A DNA stretch of 64,000 nucleotides from an uncultured Acidimicrobiia bacterium (GCA_963786955.1 CAWBAT010000009.1:224001-288000); one strand, 5' to 3'; positions 1-64,000 are shown, counted from the stretch's first letter. Notes: generated from the sequence alone by a model not told the origin. Program-made: numbers and translations.

Positions 1-1640
1 CGCGTGTCAAGCCGGTTGAGTTCCATTACCGTCTCCGCAACCAGCCCGAGGACTCTGGCTTCACCCTCAATGTTGATTTTCTCCCAGTCATCAGAAGGTC
101 GGTGGTAGTCCGTGTGAACGCCGGTGAAAAAAAACAAGACCGGAATGTCTTTCCCATAAAATGACGAATGGTCGCTCGGTCCAAATCCGTCGTCCTGAAA
201 CTTCAGATCCAATTGGGCTGTCTCGTTGAGTTGATGTATCAAATCTTTCCAAAGAGGCGAACTCCCCGATCCACCAATGATCAGCCGGCTATTCTTCATC
301 CGCCCGATCATATCCATATTCAGCATGGCCACAGTTTTTTCCAAGGGAAAGAGCGGATGATTCACATAAAACTTTGAACCAATAAGACCTTCCTCTTCGG
401 CTCCAAAAGCCACAAAAACCACACTGCGTTTCAACTCTGTCCTGCGTTTGGCCAATACTCGGGCGACTTCCAGTAATCCAGACGTCCCCGAAGCATTGTC
501 GTCAGCTCCATTGTGGATCTCTTTCCCGTCGGTTTCACTGAGAGATGCAAACTCCCCCAGTCCCAGATGATCGTAATGAGCGCCGATGACGACGAGCTCC
601 CTGGAAACACCAGGTTCACTGCCTTTTAAAATTCCGACCACATTAGTGGTTGATTTCGTAATTTTTTGGAGCTGACAGTCGAATGACAGTTCAACTCCTT
701 TCAGTTCAGCAGCACTTCCCTTCCCTGTTCGGCTGCGCGTTTTCAGAGATTCAAGATCTAAGCCTCCGTCCTGGAAAATCTCTCGGGCGGTCTTTTGGCT
801 GACGGCGAATACCGCAATCCCCGAATCGGCAAACTCCGCGTCAAATTGCAATTTGGAGAGGGAACTCTTCGCAAAATCTTCCGAGTCGTCAATCAGGACA
901 AGCGCTTTGGCCCCTTTCTCTCGGGCAGTCATAGCTTTGTAGCGTAATGGATAATAACGGGCAAATTTTCCATGGGAGTCATTTCCGTCAGGCCCATAAC
1001 GAAGCACAAAGACAAAACGATCTTTCACATCGAGTCCTTGATAATCCTGATGGTCCAGCTCGGAGGCGGATATGCCGTACCCCGCAAATACTCCTTTACC
1101 CTCGAATTTCCCATTCATCGAAAAGGCCTTGGGCATGAAGTCGAGATGGAGTCGATACTCCTTGACTTCCTCTCCTGGAGAAGTCTTGGCTGTAAACTGG
1201 TTTTGAGCCCCAAGCTCTATGCCGGCTACAAAACTGAAGTCCTGGAGAAAGCTTTGGCCCGCCCCTGGCTGCAACCCGTATTCCTTAAATTTGTCGCTAA
1301 TGTAAGCGGCTGCCTTTTCTGCCCCGGACGAACCGGCAAGCCTTCCGCCGAGGTCGTCTGATGCCAGGTACTTCAAATTGTCGAGAATCTCATGATCGGA
1401 AATGCCGTAGGTTGAAACTAAATTGCCGGCTCCGTGCGCTCCCAGCGCAAATGACGAAAAACTGATCGCCAGCAGGCACAGGAGGAGAACCAGTAAAGAT
1501 CGTCGTCTCGTAGTAACTTGCAGATGTCTGTGCTGTAGTTGGCCCCGCTTTTTAGGCCCGGGGTCAACGACCCCGGCTACAACAATTGCCGCGAATTGGT
1601 GCAGCGTAGTACTAGTCCATGTCCACATCAAAGATTTCAA
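1..1640 (-). CDS. M28 family aminopeptidase with PA domain (3' end runs off the window)
   Basis: Not in the ORF track because there is no stop in the window. Hand translation gives a signal-like LLVLLLCLLAISFSSFA, then LKYLASDDLGGR, GAHYDHLGLG, NGADDNASG, FGAEEEGLIGS, MLNMDMIGR, SDHSSFY and HTDYHRPSDD. Start is TTG 1640 (GGGAG RBS) or ATG 1628. Confidence 0.9.
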   Translation of the reverse strand, partial: MKSLMWTWTSTTLHQFAAIVVAGVVDPGPKKRGQLQHRHLQVTTRRRSLLVLLLCLLAISFSSFALGAHGAGNLVSTYGISDHEILDNLKYLASDDLGGRLAGSSGAEKAAAYISDKFKEYGLQPGAGQSFLQDFSFVAGIELGAQNQFTAKTSPGEEVKEYRLHLDFMPKAFSMNGKFEGKGVFAGYGISASELDHQDYQGLDVKDRFVFVLRYGPDGNDSHGKFARYYPLRYKAMTAREKGAKALVLIDDSEDFAKSSLSKLQFDAEFADSGIAVFAVSQKTAREIFQDGGLDLESLKTRSRTGKGSAAELKGVELSFDCQLQKITKSTTNVVGILKGSEPGVSRELVVIGAHYDHLGLGEFASLSETDGKEIHNGADDNASGTSGLLEVARVLAKRRTELKRSVVFVAFGAEEEGLIGSKFYVNHPLFPLEKTVAMLNMDMIGRMKNSRLIIGGSGSSPLWKDLIHQLNETAQLDLKFQDDGFGPSDHSSFYGKDIPVLFFFTGVHTDYHRPSDDWEKINIEGEARVLGLVAETVMELNRLDT

Positions 1641-1660
1641 GGTATCTCCCTGCTCGCAAC

Positions 1661-2437
1661 CTACAACCGTCTGATGTGAAATCCCCCATCGACATCAATG
1701 ACTTGACCGGTACTGAACGGGAAGTACCCTTTGACAATGGCTTCCACGGCCTTCGCCACATCCGAGGGCAGGCCCCATCGTTTTATCGGGGTCAGGCCAT
1801 CTTGGATCAACTGATCATAGGTATGCTTGACAGTCTCTGTCATATCGGTCCGGATGACTCCGGGACGAACCTCAAAAACAGGAATCTCATATTCAGCCAA
1901 ACGGTCCGCAAATAATTGAGTCATCATGGAAACAGCGGCCTTTGATAGACAATACTCTGCGCGGTTCGTTGAAGTGGTATACGCGGAGATGGATGAAATA
2001 TTGATGATCACAGGTAAATAATCCGGCATCTGCCGGCGCAATTCGATCATCCAATTGGCGATGCGTTGGGTCAAAAAATAAGGGCCCTTCAAATTAGTCC
2101 GTAGCAAATGGTCAAAGCTGTCTTCCTGGGCGTGGAGCATATCTTCACGCTTGGCCGGCGCGATGCCTGCATTATTCACGAGAACATCGACTCGCCCAAA
2201 GGTGCCTCTCAAGAACTTCTCAATTCGAGAATGTTCAGCCGTCTGGCTGATATCCGCTTGGATCAATTCGGCATGAACTCCCCGCTGGGTTGCAGCCGTC
2301 TGAACCAACAGCGCTTCTTCACTATGAGTGAAGTAATTAATGGCGAGGTCATAACCTAGTTCAGCGAGGGTCGTTGAGATGGCTTTACCAATCCCCCTGC
2401 TCCCTCCCGTGACAAACGCAACCCGATTCTGACTCAT
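1661..2437 (-). CDS. SDR family oxidoreductase (3-ketoacyl-ACP reductase-like)
   Basis: TGGSRGIG, NNAG and YCLSK motifs; 258 aa. Confidence 0.9.
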   Translation of the reverse strand: MSQNRVAFVTGGSRGIGKAISTTLAELGYDLAINYFTHSEEALLVQTAATQRGVHAELIQADISQTAEHSRIEKFLRGTFGRVDVLVNNAGIAPAKREDMLHAQEDSFDHLLRTNLKGPYFLTQRIANWMIELRRQMPDYLPVIINISSISAYTTSTNRAEYCLSKAAVSMMTQLFADRLAEYEIPVFEVRPGVIRTDMTETVKHTYDQLIQDGLTPIKRWGLPSDVAKAVEAIVKGYFPFSTGQVIDVDGGFHIRRL

Positions 2438-2609
2438 TCGTCAATCCCTGATAGAAACGATTTCAATAAATCTTCGCATTCATTCATGGTTCAGAACTTC
2501 TCGACATTACCTTGGGAAGAAAATGACTTGCCTCTGCTTCGCACATTTCAGTGAGCCGCATTAGGATGAAATGGCGCAATCATGCCGGATTCAACACCCC
2601 TCTGACCTC

Positions 2610-3674
2610 TCACTTGTTTCTTGCCGCGCTGCTCAGACGATCCATTTTCCATTGTTTCTCGCCCGCGGGCAAAAAGAAAAAGACTTCCGTGTCAGAGTAT
2701 TTGGCTAAAAGGGCTTTACTTTTTTCAAACCCCAGCACGTAGAAAGAATCGTCCAAGGCATCGCCGTCGGTTCCGTTCTGGGTCAAGACAGCTACGCTGA
2801 ACATATTCTCAACCGGGCTGCCGGTCTTGGGATTCATGATGTGGGAATACGTGACCCCTCGGACTATGAAAAACTTCTCGTAGTTTCCGGAGACAGAAAG
2901 ACACCGGTCCTTCAACAGAACGGTTATCGGGCTTTTTTTAGGATCGTGAGGAGACAAAGGGTCTCGAAGTTTCACTTCCCACCCTGGCCGATCTGGAGGA
3001 GTTCCTAAGCCGTAAAGCGTACTGCCGCCGGCACTGATAAAAGCATGTTCGATCTTTTGTTCTTTCAGGATTTCGACGATCCGATCCACAGCATAGCCTT
3101 TGGCAATGCCGCCCAGATCGATCTCCATCCCCTCCTTCTCGAACTGAATGGTTCGATGGACATCATCCAGCTTTAAATACTGGTAACCGACGTGCCGTAA
3201 GACACTCCAGATTTCGAAAGGCCATGGAACTCGCCCTTCGTTGCGGAAAAAGCCCCAAGTCTTCATGAGTGGGCCGACCGTAATATCAAAGGCGCCATCT
3301 GATTCCCGGCTATACTCCACGCATCGCTTGAGAAAGCGAAATAACTCCGGCTCTACCCGGACCGGACCTTTCCCCGCTTCTCGATTAATCTGTGACAGGG
3401 GACTCTCCGGCTTGTAATTGCTCATTAAGGCGTCGATTCGGTCCGCTTCGTCGAGGGCCGCATTGGTGATAAGAGGAAGTTGTTTCGGATCCTTGCCGTA
3501 CAGCAAAACGGTATAGGTGCAAGCCATGGAAACACGGCTATCCTCAAACCGAGTCAGCAGCGGCCTTTCTTCCGGTTTAGTGCCCGCCAATGTGACTAAT
3601 CCAGACGAAGAAAGTCTTGTGACAATTTTCTCCTCAACCCCAGACCTTCTCCCTTGGGGTTGATCATGTCCCAT
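2610..3674 (-). CDS. apbE: FAD:protein FMN transferase (ApbE family)
   Basis: GAFDITVGPL, DLGGIAKGYAVD, SVSGNYE and YSHIMNPKTG motifs. The start is uncertain; the 548-aa track ORF reads through upstream repeats. Confidence 0.85.
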   Translation of the reverse strand: MGHDQPQGRRSGVEEKIVTRLSSSGLVTLAGTKPEERPLLTRFEDSRVSMACTYTVLLYGKDPKQLPLITNAALDEADRIDALMSNYKPESPLSQINREAGKGPVRVEPELFRFLKRCVEYSRESDGAFDITVGPLMKTWGFFRNEGRVPWPFEIWSVLRHVGYQYLKLDDVHRTIQFEKEGMEIDLGGIAKGYAVDRIVEILKEQKIEHAFISAGGSTLYGLGTPPDRPGWEVKLRDPLSPHDPKKSPITVLLKDRCLSVSGNYEKFFIVRGVTYSHIMNPKTGSPVENMFSVAVLTQNGTDGDALDDSFYVLGFEKSKALLAKYSDTEVFFFLPAGEKQWKMDRLSSAARNK

Positions 3675-3952
3675 ATCTTTTTCGCTGGACACAGGGGGTG
3701 CCTGAAAGGCTGTCTCCAAGCCAGTTTTCGGCCCTGAAAGGGCCAGGGAATGTAGCCCAGGGCAAGAGAGCGAAGCGACCGCCGCCCTGGGTCCAAGGCA
3801 AACAAAGTTTAGCCCCTCTCCCCCGCGAATTGGAAGAGACAGTCTGAAACCCTCTCTCAGCGGGGGGGAGAGGGGAGCGGGGAGAAGGGGTGACATTCCG
3901 TGCCGCTGTAACCAAATACACCCCCCCTGTGTCCAGCAACCAGACTTATGGG
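3670..3952. mobile_element. MITE-like element with terminal inverted repeats
   Basis: Perfect 15-bp IR GCTGGACACAGGGGG (3684) / CCCCCTGTGTCCAGC (3923-3937), extending imperfectly to CCCATA/TATGGG. Internal palindromic repeats include CCCTGAAAGGG, AGCCCAGGG..CCCTGGG and CCCCTCTCCCC. Confidence 0.55.
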
Positions 3953-4197
3953 TAAGGGTCCTCCCATGAGGAGAGAGTGGTCCGCCCGACGGCGAGCCGG
4001 GTGAGGGAGAACGATTCGAGGACGCCCCCAAGCATAACTTTACTTCGTGCGTTTGTATTAGAAAGGGAGAGACTAGCAGGGTGAAAAAAATCGCACGGAC
4101 GCGAAGACACATGGGAAGTTTCAGATAGAGATTCCCTTCTGACGCCGGGAAAGTATCGGCCGACTTATCCCGAATTCCGAAGTGTGTGAGCGCTGCC

Positions 4198-4258
4198 AGG
4201 TGGAGCGGGCGCTCCCGCGCATGCTCAATGAACGCGCGGCGGAGCGCGCGTTCCACCT
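4198..4258. repeat. GTGG-type REP doublet (REPIN-like)
   Basis: AGGTGGAGCGGGCGCTCCCGCGC with inverted partner GCGCGGCGGAGCGCGCGTTCCACCT. Confidence 0.6.
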
Positions 4259-4356
4259 GAATTCGCAGGTAGTCAATGATGGGGGGGGATGGGAGCGATC
4301 CATAGGTAGAAGTCTGAAATTCGATCTTCCCGGGTGCCGTATCGCGGGTTCACTTC

Positions 4357-5772
4357 TCAAGATTGTTTCACATTCTTAGTGATTTGCATTTCCTTGGGGG
4401 TGCCGTTGCCTTTCGGCCAAAAAACCTTTTGCCCCGTTTCCATCGCTTGGTTCGCGTAAATGACAGCTCTAGAATCGGCCGCCCCGATATGAACATTTGC
4501 CAGAGGTTTCTTCCCTTCGCGAACACAGGCAAAAAAGCTTTCTTCCTCCACGCTCAGAGCATCCTGTTCCCGATCCATTTCAAGAACACCCATATCGATC
4601 AGCCATTTCTTGGCATAATCGATCTCTTTGTCAACAAACCCCATATTCTTCTGGGGAAATTGCGGGAAGATGGGAAAGCCCTTCTTCGCTTCGCGGTTCT
4701 TGGCAGTTGCCCCTGCCCACCAATTCTGCTCTTTCGCATCGAGCGCCACATTCTTGTTTGTGGGTGCATCCTTTGGCTTGTTTTCCCGGAAGTAAGTGGC
4801 GCGGGCATTATTGTTTCCGAGAGTAATCTCGATGGATCCTTCGTCGCCCATAATGACTTCAGAAAAATCCAAATGGGCATTGTTGCAGATTGATGTAAAT
4901 ACAAATTTTTGTCCTTGCGGATACTCATAAATCACTGAAACATTGTCGAAAATATCTCTTCCATCTTTCCAGTAATCCAACCCACCGACTCCGACAACTG
5001 AGACAGGCTCAGACTGGTAGGCCCAGTCCGCGACATCGACTTGATGTGAACCGAGCTCAGCCATAAGCCCGCCGGAATATTCCCGATACACACGCCAATT
5101 CAAGAACCGTTCGAGTTTTGGGTCAGGGACAGGAACTCTCCAACTGCCATTGCGATCCCACTGGGCCCGGATAAATTGCACTTTCCCCAGCGCGCCACTA
5201 TGGATCATCTGCATGGCGACTTGATAGATTGTGCTGTAACGCCTTTGAAGGCCTACTTGCAAAACCAGCTTCGGATTCGCCTCAGTGGCTGCAAGCACTC
5301 GAGGAATCTGATCTTCCTTTTGAGCCATGACTTTTTCGACAAAGACGTGCTTTCCCGCACTGATCGCATCCAGCAGCATGGGGACATGGAGGTAATAGGG
5401 AGTCACAATAAAAACAGCCTCAATATCTTTGCGATCCAACACGCGCCGATAGTCATCAGCCACAGTTTCGGGATTATTCCCGATCGTCTCGACACCCTTT
5501 TTCAGATTCGGGGGATAAATATCGCAGATCACCGTACATCGTCCTGTGGTAATCGTGCTTAAATGCTTCAAATGATTGCAACCCTGTCTTCCAGAACCGA
5601 TGAACCCATAGCTCACCGGATTTGCCAGAGACTGCGCCCGAATGATCGCCGGAGCACCTAAAGTTGTAAGACTTGAAGCCGCGGATACGCAACTCGCGTA
5701 TTTGAGAAAATGACGTCGACTCAGTCTTACAGGGTTTTGGGTCGGTGGCATGCGAACACTCCTATCCGGCAC
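4357..5772 (-). CDS. Gfo/Idh/MocA family oxidoreductase with Tat signal
   Basis: SRRHFLK Tat motif, GFIGSGRQG, GKHVFVEK and GGLMAELGSHQVD. Confidence 0.9.
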   Translation of the reverse strand: MPDRSVRMPPTQNPVRLSRRHFLKYASCVSAASSLTTLGAPAIIRAQSLANPVSYGFIGSGRQGCNHLKHLSTITTGRCTVICDIYPPNLKKGVETIGNNPETVADDYRRVLDRKDIEAVFIVTPYYLHVPMLLDAISAGKHVFVEKVMAQKEDQIPRVLAATEANPKLVLQVGLQRRYSTIYQVAMQMIHSGALGKVQFIRAQWDRNGSWRVPVPDPKLERFLNWRVYREYSGGLMAELGSHQVDVADWAYQSEPVSVVGVGGLDYWKDGRDIFDNVSVIYEYPQGQKFVFTSICNNAHLDFSEVIMGDEGSIEITLGNNNARATYFRENKPKDAPTNKNVALDAKEQNWWAGATAKNREAKKGFPIFPQFPQKNMGFVDKEIDYAKKWLIDMGVLEMDREQDALSVEEESFFACVREGKKPLANVHIGAADSRAVIYANQAMETGQKVFWPKGNGTPKEMQITKNVKQS

Positions 5773-5890
5773 TAATCTAGCGCTTCCAAATCCAATTTAA
5801 CATATCCGACTAAAATGACAAACAATCCTCCCGAATCTTTTCGTTTCTTTCCCCTGAATCAACCGTCCTCTTGAGACTTTCGAGTTATTC

Positions 5891-5919
5891 TTGGAACGAA
5901 TGATTCAAGCTCCTATAAT
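5891..5919 (+). promoter_or_regulatory. Putative sigma70 promoter of the ArgE-like gene
   Basis: TTGGAA-17 nt-TATAAT, about 46 nt upstream of the ATG at 5966. Confidence 0.5.
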
Positions 5920-5965
5920 TTGAAATCGCTGCTGACTTCTTCAACAATTCCGTGTAGTTTCCTCA

Positions 5966-7135
5966 ATGATGATTACTGAAAACACTTTTCAAAAGTCTAT
6001 CGCGGTTCTGAAAGACCTGATCCAGATTAACTCTACAAATTCCACGCTCGTTCGTGGAGGAGTTGGAGAAAAGGAAATCGTACGGTATCTGAGTGAACTC
6101 TTCCTGCAGGAGGGAATTCACTCCGAACTTCAGAACATTGGCACGGATCGATTTAATTTGGTGGCCAGGGTTAGCGGGAAGAAAGGCGGCCCTAGAATCC
6201 TTCTCAATGGTCACCTCGACACCGTAGGGGTGGCAGGCATGCTAGCGCCTTTCGAAGCGAGAGAAATCGAGGGCAAGATCTATGGTCGAGGCTCGCAGGA
6301 TATGAAAGGGGGCCTCGCTGCGGGAGTAGCCACTCTGTTGGCTCTTTCCCAGAATCGGGACAGGTTTACTGGCGAAGTTGTATTGGCCGCCGTGGCCGAT
6401 GAAGAAGACCGGAGCATTGGAACGGAATATTTTCTGCGACACCAACCCCAAGAAAAACGTTTCGATTTTTGCATTGTCCTCGAACCCACCGACCTTAAAG
6501 TATGTACCGCGCACAAGGGTTTTGCCTGGCTCGAGATCACAGTCTACGGAAAGGCTGCCCACGGGAGCCGTCCCAACGAAGGCATTGATGCCATTCGGCA
6601 TATGGGACGGGTTCTTGAACAACTCAATCAGTTAGATAACCGATTGCAGTCCACTCCCCTTCACTCGTTGCTGGGCTCAGGATCCTTGCACACTTCTTTG
6701 ATCGAAGGAGGTTGCGAATGGAGCTCGTATCCGGATCGATGTGTCCTGAAGTATGAGCGACGGACAGTTCCTCCAGAAAATGAAGCGACTTTTCGAAATG
6801 AGCTCAATGTCATCCTTGAGGATCTAACGAAGTCCGTATCACTTTTTCGGGCAGAGAGTCAGCTGATCTTCTCCCGCGCTCCCTTAGAGCAAGACAGGAA
6901 ACACCCTTTTGTTTCTCGGTTCCATCTACAGGCGGTTCACAATTTTTCTGAGCTGGCGGACTGGGGAACAGTTTCTTTCTGGACAGATGCTGCATTAATC
7001 TCTGACGCCGGAATTCCCTCTGTCGTCTTCGGGCCCCGTGGCGCAGGACTTCATTCCCTTGAAGAGTATGTGCTCGCTTCCGACGTGGTAGCTTGTGCAA
7101 AGCTGCTCTACGATTTCATCCTCGCCCTGCCTTAA
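5966..7135 (+). CDS. ArgE/DapE family M20 metallo-deacylase
   Basis: NGHLDTV, GRGSQDMKGG, DEE, EPT, GKAAHGS and C-terminal GLHSLEE. Confidence 0.9.
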   Translation: MMITENTFQKSIAVLKDLIQINSTNSTLVRGGVGEKEIVRYLSELFLQEGIHSELQNIGTDRFNLVARVSGKKGGPRILLNGHLDTVGVAGMLAPFEAREIEGKIYGRGSQDMKGGLAAGVATLLALSQNRDRFTGEVVLAAVADEEDRSIGTEYFLRHQPQEKRFDFCIVLEPTDLKVCTAHKGFAWLEITVYGKAAHGSRPNEGIDAIRHMGRVLEQLNQLDNRLQSTPLHSLLGSGSLHTSLIEGGCEWSSYPDRCVLKYERRTVPPENEATFRNELNVILEDLTKSVSLFRAESQLIFSRAPLEQDRKHPFVSRFHLQAVHNFSELADWGTVSFWTDAALISDAGIPSVVFGPRGAGLHSLEEYVLASDVVACAKLLYDFILALP

Positions 7136-7419
7136 GGCGCTTTCCGATTTTCCGTGCCCGCCAGGGCCACAACGACCAGGGTCCAGGCCGGGAACAACTG
7201 CAGGGCCGGCACAGCTTCAACGGCCAGAGCCGACAAGAGCGGCCAGCGGAAGCCCAGCACAGCAAACAGCACCACGGCGGTGGCTGCGTCCAACAGCCAC
7301 TGTACCGGTGGTAACAGCACCACACCGAAACCCAGCGCGTCCGACAGCACCGCGGTCAATAGAGCCCAGCGCCAGCGGGGAAACTTCCAGGCCATCAGGA
7401 AATTATGGACTAGTTTCAT
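7132..7419 (-). CDS. Small membrane hypothetical protein (paralog of 15818-16126)
   Basis: Hydrophobic 95 aa; shares PPVQW..D.ATA..LF.VLG..W.LL..L..EA.P.L..FP.W.LVV with the other copy. Confidence 0.65.
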   Translation of the reverse strand: MKLVHNFLMAWKFPRWRWALLTAVLSDALGFGVVLLPPVQWLLDAATAVVLFAVLGFRWPLLSALAVEAVPALQLFPAWTLVVVALAGTENRKAP

Positions 7420-7447
7420 CGATTTGGTTTCACCCTTCGACGCCCAG

Positions 7448-7556
7448 CTACCGGGCTTTGGTAAGCAACATCCGGTCGGGAGTGTGCCTGTACGTCCATG
7501 GACAGCCCGAGTTCTTCCAGCCGTTCACCAGCCGCTGGCCCACGAAGACGCTTGCA
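7448..7556 (-). pseudogene. C-terminal remnant of a rhodanese paralog
   Basis: Hand translation SVFVGQRLVNGWKNSGCPWTYRHTPDRMLLTKAR* matches the end of 21351-21869 (DGWKNSGCPWTKKLTPDRMLLSKVQ). The 5' part is missing. Confidence 0.75.
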
Positions 7557-7659
7557 GTGGCAGCCAGGACGATGCTGGCATCACGGCGAGGGTTACCAAT
7601 ATACCATTGCCCACCAAACAGTTCCAAAACACTTCTGCATTTAGTTGAGCCATATTCAA

Positions 7660-7935
7660 CTCTTTAGAAATTCCCCTCTTGGGAGGGGAAAGAAGGCTTT
7701 AGCCTTCAGGGGTGGGTCCGCCCGTCGGAACAACCCACCCCTGGCCTTCGGCCATCCCCCGAAGTTGTGAAAGAATTGCGTTCGGTGTCGCCCTTCGAGT
7801 GTCCCCCTTGGTTAAGGGGGACTCCAGGGGGTAAGGTAGGGCGGTCTCGCTGAGACCGCCGACTCCAGTTTTGGTGTGGCGGCGCGCACGGCGTGCGCGC
7901 CCTACCAGAGCGACCACCCCCTCGCCCCCTCGAAA
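7660..7935. repeat. Cluster of palindromic repeats (CCCCTC..GAGGGG element plus GTAG REP doublet)
   Basis: 7836-7927 is nearly identical to 50876-50967. ACCCACCCCTGGCCTTCGGCCATCCC is shared with about 22037 and about 24472. Confidence 0.75.
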
Positions 7936-7973
7936 GCAGATGAGTTTCTCTCACCACCAGCCGTTCGCCCAGA

Positions 7974-9023
7974 TCACGCCTCGGTGAACTGAAGAACGAC
8001 TTTGATGTCGTCTGCGGTTCGCTGCAGGGCCTTCATGAAATCTTGAGGCCGCTCACGTCTTGTCACGAGTCGCGCCAGCCAGGAGCGATCTGCGCGGGCC
8101 AGTGCTTCTCCGGCCTTATACCAGTGCCGCTTGTTTGCGTTGACGCTGCCGACGATGACGTTGTTCTGCAGCACTGCGCTGGCCGCAACATCGGCTATTG
8201 AAGCTGCATACCGGGCTCCGCCGCTGCCGACACCGGTGAGGCAAACGATGCCACCTGAGCCGATGGAGCGAATCGAGTCGGCAATGACCTGTCCGACGCC
8301 AGTACATTCGATGATGACATCCGGCTCGAATCCTATTCCCCCGACCGCACCGACGTGATAGGTTGCGCCGAGTGAGCGCACGAGTTCGGGCTTGGGCCCC
8401 GACTCGACCCGGTCCAGGACATGGACTTCCAACCCGTGTTGTCTTCCAACGAGAGCGGCCAGCAGGCCGATGGGCCCCGCTCCCGTCACCAGCGCGGTCC
8501 GGGGTTCCCAGAAGGCGCGCTGGCCCACGGCAACGACCTGCTCCCACGCTTTTGTCACCACTGTCGTAGGCTCAAGCAAGACACCGAGGAGACCGAGAGC
8601 TGGGTTGACCTTCATTGCGTACTCCGGTTCAATCCGCCAGCGCTCCGACATGAACCCATCGATTTGCTTGATGCCGCGCTCGGTGTACTGTCCGTTGCGG
8701 CACATGTCCCACTCCCCCACCGCGCAGTTCGGGCAGGGGACAGGGTCAGGACGCCGGACAATGCCCACGACCAGATCCCCCTTCTTCAGTCCGCCGGCCG
8801 GACCCGGATCCAGCACGCGGCCAAGAGATTCGTGGCCCAGCACAAGTCGCTTCTTGCCGGGAGGAGCCCAGCCGTATTTTCCCTCGACGATTTCGACATC
8901 AGTCCCGCAAACCCCAACGGCGATGGCTTCCACGAGCACTGATCCGTCCCGTAGCTCCGGTTCTGGGATATTTTCCAACCGGGCAGTTTCGGGTTGCTTC
9001 GGCTCTACTGTGATTGCCTGCAT
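7974..9023 (-). CDS. Zn-dependent glucose 1-dehydrogenase (MDR family)
   Basis: GVCGTD, LGHES, VRRPDPVPCPNC..C and GAGPIG; AAGGAG RBS. Confidence 0.85.
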   Translation of the reverse strand: MQAITVEPKQPETARLENIPEPELRDGSVLVEAIAVGVCGTDVEIVEGKYGWAPPGKKRLVLGHESLGRVLDPGPAGGLKKGDLVVGIVRRPDPVPCPNCAVGEWDMCRNGQYTERGIKQIDGFMSERWRIEPEYAMKVNPALGLLGVLLEPTTVVTKAWEQVVAVGQRAFWEPRTALVTGAGPIGLLAALVGRQHGLEVHVLDRVESGPKPELVRSLGATYHVGAVGGIGFEPDVIIECTGVGQVIADSIRSIGSGGIVCLTGVGSGGARYAASIADVAASAVLQNNVIVGSVNANKRHWYKAGEALARADRSWLARLVTRRERPQDFMKALQRTADDIKVVLQFTEA

Positions 9024-9082
9024 ATAGTCTCCTTAGAAAATCCCTCTTAATAGAGGCGGATGTCCGGCCCTGATGAACCATC

Positions 9083-9309
9083 CCGCTCCCTTCCGCGCCG
9101 ATTGGTTTTCACACAAAGCCACAAAGTACTCCATTCAACTGCTCCGTTCAGGATTCACAAAATCCCATCTTTCATCAAAGCCTCACCGAAGCCGGGACCC
9201 AACTCCTTATGGATCTGTATGGCACCATTGACGATTCCTTTGCCGATCTCGTTTTCCGTCATCTCTTCGTGCCTTTGTGTCTTTGTGTGAGTCTTTTTCC
9301 GAGTTCACT
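9083..9309 (-). pseudogene. Internally deleted tandem copy of the GxxExxY unit
   Basis: Matches 9335-9451 joined to 9704-9820 (252-bp deletion). Keeps both inverted repeats and has a premature TGA. Confidence 0.85.
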
Positions 9310-9360
9310 TCCTGATGCGCTGGGTGCCCTCCTGCCGCTCCCTTCCGCGCCGATTGGTTT

Positions 9361-9802
9361 TCACACAAAGGCACGAAGGCACAAAGTGCTCTATTCAACT
9401 GCTCCATTCAGGATCCGCGAAATCCCATCTTTCATCAAAGCCTCACCGAAGTTCAAAAGATATCCAAGTTTCATCCCGGTCAATTTGAGATAGGTCAAAA
9501 GCTGCTTCTTATGTGCTTTGCTCACCGCCTCAACCGACTTCAACTCGACGATCACTTTGCCTTCAACGATGAGGTCCGCCCGGAAACCTTCGTCGAAAGT
9601 AATCCCATGGTACGCAATCGCGATGGGGATTTGTCGTTCAACTTGCAAACCTAATTGTGCCAATTCGTGAGCGAGAATAGCTTCATAGACGCTCTCGAAA
9701 AGGCCGGGACCCAACTCCTTATGGATCTGTATGGCACCATTGACGATTCCTTTGCCGATCTCGTTTTCCGTCATCTCTTCGTGCCTTTGTGTCTCTGTGT
9801 GA
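9361..9802. mobile_element. Inverted-repeat-bounded GxxExxY unit
   Basis: 26-bp IRs (22/26 match) at 9361-9386 and 9777-9802, built from 8-nt GGCAC(A/G)AA units that tightly bracket the gene. Confidence 0.55.
9391..9774 (-). CDS. GxxExxY protein (PD-(D/E)XK nuclease-like)
   Basis: ELGPGLFESVYE, FRADLIVEGKVIVELKSV, QLLTYL and GYLLNF. The likely start is MTENE at 9774. Confidence 0.92.
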   Translation of the reverse strand: MTENEIGKGIVNGAIQIHKELGPGLFESVYEAILAHELAQLGLQVERQIPIAIAYHGITFDEGFRADLIVEGKVIVELKSVEAVSKAHKKQLLTYLKLTGMKLGYLLNFGEALMKDGISRILNGAVE

Positions 9803-9825
9803 GTCTTTTTCGGGCTCACTATTGG

Positions 9826-9990
9826 TCAGATCGCCAACGGCTTACAGCCATAGGCCCGAGCGAGCTCGTTGATGCCGGTGCGGAGAGTGGCCCAGAGTCT
9901 GGCCACTTAAGATCCGTAATTCCCACGCACAACCGCCTGATTGATCTTTTGCCCATCGTCGATCACCTGCTCCACCTGGGCTTTCGTTGA
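9826..9990 (-). pseudogene. Degenerate fragment of a hypothetical gene
   Basis: Protein-like frame KAQVEQVIDDGQKINQAVVRGNYGS*VARLWATLRTGINELARAYGCKPLAI* with an internal stop and no start. Confidence 0.35.
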
Positions 9991-10156
9991 AATCCTCCCG
10001 GATGGTTTCCAGCTGACGCGCGCTCAAGTAAGGTCCCATTTTTTCCAGGAAGCTTTTTTCGTTCGGGCTTCTCCTAGCCGGGTGTGTTCGGCGCTTTTCA
10101 TTTATGGAATTCTTCCTTTCGCCAATCGCTTGGTTCATTTGGCTTGTTTGGCACCT

Positions 10157-11266
10157 CTATTGCGCCGGTATGGTGATCACCGGCAGTTTCTCGGGGCTAC
10201 CGGTTTCTGCCAGCGTGAAAAAGAACATGACGGCCGTGAGTGCGCGTTTGGTTTGCCAGTCGCCGTTGTCAACCCAGAACCAGTGGTCGCGGTAATGCAC
10301 GGCAACATACGCGGCCGCCGGCTTCTTCATGCCACTGTATATACGCCCGTTTTGCTGGCTGCCCGCTGCGGTGGGGACGTTTTCAAAGGCAGGCCACGCG
10401 CTGTGATCCTTCTGATGGGCCTCGGGCACGTCCACGCGGCTGGCGAAGGCCTGCATGATTTGCATCATAGAACGGCTGTTTACGCTGAGTTCATCGTCCG
10501 CCCCGCGAACCGGTGAATAGGTGAGCACGAACTTCTGCTGATCCGGAAGTAATTTGAGCAAGCGCCGGACCTCCGCCCCCTTTTCGGCGATGTCAGGGGG
10601 AACGTCGTCGCGCCGGAAGAACACCACGCCGGTTGAGCCTTTGACCTTGTCCACCTCGATGCGCATCCCGAACGCCCCGGCCGCCTGCGCTTCACGCAGC
10701 AACTCCAGCGCGCGGATAAACTCCGGGTCCGCCTCTCGAACCACACCGCCTACCGTCGAGCGGTTGCGCACACCGTTGAGCGACTCGACCGTTAGGCCCA
10801 GGATGAAGTCCGCCGCATAACCGGACTGAAGCAGGGTAAAAATTTTCTTCGGATCAATTGGCGCGATCAGCCCGTGCAAGAACTTTTCCCCCGTCATCGG
10901 CACGTAGGTGATGGTGGGACGTTCGGTGTAGACGGCTGATGCTCCCGCCCCCAGAAAGTTGCCTTGGGGCACCGTTTCAGAAGAGACAGCGCCGTTCACG
11001 TTGACTCCCGTTACCATGGAATAGCCACTGACGACAGATGACACGTCCACGAAAACCGGCAAGTCCAGGTAGCGCAACTTGATGATGTTGAGGAGGGTCT
11101 GCTGTTTCCACGAGTCAGCGATGGCCGTGCTGTAGTCGAAACGGTCCACGGCAACGGTTTTGGGGCCGAGGTGTACGCAACCGGTCAAAGCCACCGCGCC
11201 AACGAGTGCGACGGCAAAAAAGTTTTGTCTGCGGGTAGTTTTCATAGCCGTTTTAGACGCTCCCAT
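10157..11266 (-). CDS. Conserved hypothetical lipoprotein
   Basis: Lipobox ALTGC, LLNIIKLRYLDLPVF and ERPTITYVPMTGEKF; 369 aa. Confidence 0.75.
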   Translation of the reverse strand: MGASKTAMKTTRRQNFFAVALVGAVALTGCVHLGPKTVAVDRFDYSTAIADSWKQQTLLNIIKLRYLDLPVFVDVSSVVSGYSMVTGVNVNGAVSSETVPQGNFLGAGASAVYTERPTITYVPMTGEKFLHGLIAPIDPKKIFTLLQSGYAADFILGLTVESLNGVRNRSTVGGVVREADPEFIRALELLREAQAAGAFGMRIEVDKVKGSTGVVFFRRDDVPPDIAEKGAEVRRLLKLLPDQQKFVLTYSPVRGADDELSVNSRSMMQIMQAFASRVDVPEAHQKDHSAWPAFENVPTAAGSQQNGRIYSGMKKPAAAYVAVHYRDHWFWVDNGDWQTKRALTAVMFFFTLAETGSPEKLPVITIPAQ

Positions 11267-11289
11267 AACCGCGTGAAGGTTCAGTCGAC

Positions 11290-11510
11290 TCCAATGGACC
11301 TATGTCCGGCGGTTTTCCGGCAGTCGGTTTCGTTGCAGTGTTGTCCCGCTTGTTCATGCCTGTATTTTCAGGTGGGCTTCGGCCTGATTGAGATTACTGC
11401 CCATAGATTTCAGTTTTGGCCGCTCGGTCCCCAGATGGCCAATGCCCCACCACGAGCACCTAGAACGGGAAGACGGAGAGACCGGGGATCACATCTATGA
11501 AGCGGTACAT
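11290..11510 (-). pseudogene. Deletion-collapsed paralog of 14370-15935 (3' end of small membrane gene joined to 3' end of DUF2254 gene plus downstream DNA)
   Basis: 11290-11385 resembles 14375-14470 and 11402-11510 resembles 15833-15935. Confidence 0.7.
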
Positions 11511-11651
11511 AAAATTATCCTGAGGTGCACTGCGTTTCGTCGCGCACCCCAGGATTCAATCATTTTCCATATCCATTGCACCTCGTGATCCAAAACACCT
11601 GATCACCTGGCAGCCTCACCTGCGCAGGGTGACAAGCAAGGGCGTGAATGT

Positions 11652-12575
11652 CTATAGTCCGGCTACGGCTTTGTTCTGAAGTGTCCGGACCCGAACACGA
11701 CGATTCTCGGCCTCACTCTCTGCTGTCTTGTCCTTTCCTATCTGGCGACTCTCGCCCATCGCGGCCGGCGCCAACATGTTAGTCAGCGGAATACGACCCT
11801 GCTGTAATAGAATGTTGGTGACATTGTTGGCGCGTTCTTCGCTCAGCTTCTGGTTTAGGGAAACACTTCCGGATGCTGAAGCATACCCTTTGACTTCGAT
11901 CATGTAGCCGTTGAAGGTCTTGGCCTTTTCAGCCAAGGCCACCAGTTGAGGATTGTACTTGGGGTCCACGTTTACCTTGCCGTTCCCGAAATACACGGTC
12001 ACTTCGTCTAGGATGTAGTAATCGTCGAGCTGGCCGAATCGTGCGGTCGCCGCGGCAACCGCCGCTTTATTCGCGGCGATCTTCTTCTCCTGTTCGGTCA
12101 ACGCCGCCTGCTGTTCTTTTAGCGCTGCGTTCTGTGCCGCAAGGGCGGCATTCTGCTTTTCTAACTCCTCTTTATTTTGCTGGGCCTGCCGAGCCGTTTC
12201 GGCCACTCCAGCCTGAATGGCCTGGGCTTGTTCCAAATCGTTGCCCTTGAACCTTACTTTCGTCGCCACCAGCTGATTTTGCGCGTCGAAAGTCCCCTCT
12301 ACCTGAATGGGAAGCCCCGGAATGAGGGCCGCCATTGACATTTCCTTTTTGCGGGCTTTGAGTACGCCCTCTACCTGGGCAACATCAGTGCTGTCTGTCA
12401 GTAAGACAATGACCTTCGGCGAATCCGCCGTCTGTAGAATAATCTTCGCGCCACTTCGCCCTTTGATCACTCCTTCGATCTTGGTTTGGGCCAAGACCAT
12501 TGTGCTTGACAGTGCGACGAACATGAGCGTCAGGATCGTGATGGACATGATTTTAAGCGACTTGATACGAGTCAT
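11652..12575 (-). CDS. OmpA-like peptidoglycan-binding protein with N-terminal DUF5666-like domain and coiled coil
   Basis: Signal peptide, VKGYAS..G....NQKLSEERA and AENRRV. Confidence 0.85.
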   Translation of the reverse strand: MTRIKSLKIMSITILTLMFVALSSTMVLAQTKIEGVIKGRSGAKIILQTADSPKVIVLLTDSTDVAQVEGVLKARKKEMSMAALIPGLPIQVEGTFDAQNQLVATKVRFKGNDLEQAQAIQAGVAETARQAQQNKEELEKQNAALAAQNAALKEQQAALTEQEKKIAANKAAVAAATARFGQLDDYYILDEVTVYFGNGKVNVDPKYNPQLVALAEKAKTFNGYMIEVKGYASASGSVSLNQKLSEERANNVTNILLQQGRIPLTNMLAPAAMGESRQIGKDKTAESEAENRRVRVRTLQNKAVAGL

Positions 12576-12683
12576 AATGTTTCTCCTTTTATAATTTTGA
12601 ACGCAATCACAATGAAGAGCTGCTGCTGCAGCTCTTCACCAAGAAAAGTGCCAGCAAGACAGGATGGCGCCACGACGGCCGTA

Positions 12684-12899
12684 CACCGACTCAACAAAAA
12701 CTTCACTTACCAGCGCGACCAACACGGCGATAGCAGCCTGCGTGGCGAGGGCCAGACCCAGCGGCCACTGTGCCTCGCTGGCCTCCCCGGGTTCCGCACT
12801 GGCAAACTGCTCGCGGTGCGTTTTTTGCGAGAACAACATACCCAACCAGCAAGCGACGATGAGCAGTACCGCCAGACCAAGGCTTAACTTCTGTGTGAA
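12684..12899 (-). pseudogene. Internal fragment of a Ca2+/H+ antiporter (Cax/ChaA) gene
   Basis: LSLGLAVLLIVACWLGMLFSQKTHREQF...LVALVSEVFVESV resembles the Cax LFSLKTH loop and the following TM segment. Confidence 0.6.
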
Positions 12900-13062
12900 C
12901 ACCGCCACCACCGTACTAGACTGATGCACATCCAAACCAATATACTTCGGTTCCATAGGGCGTTTCCTCTTTAGTGGGCTTAGAGTCTCTGAGCAACTTC
13001 AAATTACCACGAGAAGGGGAAGAAGGTTTCAAGTGCTTTTTCCCAAAGCCATAATCTCTCGA
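12900..13062 (-). mobile_element. IS110-family remnant: left-end non-coding region plus the first 19 codons of the DEDD recombinase
   Basis: MEPKYIGLDVHQSSTVVAV (the GxDxH start of the RuvC-like domain), an AGAGGA RBS and about 105 nt of leader beginning GAGAGATTATGG. Confidence 0.7.
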
Positions 13063-13069
13063 CTGCAAA

Positions 13070-14167
13070 TTAGGACTCACCGTTTACGTGAGTCTCTCCG
13101 ACCGGACTCTCGGCGATTTCCTCGTGGAGCATCTTGCTGAGAGCGATGATCAACGCCACAACGACAGGGCCGACAAACAGGCCAAGGAATCCAAAAGCCT
13201 TAACACCCCCGAGCATCGCGATCATCATGACCAGGGCATTCGCCTGTATCTTTTTGCCGACAAAGAGCGGTCGAACCACACTGTCGAGTTGGCTGACAAC
13301 CCCCGCGCCAAGGCCCAATAAGATAAGACCTTTAACGACATGACCCGTAGCAAGCAGGTGGATGGCGACGGGTCCCCAGACCAGGCCAGTGCCGAAGATC
13401 GGGATGACCGAACAGAGTGCGGCGAAGACTCCAAGCAATGTGGCGGGCGAGACGCCCAGGACGGCCAGTGCCAACCCCGTCCCCAGACCTTGGGCCGCTC
13501 CAACCGCAAAAACGCCCTGAACGTTTGCGACCATACTGTCTTTCAGTGTCTGCAGCAGTCGCTTGGCTTGAGCTTCACTGAGCGGCAACAAGCGAAGCGT
13601 ATAGCTGACGATTTGATCGCCATCCCGCAGCAGCACGTAGATGGTGATCAGTCCGAGAAATAAATTGAGAATGGAACTGAACAGATTCCCCAGCACCATG
13701 CCGGCCGTGGGCAGAAGTCGTGCGCCAATCCCTTTTGCCTTTTCATGCATCTGGCCCTGAATATCGAAATTGGAGAGGTCGACATACTTGTTGAGCGAAA
13801 GCGTTGCTTGACTAATATGGCGGGTCAGGAATGAACCAAAGCCGCCTTCGGAGGCGCTCCTGGCACCGATTTCTTTAGCAATCTCTACCGCCTGCCTTGC
13901 GGCCAAGTTGAAGACAATCATTAAAGGAACGACAATCAGCAAGCACAGGAGGCCAGTGGAGATGAGTGCCGCAAGGCGAGGATTATGAATACGTCTCAGC
14001 AAACGGCGCTGAACGGGGTAGAAGACAGTCGCCAGAATGACGGAGTAGACTAGCATCGGCAGAAATGGGCGGCCGATGACATAGGCAACAAGCAGGGTGA
14101 TTCCCAACACCACTGTAAGGAAAAGAATCGCCTTTCGGCGGTTTTGCGGTGTGTGCTCGTGAATCAT
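13070..14167 (-). CDS. AI-2E family transporter
   Basis: Multi-TM, 365 aa; SVIPIFGTGLVW, DSVVRP and GGVKAFGFLGLFVGP. Confidence 0.88.
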   Translation of the reverse strand: MIHEHTPQNRRKAILFLTVVLGITLLVAYVIGRPFLPMLVYSVILATVFYPVQRRLLRRIHNPRLAALISTGLLCLLIVVPLMIVFNLAARQAVEIAKEIGARSASEGGFGSFLTRHISQATLSLNKYVDLSNFDIQGQMHEKAKGIGARLLPTAGMVLGNLFSSILNLFLGLITIYVLLRDGDQIVSYTLRLLPLSEAQAKRLLQTLKDSMVANVQGVFAVGAAQGLGTGLALAVLGVSPATLLGVFAALCSVIPIFGTGLVWGPVAIHLLATGHVVKGLILLGLGAGVVSQLDSVVRPLFVGKKIQANALVMMIAMLGGVKAFGFLGLFVGPVVVALIIALSKMLHEEIAESPVGETHVNGES

Positions 14168-14450
14168 CTGTTTCTCCTCTTAGAAAGCATGCGAGACACC
14201 CTATGGGAACACTCCAGATAAATAAAAGTCGCACAGCCTTCCTAGTTCGAGCCCTGCCAGGAGCTCGGCGGGTGGCACAAAGTCCACGAGCCTTGTCTCG
14301 TCACCTTCTCGACGAAGGCGAAACTGGATTGCTTTGCTTCGCCGTCGTTCCACGATGGGAGCGCATCAGCCATTCCACGCACCTCTGTCCCGCGGTTTTC
14401 CGGCAGTTGCTTTCACTGTGGTGTTCTCCTGCACTTTCGTGCCCGTCCTT

Positions 14451-15776
14451 TCAGGTGGCCTTCGGCCCGGCAATCGTGGACTTCAGATCGCTAGCCGAGG
14501 CCTTGCCCCCTAAATGTTTTCCACCCACACCCTGCAAATCACTGACGTCCGCCAGGGCCTGGTCTTCAGGCTCGGGAAAGGATCGTTCGACGGACCGGTT
14601 CAGCAGCGTCAGTTCACCGCGAAGGAGCGTCGTGCGCTCGGACGGCAAAGCCTCAATCAGGTTCTCCAGCATGGCGCGGAGGCGGCGGGCAACCTGGATG
14701 CTCATGCCGCCGAACTGACGGATTTCCGTAACCGCCAAGTAGACGAAGTCCTCCCAGTCGGGCGTCCGATAGACCAACCGCAGCGAACCTGACCGGTCGT
14801 AAGCCAGCCCTTCATCCAGATGCCGGCCGCCCACACTGCGCAAGAGGTGATGGATCTGGTCAATGGCCAGGACTGCGGTGGTCGGATCGTTAATTGCCGG
14901 GGAAAGCCCCTTGGAGGCGATATCCACGATGATCCGGAAGGCAAAAGCCGGATCCTGCTCCATGGTCCTTTCCTGGCCCAAAGCCAATGATTGACAGAGC
15001 GCACTGGCCGCTGGCCCGCCCTGGCCTCCAAAGATGCGGAACAGCGGGCTCCCGGCCGCCACAAAATCCCCTACCTGGGGCACCATCTCGACAACACACT
15101 CCGCCTCCCGGGCCAGGGCCACAAGCCCCTCGAGGTCGAAAGCCAAGACTACCCCGTACATCTGGCTCAAGACCGTACCGACAGGCTCTCCGGCGAGTGT
15201 GTTCACGGGACCCTGGGCGGTGGCCTGCGGCCCGGAGAGACGCCGGGGATAGACACTCCGGATCACCTCGTGCCCCACGCAGGCCACGGCCTGCAAGGCC
15301 CCGCTCGGACGCAGCGTCTTGCCCACATGATCGATGAGAAACAGGAAAACGCCTATGCTGAACAGGCAAAGGTAGGCGGCTACGTGTGCCGTTATCGCTG
15401 GCACAGTGGTGTGGATTCGCAAGAGGACGGCCAGCGTAAAGGTGAAGGTGAAAGTAAACAGGGTCAAGGTGAACCGGGTCACCGGATCCCGGAATACGAC
15501 CCCGATGATCCGCGGGCTGAGTTGAGCGCTGGCCAGTTGCATCACGAGCAGCAGTGAGGAAGAAAGGAATACGATGAAGGTCAACATGGACCCTGCCAAG
15601 GCGCCGAACACGGTTAGAGTAGCGGCTGGGTCTAATCCGACTTGCCAGCCGACGCGCAACTCGACCCAGTGAAGAAACCGGACCGACACCATCGCGACCA
15701 CCATCCCGAGCGCCGGAAAAATCCAGATCGAATTCCGGAGAAATTGCCGTAATTTGTAGCGCTGAATCCAGCTCAT
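14451..15776 (-). CDS. DUF2254 family membrane protein
   Basis: QLASAQLSPR, VPQVGDFV, QDPAFAFRIIVDIASKGLSPAINDPTTA. Confidence 0.85.
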   Translation of the reverse strand: MSWIQRYKLRQFLRNSIWIFPALGMVVAMVSVRFLHWVELRVGWQVGLDPAATLTVFGALAGSMLTFIVFLSSSLLLVMQLASAQLSPRIIGVVFRDPVTRFTLTLFTFTFTFTLAVLLRIHTTVPAITAHVAAYLCLFSIGVFLFLIDHVGKTLRPSGALQAVACVGHEVIRSVYPRRLSGPQATAQGPVNTLAGEPVGTVLSQMYGVVLAFDLEGLVALAREAECVVEMVPQVGDFVAAGSPLFRIFGGQGGPAASALCQSLALGQERTMEQDPAFAFRIIVDIASKGLSPAINDPTTAVLAIDQIHHLLRSVGGRHLDEGLAYDRSGSLRLVYRTPDWEDFVYLAVTEIRQFGGMSIQVARRLRAMLENLIEALPSERTTLLRGELTLLNRSVERSFPEPEDQALADVSDLQGVGGKHLGGKASASDLKSTIAGPKAT

Positions 15777-15817
15777 GGAATTAGTTTCCCGTGTTGGAAC
15801 TACATAGTCTTAAGACC

Positions 15818-16126
15818 TTACCCTTCAATGTGCATAGATTTCAGTGTTGGCCGCGCGGTCCCCCAGATGGCCACTGCCCCCACCACGAGCACCCAGAACG
15901 GGAAGACGGAGAGGCCGGGGATCGCCTCCATGACGAGGCCAGGTAACAAAATCCATTGCCAGCCAAGCACCACGAACAGCAAGATGGCTGTCGCCAGATC
16001 GGCCGCCCACTGCACCGGCGGCGTGAACGTCAAAAAGAGCGAAAGCCCATCCGCAAGCGCGGCCAGCGCGAAGGCCAGGGCCAGCGTTCTATTGGGGAAG
16101 CGGGGGTGGGGCTGAGGCTTGCTTAT
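15818..16126 (-). CDS. Small membrane hypothetical protein; start codon reads ATA
   Basis: The frame is open from ATA at 16126, 7 nt after AAGGAG, and is homologous to 7132-7419 upstream of the track start at 16033. Confidence 0.6.
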   Translation of the reverse strand: MSKPQPHPRFPNRTLALAFALAALADGLSLFLTFTPPVQWAADLATAILLFVVLGWQWILLPGLVMEAIPGLSVFPFWVLVVGAVAIWGTARPTLKSMHIEG

Positions 16127-16160
16127 GGAAAATCTCCTTCTTCAGGCTAGTAATCTCACG

Positions 16161-16197
16161 CATCACCGGACCGGCGGTGATGGCGGCTTCGTAAAAG
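16161..16197 (-). promoter_or_regulatory. Repeated leader hairpin motif, copy 1
   Basis: CATCACCG-CCGGTC-CGGTGATG hairpin 35 nt before a start codon; also at 18484 and 27040. Confidence 0.6.
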
Positions 16198-16207
16198 GCC
16201 AGGGCTC

Positions 16208-17044
16208 TCAGCTCCAGGTGACATCGAGTGGCTTCCTCGTGGGAATCCGGTGGTACTGCTCAGCCGGGTAACCGAGCAAGCAGGTGCCATGCGGTATGTA
16301 GCCTTCCGGGATCCCGAGCAGCTTGAGCAGGGGCGGGTAGCCCTGGCCGGCCGTGTTGATACTGCCGGTAAACGTGGTCCCCAGACCGAGTGCGGGTGCC
16401 GCAGTTTGAATCTGGGCTATGGCAATCATGGCCGCTGGCGGGGCCGTCCGCTCATCTTTCGGGGCGCAGGCCATGATGATGCACGGCGCTCCCCGGGCAA
16501 TGCGATCCTTGCCCCCGTCCCACGCGGCGACAAACGTCTCCAGGTTGGCCTCCTGGTAGAGCGCGGGATTCTTTTCCTTCACGATTTTCATCCAGTCGAT
16601 GGTCATCCCGGCGACCTGATGAACCTTCGCCAGATCGTTGACCACGATCCAGCGTATCACCTGGCGGTTCGCTCCGTTAGGCGCCCACCGCGCCACATCC
16701 AACAACTGCAGGACCTTTTCTTTTTCCACGGGTTTCTGGATGTAGCCACGGATGGAACGCCGCATCTTCAGGTACTGCTGCACCCGGTCCCATTTGGGGA
16801 TCAGGTGAATATCGATCGGCTCGCAATCCTCCGGGCCCATCGAGCGCTGGTGCATGGCCTCAGTAGGACAGATGGCCACGCAATGCCCGCAATCAATGCA
16901 GAGGTCCCACCCCTTTTCGATGTGAACGGGAAAATCCTTTTTGGTAATCAGACCACCCGGGCAGGCCCGGATGCAACTGCCGCAGTGGATGCACAGCATC
17001 TCATCCACCTTGATCATGATGTCCATTTTGTAGGTGCTACCCAT
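16208..17044 (-). CDS. Nitroreductase family protein with N-terminal 2x[4Fe-4S] ferredoxin domain
   Basis: CIHCGSCIRACP, CIDCGHCVAICP, RRSIRGY, APNGANRQ and LLGYP. Confidence 0.92.
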   Translation of the reverse strand: MGSTYKMDIMIKVDEMLCIHCGSCIRACPGGLITKKDFPVHIEKGWDLCIDCGHCVAICPTEAMHQRSMGPEDCEPIDIHLIPKWDRVQQYLKMRRSIRGYIQKPVEKEKVLQLLDVARWAPNGANRQVIRWIVVNDLAKVHQVAGMTIDWMKIVKEKNPALYQEANLETFVAAWDGGKDRIARGAPCIIMACAPKDERTAPPAAMIAIAQIQTAAPALGLGTTFTGSINTAGQGYPPLLKLLGIPEGYIPHGTCLLGYPAEQYHRIPTRKPLDVTWS

Positions 17045-17203
17045 ATTCTTTCCTCCTGTTGGTTTCGGAGGGGACTCTTTTTCGTTATCATGTTGCGCCT
17101 GCCACGCCGTCGGAATGGCCTATCGCTGACGCCCACGCATCATTTCTTCCCGGCGAGGTTCCCGCTAGCATAGCCGCAAGCTCTGCGCTGCGCTTCCTCC
17201 CGA

Positions 17204-18448
17204 CTACCCGAGCCTTTTCGTATTCGCCAGCGGCGCAGCTGTTTCAGGAAGCTTGGCAGTGGTTCTTTTCTTCCATTCTTCTTCCAGTAGTTCTCTGGCC
17301 GCCTTTTCAAGGAACTCCGGCGCAGCCCACTTATACACATCAAAATCGTTCTTTATGTAGCCGTGGCTCAGCATGAAGTTCTTCCCGATCTCCACGGAGG
17401 CCAGATTCAGGGGAGACAGGTTGGGCACCATGTCAACATCCTTGATGCCCCGGTACGTATCCTCGACGTCAAGATAGTAGGTCTGCTTGTCGAGGATTGC
17501 GGCCGCGGCGTGCTTGTGTTCGTTGGCCCAGCGCCCGACCTTGATCATGCCCTTCATGAACGTGACGGCGAGCTCGGGGTGCTTCTCGGCCATCGCGTCG
17601 GTACAGGTGATGGCAGCCGGGATGTTGGCCACTTGGAGGCGCCAATCCGGACGCTTGGATAAATCCTCGATTATGGCGAACTTGCCTGTTGCCTCTGAGA
17701 GCACACTTAAGACTTTGCTTTGGCTGTACATCGCGTCGATGACGCCCTTTTCCAGTGCGGTCTCCAGCGGACGGAAGGCCAGGTCGTGCTTGTGGTCACG
17801 CTTGAGCTGCCATTCCGATGGGTTCTCAATGGGCGTCAGCATCTTCGGATCGTTGTACCAGTCATCCGCGTAGGGGAACTCCACGATCTGGACGTCGTCC
17901 ATGGTCATGCCGTTCATCCGGAGCATCAGTTCGATACCTTGGTGCTCCTGGATGCGCCACCAGTCGTTCTTGATCTTGTTCAGGCTCTTGGAAAGGCCGA
18001 TCTTCTTGCCTTTCAGATCCTGCATCCGATAGATGTTGTCCTTGGCGCGCACCAGCAGGACACCGCCTTCGTGCGGCACGTGCGTCACGCCCAGAAGCCT
18101 AGTCCTGCGGATGTCGGCATGAACCTGTATCGGGGGGAAAAGGCCTCCGAAGCGAATGAGGTTGTCTAGGTTGTGGATGTAGTGCGGGTACCAGTCGTTG
18201 TCAGGGGAGGAGCGGAAATAAGCGTACTTGACGCCGATCTTCTTGTATTCCTCATTGGTCCAGCCGAGTTCCTGGTCGACATTGCTGGCGGACACGAGAG
18301 GGCAATTGGTGTAGTACACCTCTTTCCAATTCAACTTTACCGTGTTCAATTTTGTATTTGCGAACGTTGTCTCTTTGACTTTCGTCTTTGAGAGTTCCCC
18401 CGGAGAACACGCCGTCGGATCTCCGCTCTTTCTTGTTTTGTCAGCCAT
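17204..18448 (-). CDS. DszB-like protein (periplasmic-binding-protein fold; possible desulfinase)
   Basis: YYTNCP, PHYIHNLDNLIRFGGLFPP, RTRLLGVT and DLKGKKIG. No signal peptide and no adjacent permease or ATPase. Confidence 0.7.
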   Translation of the reverse strand: MADKTRKSGDPTACSPGELSKTKVKETTFANTKLNTVKLNWKEVYYTNCPLVSASNVDQELGWTNEEYKKIGVKYAYFRSSPDNDWYPHYIHNLDNLIRFGGLFPPIQVHADIRRTRLLGVTHVPHEGGVLLVRAKDNIYRMQDLKGKKIGLSKSLNKIKNDWWRIQEHQGIELMLRMNGMTMDDVQIVEFPYADDWYNDPKMLTPIENPSEWQLKRDHKHDLAFRPLETALEKGVIDAMYSQSKVLSVLSEATGKFAIIEDLSKRPDWRLQVANIPAAITCTDAMAEKHPELAVTFMKGMIKVGRWANEHKHAAAAILDKQTYYLDVEDTYRGIKDVDMVPNLSPLNLASVEIGKNFMLSHGYIKNDFDVYKWAAPEFLEKAARELLEEEWKKRTTAKLPETAAPLANTKRLG

Positions 18449-18483
18449 GATTGCATCTCTCCTTTAATTTTAATGTGATTTCT

Positions 18484-18520
18484 CATCACCGGACCGGCGG
18501 TGATGGCGATTTGTTAAAAG
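18484..18520 (-). promoter_or_regulatory. Repeated leader hairpin motif, copy 2
   Basis: CTTTTAACAAATCGC-CATCACCG-CCGGTC-CGGTGATG, 36 nt before the ATG at 18448. Confidence 0.6.
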
Positions 18521-18704
18521 TCTGCACCATTCTGCTGAATGGACTTCAGATTCCTGTTTTGGCCTCCTTCTCTGCTTCACCCTGCGGATTTCTCCTATCT
18601 TTGGGCTTCGAGCGTGCGCCGTGCCAGATCGGGATTGATGCTGGACACGGCATCGTATTGGGTCAGGTGGACCTGGCCGGTGAGTCAGGTTCCGCAGTCG
18701 CGCT

Positions 18705-20474
18705 TTAAGGAGACTGTCGAAACGCCTGAGCGGCGTGCCGGTTGGTCGGGTAGAATCGGTCCGGGTCAATCAGTTCAATCAAATCGTATCGCTCGAGCCA
18801 CGAGCGGAAAGACCGGTCGGCGCGGCTGACGGCGAAGGTGATATTCTGTTTCTTCAACAGGGTGATCGCCTGACGAAGAACCCCCGCACCGGTCGTGTCG
18901 ACGTCAACCATCGCCTGTGCATCCAGCACGAACCAGCGGACAGGGGTGGGCGCCTGCGTGACCAACCGCTCGACGTCGTCAAGGAACAGGGTCGCATTGG
19001 CGAAATAAAGCGGAGCGCCAAAGCGGTATACCATCAGGCCGGAGGAGCCGGAGGCGTTCCCGCCGTCCACGGGGAGGAAGTGACTGCCGTCGGGCGCTTC
19101 CACGAGCGCCGAGGTTTCCGGACGGGACGCCCGCCGGATCACATCAATCGTCGACATGAGAAAGGCGATGACGACGGCGCGCAGCGGGCCAAGGGCCAGC
19201 ACGCTCAGCAGGCAGACCGCGGCGATCCAGAACTCCGAACGGCGCATCCGCCACAACTCGCGGAACTCGTGGACCTCGATCAGCGACAGCACCGCGTTGG
19301 CGACGATCCCGGCCAGGGCCGCATTTGGCAGGTAGGCCAAGAGGTTGGTGAAGAAGAGCATCACCAGTGTGATTGTCCCGGCAGCCACCAGGCTGGGCAA
19401 CTGGCTGCGCGCGCCCGCGGCATCCATCGCCGCCGAGCGGGACGGGCTGTTGCCCGTGACGATGGACCCGGTGAAGCCGGCTGCCAGGTTGGCCACACCG
19501 TAAGCGAACAACATCTGGTCGCCGTCGGCCTTATAGCCATACTTGTTGCTGTAGCTGCGGACCACCAGCAGACCTTCGCACAGGAGAATGGCCACGATGG
19601 CCAGGGCGCCCGGCAGCAGCCGCAGGTAGTCGGCCAGAGGGATCGTGGGCAGGGTCAGCGTCGGGAGCCCCGAGGGAATCGTGTTGCCGAGCACGGCGAC
19701 GCCTTTCGCCGGGAGGTCGAGGATCGCGACAAGAGCCGTCAGCAGCACTAGGGCCACCAACGCGCCGGGGATTTTTGGCGCGTACCGTTTCATCAGCCGA
19801 ACGATCAGGAAGGCGCTCACCCCGATCGCCACCGAGTAGAGGTTGGCGCGCGGAACGGAGTGGATCAGGGCCAGGACCTCCACGAAGTAACCCTCGGTGT
19901 TCGTCACCGAGGTCGCCAGGGTCTCCTTGAGGCGCTCCGCCGCCGCCAGCAAGCCCGACGTGGCGTTGCCCACATGGGGAGCAGCGAGGACCTTCCGGAC
20001 CTGGTTGGTGAACACCTCGACGCCGAGCCCGGTGATGAAGCCTGCCATCACGGCGCGCGAGAGGAAGTTGGCGAGGAATGCCAGCCGGAAGATCCAGAAG
20101 ATGAAGAACAGCAACGCGCAGACCACGGCCAGTGCCAGGGCGTACTGCATGCGAAGCGGATCCCCGGGCGCGGCGAAGGCGACGAGGGCGGCCCCGACCA
20201 GGGTGGCCATGGAAGCGTCGGGGCTCGTCACCAAGTGGCGCGAGCTGGCCAGCAGGGCAAAGACCGCCAGCGGGATGATGGCCGCGTAGAGACCAGCCAC
20301 GGGGGGCAGGCCGGCCACCTGCGCGTAACCGATGTTCAGCGGGATCATCAGAGCGGCCAGCGTGACGCCCGCCGAGACCTCCCGCGGGACGTCGGCCAGC
20401 GTGATCCCTCGCAAGCCCGCGAACGGGCGTGGCCAGCGGATCCTGGCGAAAATGGTGCGGGCTTCTTTGCTCAT
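18705..20474 (-). CDS. SulP family anion transporter with STAS domain
   Basis: AGVTLAALMIPLNIGYAQVAGLPP..GLYA, YRFGAPLYFANA and DVDTTG. Confidence 0.92.
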   Translation of the reverse strand: MSKEARTIFARIRWPRPFAGLRGITLADVPREVSAGVTLAALMIPLNIGYAQVAGLPPVAGLYAAIIPLAVFALLASSRHLVTSPDASMATLVGAALVAFAAPGDPLRMQYALALAVVCALLFFIFWIFRLAFLANFLSRAVMAGFITGLGVEVFTNQVRKVLAAPHVGNATSGLLAAAERLKETLATSVTNTEGYFVEVLALIHSVPRANLYSVAIGVSAFLIVRLMKRYAPKIPGALVALVLLTALVAILDLPAKGVAVLGNTIPSGLPTLTLPTIPLADYLRLLPGALAIVAILLCEGLLVVRSYSNKYGYKADGDQMLFAYGVANLAAGFTGSIVTGNSPSRSAAMDAAGARSQLPSLVAAGTITLVMLFFTNLLAYLPNAALAGIVANAVLSLIEVHEFRELWRMRRSEFWIAAVCLLSVLALGPLRAVVIAFLMSTIDVIRRASRPETSALVEAPDGSHFLPVDGGNASGSSGLMVYRFGAPLYFANATLFLDDVERLVTQAPTPVRWFVLDAQAMVDVDTTGAGVLRQAITLLKKQNITFAVSRADRSFRSWLERYDLIELIDPDRFYPTNRHAAQAFRQSP

Positions 20475-20567
20475 GATGTGATCCCTCCATCCACACGGAA
20501 CCGGCAGTCCGACCCTCGGACCGGTTCTTTAATGTTCATTCTGACCTTCATAGAAATCCGACGTTGG

Positions 20568-20687
20568 CGACTGCGGGATGCGCATGACCGTGTCGATTGC
20601 CGCCGCAATCTGGTCATTCATAAGAGTCTGGCGGGAGTATTCGGCCCCCCGGGCCAGGATCGGGAGATAGCGGCGAAGCGTGGACAT
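20568..20687 (-). pseudogene. N-terminal remnant of a second, different SulP gene
   Basis: MSTLRRYLPILARGAEYSRQTLMNDQIAAAIDTVMRIPQS resembles the SulP N-terminus (LP...W...Y.....D..A..........IPQ). Confidence 0.55.
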
Positions 20688-20691
20688 GGTT

Positions 20692-21153
20692 TCAACCCCT
20701 TTCGCGGTTTTCGGTATCTGAATTGGTCTTTGCATCCGGCTTGATGGCCGACCCCTTCCATTTGCGGTATAGCATGTGCGCGATACGCATGACCGGGCCT
20801 CGAACCAGAAAATACGGCACGATGGCGCAAGCCACAGCCACGACCAGCAACTCCCCGAAGTAGAACGACCGCAGGACCCAGATCTGGTAGATGGTGTCGA
20901 GCACACAAGCGATGATGAAGATTCTGCCAAAATCCTTGAGCCCGGAGCGGAGAAGCCGTCGCCGCTCGGTTGGGTTCTTGAAGAAAGCCCCCAGGAAGGT
21001 TGGCTTCCCTTCCCGGACATCCCTCAGGTACGCTCGGATCGCAAGGATAGTGACCACCGTGGGCATGACCACTAGCCGGAAGTTCAACGGCCCGCTAAAC
21101 CGGCCGAGCAGATGTTCACCTCGACTAGCCAACATTTCAAAGATCGTATCCAT
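20692..21153 (-). CDS. Hypothetical membrane protein
   Basis: GRFSGPLNFRLVVMP, KDFGRIFIIACVLDTIYQ and PYFLVRGP; AAGGA RBS. Confidence 0.7.
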   Translation of the reverse strand: MDTIFEMLASRGEHLLGRFSGPLNFRLVVMPTVVTILAIRAYLRDVREGKPTFLGAFFKNPTERRRLLRSGLKDFGRIFIIACVLDTIYQIWVLRSFYFGELLVVAVACAIVPYFLVRGPVMRIAHMLYRKWKGSAIKPDAKTNSDTENRERG

Positions 21154-21350
21154 GGTTCATTCCTTTCGAGGACTGACTTGGTACGGCCCCTTGGGCATTC
21201 TTTGTTTTCCACGATTTCAAGCAATGGTGCAATACGAATAGGACAGCATGCCTCAGAAAATCCCCTCCGCCGGAGGGGATTGTTGAAAAAATCGGGCCAT
21301 TTTCGATTTTCCATGTTCTTCACCATCGTTCGTCCCTCCTACAAGCCCAT

Positions 21351-21869
21351 CTACTGGACTTTAGAGAGCAGCATCCGGTCGGGAGTGAGCTTTTTCGTCC
21401 ACGGACAACCGGAGTTTTTCCAGCCGTCCTTCGGTTGCTTGCCCTGAGCCACGCTTGCAGAGTCCCCATTCGCATCCCCCTCCATGCCGTCAATGATGTT
21501 GTAAACGTGCTTGAACCCGGCCTTGGCAAGCAGGTTGGCGGCGATGGCGCTGCGGCCACCCGACCGGCACATGACGCAGATCGTGTCATCAGGTTTGGCC
21601 ACCTCGCTTACCCGGGAGACGAAATCGGGGAGGAGTTTCATGGGAAACTGCCCCTTGCTGGCGTCCCACTCATACACCTGAGCGGCGACCGGGATTTTCC
21701 AGGCCATGGTCGGATGGCCGACAAAAAGAAACTCCTCGGGAGTGCGGACATCGAATATCATCACCTTCTCCGGCTCGGCCTGCCACTTCTCATAGGCCTC
21801 CTTCGCGGTCACATAGAGCCCAAGCACCGTCTGCTTTTCTTTGGGAAGAGCTACATTAGGTTCAGTCAT
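21351..21869 (-). CDS. Rhodanese-like sulfurtransferase
   Basis: DVRTPEEF, active-site CRSGGRS, YNIIDGMEG and GWKNSGCPW. Confidence 0.9.
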   Translation of the reverse strand: MTEPNVALPKEKQTVLGLYVTAKEAYEKWQAEPEKVMIFDVRTPEEFLFVGHPTMAWKIPVAAQVYEWDASKGQFPMKLLPDFVSRVSEVAKPDDTICVMCRSGGRSAIAANLLAKAGFKHVYNIIDGMEGDANGDSASVAQGKQPKDGWKNSGCPWTKKLTPDRMLLSKVQ

Positions 21870-21875
21870 ATTTAC

Positions 21876-22087
21876 CTCCTTAGAAAATCCCCTCCACTGA
21901 GGGGAATCACTTTTATTTTCTTATTGTGCCTGCCTCACCTTAATGACTGGCTCCTCTGAAAACCCCTCCGTCGGAGGGGTGGCTGCCGCAGGCAGACGGG
22001 GTGGGTCTTCTCTAAGAAAAGTTTTCCCTTCTCCAAACCCACCCCTGGCCTTCGGCCATCCCTCCGACGGAGGGGAATCGTTTTCAT
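21876..22087. repeat. Two tandem shell elements with CCCCTCC..GGAGGGG palindromes
   Basis: On the minus strand, ATGAAAA...TTTTCAGAGGAG (22087-21951) then AAGAAAA...TTTTCTAAGGAG (21922-21876); strong similarity to 24383-24523. Confidence 0.75.
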
Positions 22088-22170
22088 TAACATGTCGTGC
22101 GTCCACCTTCTCGTGGCTAATGGGCCTAAGTGACGCTGCAATGACAACGTGGTAATCGTAATGGTTCCGG

Positions 22171-23097
22171 TCACTGAGCTTCCGCTTCATCCCAGGAGTC
22201 GTCAGGATCGTACTCCGTCATGCGGAGGGCCTGCGAGTCAGTGTCCTTCCCGAGATCCTTCTGGTACACGACGCCATCCGGGCCGACCACGAAGGTCATG
22301 ACGCCGCTGAATGCGTATTTGGCTGGATAGGCGAGGAGAGCGAAGCCTCCTGTCATATTGCCGTTCACCACGTAGCTCTTTTTGCCGCCGGGCGCAGCCG
22401 GTCCCTGGGCCGCGAGTATTCGGTAGCGGTAGCCCCGGAACGGCGAGGACTCCGGCTTGTTCTGGTCATAGCCTTCGGCTGCAGCCTCGGCGACGAGGTC
22501 ACCCATCGGACTGCGCCTTTCCCCGGGTTTCCTCTGCCAGTAGAGACCATCATGGAGGCCGAGAGAGCTGCGAAGGTGTTGAGCAAAGAGGCCTGCTGGT
22601 TTGCCGTCGTGCGGCTGACTGGCATATTCCTTTTGCATGCCGACATAGGTGTGACATAGGTCGATAACGTCGAGCTCGTTGCCTCCGATTCGCCGTGCCA
22701 ACACCTCATGCTTACCGGCTTCGGAGTCGAACTGCCACTCATTGCCGGTTTTGACCAGGGGGACCGGGAAGGGCCACTGTTCGTCGCCGATGATCAGCTC
22801 CTTGCCGTTTTCACCGTGCGGCCCCCAATGCCAGGATTGCTCCATCGCGAGCGCAAGCACCTCACGATCATGACGGTCGGCAACCGGATCGCCGGAGGCG
22901 GCAGCTTCTATCCCTTCGCGGCCGAAGATCGCCTGTATCTTTCCCATGTCTTCCGTTTTGAATGCCTGGAGCACCGCTGCCGCTGCCTCATCCGGTGTGG
23001 CGAATTTCGTTTGCTCCGGGGCTTTGTTACAAGCCGGTGCAAACAGGATGACCAGCCCAAGCACTGCCAGTAAAACAAACAGTTTCAGAAATCGCAT
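22171..23097 (-). CDS. DUF2950 family protein (probable lipoprotein)
   Basis: WPFPVPLVK, RRIGGNEL, DGLYW, PFRGYRYRIL and GVMTFVV..DGVVYQKDLG. Start MRFLK follows GAGGAGG. Confidence 0.88.
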   Translation of the reverse strand: MRFLKLFVLLAVLGLVILFAPACNKAPEQTKFATPDEAAAAVLQAFKTEDMGKIQAIFGREGIEAAASGDPVADRHDREVLALAMEQSWHWGPHGENGKELIIGDEQWPFPVPLVKTGNEWQFDSEAGKHEVLARRIGGNELDVIDLCHTYVGMQKEYASQPHDGKPAGLFAQHLRSSLGLHDGLYWQRKPGERRSPMGDLVAEAAAEGYDQNKPESSPFRGYRYRILAAQGPAAPGGKKSYVVNGNMTGGFALLAYPAKYAFSGVMTFVVGPDGVVYQKDLGKDTDSQALRMTEYDPDDSWDEAEAQ

Positions 23098-23128
23098 ATC
23101 CATCCTCCTCTTCCTCTCTGGTTTATCA

Positions 23129-24310
23129 TCATCGTCCGCCACCACGTCGGCCCCCTCCCCCTCCACCACGTCGGCCCCCTCCACCGCTCTTGCCTCCGCT
23201 CCTGCCTCCGCCACCGCCGCTAGAAGAGAGGCTGCTGCTGCCCCGCGAGCTCTGGGCGCGAGTGGCTGAGCCACTCTGATAGCCCGACATGCCCCCGGAA
23301 CTCATTCCGCTGCGCTGCGAGGCGGTCTGCCCGCTTCCGCGGCTGGAAGTGGTCGCCGCAGTTTGACGCTGCTGTTGACCCGCTCCCTGAGACTGCGCGG
23401 ATGGCGCGCCGGACTGGCGCTGGCCCTGGTTCGCCTGTGCGGTGGATTGGCGCTGCGACTGGCCCGACTGCGCCGTGGATTGACGCTGCGACTGGTTCGA
23501 CTCCTTGCTAGACTGGCGCTGGTCCTGATTCTGCTGCGCGTTAGACTGGCGCTGATCCTGATTCTGGCGAGCTTGGTCCTGGCGATCCTCGTAGTAATCT
23601 TGGCGATCATCCCAGTAATTGTCGTAGCGATGATAGTAACTATTGTGGTGGGCGCCGATGAGTATCCCCGCAGTGAAGCCAATGGCGGCCGCTCCGGCAA
23701 CTGACGCGCCACTGGGGGGTGGAGGAGCCGCGACGTAAACTGTCTGCGGATTGTAAGTCGGGACGTAAATGACCTGGGGATTGGCCGGTTGAATGACGAT
23801 CACCTGTTGGCCGCTGGAGGTGGTCTGCGTTTCGACCGTCTGCTGAGAGGTTGTCTTCAGATTGCCGGCTGCCTGCGCCTGCGCGCGCATGCGCTGGATC
23901 GAATCGAAGATACCGTCTTTGTCGGCATTGAACGCCTGGCCAAGTGCCTTGGTCCAGTCCGGTTTCTGGACCATCATCTGGATGACCTGGGGAAACGGCG
24001 CCAGCGCAACCAAAGCGGGATCGAAGCCGGCCTTCTGTGCGGCGTCCTGGAGTTCGCTGCCCTTCAGTTTGGAGTTTTTCCCCATCCAGTCGGCAAACGA
24101 CTTGAGATTGTCAAAATTCGTGGAAGCCGCCACAATCTGAAAGATCAGGGCATCCGGGTAAAGGGCGATCGGAGCCGTCAATTGGTCGATCGCATTTGTC
24201 GATGCCGGCGCGCCCTTCGACTGTTGCGCAAATAGTTTTCCCGAGGGGATGAGCCCACAGAAAAGGGTGAACAGAAGCAGTAATAGCCAAACTCGTGACA
24301 TGGATCTCAT
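23129..24310 (-). CDS. DUF3300 domain protein with Gln/Ser repeat and Gly/Arg-rich tail
   Basis: DQLTAPIALYPDAL, VIQPANPQVIYVPTYNP and 11-aa QRQS repeats; the usual partner of DUF2950. Confidence 0.88.
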   Translation of the reverse strand: MRSMSRVWLLLLLFTLFCGLIPSGKLFAQQSKGAPASTNAIDQLTAPIALYPDALIFQIVAASTNFDNLKSFADWMGKNSKLKGSELQDAAQKAGFDPALVALAPFPQVIQMMVQKPDWTKALGQAFNADKDGIFDSIQRMRAQAQAAGNLKTTSQQTVETQTTSSGQQVIVIQPANPQVIYVPTYNPQTVYVAAPPPPSGASVAGAAAIGFTAGILIGAHHNSYYHRYDNYWDDRQDYYEDRQDQARQNQDQRQSNAQQNQDQRQSSKESNQSQRQSTAQSGQSQRQSTAQANQGQRQSGAPSAQSQGAGQQQRQTAATTSSRGSGQTASQRSGMSSGGMSGYQSGSATRAQSSRGSSSLSSSGGGGGRSGGKSGGGGRRGGGGGGRRGGGR

Positions 24311-24382
24311 TCGTATACTCCTTTCAGGCTCGTTTAAGCTGGCGTGCTGTTGTACCGTTAATTCATCCTATTTAGGCTTTTT

Positions 24383-24523
24383 CTAGAAGTCCCCTCCACC
24401 GGAGGGGTGGACGTCCGCCGCGGCGGACGGACGGGGTGGGTCCCATCGACCGAAAGCTTTCCCTACTCCAAACCCACCCCTGGCCTCCGGCCATCCCCTC
24501 CAAAGGAGGGGAATCATTTTCAT
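24383..24523. repeat. Shell element with CCCCTCC..GGAGGGG palindromes
   Basis: About 140-bp paralog of 21951-22087; begins at the stop codon of the upstream minus-strand gene. Confidence 0.75.
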
Positions 24524-25263
24524 CATGAGTCTCCTTTGGAGCCCGGGTTCGCCGAAGTATCCCGGCGAGCCCGCTGCCGGCGCGACCGCATCTCGGCTAG
24601 GCTTAACTTCCGCTCGATTTTTGCAAACAGGATCACCGCCCATAACACCGGAGCAAGGGCCGCACCCACCGCGCCCTGGAAAAAGGTGATGGCCTTGCAA
24701 TCCCCACTGAAGCGGCCGAGTAAGGCATCCACGGTGTTGCCGCTCAGGTTGGTGAAAGTGATGAAGCGCACGTAGGCGAGGATCTCCTTCACCTGCGCAT
24801 CGCTGTAGTACTTGCGCAGGTTCTCAATCGATTCCGGGGCGAACTGGTCGAGTTGCTCCGCGTAGTGCTGAGCAAACAGGATCGCCGCGGCCTCGGCCGG
24901 ATTAATTGCCTCCAGCGACTCGGTCTGATGGCGGAGGATCTGGTTGACTTCCTCAAGCGGTACCCCGTGGGCCATTGCCCAGTGCATATGACCCCACTCG
25001 CAGAAGCGGCAGTCGTTGATCGAAGTGACGCCGAGAAAGATCTTCTCGCGCAGCGCAAAAGAGAGTTTCGGCCTGACCAGCGCCCGGGCAAGAACGGGGG
25101 ACGAGGCCACGAAGTTGGCGACCGTCTTGAAAAAGTTGTCAGGAGTCAGCGTACGCTTTGGCTGGCTGTGCTGCTTCGGTGGCGCGCTTGTGCCATTCTT
25201 CGAGTGCGGATCATCGGCAGGCTCGGCGCGCCCGCCGCCGGTCACGTGCTTAGACTCTGTCAT
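24523..25263 (-). CDS. Carboxymuconolactone decarboxylase/AhpD-like protein
   Basis: LREKIFLGVTSINDCRFCEWGH (CxxC-xxx-H). Start MTESK follows GGAGG. Confidence 0.8.
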   Translation of the reverse strand: MTESKHVTGGGRAEPADDPHSKNGTSAPPKQHSQPKRTLTPDNFFKTVANFVASSPVLARALVRPKLSFALREKIFLGVTSINDCRFCEWGHMHWAMAHGVPLEEVNQILRHQTESLEAINPAEAAAILFAQHYAEQLDQFAPESIENLRKYYSDAQVKEILAYVRFITFTNLSGNTVDALLGRFSGDCKAITFFQGAVGAALAPVLWAVILFAKIERKLSLAEMRSRRQRARRDTSANPGSKGDS

Positions 25264-25348
25264 CTCTATACCTCCTTGCTTGTCGTTCGCGACCTGGTTC
25301 ACCTCCACGCACATCGGCCGCGTGGTCGGCTTCACCTATCGGTTCCGA

Positions 25349-25684
25349 CTATTTGCTTTCGAGGATCTTTAATATCGTTTGGTAGCCGCCGCCGTTGAAG
25401 GCTTTGAAACCCGCGGCTTCCAGTACTTGTTTTGCCATTCCGGCCCTGCCGCCCGTGCCGCAATAAAGTACGATGTTTCGGTCACGAGGCAGTTCGTCCA
25501 TATGACGCTTTAACGTAAAGAGCGAAATATTCGTCGCGCCCGGAGCAATGCCTCTTCTCGCTTCGAGCTTTGTTCGGACATCAACCAAAAATGCTCCTTT
25601 TTTGAGCAGTTTCGCTACTTCTTCCGGCGGCAGCTTTGTGTCCGCTAAAGCGTCATGTTTTTCTTTTAATTTTCCTAACAACAT
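25349..25684 (-). CDS. Single-domain rhodanese (PspE-like)
   Basis: LVDVRT, YCGTGGRA and NGGGY. Confidence 0.88.
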   Translation of the reverse strand: MLLGKLKEKHDALADTKLPPEEVAKLLKKGAFLVDVRTKLEARRGIAPGATNISLFTLKRHMDELPRDRNIVLYCGTGGRAGMAKQVLEAAGFKAFNGGGYQTILKILESK

Positions 25685-25809
25685 TTAACTCCTTATTTTA
25701 GTATGCGTGCGCTTTCACTGCCAGCAGTGTTGTCAACGGGGCCGTTGCCTTCGACCCCGTATCCGTCCTTGCTGGTCGTGCAGATGTGCTCGCCATAAGA
25801 GGCGACCTT

Positions 25810-26493
25810 CTAAGGAATGTAGTTCGCACTTGTATCCGAACCATAACCGCAGCCCTGGTAGGTGCAGTGCAGGTCGTCGCGGATGATGGCCGCCCATCCG
25901 CCCGCTTTGCTGGTGTCGAGCACGAGATCCTTTTCGAGGACCTTGGTCTCGAACTTCCAGCCTTGCGGCAGGGTCTTCAGCTTGCCGCCTACCGTGTTCA
26001 CATTGTCGGGCGTCAGGCTCGGATCGACCGCCTTGGTGTATTCCTGCATAACCCAAACTGCGCCGTCCGGCGCGCGCAGCAGGCACACGGATTTACCCGC
26101 CTTGAAGGTCCAGACCGAGCTGCGCCGGATCAGCGAGGGCACGTAGGCGTTCTGCATCTGCGAGATCATCTCCGCCCCGGTCATATCCCCGCCCCAGCGC
26201 AACTCGACGCCGTGAAAGTTCTGCGTTTCGCCGACGAGGAACTTGATTTCGTCCATCAGCCAGAAGCGTCCGCTGTTGACCGCGCACATATCCACTTCGA
26301 GTTCGCCCGCCAGTTTCTTGGCATCGATCTTTTTGTAGGCTTCGGGGTCGACGGGAATCGATGCCGCCGTATAGACGTGGGCTCTCTGTGATTTCCCGGT
26401 GCCGATAAAGGCCCCCATCCCATGGAAGGGGAGGCCGCGGGTGTTGTTGAAGCTCATCCAGCTTAGGGATTCCATACCTGTTTTAAGTTTCAT
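25810..26493 (-). CDS. Conserved hypothetical protein
   Basis: 227 aa with RBS and coherent GC3-rich codon use; RFWLMD, DGAVWVMQ and LPQGWKF. Confidence 0.7.
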   Translation of the reverse strand: MKLKTGMESLSWMSFNNTRGLPFHGMGAFIGTGKSQRAHVYTAASIPVDPEAYKKIDAKKLAGELEVDMCAVNSGRFWLMDEIKFLVGETQNFHGVELRWGGDMTGAEMISQMQNAYVPSLIRRSSVWTFKAGKSVCLLRAPDGAVWVMQEYTKAVDPSLTPDNVNTVGGKLKTLPQGWKFETKVLEKDLVLDTSKAGGWAAIIRDDLHCTYQGCGYGSDTSANYIP

Positions 26494-26609
26494 TGGTTTT
26501 TTCCTTTCGTTTTATAGTTGGCTTCTTGCTTCTATGAGAGTCGTGACGTTGGGGCGCGGGAGCACCGCGCCCCGATGTTTGATTTACGGAATGTAAGGCG
26601 CGTCACCAC

Positions 26610-27008
26610 TTACTTCTTCATCATCTTCGCGAGATGCTCCTGGATTATCTTGGCTTGCGCAGCCAACCCTCCACCGGGGCTGAACTGGATGATCTCGGCC
26701 CCTTCCTTCGACTTGAAGTTGTGCGGAGCTGGCCAGAAGCACGCTTCCCCAGCGCGGCAAACCTCAATGGTCCCGTCAAGGTAGATGACCTCCACCGTGC
26801 CCTTCAAAACGTAAGCCCAGTGTTCAACCCCGCACAGATCATGCGCTAGTCCCTTCCCAGCCAGAATTTGTGTGAAATCAGTACCCGGGGCAAAGACGTG
26901 GTAGGCGCACTGCATGCCGCCCCAGTTCTCCTCCCAAATTTTGAGGCCTGGGGTGTTCTGGGTGACGATGTCGTCTACTGGGTGCATATCCGTCAATTTC
27001 TTCCTCAT
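26610..27008 (-). CDS. Cupin-like hypothetical protein
   Basis: LCGVEHWAYVLKG...AGEACFWPAPHN cupin-like motifs; GGAG RBS. Confidence 0.7.
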   Translation of the reverse strand: MRKKLTDMHPVDDIVTQNTPGLKIWEENWGGMQCAYHVFAPGTDFTQILAGKGLAHDLCGVEHWAYVLKGTVEVIYLDGTIEVCRAGEACFWPAPHNFKSKEGAEIIQFSPGGGLAAQAKIIQEHLAKMMKK

Positions 27009-27039
27009 ATGTTTTCTCCGTTTTGTTTTTGTTTTCGTG

Positions 27040-27076
27040 CCTCACCGGACCGGCGGTGATGGCGATTTGTTCAAAG
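27040..27076 (-). promoter_or_regulatory. Repeated leader hairpin motif, copy 3
   Basis: CTTTGAACAAATCGC-CATCACCG-CCGGTC-CGGTGAGG, 32 nt before the ATG at 27008. Confidence 0.6.
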
Positions 27077-27306
27077 CCAGACCCGGTCGCCTGGACAAAC
27101 CTAGTTGTGCACTGACGGCCATCGGTTACGGAAAGTAGTTGGCGCTCGTGTAAGTCATTCTTGAAAATACCCTCCTTTCTCCTGAGCTTTCGCCCGGCCG
27201 AGGAGTTGCTCAACACCACGAGTTAGCATCTCCAGAATTGCATCCATGGTTCACTCCTTCCGATGATTGAGATGTCAGAGTTTGGCTGTGCGTTCTTCTC
27301 TTTCCG

Positions 27307-28728
27307 TCATTGAACCTCTTCGAAGACCGCCGGCACTTTGCCCTGCCGGACCGCGCGTTCGAGGGCTGCATGGTCGCTCTCGTTCTGATCGGCGTAGGCC
27401 AGCGAAAAAGACGCGATGGCCCGGTCGAAGGCGTTGCTTTTACCCATGTACCCGCTGAGCAGAGCGGAACTCCCGGACCGGGCGTGGGAAATGGCGAGGG
27501 CCCTTCCGCACCAGGTGGCATAGAGATCCATCTCGGAGAGACCAAACGTCTCCACGCGGATACTGATCTTGATGTCCCTCAACTGGCGGATGAAGAGATG
27601 GTGATTGACGAGCTGGCCCACGCTCCACCCGAGGAACATGTCGCTGGCGGGTTGCATGAGCCGGTAACCGTTCACAACTCGCTCGCCATGGTTCGAAAAG
27701 ACACTCGCACCGGCATAGGGCTCGAGCACCGAGGCACGCGCCTCCTTCACCTGGAGGAAGAGCGGGTCGTCCTGGCCGGCCATGAAGAGCATGACCCAGC
27801 AGTAGGTCCCGACGCTGCCGATCCCCACCACCTTGATGGCGGCGTCTCGCAGCTCGTAGCGGTCCAGCACAGATTGATAGGCTGGGAGGAGATTGGCACG
27901 GTACGCGGCGAGCATATCGAACAATGCCTGCTGAATCTGACCCGGAGGATAGGCCTCATGGTGGAAGATGGTGGGGAGCTGATCCTTGATGACGGGCATT
28001 TCTCCCTTGTGCTCCGCCAGCTTCGGGAAGATATCCTCGGCAATGCTCTTCGCCCGTTCCTTCTGCAGGCGCTTAATGCCCCGCTTGCGAAGCTCGGGGT
28101 CCTTGATGCCCGCCACCAACTCGTCTACCCCCATCGATTGGTACCACAGTTCGAGGGTCTTCATCTGGCTGAACTCGGCCATGGCTTCGCGGTAGGTGCG
28201 GACGCAGGTCATGACCACGTCCTTGGCCTGGCCATCCTTCAGGCCGTTGTCCCGGCAGGCCACGACGAAGCTAGCGGCGAGACGCTTGACGTCCCACTCC
28301 CAGGGAGCCGGCAAGGTCTCGTCAAGGTCGTTGATGGAGAAAATGACTCTCCGCTCCGGAGTGGCAAATCCGCCGAAATTACACAGGTGTGCATCTCCGC
28401 AGCACTGGACGCGAACACCCGAGGCCGGGGTGGACGCGAGGTCCGAGGCCATGGTGAGGGCCGCCCCGCGGTAAAACGTGAACGCAGAGCGGACCATGCG
28501 CCCGTGGCGGAGGGGGAGAAGGTCAGGTAGACGTCCCTTCTCCGACTCCAGAACCAGCTCGACCGGGTCCCGCCGGTCAGATGGAGCCTTCCAAACGGCG
28601 TGGGCACTGCGGGGGCAGGTCGCCCGTAAGGCCTTGCCCGCGGCATATTGCTCCGCCCGCAGCCCAGACTGGACAGGAATCTGGGCTCGCTTATCACCTG
28701 GTCGGACTGGCTTTTTCGAAGATGCCAT
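27307..28728 (-). CDS. DUF2252 family protein
   Basis: RHGRM..SAFTFYRG, CGDAHLCNFG, NDLDET.PAPWEWDVKRL and KVVGIGSVGT. Confidence 0.9.
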   Translation of the reverse strand: MASSKKPVRPGDKRAQIPVQSGLRAEQYAAGKALRATCPRSAHAVWKAPSDRRDPVELVLESEKGRLPDLLPLRHGRMVRSAFTFYRGAALTMASDLASTPASGVRVQCCGDAHLCNFGGFATPERRVIFSINDLDETLPAPWEWDVKRLAASFVVACRDNGLKDGQAKDVVMTCVRTYREAMAEFSQMKTLELWYQSMGVDELVAGIKDPELRKRGIKRLQKERAKSIAEDIFPKLAEHKGEMPVIKDQLPTIFHHEAYPPGQIQQALFDMLAAYRANLLPAYQSVLDRYELRDAAIKVVGIGSVGTYCWVMLFMAGQDDPLFLQVKEARASVLEPYAGASVFSNHGERVVNGYRLMQPASDMFLGWSVGQLVNHHLFIRQLRDIKISIRVETFGLSEMDLYATWCGRALAISHARSGSSALLSGYMGKSNAFDRAIASFSLAYADQNESDHAALERAVRQGKVPAVFEEVQ

Positions 28729-28734
28729 TGTATT

Positions 28735-28871
28735 CTCCTCTGAAAATCCCCCCTTGAGGGGGGCAGCAGGCGTAGTAAGCCTGCGGGGGGTGCCGCTTTC
28801 GGTGGGTGCTGTCTTGTCGACAATGTGGACATCCCCCTGCCCCCTTCAAAGGGGGAATCGGTTATTTTCAT
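28735..28871. repeat. Shell element (CCCCC..GGGGG palindromes) whose end forms the DUF2252 RBS
   Basis: Minus strand ATGAAAATAACCGATTCCCCC...GGGGGGATTTTCAGAGGAGAATACA-ATG. Confidence 0.7.
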
Positions 28872-28988
28872 CCAATGTGGCGCCGCAACGCGGCATGAAA
28901 AACTCCTTGGTCGATTCTCCATCGGACCTGCGTGATGGTGGCTTCTTGCACATCAGGCCCTGCTGCGAGCTGTTGGTTGCGTCACCAT

Positions 28989-30725
28989 TCATTTCAATTC
29001 AGCCAGAGAGCGCATCGCGCGTGACAGCATGCCGCCGGAGATGTTTTTGGCTTTGAACCCGTTCTGCAACAGGATGCGCGTCGCGTAGTAGGCGCGCTGG
29101 GCGGAACGGCAGATGACGTGGATCTCGCGGTCGCGGGGAAGCTCGCCCAGGCGCGCGCGGAGCTGCGGCAGCGGGATGTTGACCGCGCCCGGCACGCTCT
29201 CCACGACCAGCTCCACCGGCTCGCGCACGTCGAGCAGGAACGCGCCGTCCAGCGAATCCCAATGACTGAGCGGCATGTCGCCGCGCAGAACATCCGCGGC
29301 CACCATCCCGGCGAAGTTGACCGGATCCTTGGCGCTGCCGAACTGCGGCGCGTAGCACAGCTCGGCTTCTTCCAGATCGTAGATCGTCGCGCCCATCTGG
29401 ATGGCCATGGCCAGGGCGCTGATCCGCTTGTCCACCGCCGGGCCGTCCTCGCCCAGCGCCTGCGCGCCGAGAACTGTCCGTTGGATTTCCGGAAGATGAA
29501 CTTCAACCCGAGCATCTTGGCCCCCGGGTAATAGCCGGCGTGCGAGTTGGGGAACAGGTAGATCTTCTCGTAGTCCGTGTCGCCGAGTTTCTTGCAGCGT
29601 TTTCTCGCTGACGCCGGTCCAGGCGGCGGCGCCGCCGAACAGCCCGATGATCGCGGTGCCCTGGGTGCCGCGGTAACGGGAGTCGCGCCCGCAGATCACG
29701 TCGGCCGCAATCCGCCCCTGCCGGTTCGCCGGCCCGGCCAGCGCAACCAGGCTCCACTGGCCGGTCCCGAAGTCCTTGACCTCGATGGCATCGCCGACGG
29801 CGAAGATATCCGGGTCGCTCGTGCGCATGTGTTCGTCAACGCGGATGCCGCCGCGTTCGCCGATCGTCGAGGCCGGCCGACTTGGCCAGCGTCGTGTCCG
29901 GCCGCACGCCGATCGCGAGGATCACGATGTCGGCCGGATACGTCTTGCCGGACTTCGTCTGCACCTCGATCGCGCCGCCGTCCAACTGCTTGAAGCCGGC
30001 CACCCCGTCGTTGAGCGCCAGCCTGGACGCCATGCTTCTTCATGTGGCCCTGGACGAGGCACGCGATCTCCGGGTCCAGCGGGGCCAGGACGTGGTCGAG
30101 GCTTCTGGATGAGGGTCACGTCGAACCCGAGGTGGACGAGGTTCTCCGCCGTCTCGAGGCCGATGAAGCCGCCGCCGACGACCACCGCGCGGCGTCACCG
30201 GCTTGACCAACTGGATCCCCGAGTAGTTGAACATCCCCGCGAGGAACGTGGTGCCTCTTCTCGATCCACTCGCGGATCGTCCTCGCGTCCGGCACGGTCC
30301 GCACATGGAAAATCCCCGGCAGATCGATGCCCGGCAGCGGCGGATGGACCGAGGGCGCGCCCGGCGACAGCACGAGCTTGTCGTAGGACTCGGTCGTGAC
30401 CTCGCCGGTCTTGACATTGCGCAGGTCCACGGTCTTCTTCTTCGGTCAGATCGCGATCGCCTCGCAGTTCGTCCGCACATCGATCGCGAACATGGTCGCG
30501 AAACAGCTGCTCGTTCGCGACCAGGAGGCTCGATTCCTTCTCGATCACGCCGCCGACATGGTAAGGCAGCCCGCAGTTCGCGTACGAGACGTACGGGCCC
30601 GCGCTCCACCATGAGGATTTCGGCTTTCTCGTCCAACCGGCGCAGACGCGCCGCACACGACGCACCGCCGGCCACTCCGCCAACGATAATGACTTTCTTT
30701 CTGCGCTCTTGCCTTTGGGTTCCAT
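28989..30725 (-). pseudogene. CoA-disulfide reductase-rhodanese fusion (CoADR-RHD/persulfide reductase-like), broken by about 10 indels
   Basis: Pieces in successive frames: VIIVGGVAGGASCAAR, VSYANCGLPY, VVVGGGFIGLE, TSDPDIFAVGD, ALAGPANRQG, LCYAPQFG and rhodanese CRSAQRAY. May be a sequencing artefact. Confidence 0.85.
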
Positions 30726-30757
30726 AATCATTGCCCCTTTTTCATATCTTTGTCATG

Positions 30758-31117
30758 TTATATATGCATTGCGGAGCCGCGCAATTTACGCAGGAACTCA
30801 ATACCGGAATTACCCGTCAGGGAGCCAATCATGACCCGGGGTTCTTCGTCGCACAGATCCATGGCGGCGAGTACACGCTGGAATTCCTCCGATCGAATAT
30901 GACGGCGAAAAGCCTTCTCTGAATCCCACATTTCCTGGTAGTCAATGCAACTATCGCCCCCCACGCACCTTCCCACCCGACAGCTACGACACCCCGGCTT
31001 CACCTCGATTTGCCCGACTACTGAAAATAGCAGTTGGGCGGCAACATCCAACTTTTCTGGCGAGTAATGCATGATGATCGAACACATCTTTAAGTTTAGA
31101 GATTCGTTCGTACCCAT
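30758..31117 (-). CDS. Antibiotic biosynthesis monooxygenase (ABM)-like protein
   Basis: KPGCRSC, EMWDSEKAFRRHIRSEEF; start uncertain. Confidence 0.65.
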   Translation of the reverse strand: MGTNESLNLKMCSIIMHYSPEKLDVAAQLLFSVVGQIEVKPGCRSCRVGRCVGGDSCIDYQEMWDSEKAFRRHIRSEEFQRVLAAMDLCDEEPRVMIGSLTGNSGIEFLRKLRGSAMHI

Positions 31118-31325
31118 GTCCGTCTCTAGTGCATTATCCATGCCACCTTGTGAAGACAATGCGGAATGAGCCGTAAACGTTTCTTTGTGAACAGTTTGCA
31201 ATGACGCCCTACAAATGAACAACAGACGTGGCCACAGCTGAAACGGCGATATGCCGTTAATATGACGAAATATCGTCGCTCGGATTGAGTTGAAGGAGAC
31301 TTGGAAAAGTAGAAGGGATTCCCCT

Positions 31326-31587
31326 GGGAGCGCGGGCGTCCCGCCCGCAGTGGCGGCCTTTTAGGCCGCTTGGGAGCGGGCGAGGACGCCTGCACCACAA
31401 GATTGTGGTGCGGGCCTCCGGCCTGCACAAATGTTCAAACTCTAGAGCCGGAGTCATCGACCCAGACCGGCCTCGCCGAGGGATGAAAATGTGGGAGGGG
31501 CTCTCCGAGCCGCGACCTGGGTGGCATCAACTTAAACGGTCGCCTGTCGGAGACGGCCTCCCACTTTGATAGTTATTTTCAGAGGAG
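31326..31587. repeat. Cluster of REP-like palindromes plus a plus-strand shell element
   Basis: GGGAGCGCGGGCGTCCCGCCCGC and GTGGTGCAGGCGTCC.. units (also at about 45948). 31483-31587 is ATGAAAA-[GTGGGAGG..CCTCCCAC doublet]-TTTTCAGAGGAG. Confidence 0.7.
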
Positions 31588-31593
31588 AGGAGT

Positions 31594-33197
31594 TTAGCGG
31601 GAATTCGGACGGGATATGCCCAGCTTCTTCATCCGGGAATGGAGCGTGGTGGGAATAACTCCCAGGATTTCGGCGGCACCCTGCTTGCCCCTGATCCGCC
31701 AGTGCACACGTTCGAGCACGTCGCAGATGTGTTTTCGCTCCACTTCCTCTAACGTCAGGGGCGGAGACTGCGGGCCAGATTCAACAGTCGGCAGCTCGAT
31801 CTTCAGCGAGCGGCCTGTGCTCGTAATCATTGCCCGTTCGATTTGATTCCGCAGTTCGCGAACATTGCCCGGCCAGGAATAATCTTTGAGCTGTTCCATG
31901 ACCTGCCTAGGAATCGATTCTATCGACTTTCCCATCTTCTTGTTGAACTCCTGCACAAATCTCCAGACCAGGAGCGGGATGTCCGGAACTCTTGAACGCA
32001 GTGGGGGAACATCGATCGGAAAGACATTCAGGCGATGGAACAGATCCTCCCTGAACTGGCCGCTTCTGACCATTGCTGCCAGATCGTGGTTCGTGGCGGC
32101 AATTACGCGGACGTCTACCGTCAGTGTACGGGGACTTCCCAGCCGCTCAAACCGTCCGTCCTGCAGCACTCGCAACAGCTTCGTCTGGAGATCGAGGGGA
32201 AGGTCCCCAATCTCGTCGAGGAACAGTGTCGAGCCATCTGCTAATTCAAAGCGGCCAATCTGTTTGGTCATGGCCCCGGTATAGGCGCCCTTCTCCCGCC
32301 CAAAGAGCTCGCTTTCGATCAGCGGTGCAGGCAGGGCGGCGCAGTTAACGATCACCATCGTTTTGGCCTTTCGGTGACTCATGTCGTGAATCGCTTGCGC
32401 GAGCAACTCCTTGCCCGTGCCCGTCTCGCCGGTTATGAGCACAACCGAATCCGCCGGTGCCACCTGCTTCGCTTTGGCGAACATGCGCCGAATGGGCTCA
32501 CTATCTCCCACAATACTCTCTTGCCCATCGTCCCGTCGGAGCTGCTTGCGCAAATAAACGTTCTCCACCTGCAACTGGTCTCGGAGGCGCTGCACTTCTT
32601 CCAACGTCTGACGGAGATGCTGCTCGCTTTCGCGCAAGGCCTCATCATTGAGCCTGCGGGCGAGGGCGTTGGCGAATATCTGGGCAATCAGCTGCAACCT
32701 GGTGACGAGCTCTGGTGACCAGTCCCGCTCTTCGCGGGTAACATCGAAATTCAGCACGCCAAACATCGGTCCCCCCCCGTGGACATGGGAATGGACACGA
32801 CCGATTTAACGCCGACTTGGCGCGCATTCTCTACGTCCTGCGCGGCTTCGGGGGGAGCATCCGCAAAGCGGGATAAGATAAGGGGCTCGCCTCTGAGGAA
32901 TTTCTTCAGTGCCCACGGAAAGCTCTCCTTGATGTCCCAGACCTCTGGCAAAGGTGGAAGACCCGGGGACAGATGGTAATGGGTCAGGAATATCGAGCCC
33001 GAACGGTCCGGGGACTGTTGCCAGAGTGAGCAGATATCCAGGTCCAGGCATTCACAGACCTGTCGTTGGGCATCCACGATTGCGTTATCCACTTGGCTCG
33101 TGGGCAGGTTAATGAAGCGGGCAGAGATATCGGTCAGGAGCATCTCAAAGCGTAACCGCTCCTCATACTCTCGCCTGTTGAGAGAATCAACCTTCAT
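31594..33197 (-). CDS. GAF-domain sigma54-dependent activator (FhlA/NifA-like), split by a frameshift in a G8 tract
   Basis: GETGTGKE, ESELFG, GAYTGA, FLDEIG, WPGNVREL and a C-terminal HTH. Adding one G at 32771-32778 joins 32751-33287 to 31594-32766 (STGGGPMFGVL). Confidence 0.88.
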
Positions 33198-33446
33198 GGA
33201 CAAGACGTGTTCCTTTGGGGTGATGAGCCTTTGAAGCTCAGTTTTCGATACCCGACATTTCCGGTCCGTTCCGGGCTCTGTGTTCAAGCCCTAAAGGACT
33301 TTAGACACACCGCCATTCGTTTAGCTTATACCAACTGAGCCAGTTGACCCAAGAAAATGGCCTCCGCTTGATGAAAGCAATCCCAAGGGCGCGATCGTTC
33401 CAACGAGCGCCTTTCAATGGGGCACCGAATTCAGTACAATCAGTCC

Positions 33447-33956
33447 ATGAAGGAACTGGCGGAGTTGCTCAATGAGATGCAGAAGTTGGGCGTGATCCTG
33501 AATTATGCCCTCTTTGGGGCCGTAGCCCAGATGCGGTATACGGAGCCGGTGGCTACGCTGGATGCGGATGTGCTCGTGGCGCTGCCCTCGATGGACCGGC
33601 TTGATGTGCTGAGTGGCATTTACGAGTTCTGCGCGGCACGGGGATGGAAGGCGGAGGGAGAGGCCATTCTTGTCGGTGCGTGGCCAGCGCAATTCGTGCC
33701 TGCGTACAGCCCTCTAACCCAGGAGGCAATGGAGCAGGCTGAGACAGCCGACTTTGAAGGCGTGCCGTTCCGCGTTGTCCGGGCGGACCACCTGGCCGTG
33801 ATCGCCCTCAGCGTCGGGCGCGCCAAGGACCTCACTCGTATTCTGGCGCTGCTTGAATCAGGTAGTGTCAACCGGAAAGGAATCGGGCGCCTGGCTGTGC
33901 GGCACGGCTTGGCGGAAGAATGGCAGCGTTTTGAGAAGAGGTTCCTGAATGAGTGA
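33447..33956 (+). CDS. Nucleotidyltransferase-like protein (putative toxin; probably leaderless)
   Basis: YALFGAVA...YTEPVATLDAD and GRAKD motifs. TACAAT lies 6 nt before the ATG at 33447. Confidence 0.6.
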   Translation: MKELAELLNEMQKLGVILNYALFGAVAQMRYTEPVATLDADVLVALPSMDRLDVLSGIYEFCAARGWKAEGEAILVGAWPAQFVPAYSPLTQEAMEQAETADFEGVPFRVVRADHLAVIALSVGRAKDLTRILALLESGSVNRKGIGRLAVRHGLAEEWQRFEKRFLNE

Positions 33957-34137
33957 TATCCAAGAAATGCTGGAGAGACAGGCGCAGTGGCAGAAGGGTC
34001 GCAAGGCCCTGACTTGGCCGGAGAAGATTCGCATGGCGGAACGGATCCGCGAAAGCGTCCGGCAATTGCGCGCAGGGTTCAGCCATGAGGTTTCGGGAGC
34101 CGTGAGTCGCCTAGGCAAGCAGAGCGACTTGAAATGA
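33949..34137 (+). CDS. Small protein overlapping the NTase gene (putative partner or antitoxin)
   Basis: 62 aa, 8-nt overlap; LTWPEKIRMAERIRE. Confidence 0.5.
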   Translation: MSDIQEMLERQAQWQKGRKALTWPEKIRMAERIRESVRQLRAGFSHEVSGAVSRLGKQSDLK

Positions 34138-34184
34138 TCATACCGCAGCCTTGCTCGTGAAGCACAGGGGCGGTCGCGAGGCCA

Positions 34185-34270
34185 CCGGCATCTCGAAGCA
34201 TAACCGCTCGTCATCTTCTCGCCTGTCGAGAGGATCATCCTTCATGGACAAGATGTACTCCTCGGAGGTT
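34185..34270 (-). pseudogene. Remnant duplicate of the sigma54 activator 5' end
   Basis: MKDDPLDRREDDERLCFEM versus MKVDSLNRREYEERLRFEM; the upstream TCTTGTCC-ATG context is shared. Confidence 0.7.
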
Positions 34271-34340
34271 AATGGTTCCGGCGCGACCCTGCGCTTGCCC
34301 GCATGAATCCCTAAATACAGCGTTTCAGAAATGCGATAGC

Positions 34341-34370
34341 GTTAACGCCGGGTCGGTGACCCGGCCTACA
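34341..34370. repeat. GTAG-type REP
   Basis: Exact reverse complement of 42434-42463 (TGTAGGCCGGGTCACCGACCCGGCGTTAAC). Confidence 0.8.
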
Positions 34371-34394
34371 CCTCAAGTTTGTCAGTTGGGTTCA

Positions 34395-35654
34395 TTATGG
34401 AGACGTGGGCTCAATTTTCTCCAAAGCCAAGATTCTTTCCATGACCGTCGGATGGGAATAATAGAAAGAACTGTAGAGGGGATGTGGCGTCAGGTTGGAA
34501 AGATTATCCGCGGTCAGTTTAACCAGACTCTGAATCATGGGCTGGCGGTCTTCTACAGCCTGCACGGCGAAACGGTCCGCCTCATATTCATGTTTCCGTG
34601 AAAGCCATGAACTCAGCGGAGAAAGAAAGAACCCGAACGATCCGGCTGTTTTCATGAAAACAAAAAGCGCGGCATAGGAAGAAGGGTGGGCAAACTTGAA
34701 TGCGGAACAGAACCAAGGTTGTGGAAGCATTCTCGATAAGATAAAGAGACCCGCCAGCGACGTGAGTCCGCTCAACACGAGAGAGGTTCGGATATGCTTC
34801 TTGACGCTATGTCCTATTTCATGGGCGAGTACCGAAATCAGTTCTTTCTCTGCGAGTAAACTAACCAGCGTGTCAAACAGGATGATGCGGCGAAATTTCC
34901 CGATTCCTGCAAAAAAGGCATTAGAGTGGGTTGATCTTTTTGATCCATCCATCGTAGAAATTCCAGAGATTTTGAAATCCACCTTTTTTGTCAGCGTGAC
35001 GATCTCGTGTCGAAGACTCCCTTCTGGAAGAGGTGTGAGACGGTTGAATAACGGCACAATGACAACCGGAAAGATCGCCTGAATGAGAAGCTGTATCACG
35101 ACCAGCAAGCCCCATACCCAGATCCACCAAGCTTGCTCCAGGAAATGATCCATCAGCCAGAGAACGCCAGCCAGGACAGGAGCGCCAATCAAAACCGACA
35201 AGGATATCCCCTTTACCAGATCCATCGTCCAGGTTCTCCAATTCATCCGGTTGAATCCATATTTCTGTTCGATCCGGAAGGTTTCGTAAAGGCTGAATGG
35301 GAGCGAAATGACGAAGAAAAGACCCATCGTTAGGGCAAAAAAGAACAGCCCGGTCAGGATAGAACCGGCATGGAACGAGCGGACCCAGCCATCCACCCTC
35401 CCGAAAAAACCACTGAGAAGTAATCCCCAAAAAATAGGCACTTCAATCCAGCTGGAAATGATCCCAAACCAAGCTTTTTCCCGATTGTAAGCAATGCTTT
35501 TTTGATACTGCGTGGGTGTTATTTTCTCTCGAAAGTAAGCAGGCACTTGTTTCTCATGCCTTCGGATATGCTTCAGATTCAGCAAGGTCAGCCCAAAATC
35601 CACCACCCGTTCTGCAAAATAGAACACGGCAAATACGAACAGAAAAATATTCAT
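34395..35654 (-). CDS. M48 family metallopeptidase (Ste24/CAAX protease-like)
   Basis: DGSKRSTHSNAFF, AHEIGH, EYEAD and YSHP. Confidence 0.92.
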   Translation of the reverse strand: MNIFLFVFAVFYFAERVVDFGLTLLNLKHIRRHEKQVPAYFREKITPTQYQKSIAYNREKAWFGIISSWIEVPIFWGLLLSGFFGRVDGWVRSFHAGSILTGLFFFALTMGLFFVISLPFSLYETFRIEQKYGFNRMNWRTWTMDLVKGISLSVLIGAPVLAGVLWLMDHFLEQAWWIWVWGLLVVIQLLIQAIFPVVIVPLFNRLTPLPEGSLRHEIVTLTKKVDFKISGISTMDGSKRSTHSNAFFAGIGKFRRIILFDTLVSLLAEKELISVLAHEIGHSVKKHIRTSLVLSGLTSLAGLFILSRMLPQPWFCSAFKFAHPSSYAALFVFMKTAGSFGFFLSPLSSWLSRKHEYEADRFAVQAVEDRQPMIQSLVKLTADNLSNLTPHPLYSSFYYSHPTVMERILALEKIEPTSP

Positions 35655-35880
35655 GGCTGACCGAAAGAGTATTCAGCGGTGGGCATATGCCGATGAACCG
35701 GGTCTGCATCTTTGGCAAGATATTGACCCGATGTCTTGGATAATCATAACCTCATTCCCCTTATATTATGAAGCCCTACCCACCCGTTCTAAATTGAAGT
35801 TGGCTGGTTTTCGATCAAGGCATCCCGACTAAAGGCGGGCCACAAGCCATCGACAACAATTCATTCACATTGGGAACTAT

Positions 35881-36855
35881 TTACTTTTCCCTCTCGAGAA
35901 TGATCCGTGGAATGGAATGGAGCGCATCCCAATAGGCAGAAGGAGCAAACAAACGGAGGGCTTCCTGGGCTTCTCGTGCGAAGGATTCGGCAAGGCTGCG
36001 AGTCTTCGCCAGGGTCTGGTATTTCTGGATGAGGGAAATAATTTCCGAGCGAGTAACGCTCTTAAAATCCTTTTCCTGCAGAACGGTTTCAATCTTTCTG
36101 GCTTCGTCGGAGGTACAAACGTCCAGGACATAGATTAAGGGCAAAGTGATCTTGCCCTCTCTCAGGTCGCTCCCCACGGGTTTTCCGAGGATTTTTTCGG
36201 ACGAGCTGAAGTCCAGCATGTCATCCACGATCTGAAATGCCAGGCCGACGTTTAGTCCATAACGGGCTAAAGCCTCTTCCCTTTCCTTGTCTACTCTTCC
36301 GAGAATGGCTCCAATCCGGGCGCAACCAGCAAAAAGGTAAGCTGTCTTTCTTTTGGCAATGTCCAACACATCCGCTTCCGTAATCCGACGGTTCCCATTG
36401 AAGGTCAGCTGGATGAGCTCCCCTTCGACCATTCTCTGGGTGAGGTCAATCAAAGTATCCAATATCTGAAAGTTTCGTTGTTGCAAGGCAATATTAAAAG
36501 ACTGCATGTAAAACCAATCTCCCGCTAAAACGGTCACTTGATTTCCCCATCGGCTGTTGACACTGGAGCGTCCGCGACGCGTCTCGGCTCCGTCAATAAT
36601 GTCATCATGGACGAGTGTTGCGGCATGAATAAACTCAACGACGGCCGCCAGCTTGATGGCCGCATCGTTCACTTCGCCACAGAGTCGAGTACAGAGTAAG
36701 AGCATACTGGGCCGAATCCGCTTCCCACCGCTCTCCTGGAGATACTTGCCGATATCGGTAATGGTCCCGACAGAGCTTTCACACTGGCGGACCAGTTCCT
36801 TTTCGACTTCTCTTAATTCCTTCTTAACCAGTCCGAAAACCTGAATTGGGTCCAC
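35881..36855 (-). CDS. ispB: Polyprenyl diphosphate synthase (IspB-like)
   Basis: GGKRIRP, HDDIID..RRG and FQIVDDMLD. Confidence 0.9.
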   Translation of the reverse strand: MDPIQVFGLVKKELREVEKELVRQCESSVGTITDIGKYLQESGGKRIRPSMLLLCTRLCGEVNDAAIKLAAVVEFIHAATLVHDDIIDGAETRRGRSSVNSRWGNQVTVLAGDWFYMQSFNIALQQRNFQILDTLIDLTQRMVEGELIQLTFNGNRRITEADVLDIAKRKTAYLFAGCARIGAILGRVDKEREEALARYGLNVGLAFQIVDDMLDFSSSEKILGKPVGSDLREGKITLPLIYVLDVCTSDEARKIETVLQEKDFKSVTRSEIISLIQKYQTLAKTRSLAESFAREAQEALRLFAPSAYWDALHSIPRIILEREK

Positions 36856-36869
36856 GATAGTATTGGGGA

Positions 36870-37370
36870 TTACTGACTCCGGTAGTTTGTGAATTGAATT
36901 TCAAAATCAAATTCCTGGGACTTTAGCAACTGGATGACTTCCTGAAGCGTATCCCGGTCTTTACCGGAAACTCGCACGAAATCACCGTTAATCGACGCTT
37001 GAACCTTGAGTTTGGAATCTTTGATCAGTCGCACTATTTCCCTAGCTTTTTCGATGGGAATCCCTTGCTGCAAATCAATTTCTTGCCTGACCGTATTGCC
37101 TGCTGCCTGTTCTATTTTATTGTATGTCAATGATTTCAATGAAATCCCGCGTTTGACAAGCCGCTGTTGAAGGATATCATTAAGGCTCTTAAGTTTGAAC
37201 TCATCATCGGCCAAGAGAGCAAGCTTATCTTTCTCAGCCAGCAAAATCTTACATTTGCTGCCCCTAAAGTCGAAACGGGTGCTGACCTCTTTCATGGCCT
37301 GATGAATGGCATTTTCGACTTCTTGCATTTCAATCTTGCAGACGATATCAAAAGTATTTTGAGCGGCCAT
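36870..37370 (-). CDS. yajQ: YajQ family c-di-GMP/nucleotide-binding protein
   Basis: FDIV...E..NA, RFDFRGS, VQASI.GD.VRVSGK.RD.LQ and QFTNYR. Start MAAQN. Confidence 0.93.
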   Translation of the reverse strand: MAAQNTFDIVCKIEMQEVENAIHQAMKEVSTRFDFRGSKCKILLAEKDKLALLADDEFKLKSLNDILQQRLVKRGISLKSLTYNKIEQAAGNTVRQEIDLQQGIPIEKAREIVRLIKDSKLKVQASINGDFVRVSGKDRDTLQEVIQLLKSQEFDFEIQFTNYRSQ

Positions 37371-37504
37371 GTGTCTTCCTTTTATGAATTCAAGTTCACC
37401 TGTCGGTTGTGCTGGATTCCCGAGGAACAAGGGCACTATCGATGTTGGCAAATTATAGTGATTCCATTGCCGGTCACCTCATTTGACATTTGATACTTCC
37501 ATTC

Positions 37505-38317
37505 TCAAAACTTCATCCCGGCTCCCTCTGCTCCGCCAGGCACTGACCGCTGAAATAACCGGTAATAATTTTCAACTGTATGTCGTGCCAACTCCTCGAT
37601 ACTGATGCCCTTGAGGCGGGCCAAGGCCCCCGCCGTTTCCACTAAGAATGACGGCTCATTCCTCTTTCCCCTGTGTGGCACAGGAGCCAGATAGGGCGAA
37701 TCGGTTTCGATTAACAGGCGATCGAGCGGGATTCGCTGTGCGATATCTCGAATGTTCTGCGCTTTCGGAAAGGTGATCATCCCGGAAAACGAAATCAAGA
37801 ATCCTAATTCCAAACAGTTCCCTGCCATTTCCAGAGAGCTGGAATAGCAATGCATCACCCCATGCAGCACCTTCTTGTCAGACTGGCGACGAAGGGCTTC
37901 TATGGTTTCGCTTTCCGCATCGCGGCTGTGGATAATGACGGGAAGTTCTGCCTCCCCCGCCAATTTTAACTGTTGAGCAAACACATCCAATTGAATATCG
38001 CGCGCCGAATGTCCGTAGTAAAAATCTAAACCAATTTCCCCCCAGGCCACCACTTTGGGGTGCGATGCCAATGACTTGAGGAACTCAAAATCAACCTGAG
38101 TGGCGAGTTTCGCGTCATGGGGATGAATCCCGATGGAAGCATCGATATGAGCATATTGTTGGGCCAGCGCTACGGCACAGTCGAGACTTCCAGGTCCTGT
38201 GCCGCTTCCTATAGCCAATATCTTGCCGACGTGGGCGGCTCTGGCCCGAGCCATCGCTTCCGAGCGATCCAAATCAAAATCCGTTGCGTCAAGATGAGCA
38301 TGTGAGTCGATAAACAT
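37505..38317 (-). CDS. tatD: TatD family hydrolase
   Basis: DSHAH, GIHPH, GEIGLD, IHSRDA and ETDSPYL. Confidence 0.93.
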   Translation of the reverse strand: MFIDSHAHLDATDFDLDRSEAMARARAAHVGKILAIGSGTGPGSLDCAVALAQQYAHIDASIGIHPHDAKLATQVDFEFLKSLASHPKVVAWGEIGLDFYYGHSARDIQLDVFAQQLKLAGEAELPVIIHSRDAESETIEALRRQSDKKVLHGVMHCYSSSLEMAGNCLELGFLISFSGMITFPKAQNIRDIAQRIPLDRLLIETDSPYLAPVPHRGKRNEPSFLVETAGALARLKGISIEELARHTVENYYRLFQRSVPGGAEGAGMKF

Positions 38318-38376
38318 TCAGAATCCCATTTCTTGGACCGGAGCCGGTAAGTTCTTTTCCCTTGGCATCAACGGGA

Positions 38377-39012
38377 TCACTGGGCCTCTACTTTCTTTCG
38401 GTTCCGAAGGTATTCGACGACGATGGGCAACACGGAAACAAAAACGATGAGCAGTACAACTTTTTCCAGGTTGTGTCTAACCCAAGGGAAGGAGCCGAGA
38501 AAAAATCCTGCCGACGTCATGGAACAGACCCAAAAAATCCCGCCAAACACATTATAGCTGGCAAACCGCGGATACGACATTTGGGCGATTCCTGCCACTA
38601 CGGGAGCAAATGTTCGGGCAAAGGGAACGAAGCGGGCCAAAAATATGGCTTTCCCTCCGTGCTCTTCATAGAACTCCTTTGCGTAAAGGAGATGTTTGCG
38701 CCGGAACCAGAGCGTATCCGGTCTTTTGTAAAGGGCTGCCCCCGCCTTAAAGCCGATACCATAACCCACAGCGTCTCCGATGATGGCCATGAGACTGAGT
38801 ACAATCATCAAATAAAAGACATTAAAAAACCCTTGCGAAGCAATCAGTCCTGCCGTGAACAATAAGGAATCTCCCGGCAGGAAAAAGCCAATGAAGAGGC
38901 CTGTTTCGGCGAAAACGATCGCGGACAAAACGACATACCCACCCGACCGAATCAATTCCATCAGCTTTTCAGGCTGATATAGGGCTCGAAGGAACTCCAA
39001 GATCGATTCCAA
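38377..39012 (-). CDS. dedA: DedA/VTT domain membrane protein
   Basis: FAETGL..GFFLPGDSLLF and ARFVPFARTFAP. Confidence 0.9.
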   Translation of the reverse strand: MESILEFLRALYQPEKLMELIRSGGYVVLSAIVFAETGLFIGFFLPGDSLLFTAGLIASQGFFNVFYLMIVLSLMAIIGDAVGYGIGFKAGAALYKRPDTLWFRRKHLLYAKEFYEEHGGKAIFLARFVPFARTFAPVVAGIAQMSYPRFASYNVFGGIFWVCSMTSAGFFLGSFPWVRHNLEKVVLLIVFVSVLPIVVEYLRNRKKVEAQ

Positions 39013-39032
39013 ATCGTTACAAATCCTCTCAC

Positions 39033-41057
39033 TTATTTCAACCTGGCACCATTGGGAACATCTTCCAGAAAGCCGGCCAGAACAGGCTTCCCCTCTTCAC
39101 CAAGTGAAGCGGCCAGCAACATCCCATTCGATTCCAACCCTCTCATCTTGCGAGGGTGCAGGTTTGCAACAATGACTATTTTTCGCCCAATCATACTCTC
39201 AGGAGAATAAGCTTTAGCGATGCCGGCCAGTATCTGACGCTTCTCAGTTCCCAGATCGACAATCAATTTCAAAAGCTTGTCAGCGCCTTGGACCCTCTCC
39301 GCTGAGACAACCTGTGCCACTCTCAGATCCAGTTTTGCAAAGTCATCAATGGAAATTTTGAGGTCGGCAATGTTGGCCTCACTGGTTGTTTTGGTCTCGA
39401 CGACTGTCGGACTCGCCGAATCATCCTTCTTCTCTCCACCGGATGCTGCGCCCCCCTTGGCCGCGATAGTTTCGGCAGGGGGCGCAAAGGTCTCTTGCAG
39501 GATTTGCTCCAAAGCCAGCTTCTTGTCAATTCTCGGGAAAATCGGTTTCAATTCTCCAAGTTCACTGCCCACGGGCAATCCACCCCATTTCAGCTCGTCG
39601 ATGCGCTGAGACTTCAGTGGCACCTTGATTCCGTATTGTTCCCACACACGTTGGCAGCTTTCAGGCAAGACAGGGGCCAGCAAGACCGTAGCAATACGGA
39701 TCACTTCGGCTGAAGTATACAGTATGCTCGCCAATCGCGGCCGGTCCTGTTCGTTTTCGGTTAGGCCCCAGGGGGCGCTTTCATTGAGATACCGGTTGGT
39801 GGCCGATAGCAGTTCCCAAAGGGATTCCAGGGCGCGGCTGAATGCTAGATTCTCCATCAACTCCTGATAGGTCTGAATTGTTTCTGTGGCTTTCTTCTCC
39901 AGCTCAGCATCCAGATCGGTTCGGCCTTCAATCGCCGAAGGGTACGGCAGGATATTGTCAAAATTCTTCGAAATCAGATTCAGCGTGCGGGAAACAAGGT
40001 TTCCATAATCGTTGGCCAGATCACTGTTGACGCGTTGGATCAGCGCTTCGTAAGAGAACGTTCCATCCAAACCGAACGGGACTTCACGTAAAACGAAATA
40101 ACGAACCGCATCCGCTCCAAAATGTTTCAACAAAACATAAGGGTCAATCACGTTTCCCCGGGATTTCGACATTTTCGTTTCGTCTTTCAGCCACCAGCCG
40201 TGCGCAAAGACTTGCTTTGGCAGCTCCAATCCAGCCGCCATCAGAAATGCCGGCCAGTAGACGGTATGGAAACGAATGATGTCTTTTCCCACCAGCTGAA
40301 CTTGGGCTGGCCAGTACTTTTGAAACGTCTCTTTTCCGGCTGCATCTGCAAAACCAATCCCGCTCAAATAGCCAACAAGCGCATCGAACCAGACATAGAT
40401 CACGTGTTTGTCATCTCCCGGCAATGGGATTCCCCACTTTACCGAGGTACGACTAATCGAGAGATCTTTCAGTCCTCCACTGACAAAACTGATGACTTCA
40501 TTCCGTCGCGACGGAGGCATGATAAATTGAGGATTCTGTTCGTAATGATTGAGCAAAGCTTGCTGGTACTGGGATAGTTTGAAGAAGTAGCTTTCCTCCG
40601 TAATCCGCTCGGTAGGACGACCGCAAACTTCACAATTGGGAGGCGTCTCACTTTCTGCGGCAAACAAGTTACAGGAAATGCAGTACCACCCGGAGTACTC
40701 CCCTTTATAAATAGCTCCACTCTCATAAGCACGGCGGAAGATCTCTGACGAGGCTTCATAGTGCCGCGAATCGGTAGTCCGGATAAATCGGTCGTACTCA
40801 ATCCCATAACACTCCCAAAGTTTCTGGTATTCGGCGGCAATTTCATCCGCCAGTTGGCGAGGAGTGATCCCGCGAGCGACGGCTGCTCTTTCGATGTTCT
40901 GCCCATGCTCGTCGGTGCCCGTAAGAAAACAAACGTCATGACCCTGCATTTTCTTAAAACGACTCAGACAATCGGCTACAACCGTCGTGTAGGTGTGCCC
41001 CAGGTGTGGTTTGGCATTGACGTAATAGAGAGGAGTGGTGAGATAAAAAGTACTCAT
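39033..41057 (-). CDS. metG: Methionine--tRNA ligase
   Basis: PHLGH, KMSKS and a C-terminal tRNA-binding domain. Confidence 0.97.
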   Translation of the reverse strand: MSTFYLTTPLYYVNAKPHLGHTYTTVVADCLSRFKKMQGHDVCFLTGTDEHGQNIERAAVARGITPRQLADEIAAEYQKLWECYGIEYDRFIRTTDSRHYEASSEIFRRAYESGAIYKGEYSGWYCISCNLFAAESETPPNCEVCGRPTERITEESYFFKLSQYQQALLNHYEQNPQFIMPPSRRNEVISFVSGGLKDLSISRTSVKWGIPLPGDDKHVIYVWFDALVGYLSGIGFADAAGKETFQKYWPAQVQLVGKDIIRFHTVYWPAFLMAAGLELPKQVFAHGWWLKDETKMSKSRGNVIDPYVLLKHFGADAVRYFVLREVPFGLDGTFSYEALIQRVNSDLANDYGNLVSRTLNLISKNFDNILPYPSAIEGRTDLDAELEKKATETIQTYQELMENLAFSRALESLWELLSATNRYLNESAPWGLTENEQDRPRLASILYTSAEVIRIATVLLAPVLPESCQRVWEQYGIKVPLKSQRIDELKWGGLPVGSELGELKPIFPRIDKKLALEQILQETFAPPAETIAAKGGAASGGEKKDDSASPTVVETKTTSEANIADLKISIDDFAKLDLRVAQVVSAERVQGADKLLKLIVDLGTEKRQILAGIAKAYSPESMIGRKIVIVANLHPRKMRGLESNGMLLAASLGEEGKPVLAGFLEDVPNGARLK

Positions 41058-41067
41058 ATCGTCGTGA

Positions 41068-42297
41068 CTATCCCTGTCTCTTGTGGTGATCCTTTAGAAT
41101 ATCGCTTCCATATCGGCTCATGAATTCCTGGGCGATCCTGGCTTGAATCCACTTCACAGGGATTCCATGTTTCTCTGCAGCGCCCCGGCAATCTTCGTAC
41201 TCAGGCGAAAAATTCATGATCCGGCCTTCGCGCCTCGATATTTTTACCTGGATGATTCCATACTCGATTTCGATGGGCACAATCTCTCGCTCGAGGACCC
41301 TGCGGTCTGCTTCATAGTAACGGATTCCAATTGTTGTCGTCTCTTGAAAAATGGCATCCACCGCAGCCTCGAAGTTTTCCGGAACTGTGACGACGGTCAA
41401 TAGAGAACCCGGCCGGTTTTTTTTCATCTGCACAGGGGAAACAAAAGTATCTAATACCCCCAATTTTTGGAGCCGCTCCTGCAAATAGCCATAGAGCTGA
41501 GGATTCATATCATCAATGTTGGCTTCGATGACGGTTACAGGATGAGCCCCGAAAACCCGTCCCGCAAAAGGGGAAACCGAAGGGCGTTCTCCCTTAAACA
41601 CCCGCAGCACATTGGCCGCCCCCGGCGTATCCCTTGTCCCTGCTCCATAACCAATTGTTTCGATTTCAAACGCCGGCAATCTCCCGAAGCTTTTTGCGAG
41701 GGTCGACAGAATCGCTGCTCCTGTGGGCGTGACAAGTTCCCCTTCGATGTGATTGGAATAAATAGGAATTCCCTTCAACAACTCGGCGGTGGCTGGGGCT
41801 GGGACGGGCAAAATACCATGAGCTGCCTTCACAGATCCCGTTCCAACGTTTAAAGGCGACGCCAGGATCTCCTCCACACCGAGCAGCTCAAACCCAATGC
41901 ACGCTCCCACAATATCCACGATTGAATCCACAGCGCCCACTTCGTGAAAATGGATCTTGTCAATCGTCGAACCATGAACGCGGGCCTCCGCTTCGGCCAA
42001 GCGAACAAAAATTCTCGTAGCAGAATCCTTGATCCGATCATTCAACTCACTCTCCCTGATGAGGCTTTCGATCGTATATAAATTGCGATGCACGTGCTCA
42101 TGACCGGCCTCGACGGTGAATTTGGTTGCCGTGAGGCCCGCTTTGACCACCTTAGTGGCGCTTAACGAGTAATTCTGTAAATTGAGTTTCTGGAGCTCTC
42201 GAGTGAGTTGATCCAGAGGGAGTCCCAGGTCGATCAGGCTTCCCACGATCATGTCGCCACTAGCCCCAGAAAAACAGTCGAAATAGATTCGGCTCAT
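41068..42297 (-). CDS. larC: Nickel pincer cofactor biosynthesis protein LarC
   Basis: DCFSGASGDM, HFHEVGAVDSIVD, ELVTPTGA, MKKNRPG and ETTTIG. Confidence 0.93.
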   Translation of the reverse strand: MSRIYFDCFSGASGDMIVGSLIDLGLPLDQLTRELQKLNLQNYSLSATKVVKAGLTATKFTVEAGHEHVHRNLYTIESLIRESELNDRIKDSATRIFVRLAEAEARVHGSTIDKIHFHEVGAVDSIVDIVGACIGFELLGVEEILASPLNVGTGSVKAAHGILPVPAPATAELLKGIPIYSNHIEGELVTPTGAAILSTLAKSFGRLPAFEIETIGYGAGTRDTPGAANVLRVFKGERPSVSPFAGRVFGAHPVTVIEANIDDMNPQLYGYLQERLQKLGVLDTFVSPVQMKKNRPGSLLTVVTVPENFEAAVDAIFQETTTIGIRYYEADRRVLEREIVPIEIEYGIIQVKISRREGRIMNFSPEYEDCRGAAEKHGIPVKWIQARIAQEFMSRYGSDILKDHHKRQG

Positions 42298-42354
42298 GAA
42301 ATGCTCTCTCAATTAAGTCTACCAGTCAGTCCTGTAATGATACTAACTACCGCA

Positions 42355-42492
42355 ATTCGTAATTACGGTGACGTATCTTAGGATAGGCGCCGCGTGGGCT
42401 TGGGGCTTTGAGAAAGCCCCAAGCCCACAAAGTTGTAGGCCGGGTCACCGACCCGGCGTTAACGTCCCCGTATCCATGAAAGGCAGTACTAA
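42355..42492. repeat. About 140-bp direct repeat, copy 1 (composite palindromic element)
   Basis: Aligns with 43457-43594; contains CGTAATTACG, the hairpin GTGGGCTTGGGGCTTT-GAG-AAAGCCCCAAGCCCAC and a GTAG REP. Confidence 0.85.
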
Positions 42493-42576
42493 TTAGCTCA
42501 CTCCACCATTGAATGCCGGGCTACCTGACTCGGCGAACCTGAGTGCAGCACCGGATGGGGGCATCCGACTTACGAT

Positions 42577-43320
42577 TCAGGGGAGGCCAGTACATGCCTG
42601 TTGAATTAGAGGAAGAACTTCCCCGGCTTTTCCAATGAGAACTTCATCAGCCTTGTTGGCCAAAGCTGACGGCTCGATATTGATTTCTACAACATAAGCT
42701 CCCTTCTCTTTGGCAATCATCGGTAATTGTGCCGCCGGATAAACTTCTGCCGAAGTTCCCACAGAAAAGAAGAGCTGACAACGTCCCACGGCGTCAAGAG
42801 ACAGGGAGAATTCCCGCTCGGGCAATAGTTCCCCAAACCAGACAACCCCCGGCCGCAATGCTCCTCCGCACTGACAAGTCGGAGGAAGTGGGGGCGAGGG
42901 CACGCTCGCCAGCTTTGACGTCTTCCTGCAACGCACACACCGAACTTCCCACAAATCCCCATGGAGCTTGAAGATATGGCGATTTCCGGCCCGGTCATGC
43001 AATCCATCAACGTTTTGAGTGATTAAATTAAACTCTGAAAAAAATCCTTCCATCCACGAAATGACGCCGTGACCGGGATTCGGGTCTACCTTCGAGATCA
43101 ACTCCATCCGCCAACGATACCATTCCCAGACACGAACAGGATTGGCGGCAAAGGCCTCGGGCGTTGCCAGTTCCTGGACGTTGAATTCATTCCATAACCC
43201 ATCCTTGCCACGGAACGTTGGCACTCCGCTTTCTGCGGATACACCCGCTCCGGTGAAAACAACAACATTCGTGGACGGAACCAGTAAACACCTCAGCTTG
43301 TTAGAGATCGCAATAGACAT
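42577..43320 (-). CDS. cobB: NAD-dependent protein deacylase (sirtuin)
   Basis: TGAGVSAESGVPTFRG, TQNVDGLH, LHG, CxxC..CxC and GTS. Confidence 0.93.
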   Translation of the reverse strand: MSIAISNKLRCLLVPSTNVVVFTGAGVSAESGVPTFRGKDGLWNEFNVQELATPEAFAANPVRVWEWYRWRMELISKVDPNPGHGVISWMEGFFSEFNLITQNVDGLHDRAGNRHIFKLHGDLWEVRCVRCRKTSKLASVPSPPLPPTCQCGGALRPGVVWFGELLPEREFSLSLDAVGRCQLFFSVGTSAEVYPAAQLPMIAKEKGAYVVEINIEPSALANKADEVLIGKAGEVLPLIQQACTGLP

Positions 43321-43456
43321 GGCTTGTGACCGTCCTCAAGCACAAGACAAAACAAGGATACTATTCTTCGCTTCCAAGCTTTGTCAAGGCGAACGTCCTC
43401 CTGACATCAGTGAGGCGCGCGGATTTTCGATCCCTACCTGCTTTCTACGAAATGCT

Positions 43457-43594
43457 ATTCGTAATTACGGTGACGTATCCAAGGATAGGCGCCGCGTGGG
43501 GTTGGAGCTTTGAGAAAAGCCCAAGCCTGCAAAGTTGTTGGCCGGGTCACCGACCTGGCCTTAACGTCACTCTATTTATGAAAACAAGTACCAA
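43457..43594. repeat. About 140-bp direct repeat, copy 2 (more degenerate)
   Basis: Aligns with 42355-42492. Confidence 0.85.
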
Positions 43595-43688
43595 GTGATG
43601 AGCGCGAAGTCATCCTCCACCTGGCGGGAAAGTGTGGTAGCATTTCGCTTTTTGAAGGCTAACTGGAATTCACGAATAGGAATGTTCT

Positions 43689-45689
43689 ATGTTGGAAGTT
43701 TGGATCAATCAGGTCAAACAAAAGTTCCTCGTCCATATTCAAGAGCGATACGGAATTTCCCTCTCCCAGTTGATTGCGGAACAGCCTCCCAAAGTCGAAC
43801 TGGGAGACCTGGCTTTTCCGCTCTGTTTTGAATTGGCTAAAGTCGTAAAAAGGCCTCCTCGCCAGCTCGCTCTTGAGATCAAGGACAGTATCGGCAACTT
43901 ACCGGGTGTAACCAAGATAGAAATCGCCGGCCCAGGTTATATCAATCTTTTTTTTAAACGAGATGAGTTCTTCCGGCAATTATTTTCACGATCGACAAGC
44001 TCAGACCCAAAAGGAAACTCTGCCGGCAGCAAGGTCATCGTTGAACATACCAACATTAACCCCAATAAAGCCGCACACATTGGTCATTTAAGAAACGCTG
44101 TCCTCGGGGATACTTTTGCTCGAATGCTGCGTTTCAAAGGAGAAGAAGTAGAGATCCAAAACTACATTGATGACACTGGAGTTCAGGTGGCCGATGTCGT
44201 CGTCGGATTCCAGCACTTGGCGAAGATGAACCTCGAACAAATCAAGGCAATCCCCGGGAAATTCGACTATTACTGCTGGGACCTTTACGCCAAAGTCGCC
44301 TCTTTTTATGAACTGGCCCCGGAAAACCCTAAGCTTCGAGGAGAGGCGCTCAAACACATTGAGGAGGGCAATAATCCGACAGCGGAGATTGCCCACTTTG
44401 TGGCTCATAAGATTGTTCAGTGCCATATCGAGACGATGTGGCGGTTGGGGATCAGCTACGATCTGTTGCCTAAAGAGAGCGACATCCTTCACTTGAAATT
44501 TTGGAATTATGCGTTCGAATTGCTCAAAGAGCGCAATGCCATCCATTTTGAAACTTCCGGGAAGAATCAGGGGTGCTGGATCATGCGCGGGGCAGAAAAA
44601 AACAACTCCATCGTCTCAGATCCAGCGGCCGAAGCCGAAAAAGAATTCGACGAAGATAAGATCATCGTGCGGTCCAATGGAACGGTGACCTATGTCGGGA
44701 AAGACATGGCCTACCAGTTGTGGAAACTCGGCCTGCTCGGGATGGATTTCTTTTACCATCCGTTCCACCGTTACGAGAATGGGCAGGTCGTTTACATGAC
44801 CAATTCGGAACACAACCAAGGCATCACTGAACCAAAGTTCGGTGGAGGGACGCGTGTCTATAACGTGATCGATTCGCGCCAGTCCTATCTGCAAAATATC
44901 GTGGTGGCTGGGCTTCGCGCGCTTGGATATGCGGCACAAGCAGATCAATCGACTCATTTTTCCTATGAGATGGTTGCCCTGTCACCGCGATGCTGCGAAG
45001 AGCTGGGAATCCAGCTTTCGGAAGAAGACCAAATAAAACCTTATGTGGAAGTGTCGGGCCGAAGAGGGTTGGGCGTCAAAGCGGATGATCTCATCGACAC
45101 GTTGCTCGAAAAATCCATTCAAGAAGTCATGAGTCGCCATCCCGAACTGGCAGAGTCCGAGCTGCAGCCTATCGCCTCCAGTATCGCGATTAGCGCCCTT
45201 CGCTATTTTCTCTTGAAATATACGCGCAACTCGGTAATCGCTTTCGATTTCAAGGAAGCCCTGAGCTTTGAAGGAGAAACCGGTCCTTACGCGCAGTACG
45301 CGGTTGTCCGGGCAAATAACATCTTTCGCAAGGTGCTTGCAGATGATCCTGCTTACAACGAGAAGTCGGTCCAGTCCTTTGTGGAGGACATTGCCTCAGA
45401 AGATTTCCTGAAGGAGAAGATCCATGACGAGTTCTGGAGACTCATCTACTTAGCCGGGCAATTGGAATCCAATGTACGTGTGGCGCTTGACACCGCGGAG
45501 CCGGCTGTCGTCGCGAAATATGTATTTACACTGGCTCAAGCCTTTAATAATTTTTACCACAGACATCGGATCAAGGAAGAGGCCGACTCCGCCAAAAAAA
45601 GATTCCTTCTCGCGGTGACTCGCATCGTTCGCGACCGCCTGGAAGCCGGTCTCCAGATTCTCGGAATCTCCGTGCCTGAAATGATGTAA
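43689..45689 (+). CDS. argS: Arginine--tRNA ligase
   Basis: EHTNINPNKAAHIGHLRNA, FEGETGPYAQYA and C-terminal VPEMM. Confidence 0.96.
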   Translation: MLEVWINQVKQKFLVHIQERYGISLSQLIAEQPPKVELGDLAFPLCFELAKVVKRPPRQLALEIKDSIGNLPGVTKIEIAGPGYINLFFKRDEFFRQLFSRSTSSDPKGNSAGSKVIVEHTNINPNKAAHIGHLRNAVLGDTFARMLRFKGEEVEIQNYIDDTGVQVADVVVGFQHLAKMNLEQIKAIPGKFDYYCWDLYAKVASFYELAPENPKLRGEALKHIEEGNNPTAEIAHFVAHKIVQCHIETMWRLGISYDLLPKESDILHLKFWNYAFELLKERNAIHFETSGKNQGCWIMRGAEKNNSIVSDPAAEAEKEFDEDKIIVRSNGTVTYVGKDMAYQLWKLGLLGMDFFYHPFHRYENGQVVYMTNSEHNQGITEPKFGGGTRVYNVIDSRQSYLQNIVVAGLRALGYAAQADQSTHFSYEMVALSPRCCEELGIQLSEEDQIKPYVEVSGRRGLGVKADDLIDTLLEKSIQEVMSRHPELAESELQPIASSIAISALRYFLLKYTRNSVIAFDFKEALSFEGETGPYAQYAVVRANNIFRKVLADDPAYNEKSVQSFVEDIASEDFLKEKIHDEFWRLIYLAGQLESNVRVALDTAEPAVVAKYVFTLAQAFNNFYHRHRIKEEADSAKKRFLLAVTRIVRDRLEAGLQILGISVPEMM

Positions 45690-45985
45690 GTTCCGGGAGA
45701 AGGAAAACATGCGGATCCAGCTTGTGAAAAACAGTGTCCTCACCAAGACGCAAAGGGCGCGGGTGGCAGACATGGGCTTCTTACATGTCTGCGTGACAGG
45801 GAATATACAATCTCAAAACGGGATTCTAGTAAATCCCTCGTGAAGAGACCGGTGAGGTGCATAGATGATTCCCTTGCTCAGTGCTCCACGCCAAGCCTCA
45901 CCTCTTCGCAGACATGCCCACAACGCATGTCTGATACCCACGGCCTTGTGGTGCAGGCGTCCCGCCTGCCGAAAGAAAGTTCTTT

Positions 45986-46576
45986 TCAATTGTGTTCGGT
46001 TTTTCCAAGCAATGGGAATACTTTAATCGGCGAATAGACTGCCCCTGCCGGCCTTAGGTCACTCCTCATCACAGTCACAGTTCTGACGGATACTATCTCG
46101 CCGCCGAAGTCCAATTCTTGCATCTTCCGTATTAACGCTTGCAGATTCCGCGGCGATTTGACCCTCCCGAAAGTAAGGTGAGGACTGAACGGCCGATCTT
46201 CGCGTGCGTACCCGTTCCCAGACAACCCAACCTCGATTAGTTCGACCAAGTCCCGAAGCGGCGACGGAATGGGCTGTATGCCGACCCACAGGACTCGAGG
46301 ATTCCTGGCCGTTGGAAAGCATCCTGCTCCCCTAACCTGCATTTCCATAACGGGGATCGCATGGGCTGCCTTCTCAAGCGCTGCGCAAATCAACGGCAGC
46401 TTCTGCTCGGATACATCTCCAAGGAATTTCAAGGTGAGGTGAATATTCGAAGGTTTAACCCAACTCACTTCTGCCCCTAGCCCCTTCAGGCGTTTCTGGA
46501 ATTCGGCAAGAAGCGCCTGCACGGTCTCCGGCAATTCGATACAGATAAAGGTTCGAATCGTGCCTGTTTTCGACAT
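45986..46576 (-). CDS. thpR: RNA 2',3'-cyclic phosphodiesterase
   Basis: Two HxT motifs (HLTLKFLG and PHLTFGR). Confidence 0.92.
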   Translation of the reverse strand: MSKTGTIRTFICIELPETVQALLAEFQKRLKGLGAEVSWVKPSNIHLTLKFLGDVSEQKLPLICAALEKAAHAIPVMEMQVRGAGCFPTARNPRVLWVGIQPIPSPLRDLVELIEVGLSGNGYAREDRPFSPHLTFGRVKSPRNLQALIRKMQELDFGGEIVSVRTVTVMRSDLRPAGAVYSPIKVFPLLGKTEHN

Positions 46577-46823
46577 CGATCAATTCTTCTGAACAGGGAT
46601 ATTTGTTTATGAAACGGGATTGTACACCCAGTCTCCGTCTCGCAGAACGTGCCCCGCCAAATCAGAAATAGAATTTTCGGCTCCCCTCTCCAGCGCGGGA
46701 GAAAAGCCCACGATGAATGCGGCGAGCACATTCATCGTGGCTACCAATACGTCTGCGCCGCCGACAATCTCGGCCTCCTAGAACTCCGCCCTCCAAACCA
46801 CAACACAGTTCGATTACGAAGCA

Positions 46824-47969
46824 CTAAGCCTGAATCGGGTACGATCCGAACTCCTGCGCTGCATCGAACAATGCCACAATATTTTCGACAGGAACTTTGG
46901 CCTGAATGTTATGCACCGAGCCAAACACGAATCCCCCTCCGGGAGCCAGATCATGAATCCGACGCTTCACCTCTTTGGCCACGTCCTCGGGGCTCCCGTT
47001 CTGCAAGACCACGGGGTCACAACCGCCGCCCCAGAAGGTTAGATCCTTCCCAAATTCGCGTTTCAAGCGGGCGGAGTCCATCTCGACGGCGTTCACTTGT
47101 ACCGGATTGAGCACTTCGATCCCGATCTCGATAATGTCTGGAATGAAGCGGTAGATCGACCCACAGGAATGGAGATAAATGCGGGCCTTCGTTTTTTTGT
47201 GGATGTGTTCGACCAGGCGGCGCATCCGCGGCTTATAGATCTGTCGAAAGGTTGCCGGCGCCATCATGGGCCCGCGTTGGGTGCCGAGGTCTTCGTTGAG
47301 CTGAACAAGATCGACGTATTCTCCCACCTCATCCAGTGCCATATCCCAATAGGCCATTTGCCATTCGAGCAGGCGCTCGGTGAAGGCTTCCATCAAGCGC
47401 AGGTTTCCGGCCAAGTCCATGAACGCCTTCTCTAATCCAAACACATACCAAGAATGCTCCCAAAGGCCCGGCGTGGCATTGCACAGCATGAGGACTTTTT
47501 CACCCGCGGCATGGGCCGCCTTGATTTGCTCGGTCAAACCTGCAATGCGTGAACGATCCTTAGGGTCCGGCCATGGGTACTTATTAAGATCGGCTTCGGT
47601 CTCCGCGTCTGGAAGCGGCACTCCGGCCATGTCAAAGTAATAGCCATTCGGGGGCATGTGGTACTTCGTTCCCCACTCATCGAAATAAGTATTCGTTTCA
47701 GGATCGATCCTGAAGACATAGCTGCTAGGAGGCTTGGGGAAGAACATGGCCGTAACCCGTTCGAAACGGTTAAGCAACTGGGGGTCCGGTTCCACCAGAT
47801 AAGTATGGTAACTACGAATGGGTGGCTTCGGTCCGTTCAAACCCAGATGTTGCATGAGGGACTCATGCGCATACAAATGGAGTGTCGTGTGACGCCCGCC
47901 GAAGTCGAGGGGAACTCGATCCGGTTCCTGATGATTGAGGGCGGCCAGCGCTCTCTCCCGGCTGTTCAT
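46824..47969 (-). CDS. Uroporphyrinogen decarboxylase/MtaA-CmuA family protein
   Basis: MNSRER...HQEPDRVP, DLGTQRG, LHSCG, LNPVQ and GGGFVFGSVHNIQ. Confidence 0.85.
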   Translation of the reverse strand: MNSRERALAALNHQEPDRVPLDFGGRHTTLHLYAHESLMQHLGLNGPKPPIRSYHTYLVEPDPQLLNRFERVTAMFFPKPPSSYVFRIDPETNTYFDEWGTKYHMPPNGYYFDMAGVPLPDAETEADLNKYPWPDPKDRSRIAGLTEQIKAAHAAGEKVLMLCNATPGLWEHSWYVFGLEKAFMDLAGNLRLMEAFTERLLEWQMAYWDMALDEVGEYVDLVQLNEDLGTQRGPMMAPATFRQIYKPRMRRLVEHIHKKTKARIYLHSCGSIYRFIPDIIEIGIEVLNPVQVNAVEMDSARLKREFGKDLTFWGGGCDPVVLQNGSPEDVAKEVKRRIHDLAPGGGFVFGSVHNIQAKVPVENIVALFDAAQEFGSYPIQA

Positions 47970-48350
47970 GGTGATCCTCCTTTTTACCTGCGGCTTTCTC
48001 GACTGATCGAACCTTCATGGGAGATTGCAAGTCATGCTGAAAAGAGAAAAGAAGAAGAAATACTTTCTGAGGTCTATTTTCAGGAGCTCAATCGAATCGG
48101 ATGCCCCATTTACTATTGTGAGCCACCGATCCGTAAATACGCACAATGCTAGCAGCTTCCGAGTGGCTCTGAGAAAAGAAAAGAGACTAAGGAATTGCAG
48201 GGCTCCGTTGAAGCATTAACGGAGAAACGGCAGAGAATCCCCTGAGCATTTTTGAATTGGTGGGAGTTGGTTGGAAAGGAATAGGCCTAGAGACCAGTGT
48301 GACTTCGGCATCAACGCTGACTATCGCGATGCCCGGTGGTGCAGTCTGAT

Positions 48351-48503
48351 AGGATGCTGAAAAACTCGTTGTAGCCGGCCTCGCTGAGGCCGGAAGTATT
48401 GCAAGATTTTGTTTATCTGTGGTCAGCGACCACGGCTACAATCGAAGAGTTGCAATCAGCTCCCTCTTGCCAGTCTCCACTGGCAAGATTTTTTTCAGGA
48501 TGC
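48351..48503. repeat. MITE-like element containing a GTAG REP doublet
   Basis: Imperfect ends AGGATGCTGAAAAA / TTTTTCAGGATGC; inner TTGTAGCCGGCCTCGCTGAGGCCGG and GGTCAGCGACCACGGCTACAA. Confidence 0.5.
48465..48495 (+). terminator. Intrinsic terminator-like hairpin
   Basis: Perfect 10-bp stem TCTTGCCAGT-CTCC-ACTGGCAAGA followed by T7. Confidence 0.55.
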
Positions 48504-48637
48504 GGCGACCGTTTCAGGAGATGGAATCTCATCGGATGCTGGCGGTTCGAGTCGCAATGTTTATTCCCGCCGGAAACAGTCGCTCGCAAAGGAAATCAGC
48601 CGGATCCCATTTGATGTGGTTGTAACGAAAGACTCAT

Positions 48638-49120
48638 TCACTGTTTTTCGTAAAGAGCGTGATTCTTGAATTCTCCCTCAGGCCCTTTCACCGTGCCTTT
48701 CCGTTCAAACTTCTTACCATCTTTGGAGACCGTCACCGTATAAGTCTCTACTGTCTTTCCATCGGCGGAAGTCGCCACACCTTTGGTTGTAGAGTTGTTG
48801 ACGCGGGTGATCGATGCCTTCGAAGCATAGGGGCTGCCAACGAGGGGATATTCCTTCCCATCGATTGCGCCGCTGAACTCAACTTTCAATGGTTTTCCGT
48901 CTCCTGTAGTGCCTGTGAGAGAGTACTTGAGCGACGGCTCCTTGTGTTCTATCACCAAAGTGGCATTCTTCGGTTTCGGTCTTTTCCCGAAATCAGATTT
49001 TTCAGTATCCAGCTTCCAGGTTCCGGACAGGTTGGACACTTCAGCCCTCGCAGGGCTTGCCCAGAGAGCAATAGCGGTGACAAGCACCGCAAAGACGAGA
49101 TAGCGTCTAGCAGTATTCAT
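48638..49120 (-). CDS. Secreted hypothetical protein (lipocalin-like beta barrel)
   Basis: Signal peptide ending in ARA, NLSGTWKLD..KS and VSKDGK; AAGGAG RBS. Confidence 0.7.
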   Translation of the reverse strand: MNTARRYLVFAVLVTAIALWASPARAEVSNLSGTWKLDTEKSDFGKRPKPKNATLVIEHKEPSLKYSLTGTTGDGKPLKVEFSGAIDGKEYPLVGSPYASKASITRVNNSTTKGVATSADGKTVETYTVTVSKDGKKFERKGTVKGPEGEFKNHALYEKQ

Positions 49121-49215
49121 ACGATCTCCTTTAAGTTGAATTGGGGGTTAAGGACCACGGGCAAGAACTTATATCACAAACTGGAGCAGACAACAGCTAG
49201 AAAGCAATTCCCCAA

Positions 49216-50865
49216 ATGAGTTACGATCCCTTGCCTATGTTTGATTTACTCTCGGATGTAATCGCCTATCATCGGGCCACGAAACACCATTTTCATGCCT
49301 ACGCTTCTGGGCCGGAATATTTAGACTGGGAGACACAGCCCAATCCCTTTCGACGCTATGAAGGCGCACCGCTGATCCCTCTAGAGCATATCCTACCGAC
49401 TCCGGAACCTTTTTATGACGAGGCTTTCAAGGCAGGTCATGTTCTGCCTCAGCCCTTCACCCATCATTCGGTGTCGCAATTCTTCTGTGACAGCCTGGCG
49501 CTATCGGCGTGGAAACAGGCGGGGCAATCCTCTTGGGCGTTGCGGATTAATCCCTCGAGTGGCAACCTCCACCCAACCGAGGGCTATCTGGTCTGCGGGC
49601 CAATCACGGGACTGTGCCAGAGTCCAATGATCTGTCACTACGCGCCCGCCGAACATGCGCTAGAGCAACGCGCTGAATTTCCCTTGGAGACTTGGCAAGC
49701 TTTGACCCAACACCTTCCCAACGGAGTGCTCCTGATCGGAATTACTTCCGTACATTGGCGGGAAGCCTGGAAATATGGAGAGCGCGCCTATCGCTATTGT
49801 CAACACGATGTAGGACATGCCATTGCCGCTTTGAGTCTGGCTGCTGCAGCCTTGGGCTGGCAGGCCCGCCTCTTGGATCATCTCGGCAGCGACTCGCTCG
49901 CCGCACTGCTGGGTGTCGGTAACCCTCAAGGCGCTGAACCCGAAGAGCCTGATTGTGTGCTGGCGGTCTATCCGCAGGGGAATCCTGAAACGACTTACAC
50001 TTTGCCAAGCAGTGTGCTCACGACTTTTGCAACATTGCCCTGGCAGGGCCAACCCAATGTTTTGAGCACCAGTCACGTTGAATGGACAATGATCGAGCGG
50101 GTTGCGGTGGCGACGAAAAAGCCCTCGACCAAGCAAGCATACGACAGCCTACTGCCTACAGGGCCAACCCCTGTGGGCGGTTCAGCGCGAACCTCATTTC
50201 GCCAGATTATTTTTCAGCGTCGTAGTGCCGTCGCGCTGGATGGCCGAACAAGGATGACACGGGACGCCTTTTATCACATCTTGCTCAAGACCCTGGCCAG
50301 TCCTAGTCAATTCCCTTTTAATACTCTTCCCTGGACACCACTGATTCACCTGGCCCTCTTTGTCCATCGAGTTGATGGAATTGATCCAGGACTTTATCTT
50401 CTGATTCGTAACTCATTGCAACAGAGTGCATTACAGGCCATAATGAAACCAGAGTTTTCCTGGATAAAGCCAGAAGATTGTCCCGACGGTTTGGAACTTT
50501 ATCAACTCCAGAAGGGAGATGCCCGCACGCTGTCTCGACAGATCTCTTGCAATCAATCGATTGCAGCCGATGGCTGTTTCAGCCTCGGTATGATCGCCGA
50601 GTTTGAAAGACCCTTAAGGCAATACGGCCCTTGGTTTTATCCGCGGCTTTTTTGGGAAAGCGGAGTCCTCGGTCAGGTTTTGTATCTTGAGGCAGAGGCA
50701 ATCGGGATCCGCGGCACTGGCATCGGCTGTTTTTTCGATGACCCGATGCACACGGTGCTGGGACTCAAGACTCTTGAGTATCAGAGTCTGTATCACTTCA
50801 CCATGGGTGGGCCTGTCGAAGACTCGAGGTTAAGAACTTTACCCCCTTATCCACCCGGTCTGTAG
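49216..50865 (+). CDS. SagB/ThcOx family dehydrogenase (double nitroreductase domain)
   Basis: LRINPSSGNLHPTE, WREAWKYGERAYRYC.HD.GH, RRSA and TGIGCFFDD. Confidence 0.88.
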   Translation: MSYDPLPMFDLLSDVIAYHRATKHHFHAYASGPEYLDWETQPNPFRRYEGAPLIPLEHILPTPEPFYDEAFKAGHVLPQPFTHHSVSQFFCDSLALSAWKQAGQSSWALRINPSSGNLHPTEGYLVCGPITGLCQSPMICHYAPAEHALEQRAEFPLETWQALTQHLPNGVLLIGITSVHWREAWKYGERAYRYCQHDVGHAIAALSLAAAALGWQARLLDHLGSDSLAALLGVGNPQGAEPEEPDCVLAVYPQGNPETTYTLPSSVLTTFATLPWQGQPNVLSTSHVEWTMIERVAVATKKPSTKQAYDSLLPTGPTPVGGSARTSFRQIIFQRRSAVALDGRTRMTRDAFYHILLKTLASPSQFPFNTLPWTPLIHLALFVHRVDGIDPGLYLLIRNSLQQSALQAIMKPEFSWIKPEDCPDGLELYQLQKGDARTLSRQISCNQSIAADGCFSLGMIAEFERPLRQYGPWFYPRLFWESGVLGQVLYLEAEAIGIRGTGIGCFFDDPMHTVLGLKTLEYQSLYHFTMGGPVEDSRLRTLPPYPPGL

Positions 50866-50875
50866 GGAGGGGAAA

Positions 50876-50990
50876 GTAGGGCGGTCTCGCTGAGACCGCC
50901 GCCTCCAGTTTGGTCAAGGAGGCGCGCACGGCGTGCGCGCCCTACCAGAGCGACCACCCCCTCGCCCACTCCTTACCAAGGAGGGGAGCC
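50876..50990. repeat. GTAG REP doublet plus CCCC..GGGG arm (copy of 7836-7927)
   Basis: GTAGGGCGGTCTCGCTGAGACCGCC...GGCGCGCACGGCGTGCGCGCCCTACCAGAGCGACCACCCCCTCGCCC. Confidence 0.8.
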
Positions 50991-51182
50991 TTATTGCCAA
51001 TTTTCGCGACAGAAACTAGACTGGACAGTTCTTAAGCAGATACTATTACATATAGACGCAGAAGAAAGAAGGTGGGTTCCCAATAGCCGTTTACGCCCCA
51101 ATTAATTCCTATTCCCAGTGCATTCAAGCTTAGACATGGAAGCCGACAAGTCTGGCCTTCCTTATATCTGAAGTGAAAGGCG

Positions 51183-52499
51183 ATGAAATCCATGAAATCG
51201 AAAATTCCTGCGCCTCGCTCGATCTCACGGCGTCATTTTTTGAAAGCATCCTCAACGCTCAGTCTTGCGGGGCCTTTGACGGTTCATTTCACTTTCCCGG
51301 AAAAAATCTATCCCGCCAACAGCGAGACCTTGCGGGTCGGTTTGATTGGGTGTGGTGGCCGGGGAACGGGCGCCGCTCTACAGGCGCTCAATGCGGACAA
51401 CAATGTCATCCTGACCGCCATGGCCGATGCCTTTGCGGATCGGCTCCACAGCAGCCTGGAAACGTTGAAGACCCAGCAACCCGAACGTGTCCAAGTCGAG
51501 CCGGAGCGGCGTTTTTATGGGTTCGACGCTTATCAAAAGGTCATCAACAGCGGTATAGACGTCGTGTTGCTGGCAACTCCGCCCGGTTTCCGGCCGCTTC
51601 ATCTCAAGGCCGCCATCGATGCCAATAAGCATGTGTTCTGCGAAAAGCCGGTCGCTGTGGATGCTCCCGGAATTCGCTCTGTCCTGGCAACCGTCGAAGA
51701 GGCTCGAAAAAAGAAATTATCTTTGGTTTCGGGTTTTTGCTGGCACTACAGCTCTCCGGAGCGCGCAATCTTTCAGCAAGTACATGATGGGGCCATCGGT
51801 CAGTTGGTTACGGTCTATTCCACTTATGATACCGGTCTTATTTGGAACCGCCCACGCCAGCCAGACTGGAGCGACATGGAATGGCAAATGCGCAACTGGT
51901 ACTATTTCACCTGGCTTTCAGGTGACCACATCGTAGAGCAGGCTGTACACAGTATTGACAAAATGTGCTGGGCAATGAAGGGCGAAATGCCGACGAGCGC
52001 CATCGCGCTGGGAGGACGACAGGTGCGGAACACGCCCGACTTCGGGCAAATCTATGATCACTTCAGTGTCGCCTATGAGTATGCCAGTGGTGTCAGAGGA
52101 TTTCACTATTGCCGCCAACAAGAAGGATGTGCCAATCAGACGGCCGATTTCTATAGTGGAACCAAAGGAGCCTGCGAGATCGAAGGGAGCAGACGGATTC
52201 ATTTGATTCGGGGGGAGAACAGCTGGAAGTATCAGGGACCTTACAACAATATGTATCAGACTGAGCATGACGAGCTGTTTGCTTCTATCCGCAAGGGTGA
52301 ACCGATTAATGACGGAGTCTGGATGGCCCAGAGCACGATGATGGCGATCCTCGGCAGAGAGGCCGCCTACACCGGACAGAAGATCAGTTGGGACGAGATC
52401 ATGAATTCCCAGCAGGATTTGTCTCCACCGAAGTATGAATGGGATGTTTCTCTCCCTATTCCAGAAGTGGCCATGCCGGGAATTACCAAGTTCTTTTAG
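51183..52499 (+). CDS. Gfo/Idh/MocA family oxidoreductase with Tat signal
   Basis: SRRHFLK, GLIGCGGRGTG, KHVFCEKP and GDHIVEQAVH. Confidence 0.9.
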   Translation: MKSMKSKIPAPRSISRRHFLKASSTLSLAGPLTVHFTFPEKIYPANSETLRVGLIGCGGRGTGAALQALNADNNVILTAMADAFADRLHSSLETLKTQQPERVQVEPERRFYGFDAYQKVINSGIDVVLLATPPGFRPLHLKAAIDANKHVFCEKPVAVDAPGIRSVLATVEEARKKKLSLVSGFCWHYSSPERAIFQQVHDGAIGQLVTVYSTYDTGLIWNRPRQPDWSDMEWQMRNWYYFTWLSGDHIVEQAVHSIDKMCWAMKGEMPTSAIALGGRQVRNTPDFGQIYDHFSVAYEYASGVRGFHYCRQQEGCANQTADFYSGTKGACEIEGSRRIHLIRGENSWKYQGPYNNMYQTEHDELFASIRKGEPINDGVWMAQSTMMAILGREAAYTGQKISWDEIMNSQQDLSPPKYEWDVSLPIPEVAMPGITKFF

Positions 52500-52525
52500 T
52501 TTGCTTCACGCGATAGGAGTCTTCG

Positions 52526-53431
52526 ATGGACCTTCTTCCCAATCGCCGCTGTTTCCTGAAATCCGGCCTGGCAGCATTTTCCGCCAGCAGTTTGCAAGCT
52601 TTTGCCCTGGCAACAATGCAGAGCAAACGTCCCGGCATGAAGAAGGCCTTGATGTTTGGTATGGTCGAAGGGGATGCGCCGCTAATCGAAAAATTTCGCT
52701 TGATCAAGGCCGTTGGATTTGACGGCGTTGAGATGGACAGCCCCGGAACATTTGACCCATTAGAAGTCCTCAAGGCTCGGGATGCCGCCGGACTCGAGAT
52801 TCCCGGAGTCGTGGACTCGGTTCATTGGAAACAGACCCTGTCGGATCCAGACCCTGCTGTGCGCGCCCGAGGTTTGGAGGGTCTCCAGACGGCATTGCGA
52901 GAATGCAAACTCTATGGAGGCAGCTCCGTACTCTTGGTGCCGGCTGTAGTCAGCAAAGAGGTTTCGTATCAAGATGCATACGTGCGTTCACAGTCCGAAA
53001 TTCGCAAAGCTCTCCCTTTGGCTGAGAAGCTGGGGGTGCGGATTGCTATCGAGAATGTCTGGAATCAGTTTCTCCTCAGCCCGCTGGAAGCTCAGCGGTA
53101 CGTCGATGAGTTCAATAGTCCCTGGGTGGGCTGGCATCTCGACGTGGGAAACATTATCAATTTCGGATGGCCCGAACAATGGATCCAGGTTCTGGGAAAA
53201 CGCATTGTAAAACTGCACATCAAGGACTTCAGCCGCAGGAAACGCGATCAAGAGGGACTCTGGGCCGGGTTCAAAGTGAACTTATGGGAAGGCGATTGCG
53301 ATTGGCCCGCCGTGATGCAGGCGCTCGATGCCATTGGATTCCGTGGCTGGGGTTCAGCGGAATTGGCCGGAGGCGGTCGTGAACGATTGAAAGACATCTC
53401 AGAACGAATGGACCGAATCTACAATTGTTGA
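52526..53431 (+). CDS. Sugar phosphate isomerase/epimerase (AP endonuclease 2 TIM barrel) with Tat-like signal
   Basis: NRRCFLK, GFDGVE, IENVWN, DVGN and HIKD. Confidence 0.87.
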   Translation: MDLLPNRRCFLKSGLAAFSASSLQAFALATMQSKRPGMKKALMFGMVEGDAPLIEKFRLIKAVGFDGVEMDSPGTFDPLEVLKARDAAGLEIPGVVDSVHWKQTLSDPDPAVRARGLEGLQTALRECKLYGGSSVLLVPAVVSKEVSYQDAYVRSQSEIRKALPLAEKLGVRIAIENVWNQFLLSPLEAQRYVDEFNSPWVGWHLDVGNIINFGWPEQWIQVLGKRIVKLHIKDFSRRKRDQEGLWAGFKVNLWEGDCDWPAVMQALDAIGFRGWGSAELAGGGRERLKDISERMDRIYNC

Positions 53432-53522
53432 CGAGCCGACGCAAATCCGTAACAGACGTGCGGAACGGTCGTCGCGCCAACCACAAGATTGATAAATCGA
53501 CCAGAACCGAAAGGGAAGATCA

Positions 53523-54194
53523 CTAAAATCGGAAAATCACGCCGCCCGTAAAATCCACCTGGTTCTGCAGGGTTGTCTGCAGACGGACTACACACTGGGC
53601 TCCCGCCCCGCCAATGCTACACCAAAATCGACTGTCTGACGCAGAAAGCACAGTGGGTGCCCAGCGGGCTTCAGCGCGCAGCCCGAAATGATCGGCGAAG
53701 AAGTACTTGATCCCACCTCCCAGTGCGAATGAAAAACGCGTCAGGGAGTTGCTTTGGCCATTCTGGCTGGCATAATATGTCGTGGCGCCCAACCCCCCGA
53801 TCACATAGGGAAAAGCTTTCGGATCATTCAGAGTATAGTGATGTAAAAAATTGCAGTGATATTGGTCAATTTTCAGATTGAACGTTGACCCACTCAACGA
53901 CGGACCCGGATCGACAAATCCCGCTGGCAGCTCACCCTTCGTGAACATCCTTCGCCAAAGGCCTTCCACGGCGTCTTCCTCATTCAAGTAGACGCCAAAA
54001 GTAACCCCGGCATTGTAGGAATTGTTCACATGAATTGTCCCAAGATTGACATTATCAGAGCTTTCGAGGGGAATGCCTCCAGTCAAAGTAGCTCCCCCGA
54101 AGGGCTGAATCTCGAATCGTTTGAAATCTCCAGCGTAAATGATTGAACTCGCAAGCCCCATCAAGATGTAAATCATGAGGCAGTTTCTTTTCAT
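53523..54194 (-). CDS. Outer membrane beta-barrel protein
   Basis: Signal peptide, amphipathic strands, GGGIKYF..HFGLRAEAR and a terminal Phe. Confidence 0.8.
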   Translation of the reverse strand: MKRNCLMIYILMGLASSIIYAGDFKRFEIQPFGGATLTGGIPLESSDNVNLGTIHVNNSYNAGVTFGVYLNEEDAVEGLWRRMFTKGELPAGFVDPGPSLSGSTFNLKIDQYHCNFLHHYTLNDPKAFPYVIGGLGATTYYASQNGQSNSLTRFSFALGGGIKYFFADHFGLRAEARWAPTVLSASDSRFWCSIGGAGAQCVVRLQTTLQNQVDFTGGVIFRF

Positions 54195-54373
54195 AGAACC
54201 CCTTACCTAGTGATTTTTCTTTATCAAGTCAATCGTATCGATGAGGCTCGGATGCCTCATTTAGTTGGAGTCGACGTCCTGTTCATTTCAAGGGAACTTA
54301 TCGGAGCGAAGTCTGGAGACTTTATCCACCATCCACCCCAGCCTGATCGACAATGATTCGGCGGGGGCATCAT

Positions 54374-55195
54374 TCATTTCCTGAAGAGTCCAGGCAAGAG
54401 GATGCGCATCGCCGTCTCAGCCTCATGCTTCCAATCCGGGGATTCACTGATCACTGTGGAGTACCCGTCATACTTCAATTCATGGAGAGTTCGGAAAACC
54501 ATTTGAAAATCGAGGTGGCCGGACCCAAAGGTGCCGCGGTTCGTTTCACACAGATGAAAGTGGGAAAGGTCCTGGCCGCAAGCACGAATGGCGTCCTCGG
54601 CGGAGGATTCTTCGATGTTCAGATGAAAAGTGTCGGCCATGATGTGAAGAAAGCTCGATCCCACGGCACTTAACACGGATTTAACTTCGGCCACGGTATG
54701 ATTGAACCCTACCTCCAAGTGGTTTACGGGCTCAAACACGCAATGGACATTCTGCCTTTCGGCATGTTCCCCTACCCTTTTCAAGCAATCGATAATATTT
54801 CTCTGCGCACTATCCCGATTCGCCGCGTCTGCCCGTTGACCTTGAATCAACCCGATAACCAGTAACGTGCTCAGCTGATTTGCAATGGGCATCAGGGCCG
54901 CTACTCGCCGGACGGCTTCCTCTCTGACACTCGACTCAGGGCTCGCGAAACAAACCCGGTACTTCGAGTAAATTCCTCCGGTCAACAGGGCAGATGCTCT
55001 CAATCGGCAATGGTCAAGCTGAGTCGAAAGCGTTGCAACATCGATCTGGGAAGGGTCGGTGGCATTGAACTCTACCGCCTTGAAACCAAGCTCAGTCAGT
55101 CGCATCAATTTCTTACTTAATTCACTGTCCCGTTGCTCTTTTTCCAAAGACCCTAAGAAAAAACTCAACTTGGGCTTTTGCTCTTCTGGCATCAT
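54374..55195 (-). CDS. Sugar phosphate isomerase/epimerase (IolO/D-tagatose 3-epimerase-like)
   Basis: EPVNHLE, DTFHLNIEE and HFHLCETNRG..GSGHLDF. Confidence 0.85.
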   Translation of the reverse strand: MMPEEQKPKLSFFLGSLEKEQRDSELSKKLMRLTELGFKAVEFNATDPSQIDVATLSTQLDHCRLRASALLTGGIYSKYRVCFASPESSVREEAVRRVAALMPIANQLSTLLVIGLIQGQRADAANRDSAQRNIIDCLKRVGEHAERQNVHCVFEPVNHLEVGFNHTVAEVKSVLSAVGSSFLHIMADTFHLNIEESSAEDAIRACGQDLSHFHLCETNRGTFGSGHLDFQMVFRTLHELKYDGYSTVISESPDWKHEAETAMRILLPGLFRK

Positions 55196-55289
55196 GGGTG
55201 TGCATCTCCTTCTTGCCGTGTCGCCTTGCGTCTCTCAAAAAGCGTTTGAGGCAAGTTAAAAGGACATTCAAATTCTCAATATGCCCTCT

Positions 55290-55727
55290 TCAAGAAACGG
55301 ATAAATCCCTCAGGCGCGTTCCAAATGGAAGACACAATACCACATCGAGAGTTTGTTCCCTCTCGGGAAATTCATCGGCAGCTTCGAACTGTACTTTTCT
55401 CTGATCCAAGAAATGTCCCCGCATTGAGAAATCGCCCCACCTCCACAACCATTGTTGGAATGACCGATAGGACCCAATATCAAACAGCGTTCCAAACTGT
55501 CTCCAAGGGGCATTGAGAGAGCATCCAAGGGAAAATGATGGCGGGATTGTAGAAATTACAGAAGACCTGATTGTGGCAAACAGGGGGGATGGAAGCATCG
55601 CGACTGTGACAGAAGCGATTATCGCCATGAGGACCACGATGGCAGACAGTCGAGCGCTGAATAAGATAGACGACGAAAGCGCGAACCTCATTAGACGCCT
55701 ACTCACTTCCTGAGACGAGTGATCCAT
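55290..55727 (-). CDS. Hypothetical protein, possibly degenerate
   Basis: Overlaps the end of the methyltransferase gene; hydrophobic N-terminal half; no recognised motif. Confidence 0.3.
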   Translation of the reverse strand: MDHSSQEVSRRLMRFALSSSILFSARLSAIVVLMAIIASVTVAMLPSPLFATIRSSVISTIPPSFSLGCSLNAPWRQFGTLFDIGSYRSFQQWLWRWGDFSMRGHFLDQRKVQFEAADEFPEREQTLDVVLCLPFGTRLRDLSVS

Positions 55728-56409
55728 TCGATCTACCCACGAGACCTACGTTGGACCAAGGTAGCCAGGGTGTGATGATTCGAAATGATTGGAACTCACT
55801 ATAGCCGGCTGCTTCCATGGTTTGCCTCAATTCCTTTTCGCAGCGGAGCTTTTGGGCTTTGCAGTTCCTCACGATAAGGCGCGTAATCAAAGGGGTCAGA
55901 ACCGGATTAAACTCCCAGAGAATTAATCTTCCCCCGGGTTTCAGCACCCTGGCAGATTCCAGGAGAGCCAGATGAAGCTGCTCGTCGGTGAGATACTTGA
56001 CGACATGAGAAAACAGGACGACATCGAACAAGGAGGAATTTATCGGCAGCGATAGGGCGCTCCCCACCATCAGCTCAACCGGTTTGATAGGCAGACCTTG
56101 CGACGCTGTCCTCCTACCCCGGAGGATCATTTGATAGGAGAGATCGATTCCCAGATACGACTCTTCCGAATGAATCTGCTTCTGGGCCGCGGTTAAGATT
56201 GTCCCCATTCCGCAACCGATCTCAGCAACGCGGTCCATGGGCGTCAACCCGGCAACACGAACAAAAGTACGCGTATAAACAACCCCACTCAGGCGGAAGA
56301 TGAGCCGTCCTAAGAGCGAAGTAAGGCCAGACTCTCCAATCCACCGGTCGTAGAAGTCGCGTGCTATAGACTCTGCTTTAGAGAGTGAAGGGGGAGGACT
56401 TGGGACCAC
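55699..56409 (-). CDS. Class I SAM-dependent methyltransferase
   Basis: VAEIGCGMG, GIDLS, FDVV and RVLKPGG. Confidence 0.85.
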   Translation of the reverse strand: MVPSPPPSLSKAESIARDFYDRWIGESGLTSLLGRLIFRLSGVVYTRTFVRVAGLTPMDRVAEIGCGMGTILTAAQKQIHSEESYLGIDLSYQMILRGRRTASQGLPIKPVELMVGSALSLPINSSLFDVVLFSHVVKYLTDEQLHLALLESARVLKPGGRLILWEFNPVLTPLITRLIVRNCKAQKLRCEKELRQTMEAAGYSEFQSFRIITPWLPWSNVGLVGRSNGSLVSGSE

Positions 56410-57251
56410 CCTCGCGGGAAGGTATGATTTTTCTAAAAGAATTGGGCTATTCAGAAGTTTCTCGGCTGAGAGATCTTGTTTACTTGATGATGAGTTTGCC
56501 CTTCATATCTTTGTGCCAAGGCCGCAGAACTTGCAATAAGATAATTCAAAGCAGTTTCCACCTCCCGCCGGAGTTCACGTAAAGTTCTTTTCATTTTTCA
56601 CGGACCGGCAATCACTCACCGAAGCGGCATCGCAGGATCGTATGATAGCCAAAGTCTCACCGTGGAATAGGATTCTATGGAGGATTGTCTGTATTCCCAG
56701 CCGAACGGGATCAAATGGGGCTCGAATGGTTCCGCGCAAAACAGTTATCTTTCCCTTGGGAGCGTGGCGCCCTACCGCATTGACTTTGGGGGGAAGACGC
56801 ACAGCCTGTGGGACCCCCTGAAATTAGGCTTTATAAAGGAAAGACCGTTAAGTAGCCAGAATAGAATGGGCATTAAGACGAGTCAGCAACGACATCGACG
56901 TAGTCGAAGTTTTGTTAAACAACCTGCAAAATGACTCGAACTCATCATTTCGTGACAAAGCCGCCTGCGCATTAGCCAATGACCAGATCCATTTGACCAG
57001 GAATCAAACGGCACAGCTCTATCGAGAAAGGATCTATGGCGGTCTTGCCGGCCATTAGGGCTAGAGTGGAGGTTCTCAGTTTTCGGTTGGGTCTCCCACG
57101 GAAATACCTTTCCAGTTTGGAACGGAAGTCGTTCAGACCCCGAATCATTTATTAGGAAACAATCCTCGCCATCAACGATTCTTTGTTGATCCCAAGCCTA
57201 GGTGCGGTTACGATATCGTTAATATCAGTAAGCAGAATCTCGAGGAAGCCA

Positions 57252-58658
57252 ATGACCGAAACCTGGAAACAGTTGGAAGGCCAAGTGGTCAATGGGGAAT
57301 TTTATCTTCGCCAGTACTTGGGCGGATCAGACCAGAGCGCTGTATTCCTTACGGAACTCAGTGAGCCGGAAGCCCGAAAAGCTGCGATCAAGCTCGTTCC
57401 GTCAGATCCGGCGAATGCAGAACTCTACCTCTCCCGTTTGATGCGTGCCATGAAACTGTCCCATCCCCATTTGATGAAAATTTACCAGGTGGGACGCTGC
57501 CAAGTGGGGCAGAGAAAACAGTTCTATATCGTGATGGAGTGTGCAGAAGAGGACCTGTCGCAGATTCTCCCAGAACGACCTCTCACACCAGGCGAGGCAC
57601 GTCAGATGCTTGAGCCCATTTTAGACGCTTTAGCATACCTTCACGGAGAAGGTTTCGCGCACGGCCACATGAAACCCGCAAATATCCTGGCTGTTGATGA
57701 TCAAATCAAAATTTCAAGTGACGGGCTGTATCCTCTGATGAATGAACCCAGTGGGGTGCTGGGTAAGCTGGGTGCCTACGACTCACCCGAGGCCGCCATG
57801 GGAAAGGTATCACCATCGGGGGACGTTTGGGCGCTGGGTATCCTGCTGGCCGAAGCACTAACGCAGCATGTTCCCGTGCAAGGGAAGAATGAAGAAGAAG
57901 TGGCTGTGCCAAAGACATTGCCTGCGCCATTTCTGGAGATCGTCAGGCATTGTCTCCATAGGGATCCGCAACAACGATTCACGTTGGATGATATTGCTAT
58001 GAAGCTGAAACCGCCTTCACCTTTGCCCCCGATTCAGACGAATGCGAGTGCCAGTTCGGAAGGTGTCGTCGGAAAGCGTCGCTCCATGTCTCTTTGGGTT
58101 GCGGTCTGCCTCCTACTCGCCGGAATACTGGCCATTCCGAGTCTACTCCACCGTCGTACCACCTCTCAGCAAACCCCCTCCCCCACAACCGAACCTCAAG
58201 TGATTCATTCCAATCCAGAGCAGAGCCCCGTGGTCCCCGATGAGACACGGTCTCCGAAAGGGCTGGGCGATGAATCGGAAAGTTCCGGAGGGACGACTCC
58301 GCAGCCAAGCCCTTCACAGACTGATCCAGGGATGAGCCAACCTACTGGCGGCCTAATCAAAGGTGAGGTTCTCCACCAAGTCTTGCCCGAGATTTCTCAG
58401 AAGTCACGAGAAACCATTCAAGGCAAGTTGAAGGTCAATGTGAGAGTCACTGTTGATCCATCAGGCAACGTGACGGGAGCAACATTGGACTCTCCTGTAA
58501 AGAGCAACTATTTTGCGAATCAGGCAATACAAGCAGCGCGCGCTTGGAAATTTGCGCCGGCGAAAGTGGATGGTCGTGAAGTTTCGAGTGAGTGGCTGTT
58601 GAGATTCGAGTTTGAAAGGGCCGCCACTACGGTCTTTCCAGCCGAAGCAACTCCTTAG
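57252..58658 (+). CDS. Pseudokinase - TM - Pro-rich linker - TonB C-terminal domain fusion
   Basis: AAIKL, LSHPHL, HGHMKPAN, SSDG, SPE and GDVWALG, then a TM helix and a TonB_C-like VTVDPSGNV...AIQAARAWKFAPA. Start MTETWK follows GAGGA. Confidence 0.82.
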   Translation: MTETWKQLEGQVVNGEFYLRQYLGGSDQSAVFLTELSEPEARKAAIKLVPSDPANAELYLSRLMRAMKLSHPHLMKIYQVGRCQVGQRKQFYIVMECAEEDLSQILPERPLTPGEARQMLEPILDALAYLHGEGFAHGHMKPANILAVDDQIKISSDGLYPLMNEPSGVLGKLGAYDSPEAAMGKVSPSGDVWALGILLAEALTQHVPVQGKNEEEVAVPKTLPAPFLEIVRHCLHRDPQQRFTLDDIAMKLKPPSPLPPIQTNASASSEGVVGKRRSMSLWVAVCLLLAGILAIPSLLHRRTTSQQTPSPTTEPQVIHSNPEQSPVVPDETRSPKGLGDESESSGGTTPQPSPSQTDPGMSQPTGGLIKGEVLHQVLPEISQKSRETIQGKLKVNVRVTVDPSGNVTGATLDSPVKSNYFANQAIQAARAWKFAPAKVDGREVSSEWLLRFEFERAATTVFPAEATP

Positions 58659-58842
58659 TACTGTTTTTGCCAAACTGATCACAAATCTCGCAGATGTAGG
58701 AAGCCAGTCAAACCTTCACTTCCCCTCCCAGAGTTTTGCTTAATTCCCGTCCGCTTGAGGGAAGGTGTAAGAAAGTAAGGGCAAAAATCTTGCATCGGCC
58801 TTTTCACGCGGAATACTCAGCGTCAGTTGTGATACACAAGGC

Positions 58843-58872
58843 TTGACAACCTAAAGAGCTCAGGTGTAATCT
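58843..58872 (+). promoter_or_regulatory. Sigma70 promoter for the leader ORF/TBDT operon
   Basis: Perfect TTGACA, then TGTAAT/TAATCT at 16-18 nt. The ATG at 58881 lies at about the predicted transcription start. Confidence 0.6.
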
Positions 58873-58880
58873 AATTTTTG

Positions 58881-59279
58881 ATGCGATCAAGGCGATTTTC
58901 TCTACTGACGACGAAAACATCGCCACATCGGGATGTGGAACCAAACAAGTTCGCCAGCTGTCTCCTGCTGGTCTTCATACTTTCAAGCCTTTTCCACACC
59001 AGCGTACATACTTGTACTTCAATAGGATACGAAACAAATCCTCATTCACTCCCAGGCAGCAGCTTACTTCACAGACCATTAGAAGGTCCCGCACCCGACA
59101 AACTTCCCCCTTGTCATGCCTGCATTTGCAAAAGACTGCAATTGGCTGTTTTTCCCTCTCAGGTCTTAATCGCAAAACCGGGTCAGCTTGAGTCCACCTC
59201 CGCCGCGCCTGATCAGGTATTGAATCGCCTCCTTTACGAGCGATTAACTCTTTCCAGAGCTCCTCCGATACAAGGATAA
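58881..59279 (+). CDS. DUF2946/CruR-like leader protein (CxxC and C-terminal RAPP)
   Basis: Hydrophobic segment ending in HTSVH, CHAC motif and terminal SRAPPIQG*, directly upstream of a TonB-dependent receptor. Confidence 0.7.
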   Translation: MRSRRFSLLTTKTSPHRDVEPNKFASCLLLVFILSSLFHTSVHTCTSIGYETNPHSLPGSSLLHRPLEGPAPDKLPPCHACICKRLQLAVFPSQVLIAKPGQLESTSAAPDQVLNRLLYERLTLSRAPPIQG

Positions 59280-59325
59280 ACACTCTAGGCTAAGCATCAC
59301 CCCGTGCATAAAGCCTGATTCAGAT

Positions 59326-61980
59326 TTGGTTGTGATCTCCGCTTCCGTTTTGCTTGAGAATCAGCATCCGACCGAGAAGTACTCTTTATCAATCATGGGG
59401 GTGCCCAAATTCAGCCCAAAGATGCGCCCATTTGAGTTTAGATCCAGGAGCCCGCAAACAGTGAACCGAAGATTGACTCCATTAATATTTGCAGTTGCAT
59501 TCTTCTCCTTCGGATTATCTATATTAGCCCAATCCATTGGAAACGCAGGAACGATTGAGGGGATCGTTACCGATCCTACAGATGCCGTGATTCGGGGGTC
59601 CACGATAGAAATTCAAAATCTGATAACCGGATTTAGACGCCAGACGAATACGGACGACGCCGGGAATTTTCGCTTCACGAACATCCCTCCCAACATTTAT
59701 CACTTGCATGCGACCGCGAACGGATTCAAAGAAATGCATCAGGATTTGACGCTGCGTACATCGGTTCCCCTTAGCCTGAAGATAACACTTGAAATTGGGA
59801 CTCTTACGCTAGAGGTTGACGTGGAGGCCGGTGCCGGGGGGATGGTGGAAAACATTCCGTGGGCGCATACAGATATAGACAAGACACTCATGTCCGAACT
59901 GCCTCATAGCTCACCGGGTTCGGGGCTAAGCGATGTGATCACATTGGCCGCCCCTGGCGTCGTCAGCGACTCCAATGGATTCTTCCATCCTTTGGGGGAT
60001 CACGCTCAAACTTCTTTCTCCATAGACAACCAACCCATCTCAGACCAGCAGACCAAATCATTCTCAACCCAACTTCCCGTCAATGCCATTCAATCGATGG
60101 AGGTCATCACCGGTGCTGTGCCCGCTGAGTATGGGGATAAGACCAGTTTGGTCATCAATGCGATCACCCGCTCCGGGATGGGCATTCCGAAGCCAACGGG
60201 CAGTTTTCTTGCCCAGTATGGTACTTTTGGATCCACTGAGCTGGAGGGCAATTTTGCTGTAGGGGGACCCAAAGTGGGCAACTTTACGGCTTTCAACTTT
60301 GAGCGATCGGGCCGATTTCTGGACGCCCCGGAGTTGGCTGTTTTCCATGGCCCCGGCACAGCCACAAACCTATTTAATCGATTTGATTACAGCCCGAATT
60401 CTAAAGACATCTTTCATCTGAATTTGTTTTTAGCGCGTAACCGTTTCGATACACCCAATACCTACGATCAACAGGCCGTTGGGCAGGCTCAGGGACAGCT
60501 GGTTCGTACCATCAATGTCGCTCCCGGCTATGTCCATACTTTTGACGCGAATACCCTTCTGACGGTCAACCCTTACTACCGGCTCGATGAAGTCTGGTAT
60601 TACCCCAGTCCTGACCCATTTTCCGACCAGCCTGAAACCTTCGGCCAACAGCGGCGGCTCAACAACGTGGGCATCCGGGCCGATGTCTCCAGAGCTAAAG
60701 GGATCAATAATTTAAAATTTGGCGTGCAATTCTCACATACGTTCCTCACGGAGAACTTCCAGTTTGGCATAACGGACCCGTCGGTCAATGATCCGTCTAG
60801 CGAGAGTTATAACCCTGGATTAGCTCCCTATGACCTGACCCGGGGCGGCAGTGAGTATATTTTTCATGGCCACACCGATATCAAACAAGAAGCGTTTTAC
60901 GCGCAAGACACCCTCTCGCTTCACAATGTGACGATCAACCTCGGCCTCCGCTTTGACAACTACAATGGGATTAGCAGTGGGCATGGGTTACAGCCGCGAG
61001 CCGGCATCTCATACCATATCAAGCCGACCAACACGGTCCTGCGGGGTTCTTACACGCGCACTTTCGAGACACCCTACAACGAAAACCTCATTCTCTCGAG
61101 TGAGGCCGGAGCAGGCGGGTTGTCAGATGGAATTCTCGCCTCCTCCAGTAATGATCCTTTGAAACCCGGCACTCGCAACCAGTTCAATGTCGGGGTACAA
61201 CAGGGGATAGGTAAGTGGATCATTATTGATGCCGATTATTTCTGGAAGTATACAAACAACTCTTACGACTTTAACGTCATCCTGGACACCTCGATCGCTT
61301 TCCCCATTGCCTGGCACAATTCCAAGATCGACGGAGTTGCGTTGCGGGTTAACCTGGCGGACTACAAAGGACTCTCCGCTTTCATGGTTGCGGGTCATAC
61401 CCGGTCCCGTTTCTTTCCGCCAGAGACTGGAGGTTTGTTCTTCAATTCGGATATCCCCCCAGGCGTTTTCCGTATCGACCATGACCAGGCTTTCCAGCAA
61501 ACGACCCATGTGCAATATCAGTTTCATCAATTGAAGAAGATTGAACCTTACATAGACTTTTCTTGGCGGTATGACAGTGGCTTGGTCGCGGGCAATGTTC
61601 CCGACTACGCAACAGCTCTGACCCTGACACCCGACCAGCAAGCCCAGATCGGCTTATACTGTGGGAGCACTTTTGCAACCCCGACTCAGGGGCTAACGGA
61701 ATGTGGTAATCCCAATCAGGGTGCTTTGCGGTTGAGAATTCCGGCGAACGGAACTGAAAATAATGATCACAATCCTCCTCGAATTACTCCTCGAAATCTT
61801 TTCGGACTGAGCGTGGGTTCCAACAACTTGCTGCGCACCGAGAAGGTTCGCGTGGTGTTGCGACTCACAGCTGTCAATCTCGGAAACAAAGAGGCTCTTT
61901 ACAATTTTCTGTCCACATTCAGTGGCACCCATTTCGTCTCGCCCCGCTCATTTCAGGCTCAGCTCGGGGTAGTCTTTTAG
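59326..61980 (+). CDS. TonB-dependent receptor with N-terminal carboxypeptidase-regulatory-like domain
   Basis: GTIEGIVTDPT.AVI.G, plug region ITGAVPAEYG, NLGLRFD, LQPRAGISY and a terminal Phe. The true start may be further downstream (about 59396-59422). Confidence 0.9.
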   Translation: MVVISASVLLENQHPTEKYSLSIMGVPKFSPKMRPFEFRSRSPQTVNRRLTPLIFAVAFFSFGLSILAQSIGNAGTIEGIVTDPTDAVIRGSTIEIQNLITGFRRQTNTDDAGNFRFTNIPPNIYHLHATANGFKEMHQDLTLRTSVPLSLKITLEIGTLTLEVDVEAGAGGMVENIPWAHTDIDKTLMSELPHSSPGSGLSDVITLAAPGVVSDSNGFFHPLGDHAQTSFSIDNQPISDQQTKSFSTQLPVNAIQSMEVITGAVPAEYGDKTSLVINAITRSGMGIPKPTGSFLAQYGTFGSTELEGNFAVGGPKVGNFTAFNFERSGRFLDAPELAVFHGPGTATNLFNRFDYSPNSKDIFHLNLFLARNRFDTPNTYDQQAVGQAQGQLVRTINVAPGYVHTFDANTLLTVNPYYRLDEVWYYPSPDPFSDQPETFGQQRRLNNVGIRADVSRAKGINNLKFGVQFSHTFLTENFQFGITDPSVNDPSSESYNPGLAPYDLTRGGSEYIFHGHTDIKQEAFYAQDTLSLHNVTINLGLRFDNYNGISSGHGLQPRAGISYHIKPTNTVLRGSYTRTFETPYNENLILSSEAGAGGLSDGILASSSNDPLKPGTRNQFNVGVQQGIGKWIIIDADYFWKYTNNSYDFNVILDTSIAFPIAWHNSKIDGVALRVNLADYKGLSAFMVAGHTRSRFFPPETGGLFFNSDIPPGVFRIDHDQAFQQTTHVQYQFHQLKKIEPYIDFSWRYDSGLVAGNVPDYATALTLTPDQQAQIGLYCGSTFATPTQGLTECGNPNQGALRLRIPANGTENNDHNPPRITPRNLFGLSVGSNNLLRTEKVRVVLRLTAVNLGNKEALYNFLSTFSGTHFVSPRSFQAQLGVVF

Positions 61981-62076
61981 ACACTGTTTGACGAGAATGT
62001 GGCAGCCATCAAATTCAAACGTAATAAATAATCAAGGTCCATATTCAGTACCCACGGCGTTGCACGCAGCCAGATC

Positions 62077-62180
62077 GGCAGCCTCGGCGAGACTGCCCTA
62101 CCTTCGGTGCGATCTTCGGTCGTCCCCCTTAGACAGGGGGGACTTCGGGGGTTGGGGCCCCCTCCTTATGCGAGGATGGG
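62077..62180. repeat. GTAG REP plus CCCCC..GGGGG palindromes
   Basis: Reverse complement GGTAGGGCAGTCTCGCCGAGGCTGCC belongs to the 7836/50876 family; followed by TCCCCCTTAGACAGGGGGA-like hairpins. Confidence 0.6.
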
Positions 62181-62362
62181 GAACGTCATTGAGTTTGGTC
62201 ACCTCGGAATAACAAAACTGGCAATTCTCCTCTTCTCTTCGTAGCATATACCCGTTTTATCCTAATAATGCCTCCAACCCTTCCGGATTGGGTTGTGGCT
62301 ATCTGCCAGGCGGCTGTCAGTAAGATTGCTTTTATTCGCGGAAGGAGGAGTGTCAATTTGCC

Positions 62363-63412
62363 ATGAAAACCAGAATCCTCATTCTATTCTATTTTATTTT
62401 ATTGGCGGCGCCACTCTACGGACGACCGAAGATCGATACGATTGTGATGAAGAACGGCGACAACTGGACATGCGAGATCAAGCGACTCGAGGAGGGCGTG
62501 CTCTACGTAGGTCTTGATTATGTCGATGGAACGATCTCGGTTGACTGGTCGAAAGTGGGCCGGCTGGAAAGCACCCAGTTGTTCCTGGTAAAAACCGAAG
62601 GCGGTGAAATCTATACGGGAACTCTCAAAACCCCGGAAACACCTGCCGATGAGCCGGTCAAGATTGAGATCATAGAAGCACCTTCCCAACAGGTAGTCCT
62701 TGCCCGGAAAGAGATCGTGGAGGTAGGACAAACTTCCGAGACATTTTGGCGTCGATTCAGTGGGAGCATCAACGGTGGGCTGATCTTTTCCAAGAGCAAT
62801 AGCAATATCCAATACAACCTTGGCTCACAGCTTAAGTATGTACGCGCCCGTTGGTCTGCACAAGCGAGCTATAGTACGGCTCTATCTAGCAGCGAGGGAG
62901 CGACCACAACGACCCGAAATCAATTGACTTTCTCAGCGGAACGTAACTTGCGTTGGAATAATTGGTATTATGCAGGCCTGACAGATTTTCTTCAGAGTTC
63001 CTCACAAGGGATCGATCTTCAAACCTCGGTAGGTGGCGGCATCGGCCGTTACCTTAAGAACACGAATCGGTCACGTATTGCATTGACCGGAGGACTGGCC
63101 TGGCAGGGCACGAACTATGAGCCTACGAGCAACTTCCAAGGGAATCAAAACGTGATTGCAGCCCTTATTTCGACAAGAGTTCAAGCATTCAAGTTCAAGA
63201 AGACGAACCTCAACCTTAGTGCCAATCTCCTCCCTGCCCTTTCTCAGCCCGGTAGAGTCCGTTTCAATGCAAACATCACTTATTCTATTCAAATCTTTAA
63301 TAATTTCTGGTGGAACTTCCAATTTTATGGCAACTGGGATAACCGGCCACCGGCCAATTTCTCTGGCAGCGACTATGGCACCAGCTCGGGGACCTCTTAT
63401 ACATTCCCCTAA
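62363..63412 (+). CDS. DUF481 family outer membrane protein
   Basis: Signal peptide, D.IVMKNGD..T.EIK and a beta-strand-rich C-terminus ending SYTFP. Confidence 0.8.
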   Translation: MKTRILILFYFILLAAPLYGRPKIDTIVMKNGDNWTCEIKRLEEGVLYVGLDYVDGTISVDWSKVGRLESTQLFLVKTEGGEIYTGTLKTPETPADEPVKIEIIEAPSQQVVLARKEIVEVGQTSETFWRRFSGSINGGLIFSKSNSNIQYNLGSQLKYVRARWSAQASYSTALSSSEGATTTTRNQLTFSAERNLRWNNWYYAGLTDFLQSSSQGIDLQTSVGGGIGRYLKNTNRSRIALTGGLAWQGTNYEPTSNFQGNQNVIAALISTRVQAFKFKKTNLNLSANLLPALSQPGRVRFNANITYSIQIFNNFWWNFQFYGNWDNRPPANFSGSDYGTSSGTSYTFP

Positions 63413-63564
63413 GCCCGAATCCGAAGCGAACTAAGGGCCGAGTTCCTGCTAGGCCGCAGGCGAAGCATGACCGTGGCGGGTCGGCCTTGTTTTGGGTTTT
63501 GGATGTGGGATGGCTATGCTGCGAATTAGGGCCAAAATAAACTTTCGAAAGATACCCAAAGAAG

Positions 63565-63650
63565 TTGCCAAAAGCAGAGCTTCATGAAATCATAGCTAAC
63601 CACAAATACAAAAGCGCCCTGGAGATCGGGACCTCCACTGGACACTCTGA
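63565..63650 (+). pseudogene. O-methyltransferase fragment
   Basis: LHEIIANHKYKSALEIGTSTGHS (SAM motif I) with no continuation. Confidence 0.5.
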
Positions 63651-63744
63651 AATTTGCAGTTTATGCCTGATCTGCCGGACACTAATAAATTACGCATCAC
63701 CGTCTTGCAATGAGTGGTTGAAACCACCGGCACCACTGGACGTT

Positions 63745-63872
63745 CCGACGCCGTTGCCGCGAATTCTCCCGCCGCCGCTTGCAGCACTTTGATCGAGCGG
63801 GCGAAATCGCGGGGCGGATTTGACAACCTCACCGTGCAAATTCTCAAATTCGAAGGCTTGGATACAAGGTAA
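63745..63872 (+). pseudogene. C-terminal remnant of a PP2C (Stp1-like) phosphatase
   Basis: Hand translation [41 protein letters not shown]; its stop overlaps the kinase RBS. Confidence 0.7.
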
Positions 63873-63883
63873 GGAGAAATTCC

Positions 63884-64000
63884 ATGATTGGGAAGCAAAT
63901 CGGGAATTATCGCATATTGGAAAAATTGGGTGAAGGGGGCATGGGCGCGGTCTACAAAGGGGTCGATACTCAGTTGGACCGTCCGGTTGCGATCAAGATG
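63884..64000 (+). CDS. Ser/Thr protein kinase (5' part; runs off the window)
   Basis: [39 protein letters not shown] after AAGGAG. Confidence 0.9.

Follow-up and report, generated by a model that had tools for sequence, protein, structure and literature searches.

Two hairpins with complementary loops: a candidate cis-regulatory mRNA element ahead of genes in bacterial sulfur clusters

Two classes of bacterial leader RNA that contain a pair of short hairpins, and a third in which two hairpins lie side by side, are among the closest described counterparts to the element reported here. RNAs of the mini-ykkC class carry ACGR tetraloops, have their ribosome-binding site within or next to the second hairpin (P2), and precede genes for guanidine exporters or carboxylases. 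In the target RNAs of ANTAR proteins, both hairpin loops display an A at position 1 and a G at position 4, and the second hairpin competes with a terminator. The mini-ykkC class, which corresponds to the guanidine-II riboswitch, is treated at least in part in PMC7544219.

The locus examined here lies in a stretch of 64,000 nucleotides (the window) from an uncultured Acidimicrobiia bacterium, in which a preliminary description had noted a conserved hairpin at 16161, 18484 and 27040 on the minus strand. That hairpin proved to be only the 3' half of an element of approximately 76 nucleotides, the upstream hairpin of which (P1, at 27077-27094 in the best-preserved copy) had been overlooked. The complete element consists, in order, of P1 with the loop G(A/G)CCGG, a 17-nucleotide linker that contains the 'boxA-like' box, and P2 with the loop CCGGUC; since the two hexaloops are exact complements, a kissing pair can form between them. 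In copy 3 (Table 1), P2 is further lengthened by pairing of GCC at 27061-27063 with GGC at 27039-27041, leaving an A bulged, and the minimum-energy fold yields both hairpins. P2 ends 21-34 nucleotides before the next start codon, where the ribosome-binding region begins on its 5' side, with an A-rich, unstructured spacer between them and a Shine-Dalgarno sequence 8-20 nucleotides past the hairpin.

Table 1. Coordinates of the element copies, of the parts of copy 3, and of associated genes and sites in the window
Feature	Position	Strand	Context or evidence
Copy 3, complete element	27034..27109	-	directly upstream of cupin gene; covariance model 86.8 bits, E 4.7e-18
Copy 3, P1 5' arm CCAGGC	27089-27094	-	sequence reading
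Copy 3, loop 1 GACCGG	27083-27088	-	sequence reading
Copy 3, P1 3' arm GUCUGG	27077-27082	-	sequence reading
Copy 3, linker CUUUGAACAAAUCGCCA	27060-27076	-	sequence reading
Copy 3, P2 5' arm UCACCG	27054-27059	-	sequence reading
Copy 3, loop 2 CCGGUC	27048-27053	-	sequence reading
Copy 3, P2 3' arm CGGUGA	27042-27047	-	sequence reading
Copy 2	18478..18553	-	upstream of DszB-like gene; covariance model 63 bits
Copy 1	16155..16233	-	upstream of small membrane-like ORF; covariance model 43.6 bits
Decayed relic	28911..28978	-	behind broken CoA-disulfide-reductase-rhodanese gene; 15.3 bits, E = 3
Cupin gene, 132 aa (Cupin_2)	26610..27008	-	68-87% identity to five homologues
DszB-like / NMT1-SsuA-fold gene, 414 aa	17204..18448	-	behind copy 2
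Small membrane-like ORF	15818..16126	-	behind copy 1; ATA at expected start, 7 nt past GAAGGAG
CoA-disulfide reductase with C-terminal rhodanese domain	28989..30675	-	frame changes and in-frame stop in assembly
Sigma-54 activator	31594..33287	-	two overlapping ORFs, head of cluster
Sigma-54 promoter-like site TGGCATGGATAATGCA (GG-N10-GC)	31130..31145	-	consensus match, ahead of ABM gene

Comparison with the known two-hairpin RNAs revealed likeness in plan and difference in detail. As in the guanidine-II riboswitch, two small linked hairpins stand just ahead of a start codon, a loop-loop contact is thought to act, and there is neither a large aptamer nor a terminator; however, the element has complementary hexaloops (GRCCGG and CCGGUC, giving six pairs) in place of ACGR tetraloops, its Shine-Dalgarno sequence lies beyond P2, and its genes are those of sulfur metabolism. 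Assignment to guanidine-II was rejected on the loops and on the lack of an Rfam match. ANTAR targets likewise consist of two tandem short hairpins in a leader, each with a six-letter loop, but loop 1 of the element has G and C at positions 1 and 4, loop 2 has C and G, the two loops base-pair together, and P2 has no terminator after it; nor was an ANTAR domain present among the Pfam matches of the neighbouring genes that were scanned, and that class was rejected on all three counts. With the purine riboswitch the element shares hairpins set side by side by loop-loop pairs, and conserved joining strands that may form a pocket, although its loops would form a plain 6-bp helix and RNAalifold found no helix joining the 5' and 3' flanks. 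The single flank-linker helix that was tested was 50% paired, below its shuffles, and single-sequence folds of the element were not more stable than shuffled sequences (z from -0.95 to +0.43). Searches of Rfam 15 with 13 loci returned no family at gathering score or at E <=1, and chance-level matches alone at E <=10; literature searches gave no match either, and the two-hairpin, kissing-loop element is apparently undescribed.

Within the genome, the P2 hairpin is rare and precisely placed. The 22-nucleotide sequence CATCACCGCCGGTCCGGTGATG occurs exactly at 16161-16182 and 18484-18505, and with one mismatch (..GAGG) at 27040-27061, always on the minus strand, and was matched in none of 100 shuffles. 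When the whole genome of 5,653,179 bases was searched with up to three mismatches, these three matches were the only ones, on one strand of one contig and within one 11-kb stretch, while a control pattern gave none; beyond them the covariance model recovered only the relic and two matches with E > 0.3. The preliminary description had named genome-wide scatter in both orientations, as in a REP, as the outcome that would overturn it; a REP is expected in tens to hundreds of copies, and with three matches on one strand in 5.65 Mb that class was rejected and the original observation strengthened. Also borne out were the invariant loop, the 5' box CTTT(T/G)AACAAATCGC common to the copies at 18484 and 27040 with a variant, CCTTTTACGAAGCCGC, at 16161, and the sense-strand placement at a nearly constant distance of 31-35 nucleotides from the start codon (ATG 18448 and ATG 27008 for the second and third copies). 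For the first copy that distance leads to the ATA at 16126, which lies in the reading frame of a membrane-like ORF of 102 residues; at its expected start, ATG, GTG and TTG are all lacking. The three genes thus marked are not homologous, as had been stated: the ORF behind copy 1 matched no Pfam family, the second encodes a DszB-like protein of NMT1/SsuA-like fold (closest solved structure DszB 2de2_A, E 1.1e-10, residues 45-383), and the third a Cupin_2 protein.

Only copy 3 can adopt the full fold in the window; copies 1 and 2 comprise the linker and P2. In copy 2, the linker and 8-bp P2 (18484-18505) are intact. Its P1 is divergent; the model assigns UCAGCA, GAAUGG and UGCAGA to it, which permits at most five of six loop-loop pairs, and the thermodynamic fold prefers CCAUUC-AGCA-GAAUGG, burying the letters aligned with loop 1. 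In copy 1, the 8-bp P2 (16161-16182) is likewise intact, the linker belongs to another subtype (CCUUUUACGAAGCCGCCA), and in place of P1 there is a weak stem whose 10-nucleotide loop has no complement to loop 2 and contains the stop codon of a nitroreductase/ferredoxin gene. Two of the three strong copies therefore lack the kissing pair, so that either P2 and the linker work alone or these copies are decaying. A decayed fourth copy had been reported at about 28918-28945; something is present there, but it amounts at most to a weak relic, which retains GGGCCUGAU..GAAGCCACCAUCA-CGCAGGUCCGAUGG, at a position that holds intact elements in other genomes (compared with L093/L173 and L089/L170). The DszB-like copy 2 bears a cupin-type linker, where DszB-like genes elsewhere have other linkers, which is one sign of sequence exchange between copies.

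Evidence for a folded RNA was obtained from an alignment (A6) of 23 sequences, made with MAFFT from the window and 22 metagenome elements anchored on the cupin gene. In that alignment, 90.6% of cells are paired (21-48% in slid controls), nine of 19 pairs show changes on both sides, divided equally among P1, the loop-loop helix and P2, and none of 500 shuffles reached any of five pairing measures; RNAalifold recovered P1 and P2 unaided. Compensatory changes include G-C to A-U (L200) and C-G to G·U (L174) in the loop-loop helix, and A-U to G-C (L205) and C-G to A-U (L183) in P2. Among elements collected by an exact 18-mer, loop 1 varies between A and G opposite U in 10 of 29, and in two of 29 a C that faces G has become U. 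Because G·U pairs are frequent (at one P1 position G·U is the commonest pair, in 12 of 23) and would be A·C on the opposite strand, the molecule that folds appears to be the sense RNA. Identity to the window is highest in the P2 stem (95%), followed by loop 1 (93%), loop 2 (90%), P1 (85%) and the linker (80%); it falls to 46% in the 5' flank, and third codon positions of the neighbouring cupin gene stand at 75%, a pattern indicative of selection. In L203, the core is identical to that of the window and the cupin is 54% identical. Both loops are six letters long in nearly all sequences. The linker letters vary widely in alignments of 28 and 23 homologues (A3 and A6), with ..AAC.A..CGCC alone recurring. 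Covariation, which had been proposed as a check, was thus seen in all three helices, and this, together with the G·U pairs and the fixed orientation and start-codon distance in many genomes, upholds the earlier suggestion of a cis-acting element in sense-strand RNA.

The same substitutions bear upon two other readings. A DNA-level site, at which inverted repeats would be bound by the neighbouring sigma-54 activator or by a repressor, could draw on the fact that both P1 and P2 are inverted repeats and that an HTH_8 sigma-54 activator heads the cluster in the window, G041 and G045. Yet the repeat arms are unrelated (CCAGGC and UCACCG), the central hexamers alone match, in the opposite orientation that fits RNA pairing and not a common protein half-site, and the substitutions preserve pairing over sequence, with many G·U pairs that are meaningless in duplex DNA. 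The orientation is moreover invariably sense, and since the element lies 25-35 nucleotides before the start codon, far downstream of the sole promoter-like site, there is no room for a -24/-12 promoter; such a site is quite improbable. A conserved small peptide encoded across the element, in the frame ..QIAITAGPV.., is scarcely credible: while 41 of 50 aligned elements keep that frame open, the other nine have a stop in it, as does window copy 2 (TAA), the substitutions fall in pairing partners with no third-position bias, no conserved start codon was seen by eye, and in the window the frame enters the cupin gene out of frame.

The distribution of the element was established from two samples. 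In a collection of species-representative genomes, 117 loci with the exact 18-mer were scored by the covariance model; 30 reached 50-87.5 bits and the remaining 87 scored 36 bits or less. The 21 high-scoring loci whose titles were displayed all belong to metagenome-assembled genomes, which are labelled Chloroflexia/Anaerolineae, NC10, Acidobacteriota/Holophagae/Thermoanaerobaculia, Planctomycetes, Actinomycetota, beta- and 'delta'-proteobacteria and Nitrospirota, for at least eight phylum-level labels. In the second sample, selected by protein and independently of the RNA, the element was present in 24 of the 34 cupin loci from metagenomes that included upstream DNA, ending about 14 nucleotides before the ATG; its absence from the other ten, and from one DszB-like locus (L209), indicates that it is dispensable. 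The cupin gene is the one most often found behind the element in other genomes, and the element also precedes DszB-like and rhodanese genes in clusters with a sigma-54 activator, ABM and CoA-disulfide-reductase-rhodanese genes, a neighbourhood common to five other genomes (in a Nitrospirota genome, the order is activator, ABM, CoA-disulfide-reductase-rhodanese, element, DszB-like). Three to four sites occur over 13 kb in the window and three within 35 kb in G041, each between genes. A search of 150 other sampled genomes from the window's phylum did not recover the element, and 40 relatives likewise gave no match to the 22-nucleotide hairpin pattern; the earlier proposal to search Rfam and related genomes thus ended with the element re-found at other bacterial loci, with no Rfam family and no copy in the relatives searched. 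The loci are related, with third codon positions 52-89% identical, and horizontal transfer probably dispersed them; they therefore do not count as independent sequences, and some of the 'cross-phylum' conservation is due to recent common ancestry.

In the window, the sigma-54 activator comprises a GAF part (32751-33287) and an AAA+/HTH_8 part (31594-32766). The promoter-like site at 31130-31145 is the likely origin of a long minus-strand transcript bearing the elements, an assignment drawn from a consensus match of which the window holds 14 against 10.6 expected. A PD-(D/E)XK nuclease-family ORF lies at 9391-9819.

A recombination site for gene shuffling had been suggested earlier; it was considered here as a site or scar at the junctions of shuffled gene modules, attC-like or a miniature mobile element. 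The element does stand at the borders of gene modules that differ between genomes, the cluster forms an island for which the relatives searched gave no counterpart, copy 2 carries its cupin-type linker, and contigs from RNA libraries of relatives bridge copy positions (for example, 16185 joined to 29012). Nevertheless, the genome holds only three to four copies, the 55 window ORFs scanned (21 and 34) gave no match to an integrase, transposase or recombinase family, incidental reading noticed no target duplications, the distance to the start codon is fixed, and the compensatory changes indicate a folded RNA; recombination as the element's function is accordingly very unlikely. The integron attC core is RYYYAAC, which CTTTTAAC and CTTTGAAC do not fit when compared by eye, and with no recombinase beside the array among those ORFs, attC was rejected.

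Processive antitermination of the nut/put or rrn-boxA type, carrying polymerase through the 18-kb operon, had also been raised. The rrn boxA consensus is GCUCUUUAACAA, to which the CUUU(U/G)AACAA of copies 2 and 3 comes near, with a hairpin after it and in a long, unidirectional cluster; lambda nut, HK022 put and rrn boxA similarly present a short A/U-rich box and then a hairpin in a long-operon transcript, and HK022 put has two hairpins. The 'boxA-like' letters, however, are those of the linker and lower P2 stem and vary among homologues (for example, GGUCAAAACAACCCGCC and AAAUCAGAACCAAGCGCC), the hexaloop is base-paired and does not resemble that of boxB, and no N-like or Q-like gene accompanies the element, which is repeated at three to four sites before particular genes, in chromosomal sulfur clusters of many phyla, instead of forming a single leader site after a promoter. 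The likeness to nut and boxA was rejected on these grounds, and antitermination is highly improbable.

A SECIS-like hairpin represses selAB in Escherichia coli, and the element might by analogy be a hairpin of the untranslated region that binds SelB and links its genes to selenium status. PMC4605307 describes the bacterial SECIS as a 6-8 bp hairpin in which a conserved G of the loop stands some 20 nucleotides after the UGA; P2 has a stem of 6-8 bp and G or GU in a small apical loop, and the cupin subtype agrees with that description in having a UGA about 20 nucleotides upstream (UUUGAAC, with the loop GG 23-24 nucleotides after the U of UGA). The gene selB was seen in eight of ten element-bearing genomes, seven above the family cut-off (G041 holds sub-cut-off fragments only), and above the cut-off in just two of 14 control genomes, an enrichment that may simply reflect anaerobic sediment taxa; it was not seen in the remaining two. 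Against this reading, other subtypes lack the UGA, homologues having TAA, CGA, TGG or TTA in its place; in the window a TAG three codons before P1 closes the frame, and 30 of 50 elements have a stop in it; and loop 2 is engaged and constrained by its partner loop and not solely by its own letters. As no ORF reads on through the hairpin with the UGA in frame and with Cys codons in homologues, the SECIS class was rejected, and a link to selenium is hardly to be expected.

More substantial, though still rather unlikely, is a passive intercistronic processing or stability element that would give each cistron its own half-life independently of any ligand, either by stacking P1, the loop-loop helix and P2 into some 18-20 bp for cleavage by RNase III, or by offering the A/U-rich linker to RNase E while P2 would cap the downstream message at its 5' end. 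Such a role would suit an element that always lies between co-directional genes within long operons, in multiple copies per cluster, that persists as P2-only copies in the window, and in which no expression platform was seen: no part of the element pairs with the Shine-Dalgarno sequence, and P2 is not followed by a terminator-like site on the sense strand. However, stabilizing hairpins need only a shape, and the conservation of letters in the loops, stems and much of the linker (80-95%, against 46% in the 5' flank) counts against this explanation, as does the exact loop complementarity that compensatory change has kept up.

The reading that we favour, with reasonable but far from complete confidence, is that of a new cis-regulatory mRNA element that exerts gene-specific, post-transcriptional control; it probably controls expression of the gene directly behind it. 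The element is a conserved, structured, aptamer-like RNA before functionally linked genes in distant taxa, as is general for riboswitches, and is possibly one itself. From this arrangement we infer regulation, the step at which it may act and the kind of signal it may read. P1 and P2, joined by the conserved 17-nucleotide single strand, would kiss through their hexaloops, and the linker closed off in the folded complex would be the likely recognition pocket; a small molecule, or a protein of the same regulon, may be the trigger. The kissing complex would then govern how readily ribosomes reach the cistron immediately downstream, or how fast the mRNA of that cistron decays, within long, putatively sigma-54-driven operons for sulfinate- or persulfide-type sulfur metabolism that encode cupins, DszB-like desulfinases, rhodaneses, CoA-disulfide reductase-rhodanese, ABM and SulP proteins.

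In the preliminary description, a hairpin, CATCACCG-CCGGTC-CGGTGATG (22 nt), was reported to recur ahead of unrelated genes, and this was confirmed by a search of the window, which places it on the minus strand in exact form at 16161 and 18484 and with one mismatch at 27040, and by its absence from shuffled sequence (0 of 100 shuffles with a match). The scatter that would mark it as a REP-like repeat was not seen, since the 5.65-Mb assembly contains three matches at up to three mismatches, all on one strand. The near-constant spacing to the start codon also held (31-35 nt behind the hairpin, measured at the 16161 copy to an ATA), as did the lack of relationship among the genes that follow: a family-less ORF, a protein of the NMT1/SsuA fold (with DszB as nearest solved structure, E 1e-10) and a cupin. 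At the 16161 copy, the ATA lies 7 nt past GAAGGAG, where the start is expected, and shares the frame of a 102-residue membrane-like ORF; it may be an AUA used as a rare start, or else result from a mutation or base error.

When a collection of species-representative genomes was scanned for the 18-mer TCACCGCCGGTCCGGTGA, at least 117 loci were recovered, and lining up their flanks revealed a second hairpin upstream, common to about 30 of them. The sense-strand consensus consists of ..CCAGGC-G(A/G)CCGG-GYCUGG (hairpin P1), a linker of 16-18 nt (..GAAC.AAUCGCCA), and UCACCG-CCGGUC-CGGUGA.. (hairpin P2, the one first noted), and in it the two loops are exactly complementary. The 5' box that had been likened to boxA is indeed present, and it is not a unit of its own, corresponding instead to the linker together with the lower part of the P2 stem; the proposed nut/boxA antitermination fails on the conservation of the box and on the placement of the copies. 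A covariance model (R1) was built from 28 loci of the 18-mer set chosen by flank similarity, leaving out L122 (which lacks P1), L124 (a near-duplicate of L108) and L032 (with a deviant loop 1). Among the 117 loci listed, the model cleanly separates 30 that score 50-87.5 bits from 87 that score 36 bits or less, 27 of those 30 being building sequences that match by construction (the 28th builder is a window copy) and the others being L032, L111 and L124.

Positions of the element and neighbouring features in the window
Feature	Position	Strand	Remark
Copy 1	16155-16233	minus	R1, 43.6 bits
Copy 2	18478-18553	minus	R1, 63 bits
Copy 3	27034-27109	minus	R1, 86.8 bits
Relic	28911-28978	minus	R1, 15.3 bits, E = 3
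ATA at expected start of small membrane ORF	16124-16126		
CoA-disulfide reductase-rhodanese gene	28989-30675		frame changes and in-frame stop; adjoins the relic (decayed fourth copy)
Sigma-54 promoter-like site	31130-31145	minus	
Sigma-54 activator	31594-33287		two overlapping ORFs, GAF part and AAA+/HTH part
Second intergenic hairpin family	21249-24523; 28735-28768		some followed by a T-run
Arms around ~113-nt element	21963-21983; 22055-22075		95% complementary
81-nt direct repeat	21982-22062; 24417-24497		intergenic, 81% identical
Paralogous gene starts	27155-27270; 21100-21176		77 nt, 74% identical
Tandem 33-nt units	23387-23554		four, inside DUF3300 gene; overlapping 69-nt copies, 67-71% alike

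Canonical P1 and loop 1 are confined, among the window copies, to copy 3. For copy 2, the model alignment includes a P1-like stem whose loop, GAAUGG, allows at most five of six loop-loop pairs, and the energy fold prefers another hairpin that hides the model's P1-like letters; in copy 1 a weak stem occupies the place of P1, and its 10-nt loop holds the stop codon of the upstream gene. The linker of copy 2 is of the cupin type and DszB-like genes in other genomes have different linkers, so that its presence ahead of a DszB-like gene hints at exchange between copies inside this genome. Because the window assembly has several frame breaks, the small differences in the weak copies may in part be assembly errors. 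Elsewhere, the L203 metagenome contig carries two canonical elements (1768-1843 and 2329-2404; 87.4 and 87.5 bits) on either side of a single cupin gene, and it retains the core of the window element unchanged despite a cupin identity of just 54%; 4.4 kb downstream of a complete element, L152 (G043:C15:74860-74928) holds a lone P1 (loop GGCCGG) together with a matching linker and no P2, so half-elements exist in other genomes too.

The pairing scheme was assessed in loci anchored on the adjacent protein. Scanning metagenome contigs with six aligned cupin proteins gave 35 loci, of which 34 were assessable (L207 has no upstream DNA); the model matches in 24 of the 34, the match ending about 14 nt ahead of the cupin ATG, and its search detected no element at the other ten (L176-L179, L182, L192, L195-L197 and L202). 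In a MAFFT alignment of 22 cupin-anchored elements (two supplied by L203, the exact duplicates L175, L189 and L190 having been dropped) and the window copy, 90.6% of 436 cells are paired, and covariation, which it was proposed at the outset to check, is present: both sides change in 9 of 19 pairs, divided equally (three apiece) among P1, P2 and the loop-loop helix. On each of five measures, all 500 shuffles fell short of the observed value, though such counts overstate independence since the sequences are related; sliding the partners by 1-3 columns left 21-48% paired. Both P1 and P2 were predicted by unguided RNAalifold, and P2 can be extended at its base by three pairs (GCC/GGC plus a bulged A), which are 83-87% paired; single-sequence folding energies did not differ from those of shuffles. 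Pairing of the linker with the 5' flank, a helix that appears when copy 3 is folded, was rejected at 50% paired, lower than shuffles, which indicates that the pair count is able to say no. Coding across the element, the reading in which it would be translated, is unlikely.

In the 18-mer-anchored set the search itself dictates P2 and loop 2; loop 1 is free to vary, and its changes preserve the pairing in all but a single cell (A/G facing U, 10 of 29; U in place of C facing G, 2 of 29). At one P1 position of the cupin-anchored alignment G·U is the commonest pair (12 of 23). These G·U pairs and pairing-preserving changes establish, at the level of sequence comparison, that the folded molecule is the sense-strand RNA, neither duplex DNA nor the antisense strand. 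A DNA operator is disfavoured by that same G·U pattern, by the unrelated arms of the two hairpins, and by the fact that a promoter has no room. A sigma-54 promoter within the element was rejected by eye on its GG-GC spacing (11-13 nt, not 10), sigma-54 consensus sites are not enriched in the window (14 matches against 10.6 expected), and no sigma-70 promoter-like site was found at the element; P2 is terminator-like on the antisense strand only. A role as a SECIS element would accord with the fit of P2 to the generic hairpin description and with the occurrence of selB in 8 of 10 element-bearing genomes (seven above the family cut-off, G041 having fragments below it), set beside 2 of 14 control genomes above the cut-off, and it fails on the missing conserved in-frame UGA, leaving a regulatory hairpin bound by SelB as a low-odds possibility. 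In the window's own genome, selB lies at C4:253599-255485.

On the minus strand of the window, the order runs from the sigma-54 activator through the promoter-like site, ABM, the broken CoA-disulfide reductase-rhodanese gene (CoADR-rhodanese), the relic and DUF2252 to copy 3, the cupin and a 227-aa ORF, then rhodanese, CMD, DUF3300, DUF2950, a second rhodanese and SulP, followed by copy 2, the DszB-like gene and a nitroreductase/ferredoxin gene, and finally copy 1, the small membrane ORF and DUF2254. The breaks in the reductase and activator genes may be real decay or assembly indel errors. In five other genomes the element is flanked by the same gene families: a Nitrospirota MAG has the order activator, ABM, CoADR-rhodanese, element, DszB-like gene, and an Acidobacteriota MAG has three strong copies inside 35 kb among SulP, enoyl-CoA hydratase, DszB-like, DUF2252, rhodanese, CMD, ABM, CoADR-rhodanese and sigma-54 activator genes, one copy lying between an ABM-like ORF (identified by eye only) and a cupin, downstream of a promoter-like GGGCAC..GTGCT. 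The genes directly behind the element encode cupin, DszB-like and rhodanese proteins (and, once each, PFL-like and DUF2092 proteins), and P2 ends 21-34 nt ahead of the start codon in most cases.

The cluster holds further repeats. A second hairpin family, (T)CCCCTCC-N3-4-GGAGGGG(A), occurs in its strict form (CCCTCC-N2-5-GGAGGG) 36 times in the genome, five of them inside 3.3 kb of this cluster, and two of its hairpins bracket the ~113-nt element; the 81-nt repeat overlaps short ORFs starting MK(T/M)IPL and is either coding or a repeat element. The paralogous gene starts are MDAILEMLTRGVEQLLGR and MDTIFEMLASRGEHLLGR, and the copy at 27247 meets a stop after 30 codons, with a ..NYFP-stop end lying at 27126; it looks like a remnant of a 231-aa family-less gene found ahead of the element and cupin in L081 and L069. 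The tandem 33-nt units would give the DUF3300 product a repetitive protein segment.

In the cupin-anchored set, identity to the window is 95% in the P2 stem, 93% in loop 1, 90% in loop 2, 85% in the P1 stem, 80% in the linker, 72% in the 3' flank and 46% in the 5' flank; the third codon positions of the adjacent cupin stand at 75% (range 52-89%), and this high value shows the loci to be, by such a measure, fairly close relatives though in different phyla. The 22-nt pattern gave, in 40 relatives, 3-mismatch matches only, which look like chance or coding, the covariance model found no element in 150 other genomes of the window's phylum, and genomes of the same genus or family yielded neither the DszB-like gene nor the cupin gene. 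The DszB-like gene occurs in 2 of 401 genomes of the phylum of host G044 (G044 included), the other of which (L209) lacks the element. Given these absences and this rarity, the cluster looks like a horizontally moving island, which tempers the argument from phylum breadth; a search of plasmids found no similar DNA. Relatives of the cluster (window 15500-29500) appear at 90-99% likeness in four sediment metatranscriptome runs from two studies, as contigs that carry no RNA ends, strand or levels and may include DNA carry-over. Some of these contigs join across the copy positions (16185 to 29012, 26494 to 27126 and 16197 to 18546), which implies that gene order at the element differs in relatives.

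From these comparisons, which demonstrate the structure, strand, position and gene link of the element, we infer that it is most likely a gene-specific post-transcriptional control element answering a ligand or protein, given its placement at the 5' edge of the ribosome-binding region, its repetition ahead of selected cistrons of what would be one regulon, and its conserved unpaired linker. The main rival is a passive role in processing or stability. As neither a sequestered Shine-Dalgarno sequence nor a terminator was seen at the element, ribosome loading, decay or processing could each be the controlled step. A more specific form of the control-element reading, which we hold only tentatively, is a candidate new riboswitch class in which the kissing hairpins would enclose the conserved 17-nt linker as a pocket and sense a sulfur compound of the pathway (sulfite, a sulfinate, or CoA persulfide/disulfide), with binding switching translation of cupin, desulfinase-like and rhodanese genes cistron by cistron; the setting would be sigma-54-controlled operons of uncultured sediment bacteria in at least eight phylum-level groups. 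In working principle, the nearest analogue is the guanidine-II riboswitch, of whose family the element is not a member. No sulfur-compound-sensing RNA is known to be established. The sul1 motif is still without a ligand in the main text describing it (PMC5737381).

The Rfam comparison suggested at the outset returned no match in the window at gathering score (Rfam 15); in thirteen loci searched at E up to 1 the element itself drew no hit, and a 161-nt region at E up to 10 gave chance-level hits only (tp2, 15.8 bits; freshwater-2, 13.1 bits). Literature searches by element sequence produced one unrelated primer match, and those by gene association and keyword, outside subscription journals, produced nothing relevant; four motif catalogues (PMC5737381, PMC11109978, PMC8632094, PMC6429828), searched by term in their main text, link no motif to kissing loops, rhodanese, cupin or CoA-disulfide reductase. 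The element is apparently a cis-regulatory RNA motif not described before. Nearly all hosts are MAGs (all of the 21 checked by record title), and it may therefore have been overlooked by catalogues made from isolate genomes. If real, it would be a widely distributed cis-regulatory RNA whose loop-loop contact is fully base-paired and unusually simple in design, tied to poorly understood sulfur genes (the DszB-like desulfinase, cupin, CoA-disulfide reductase-rhodanese, ABM, DUF2252 and further products of unknown function). As such, it would provide a handle for defining a sulfur-gene regulon in uncultured bacteria, a concrete candidate for a sulfur-compound-sensing RNA, and a compact model of how kissing hairpins beside a ribosome-binding site may control expression.
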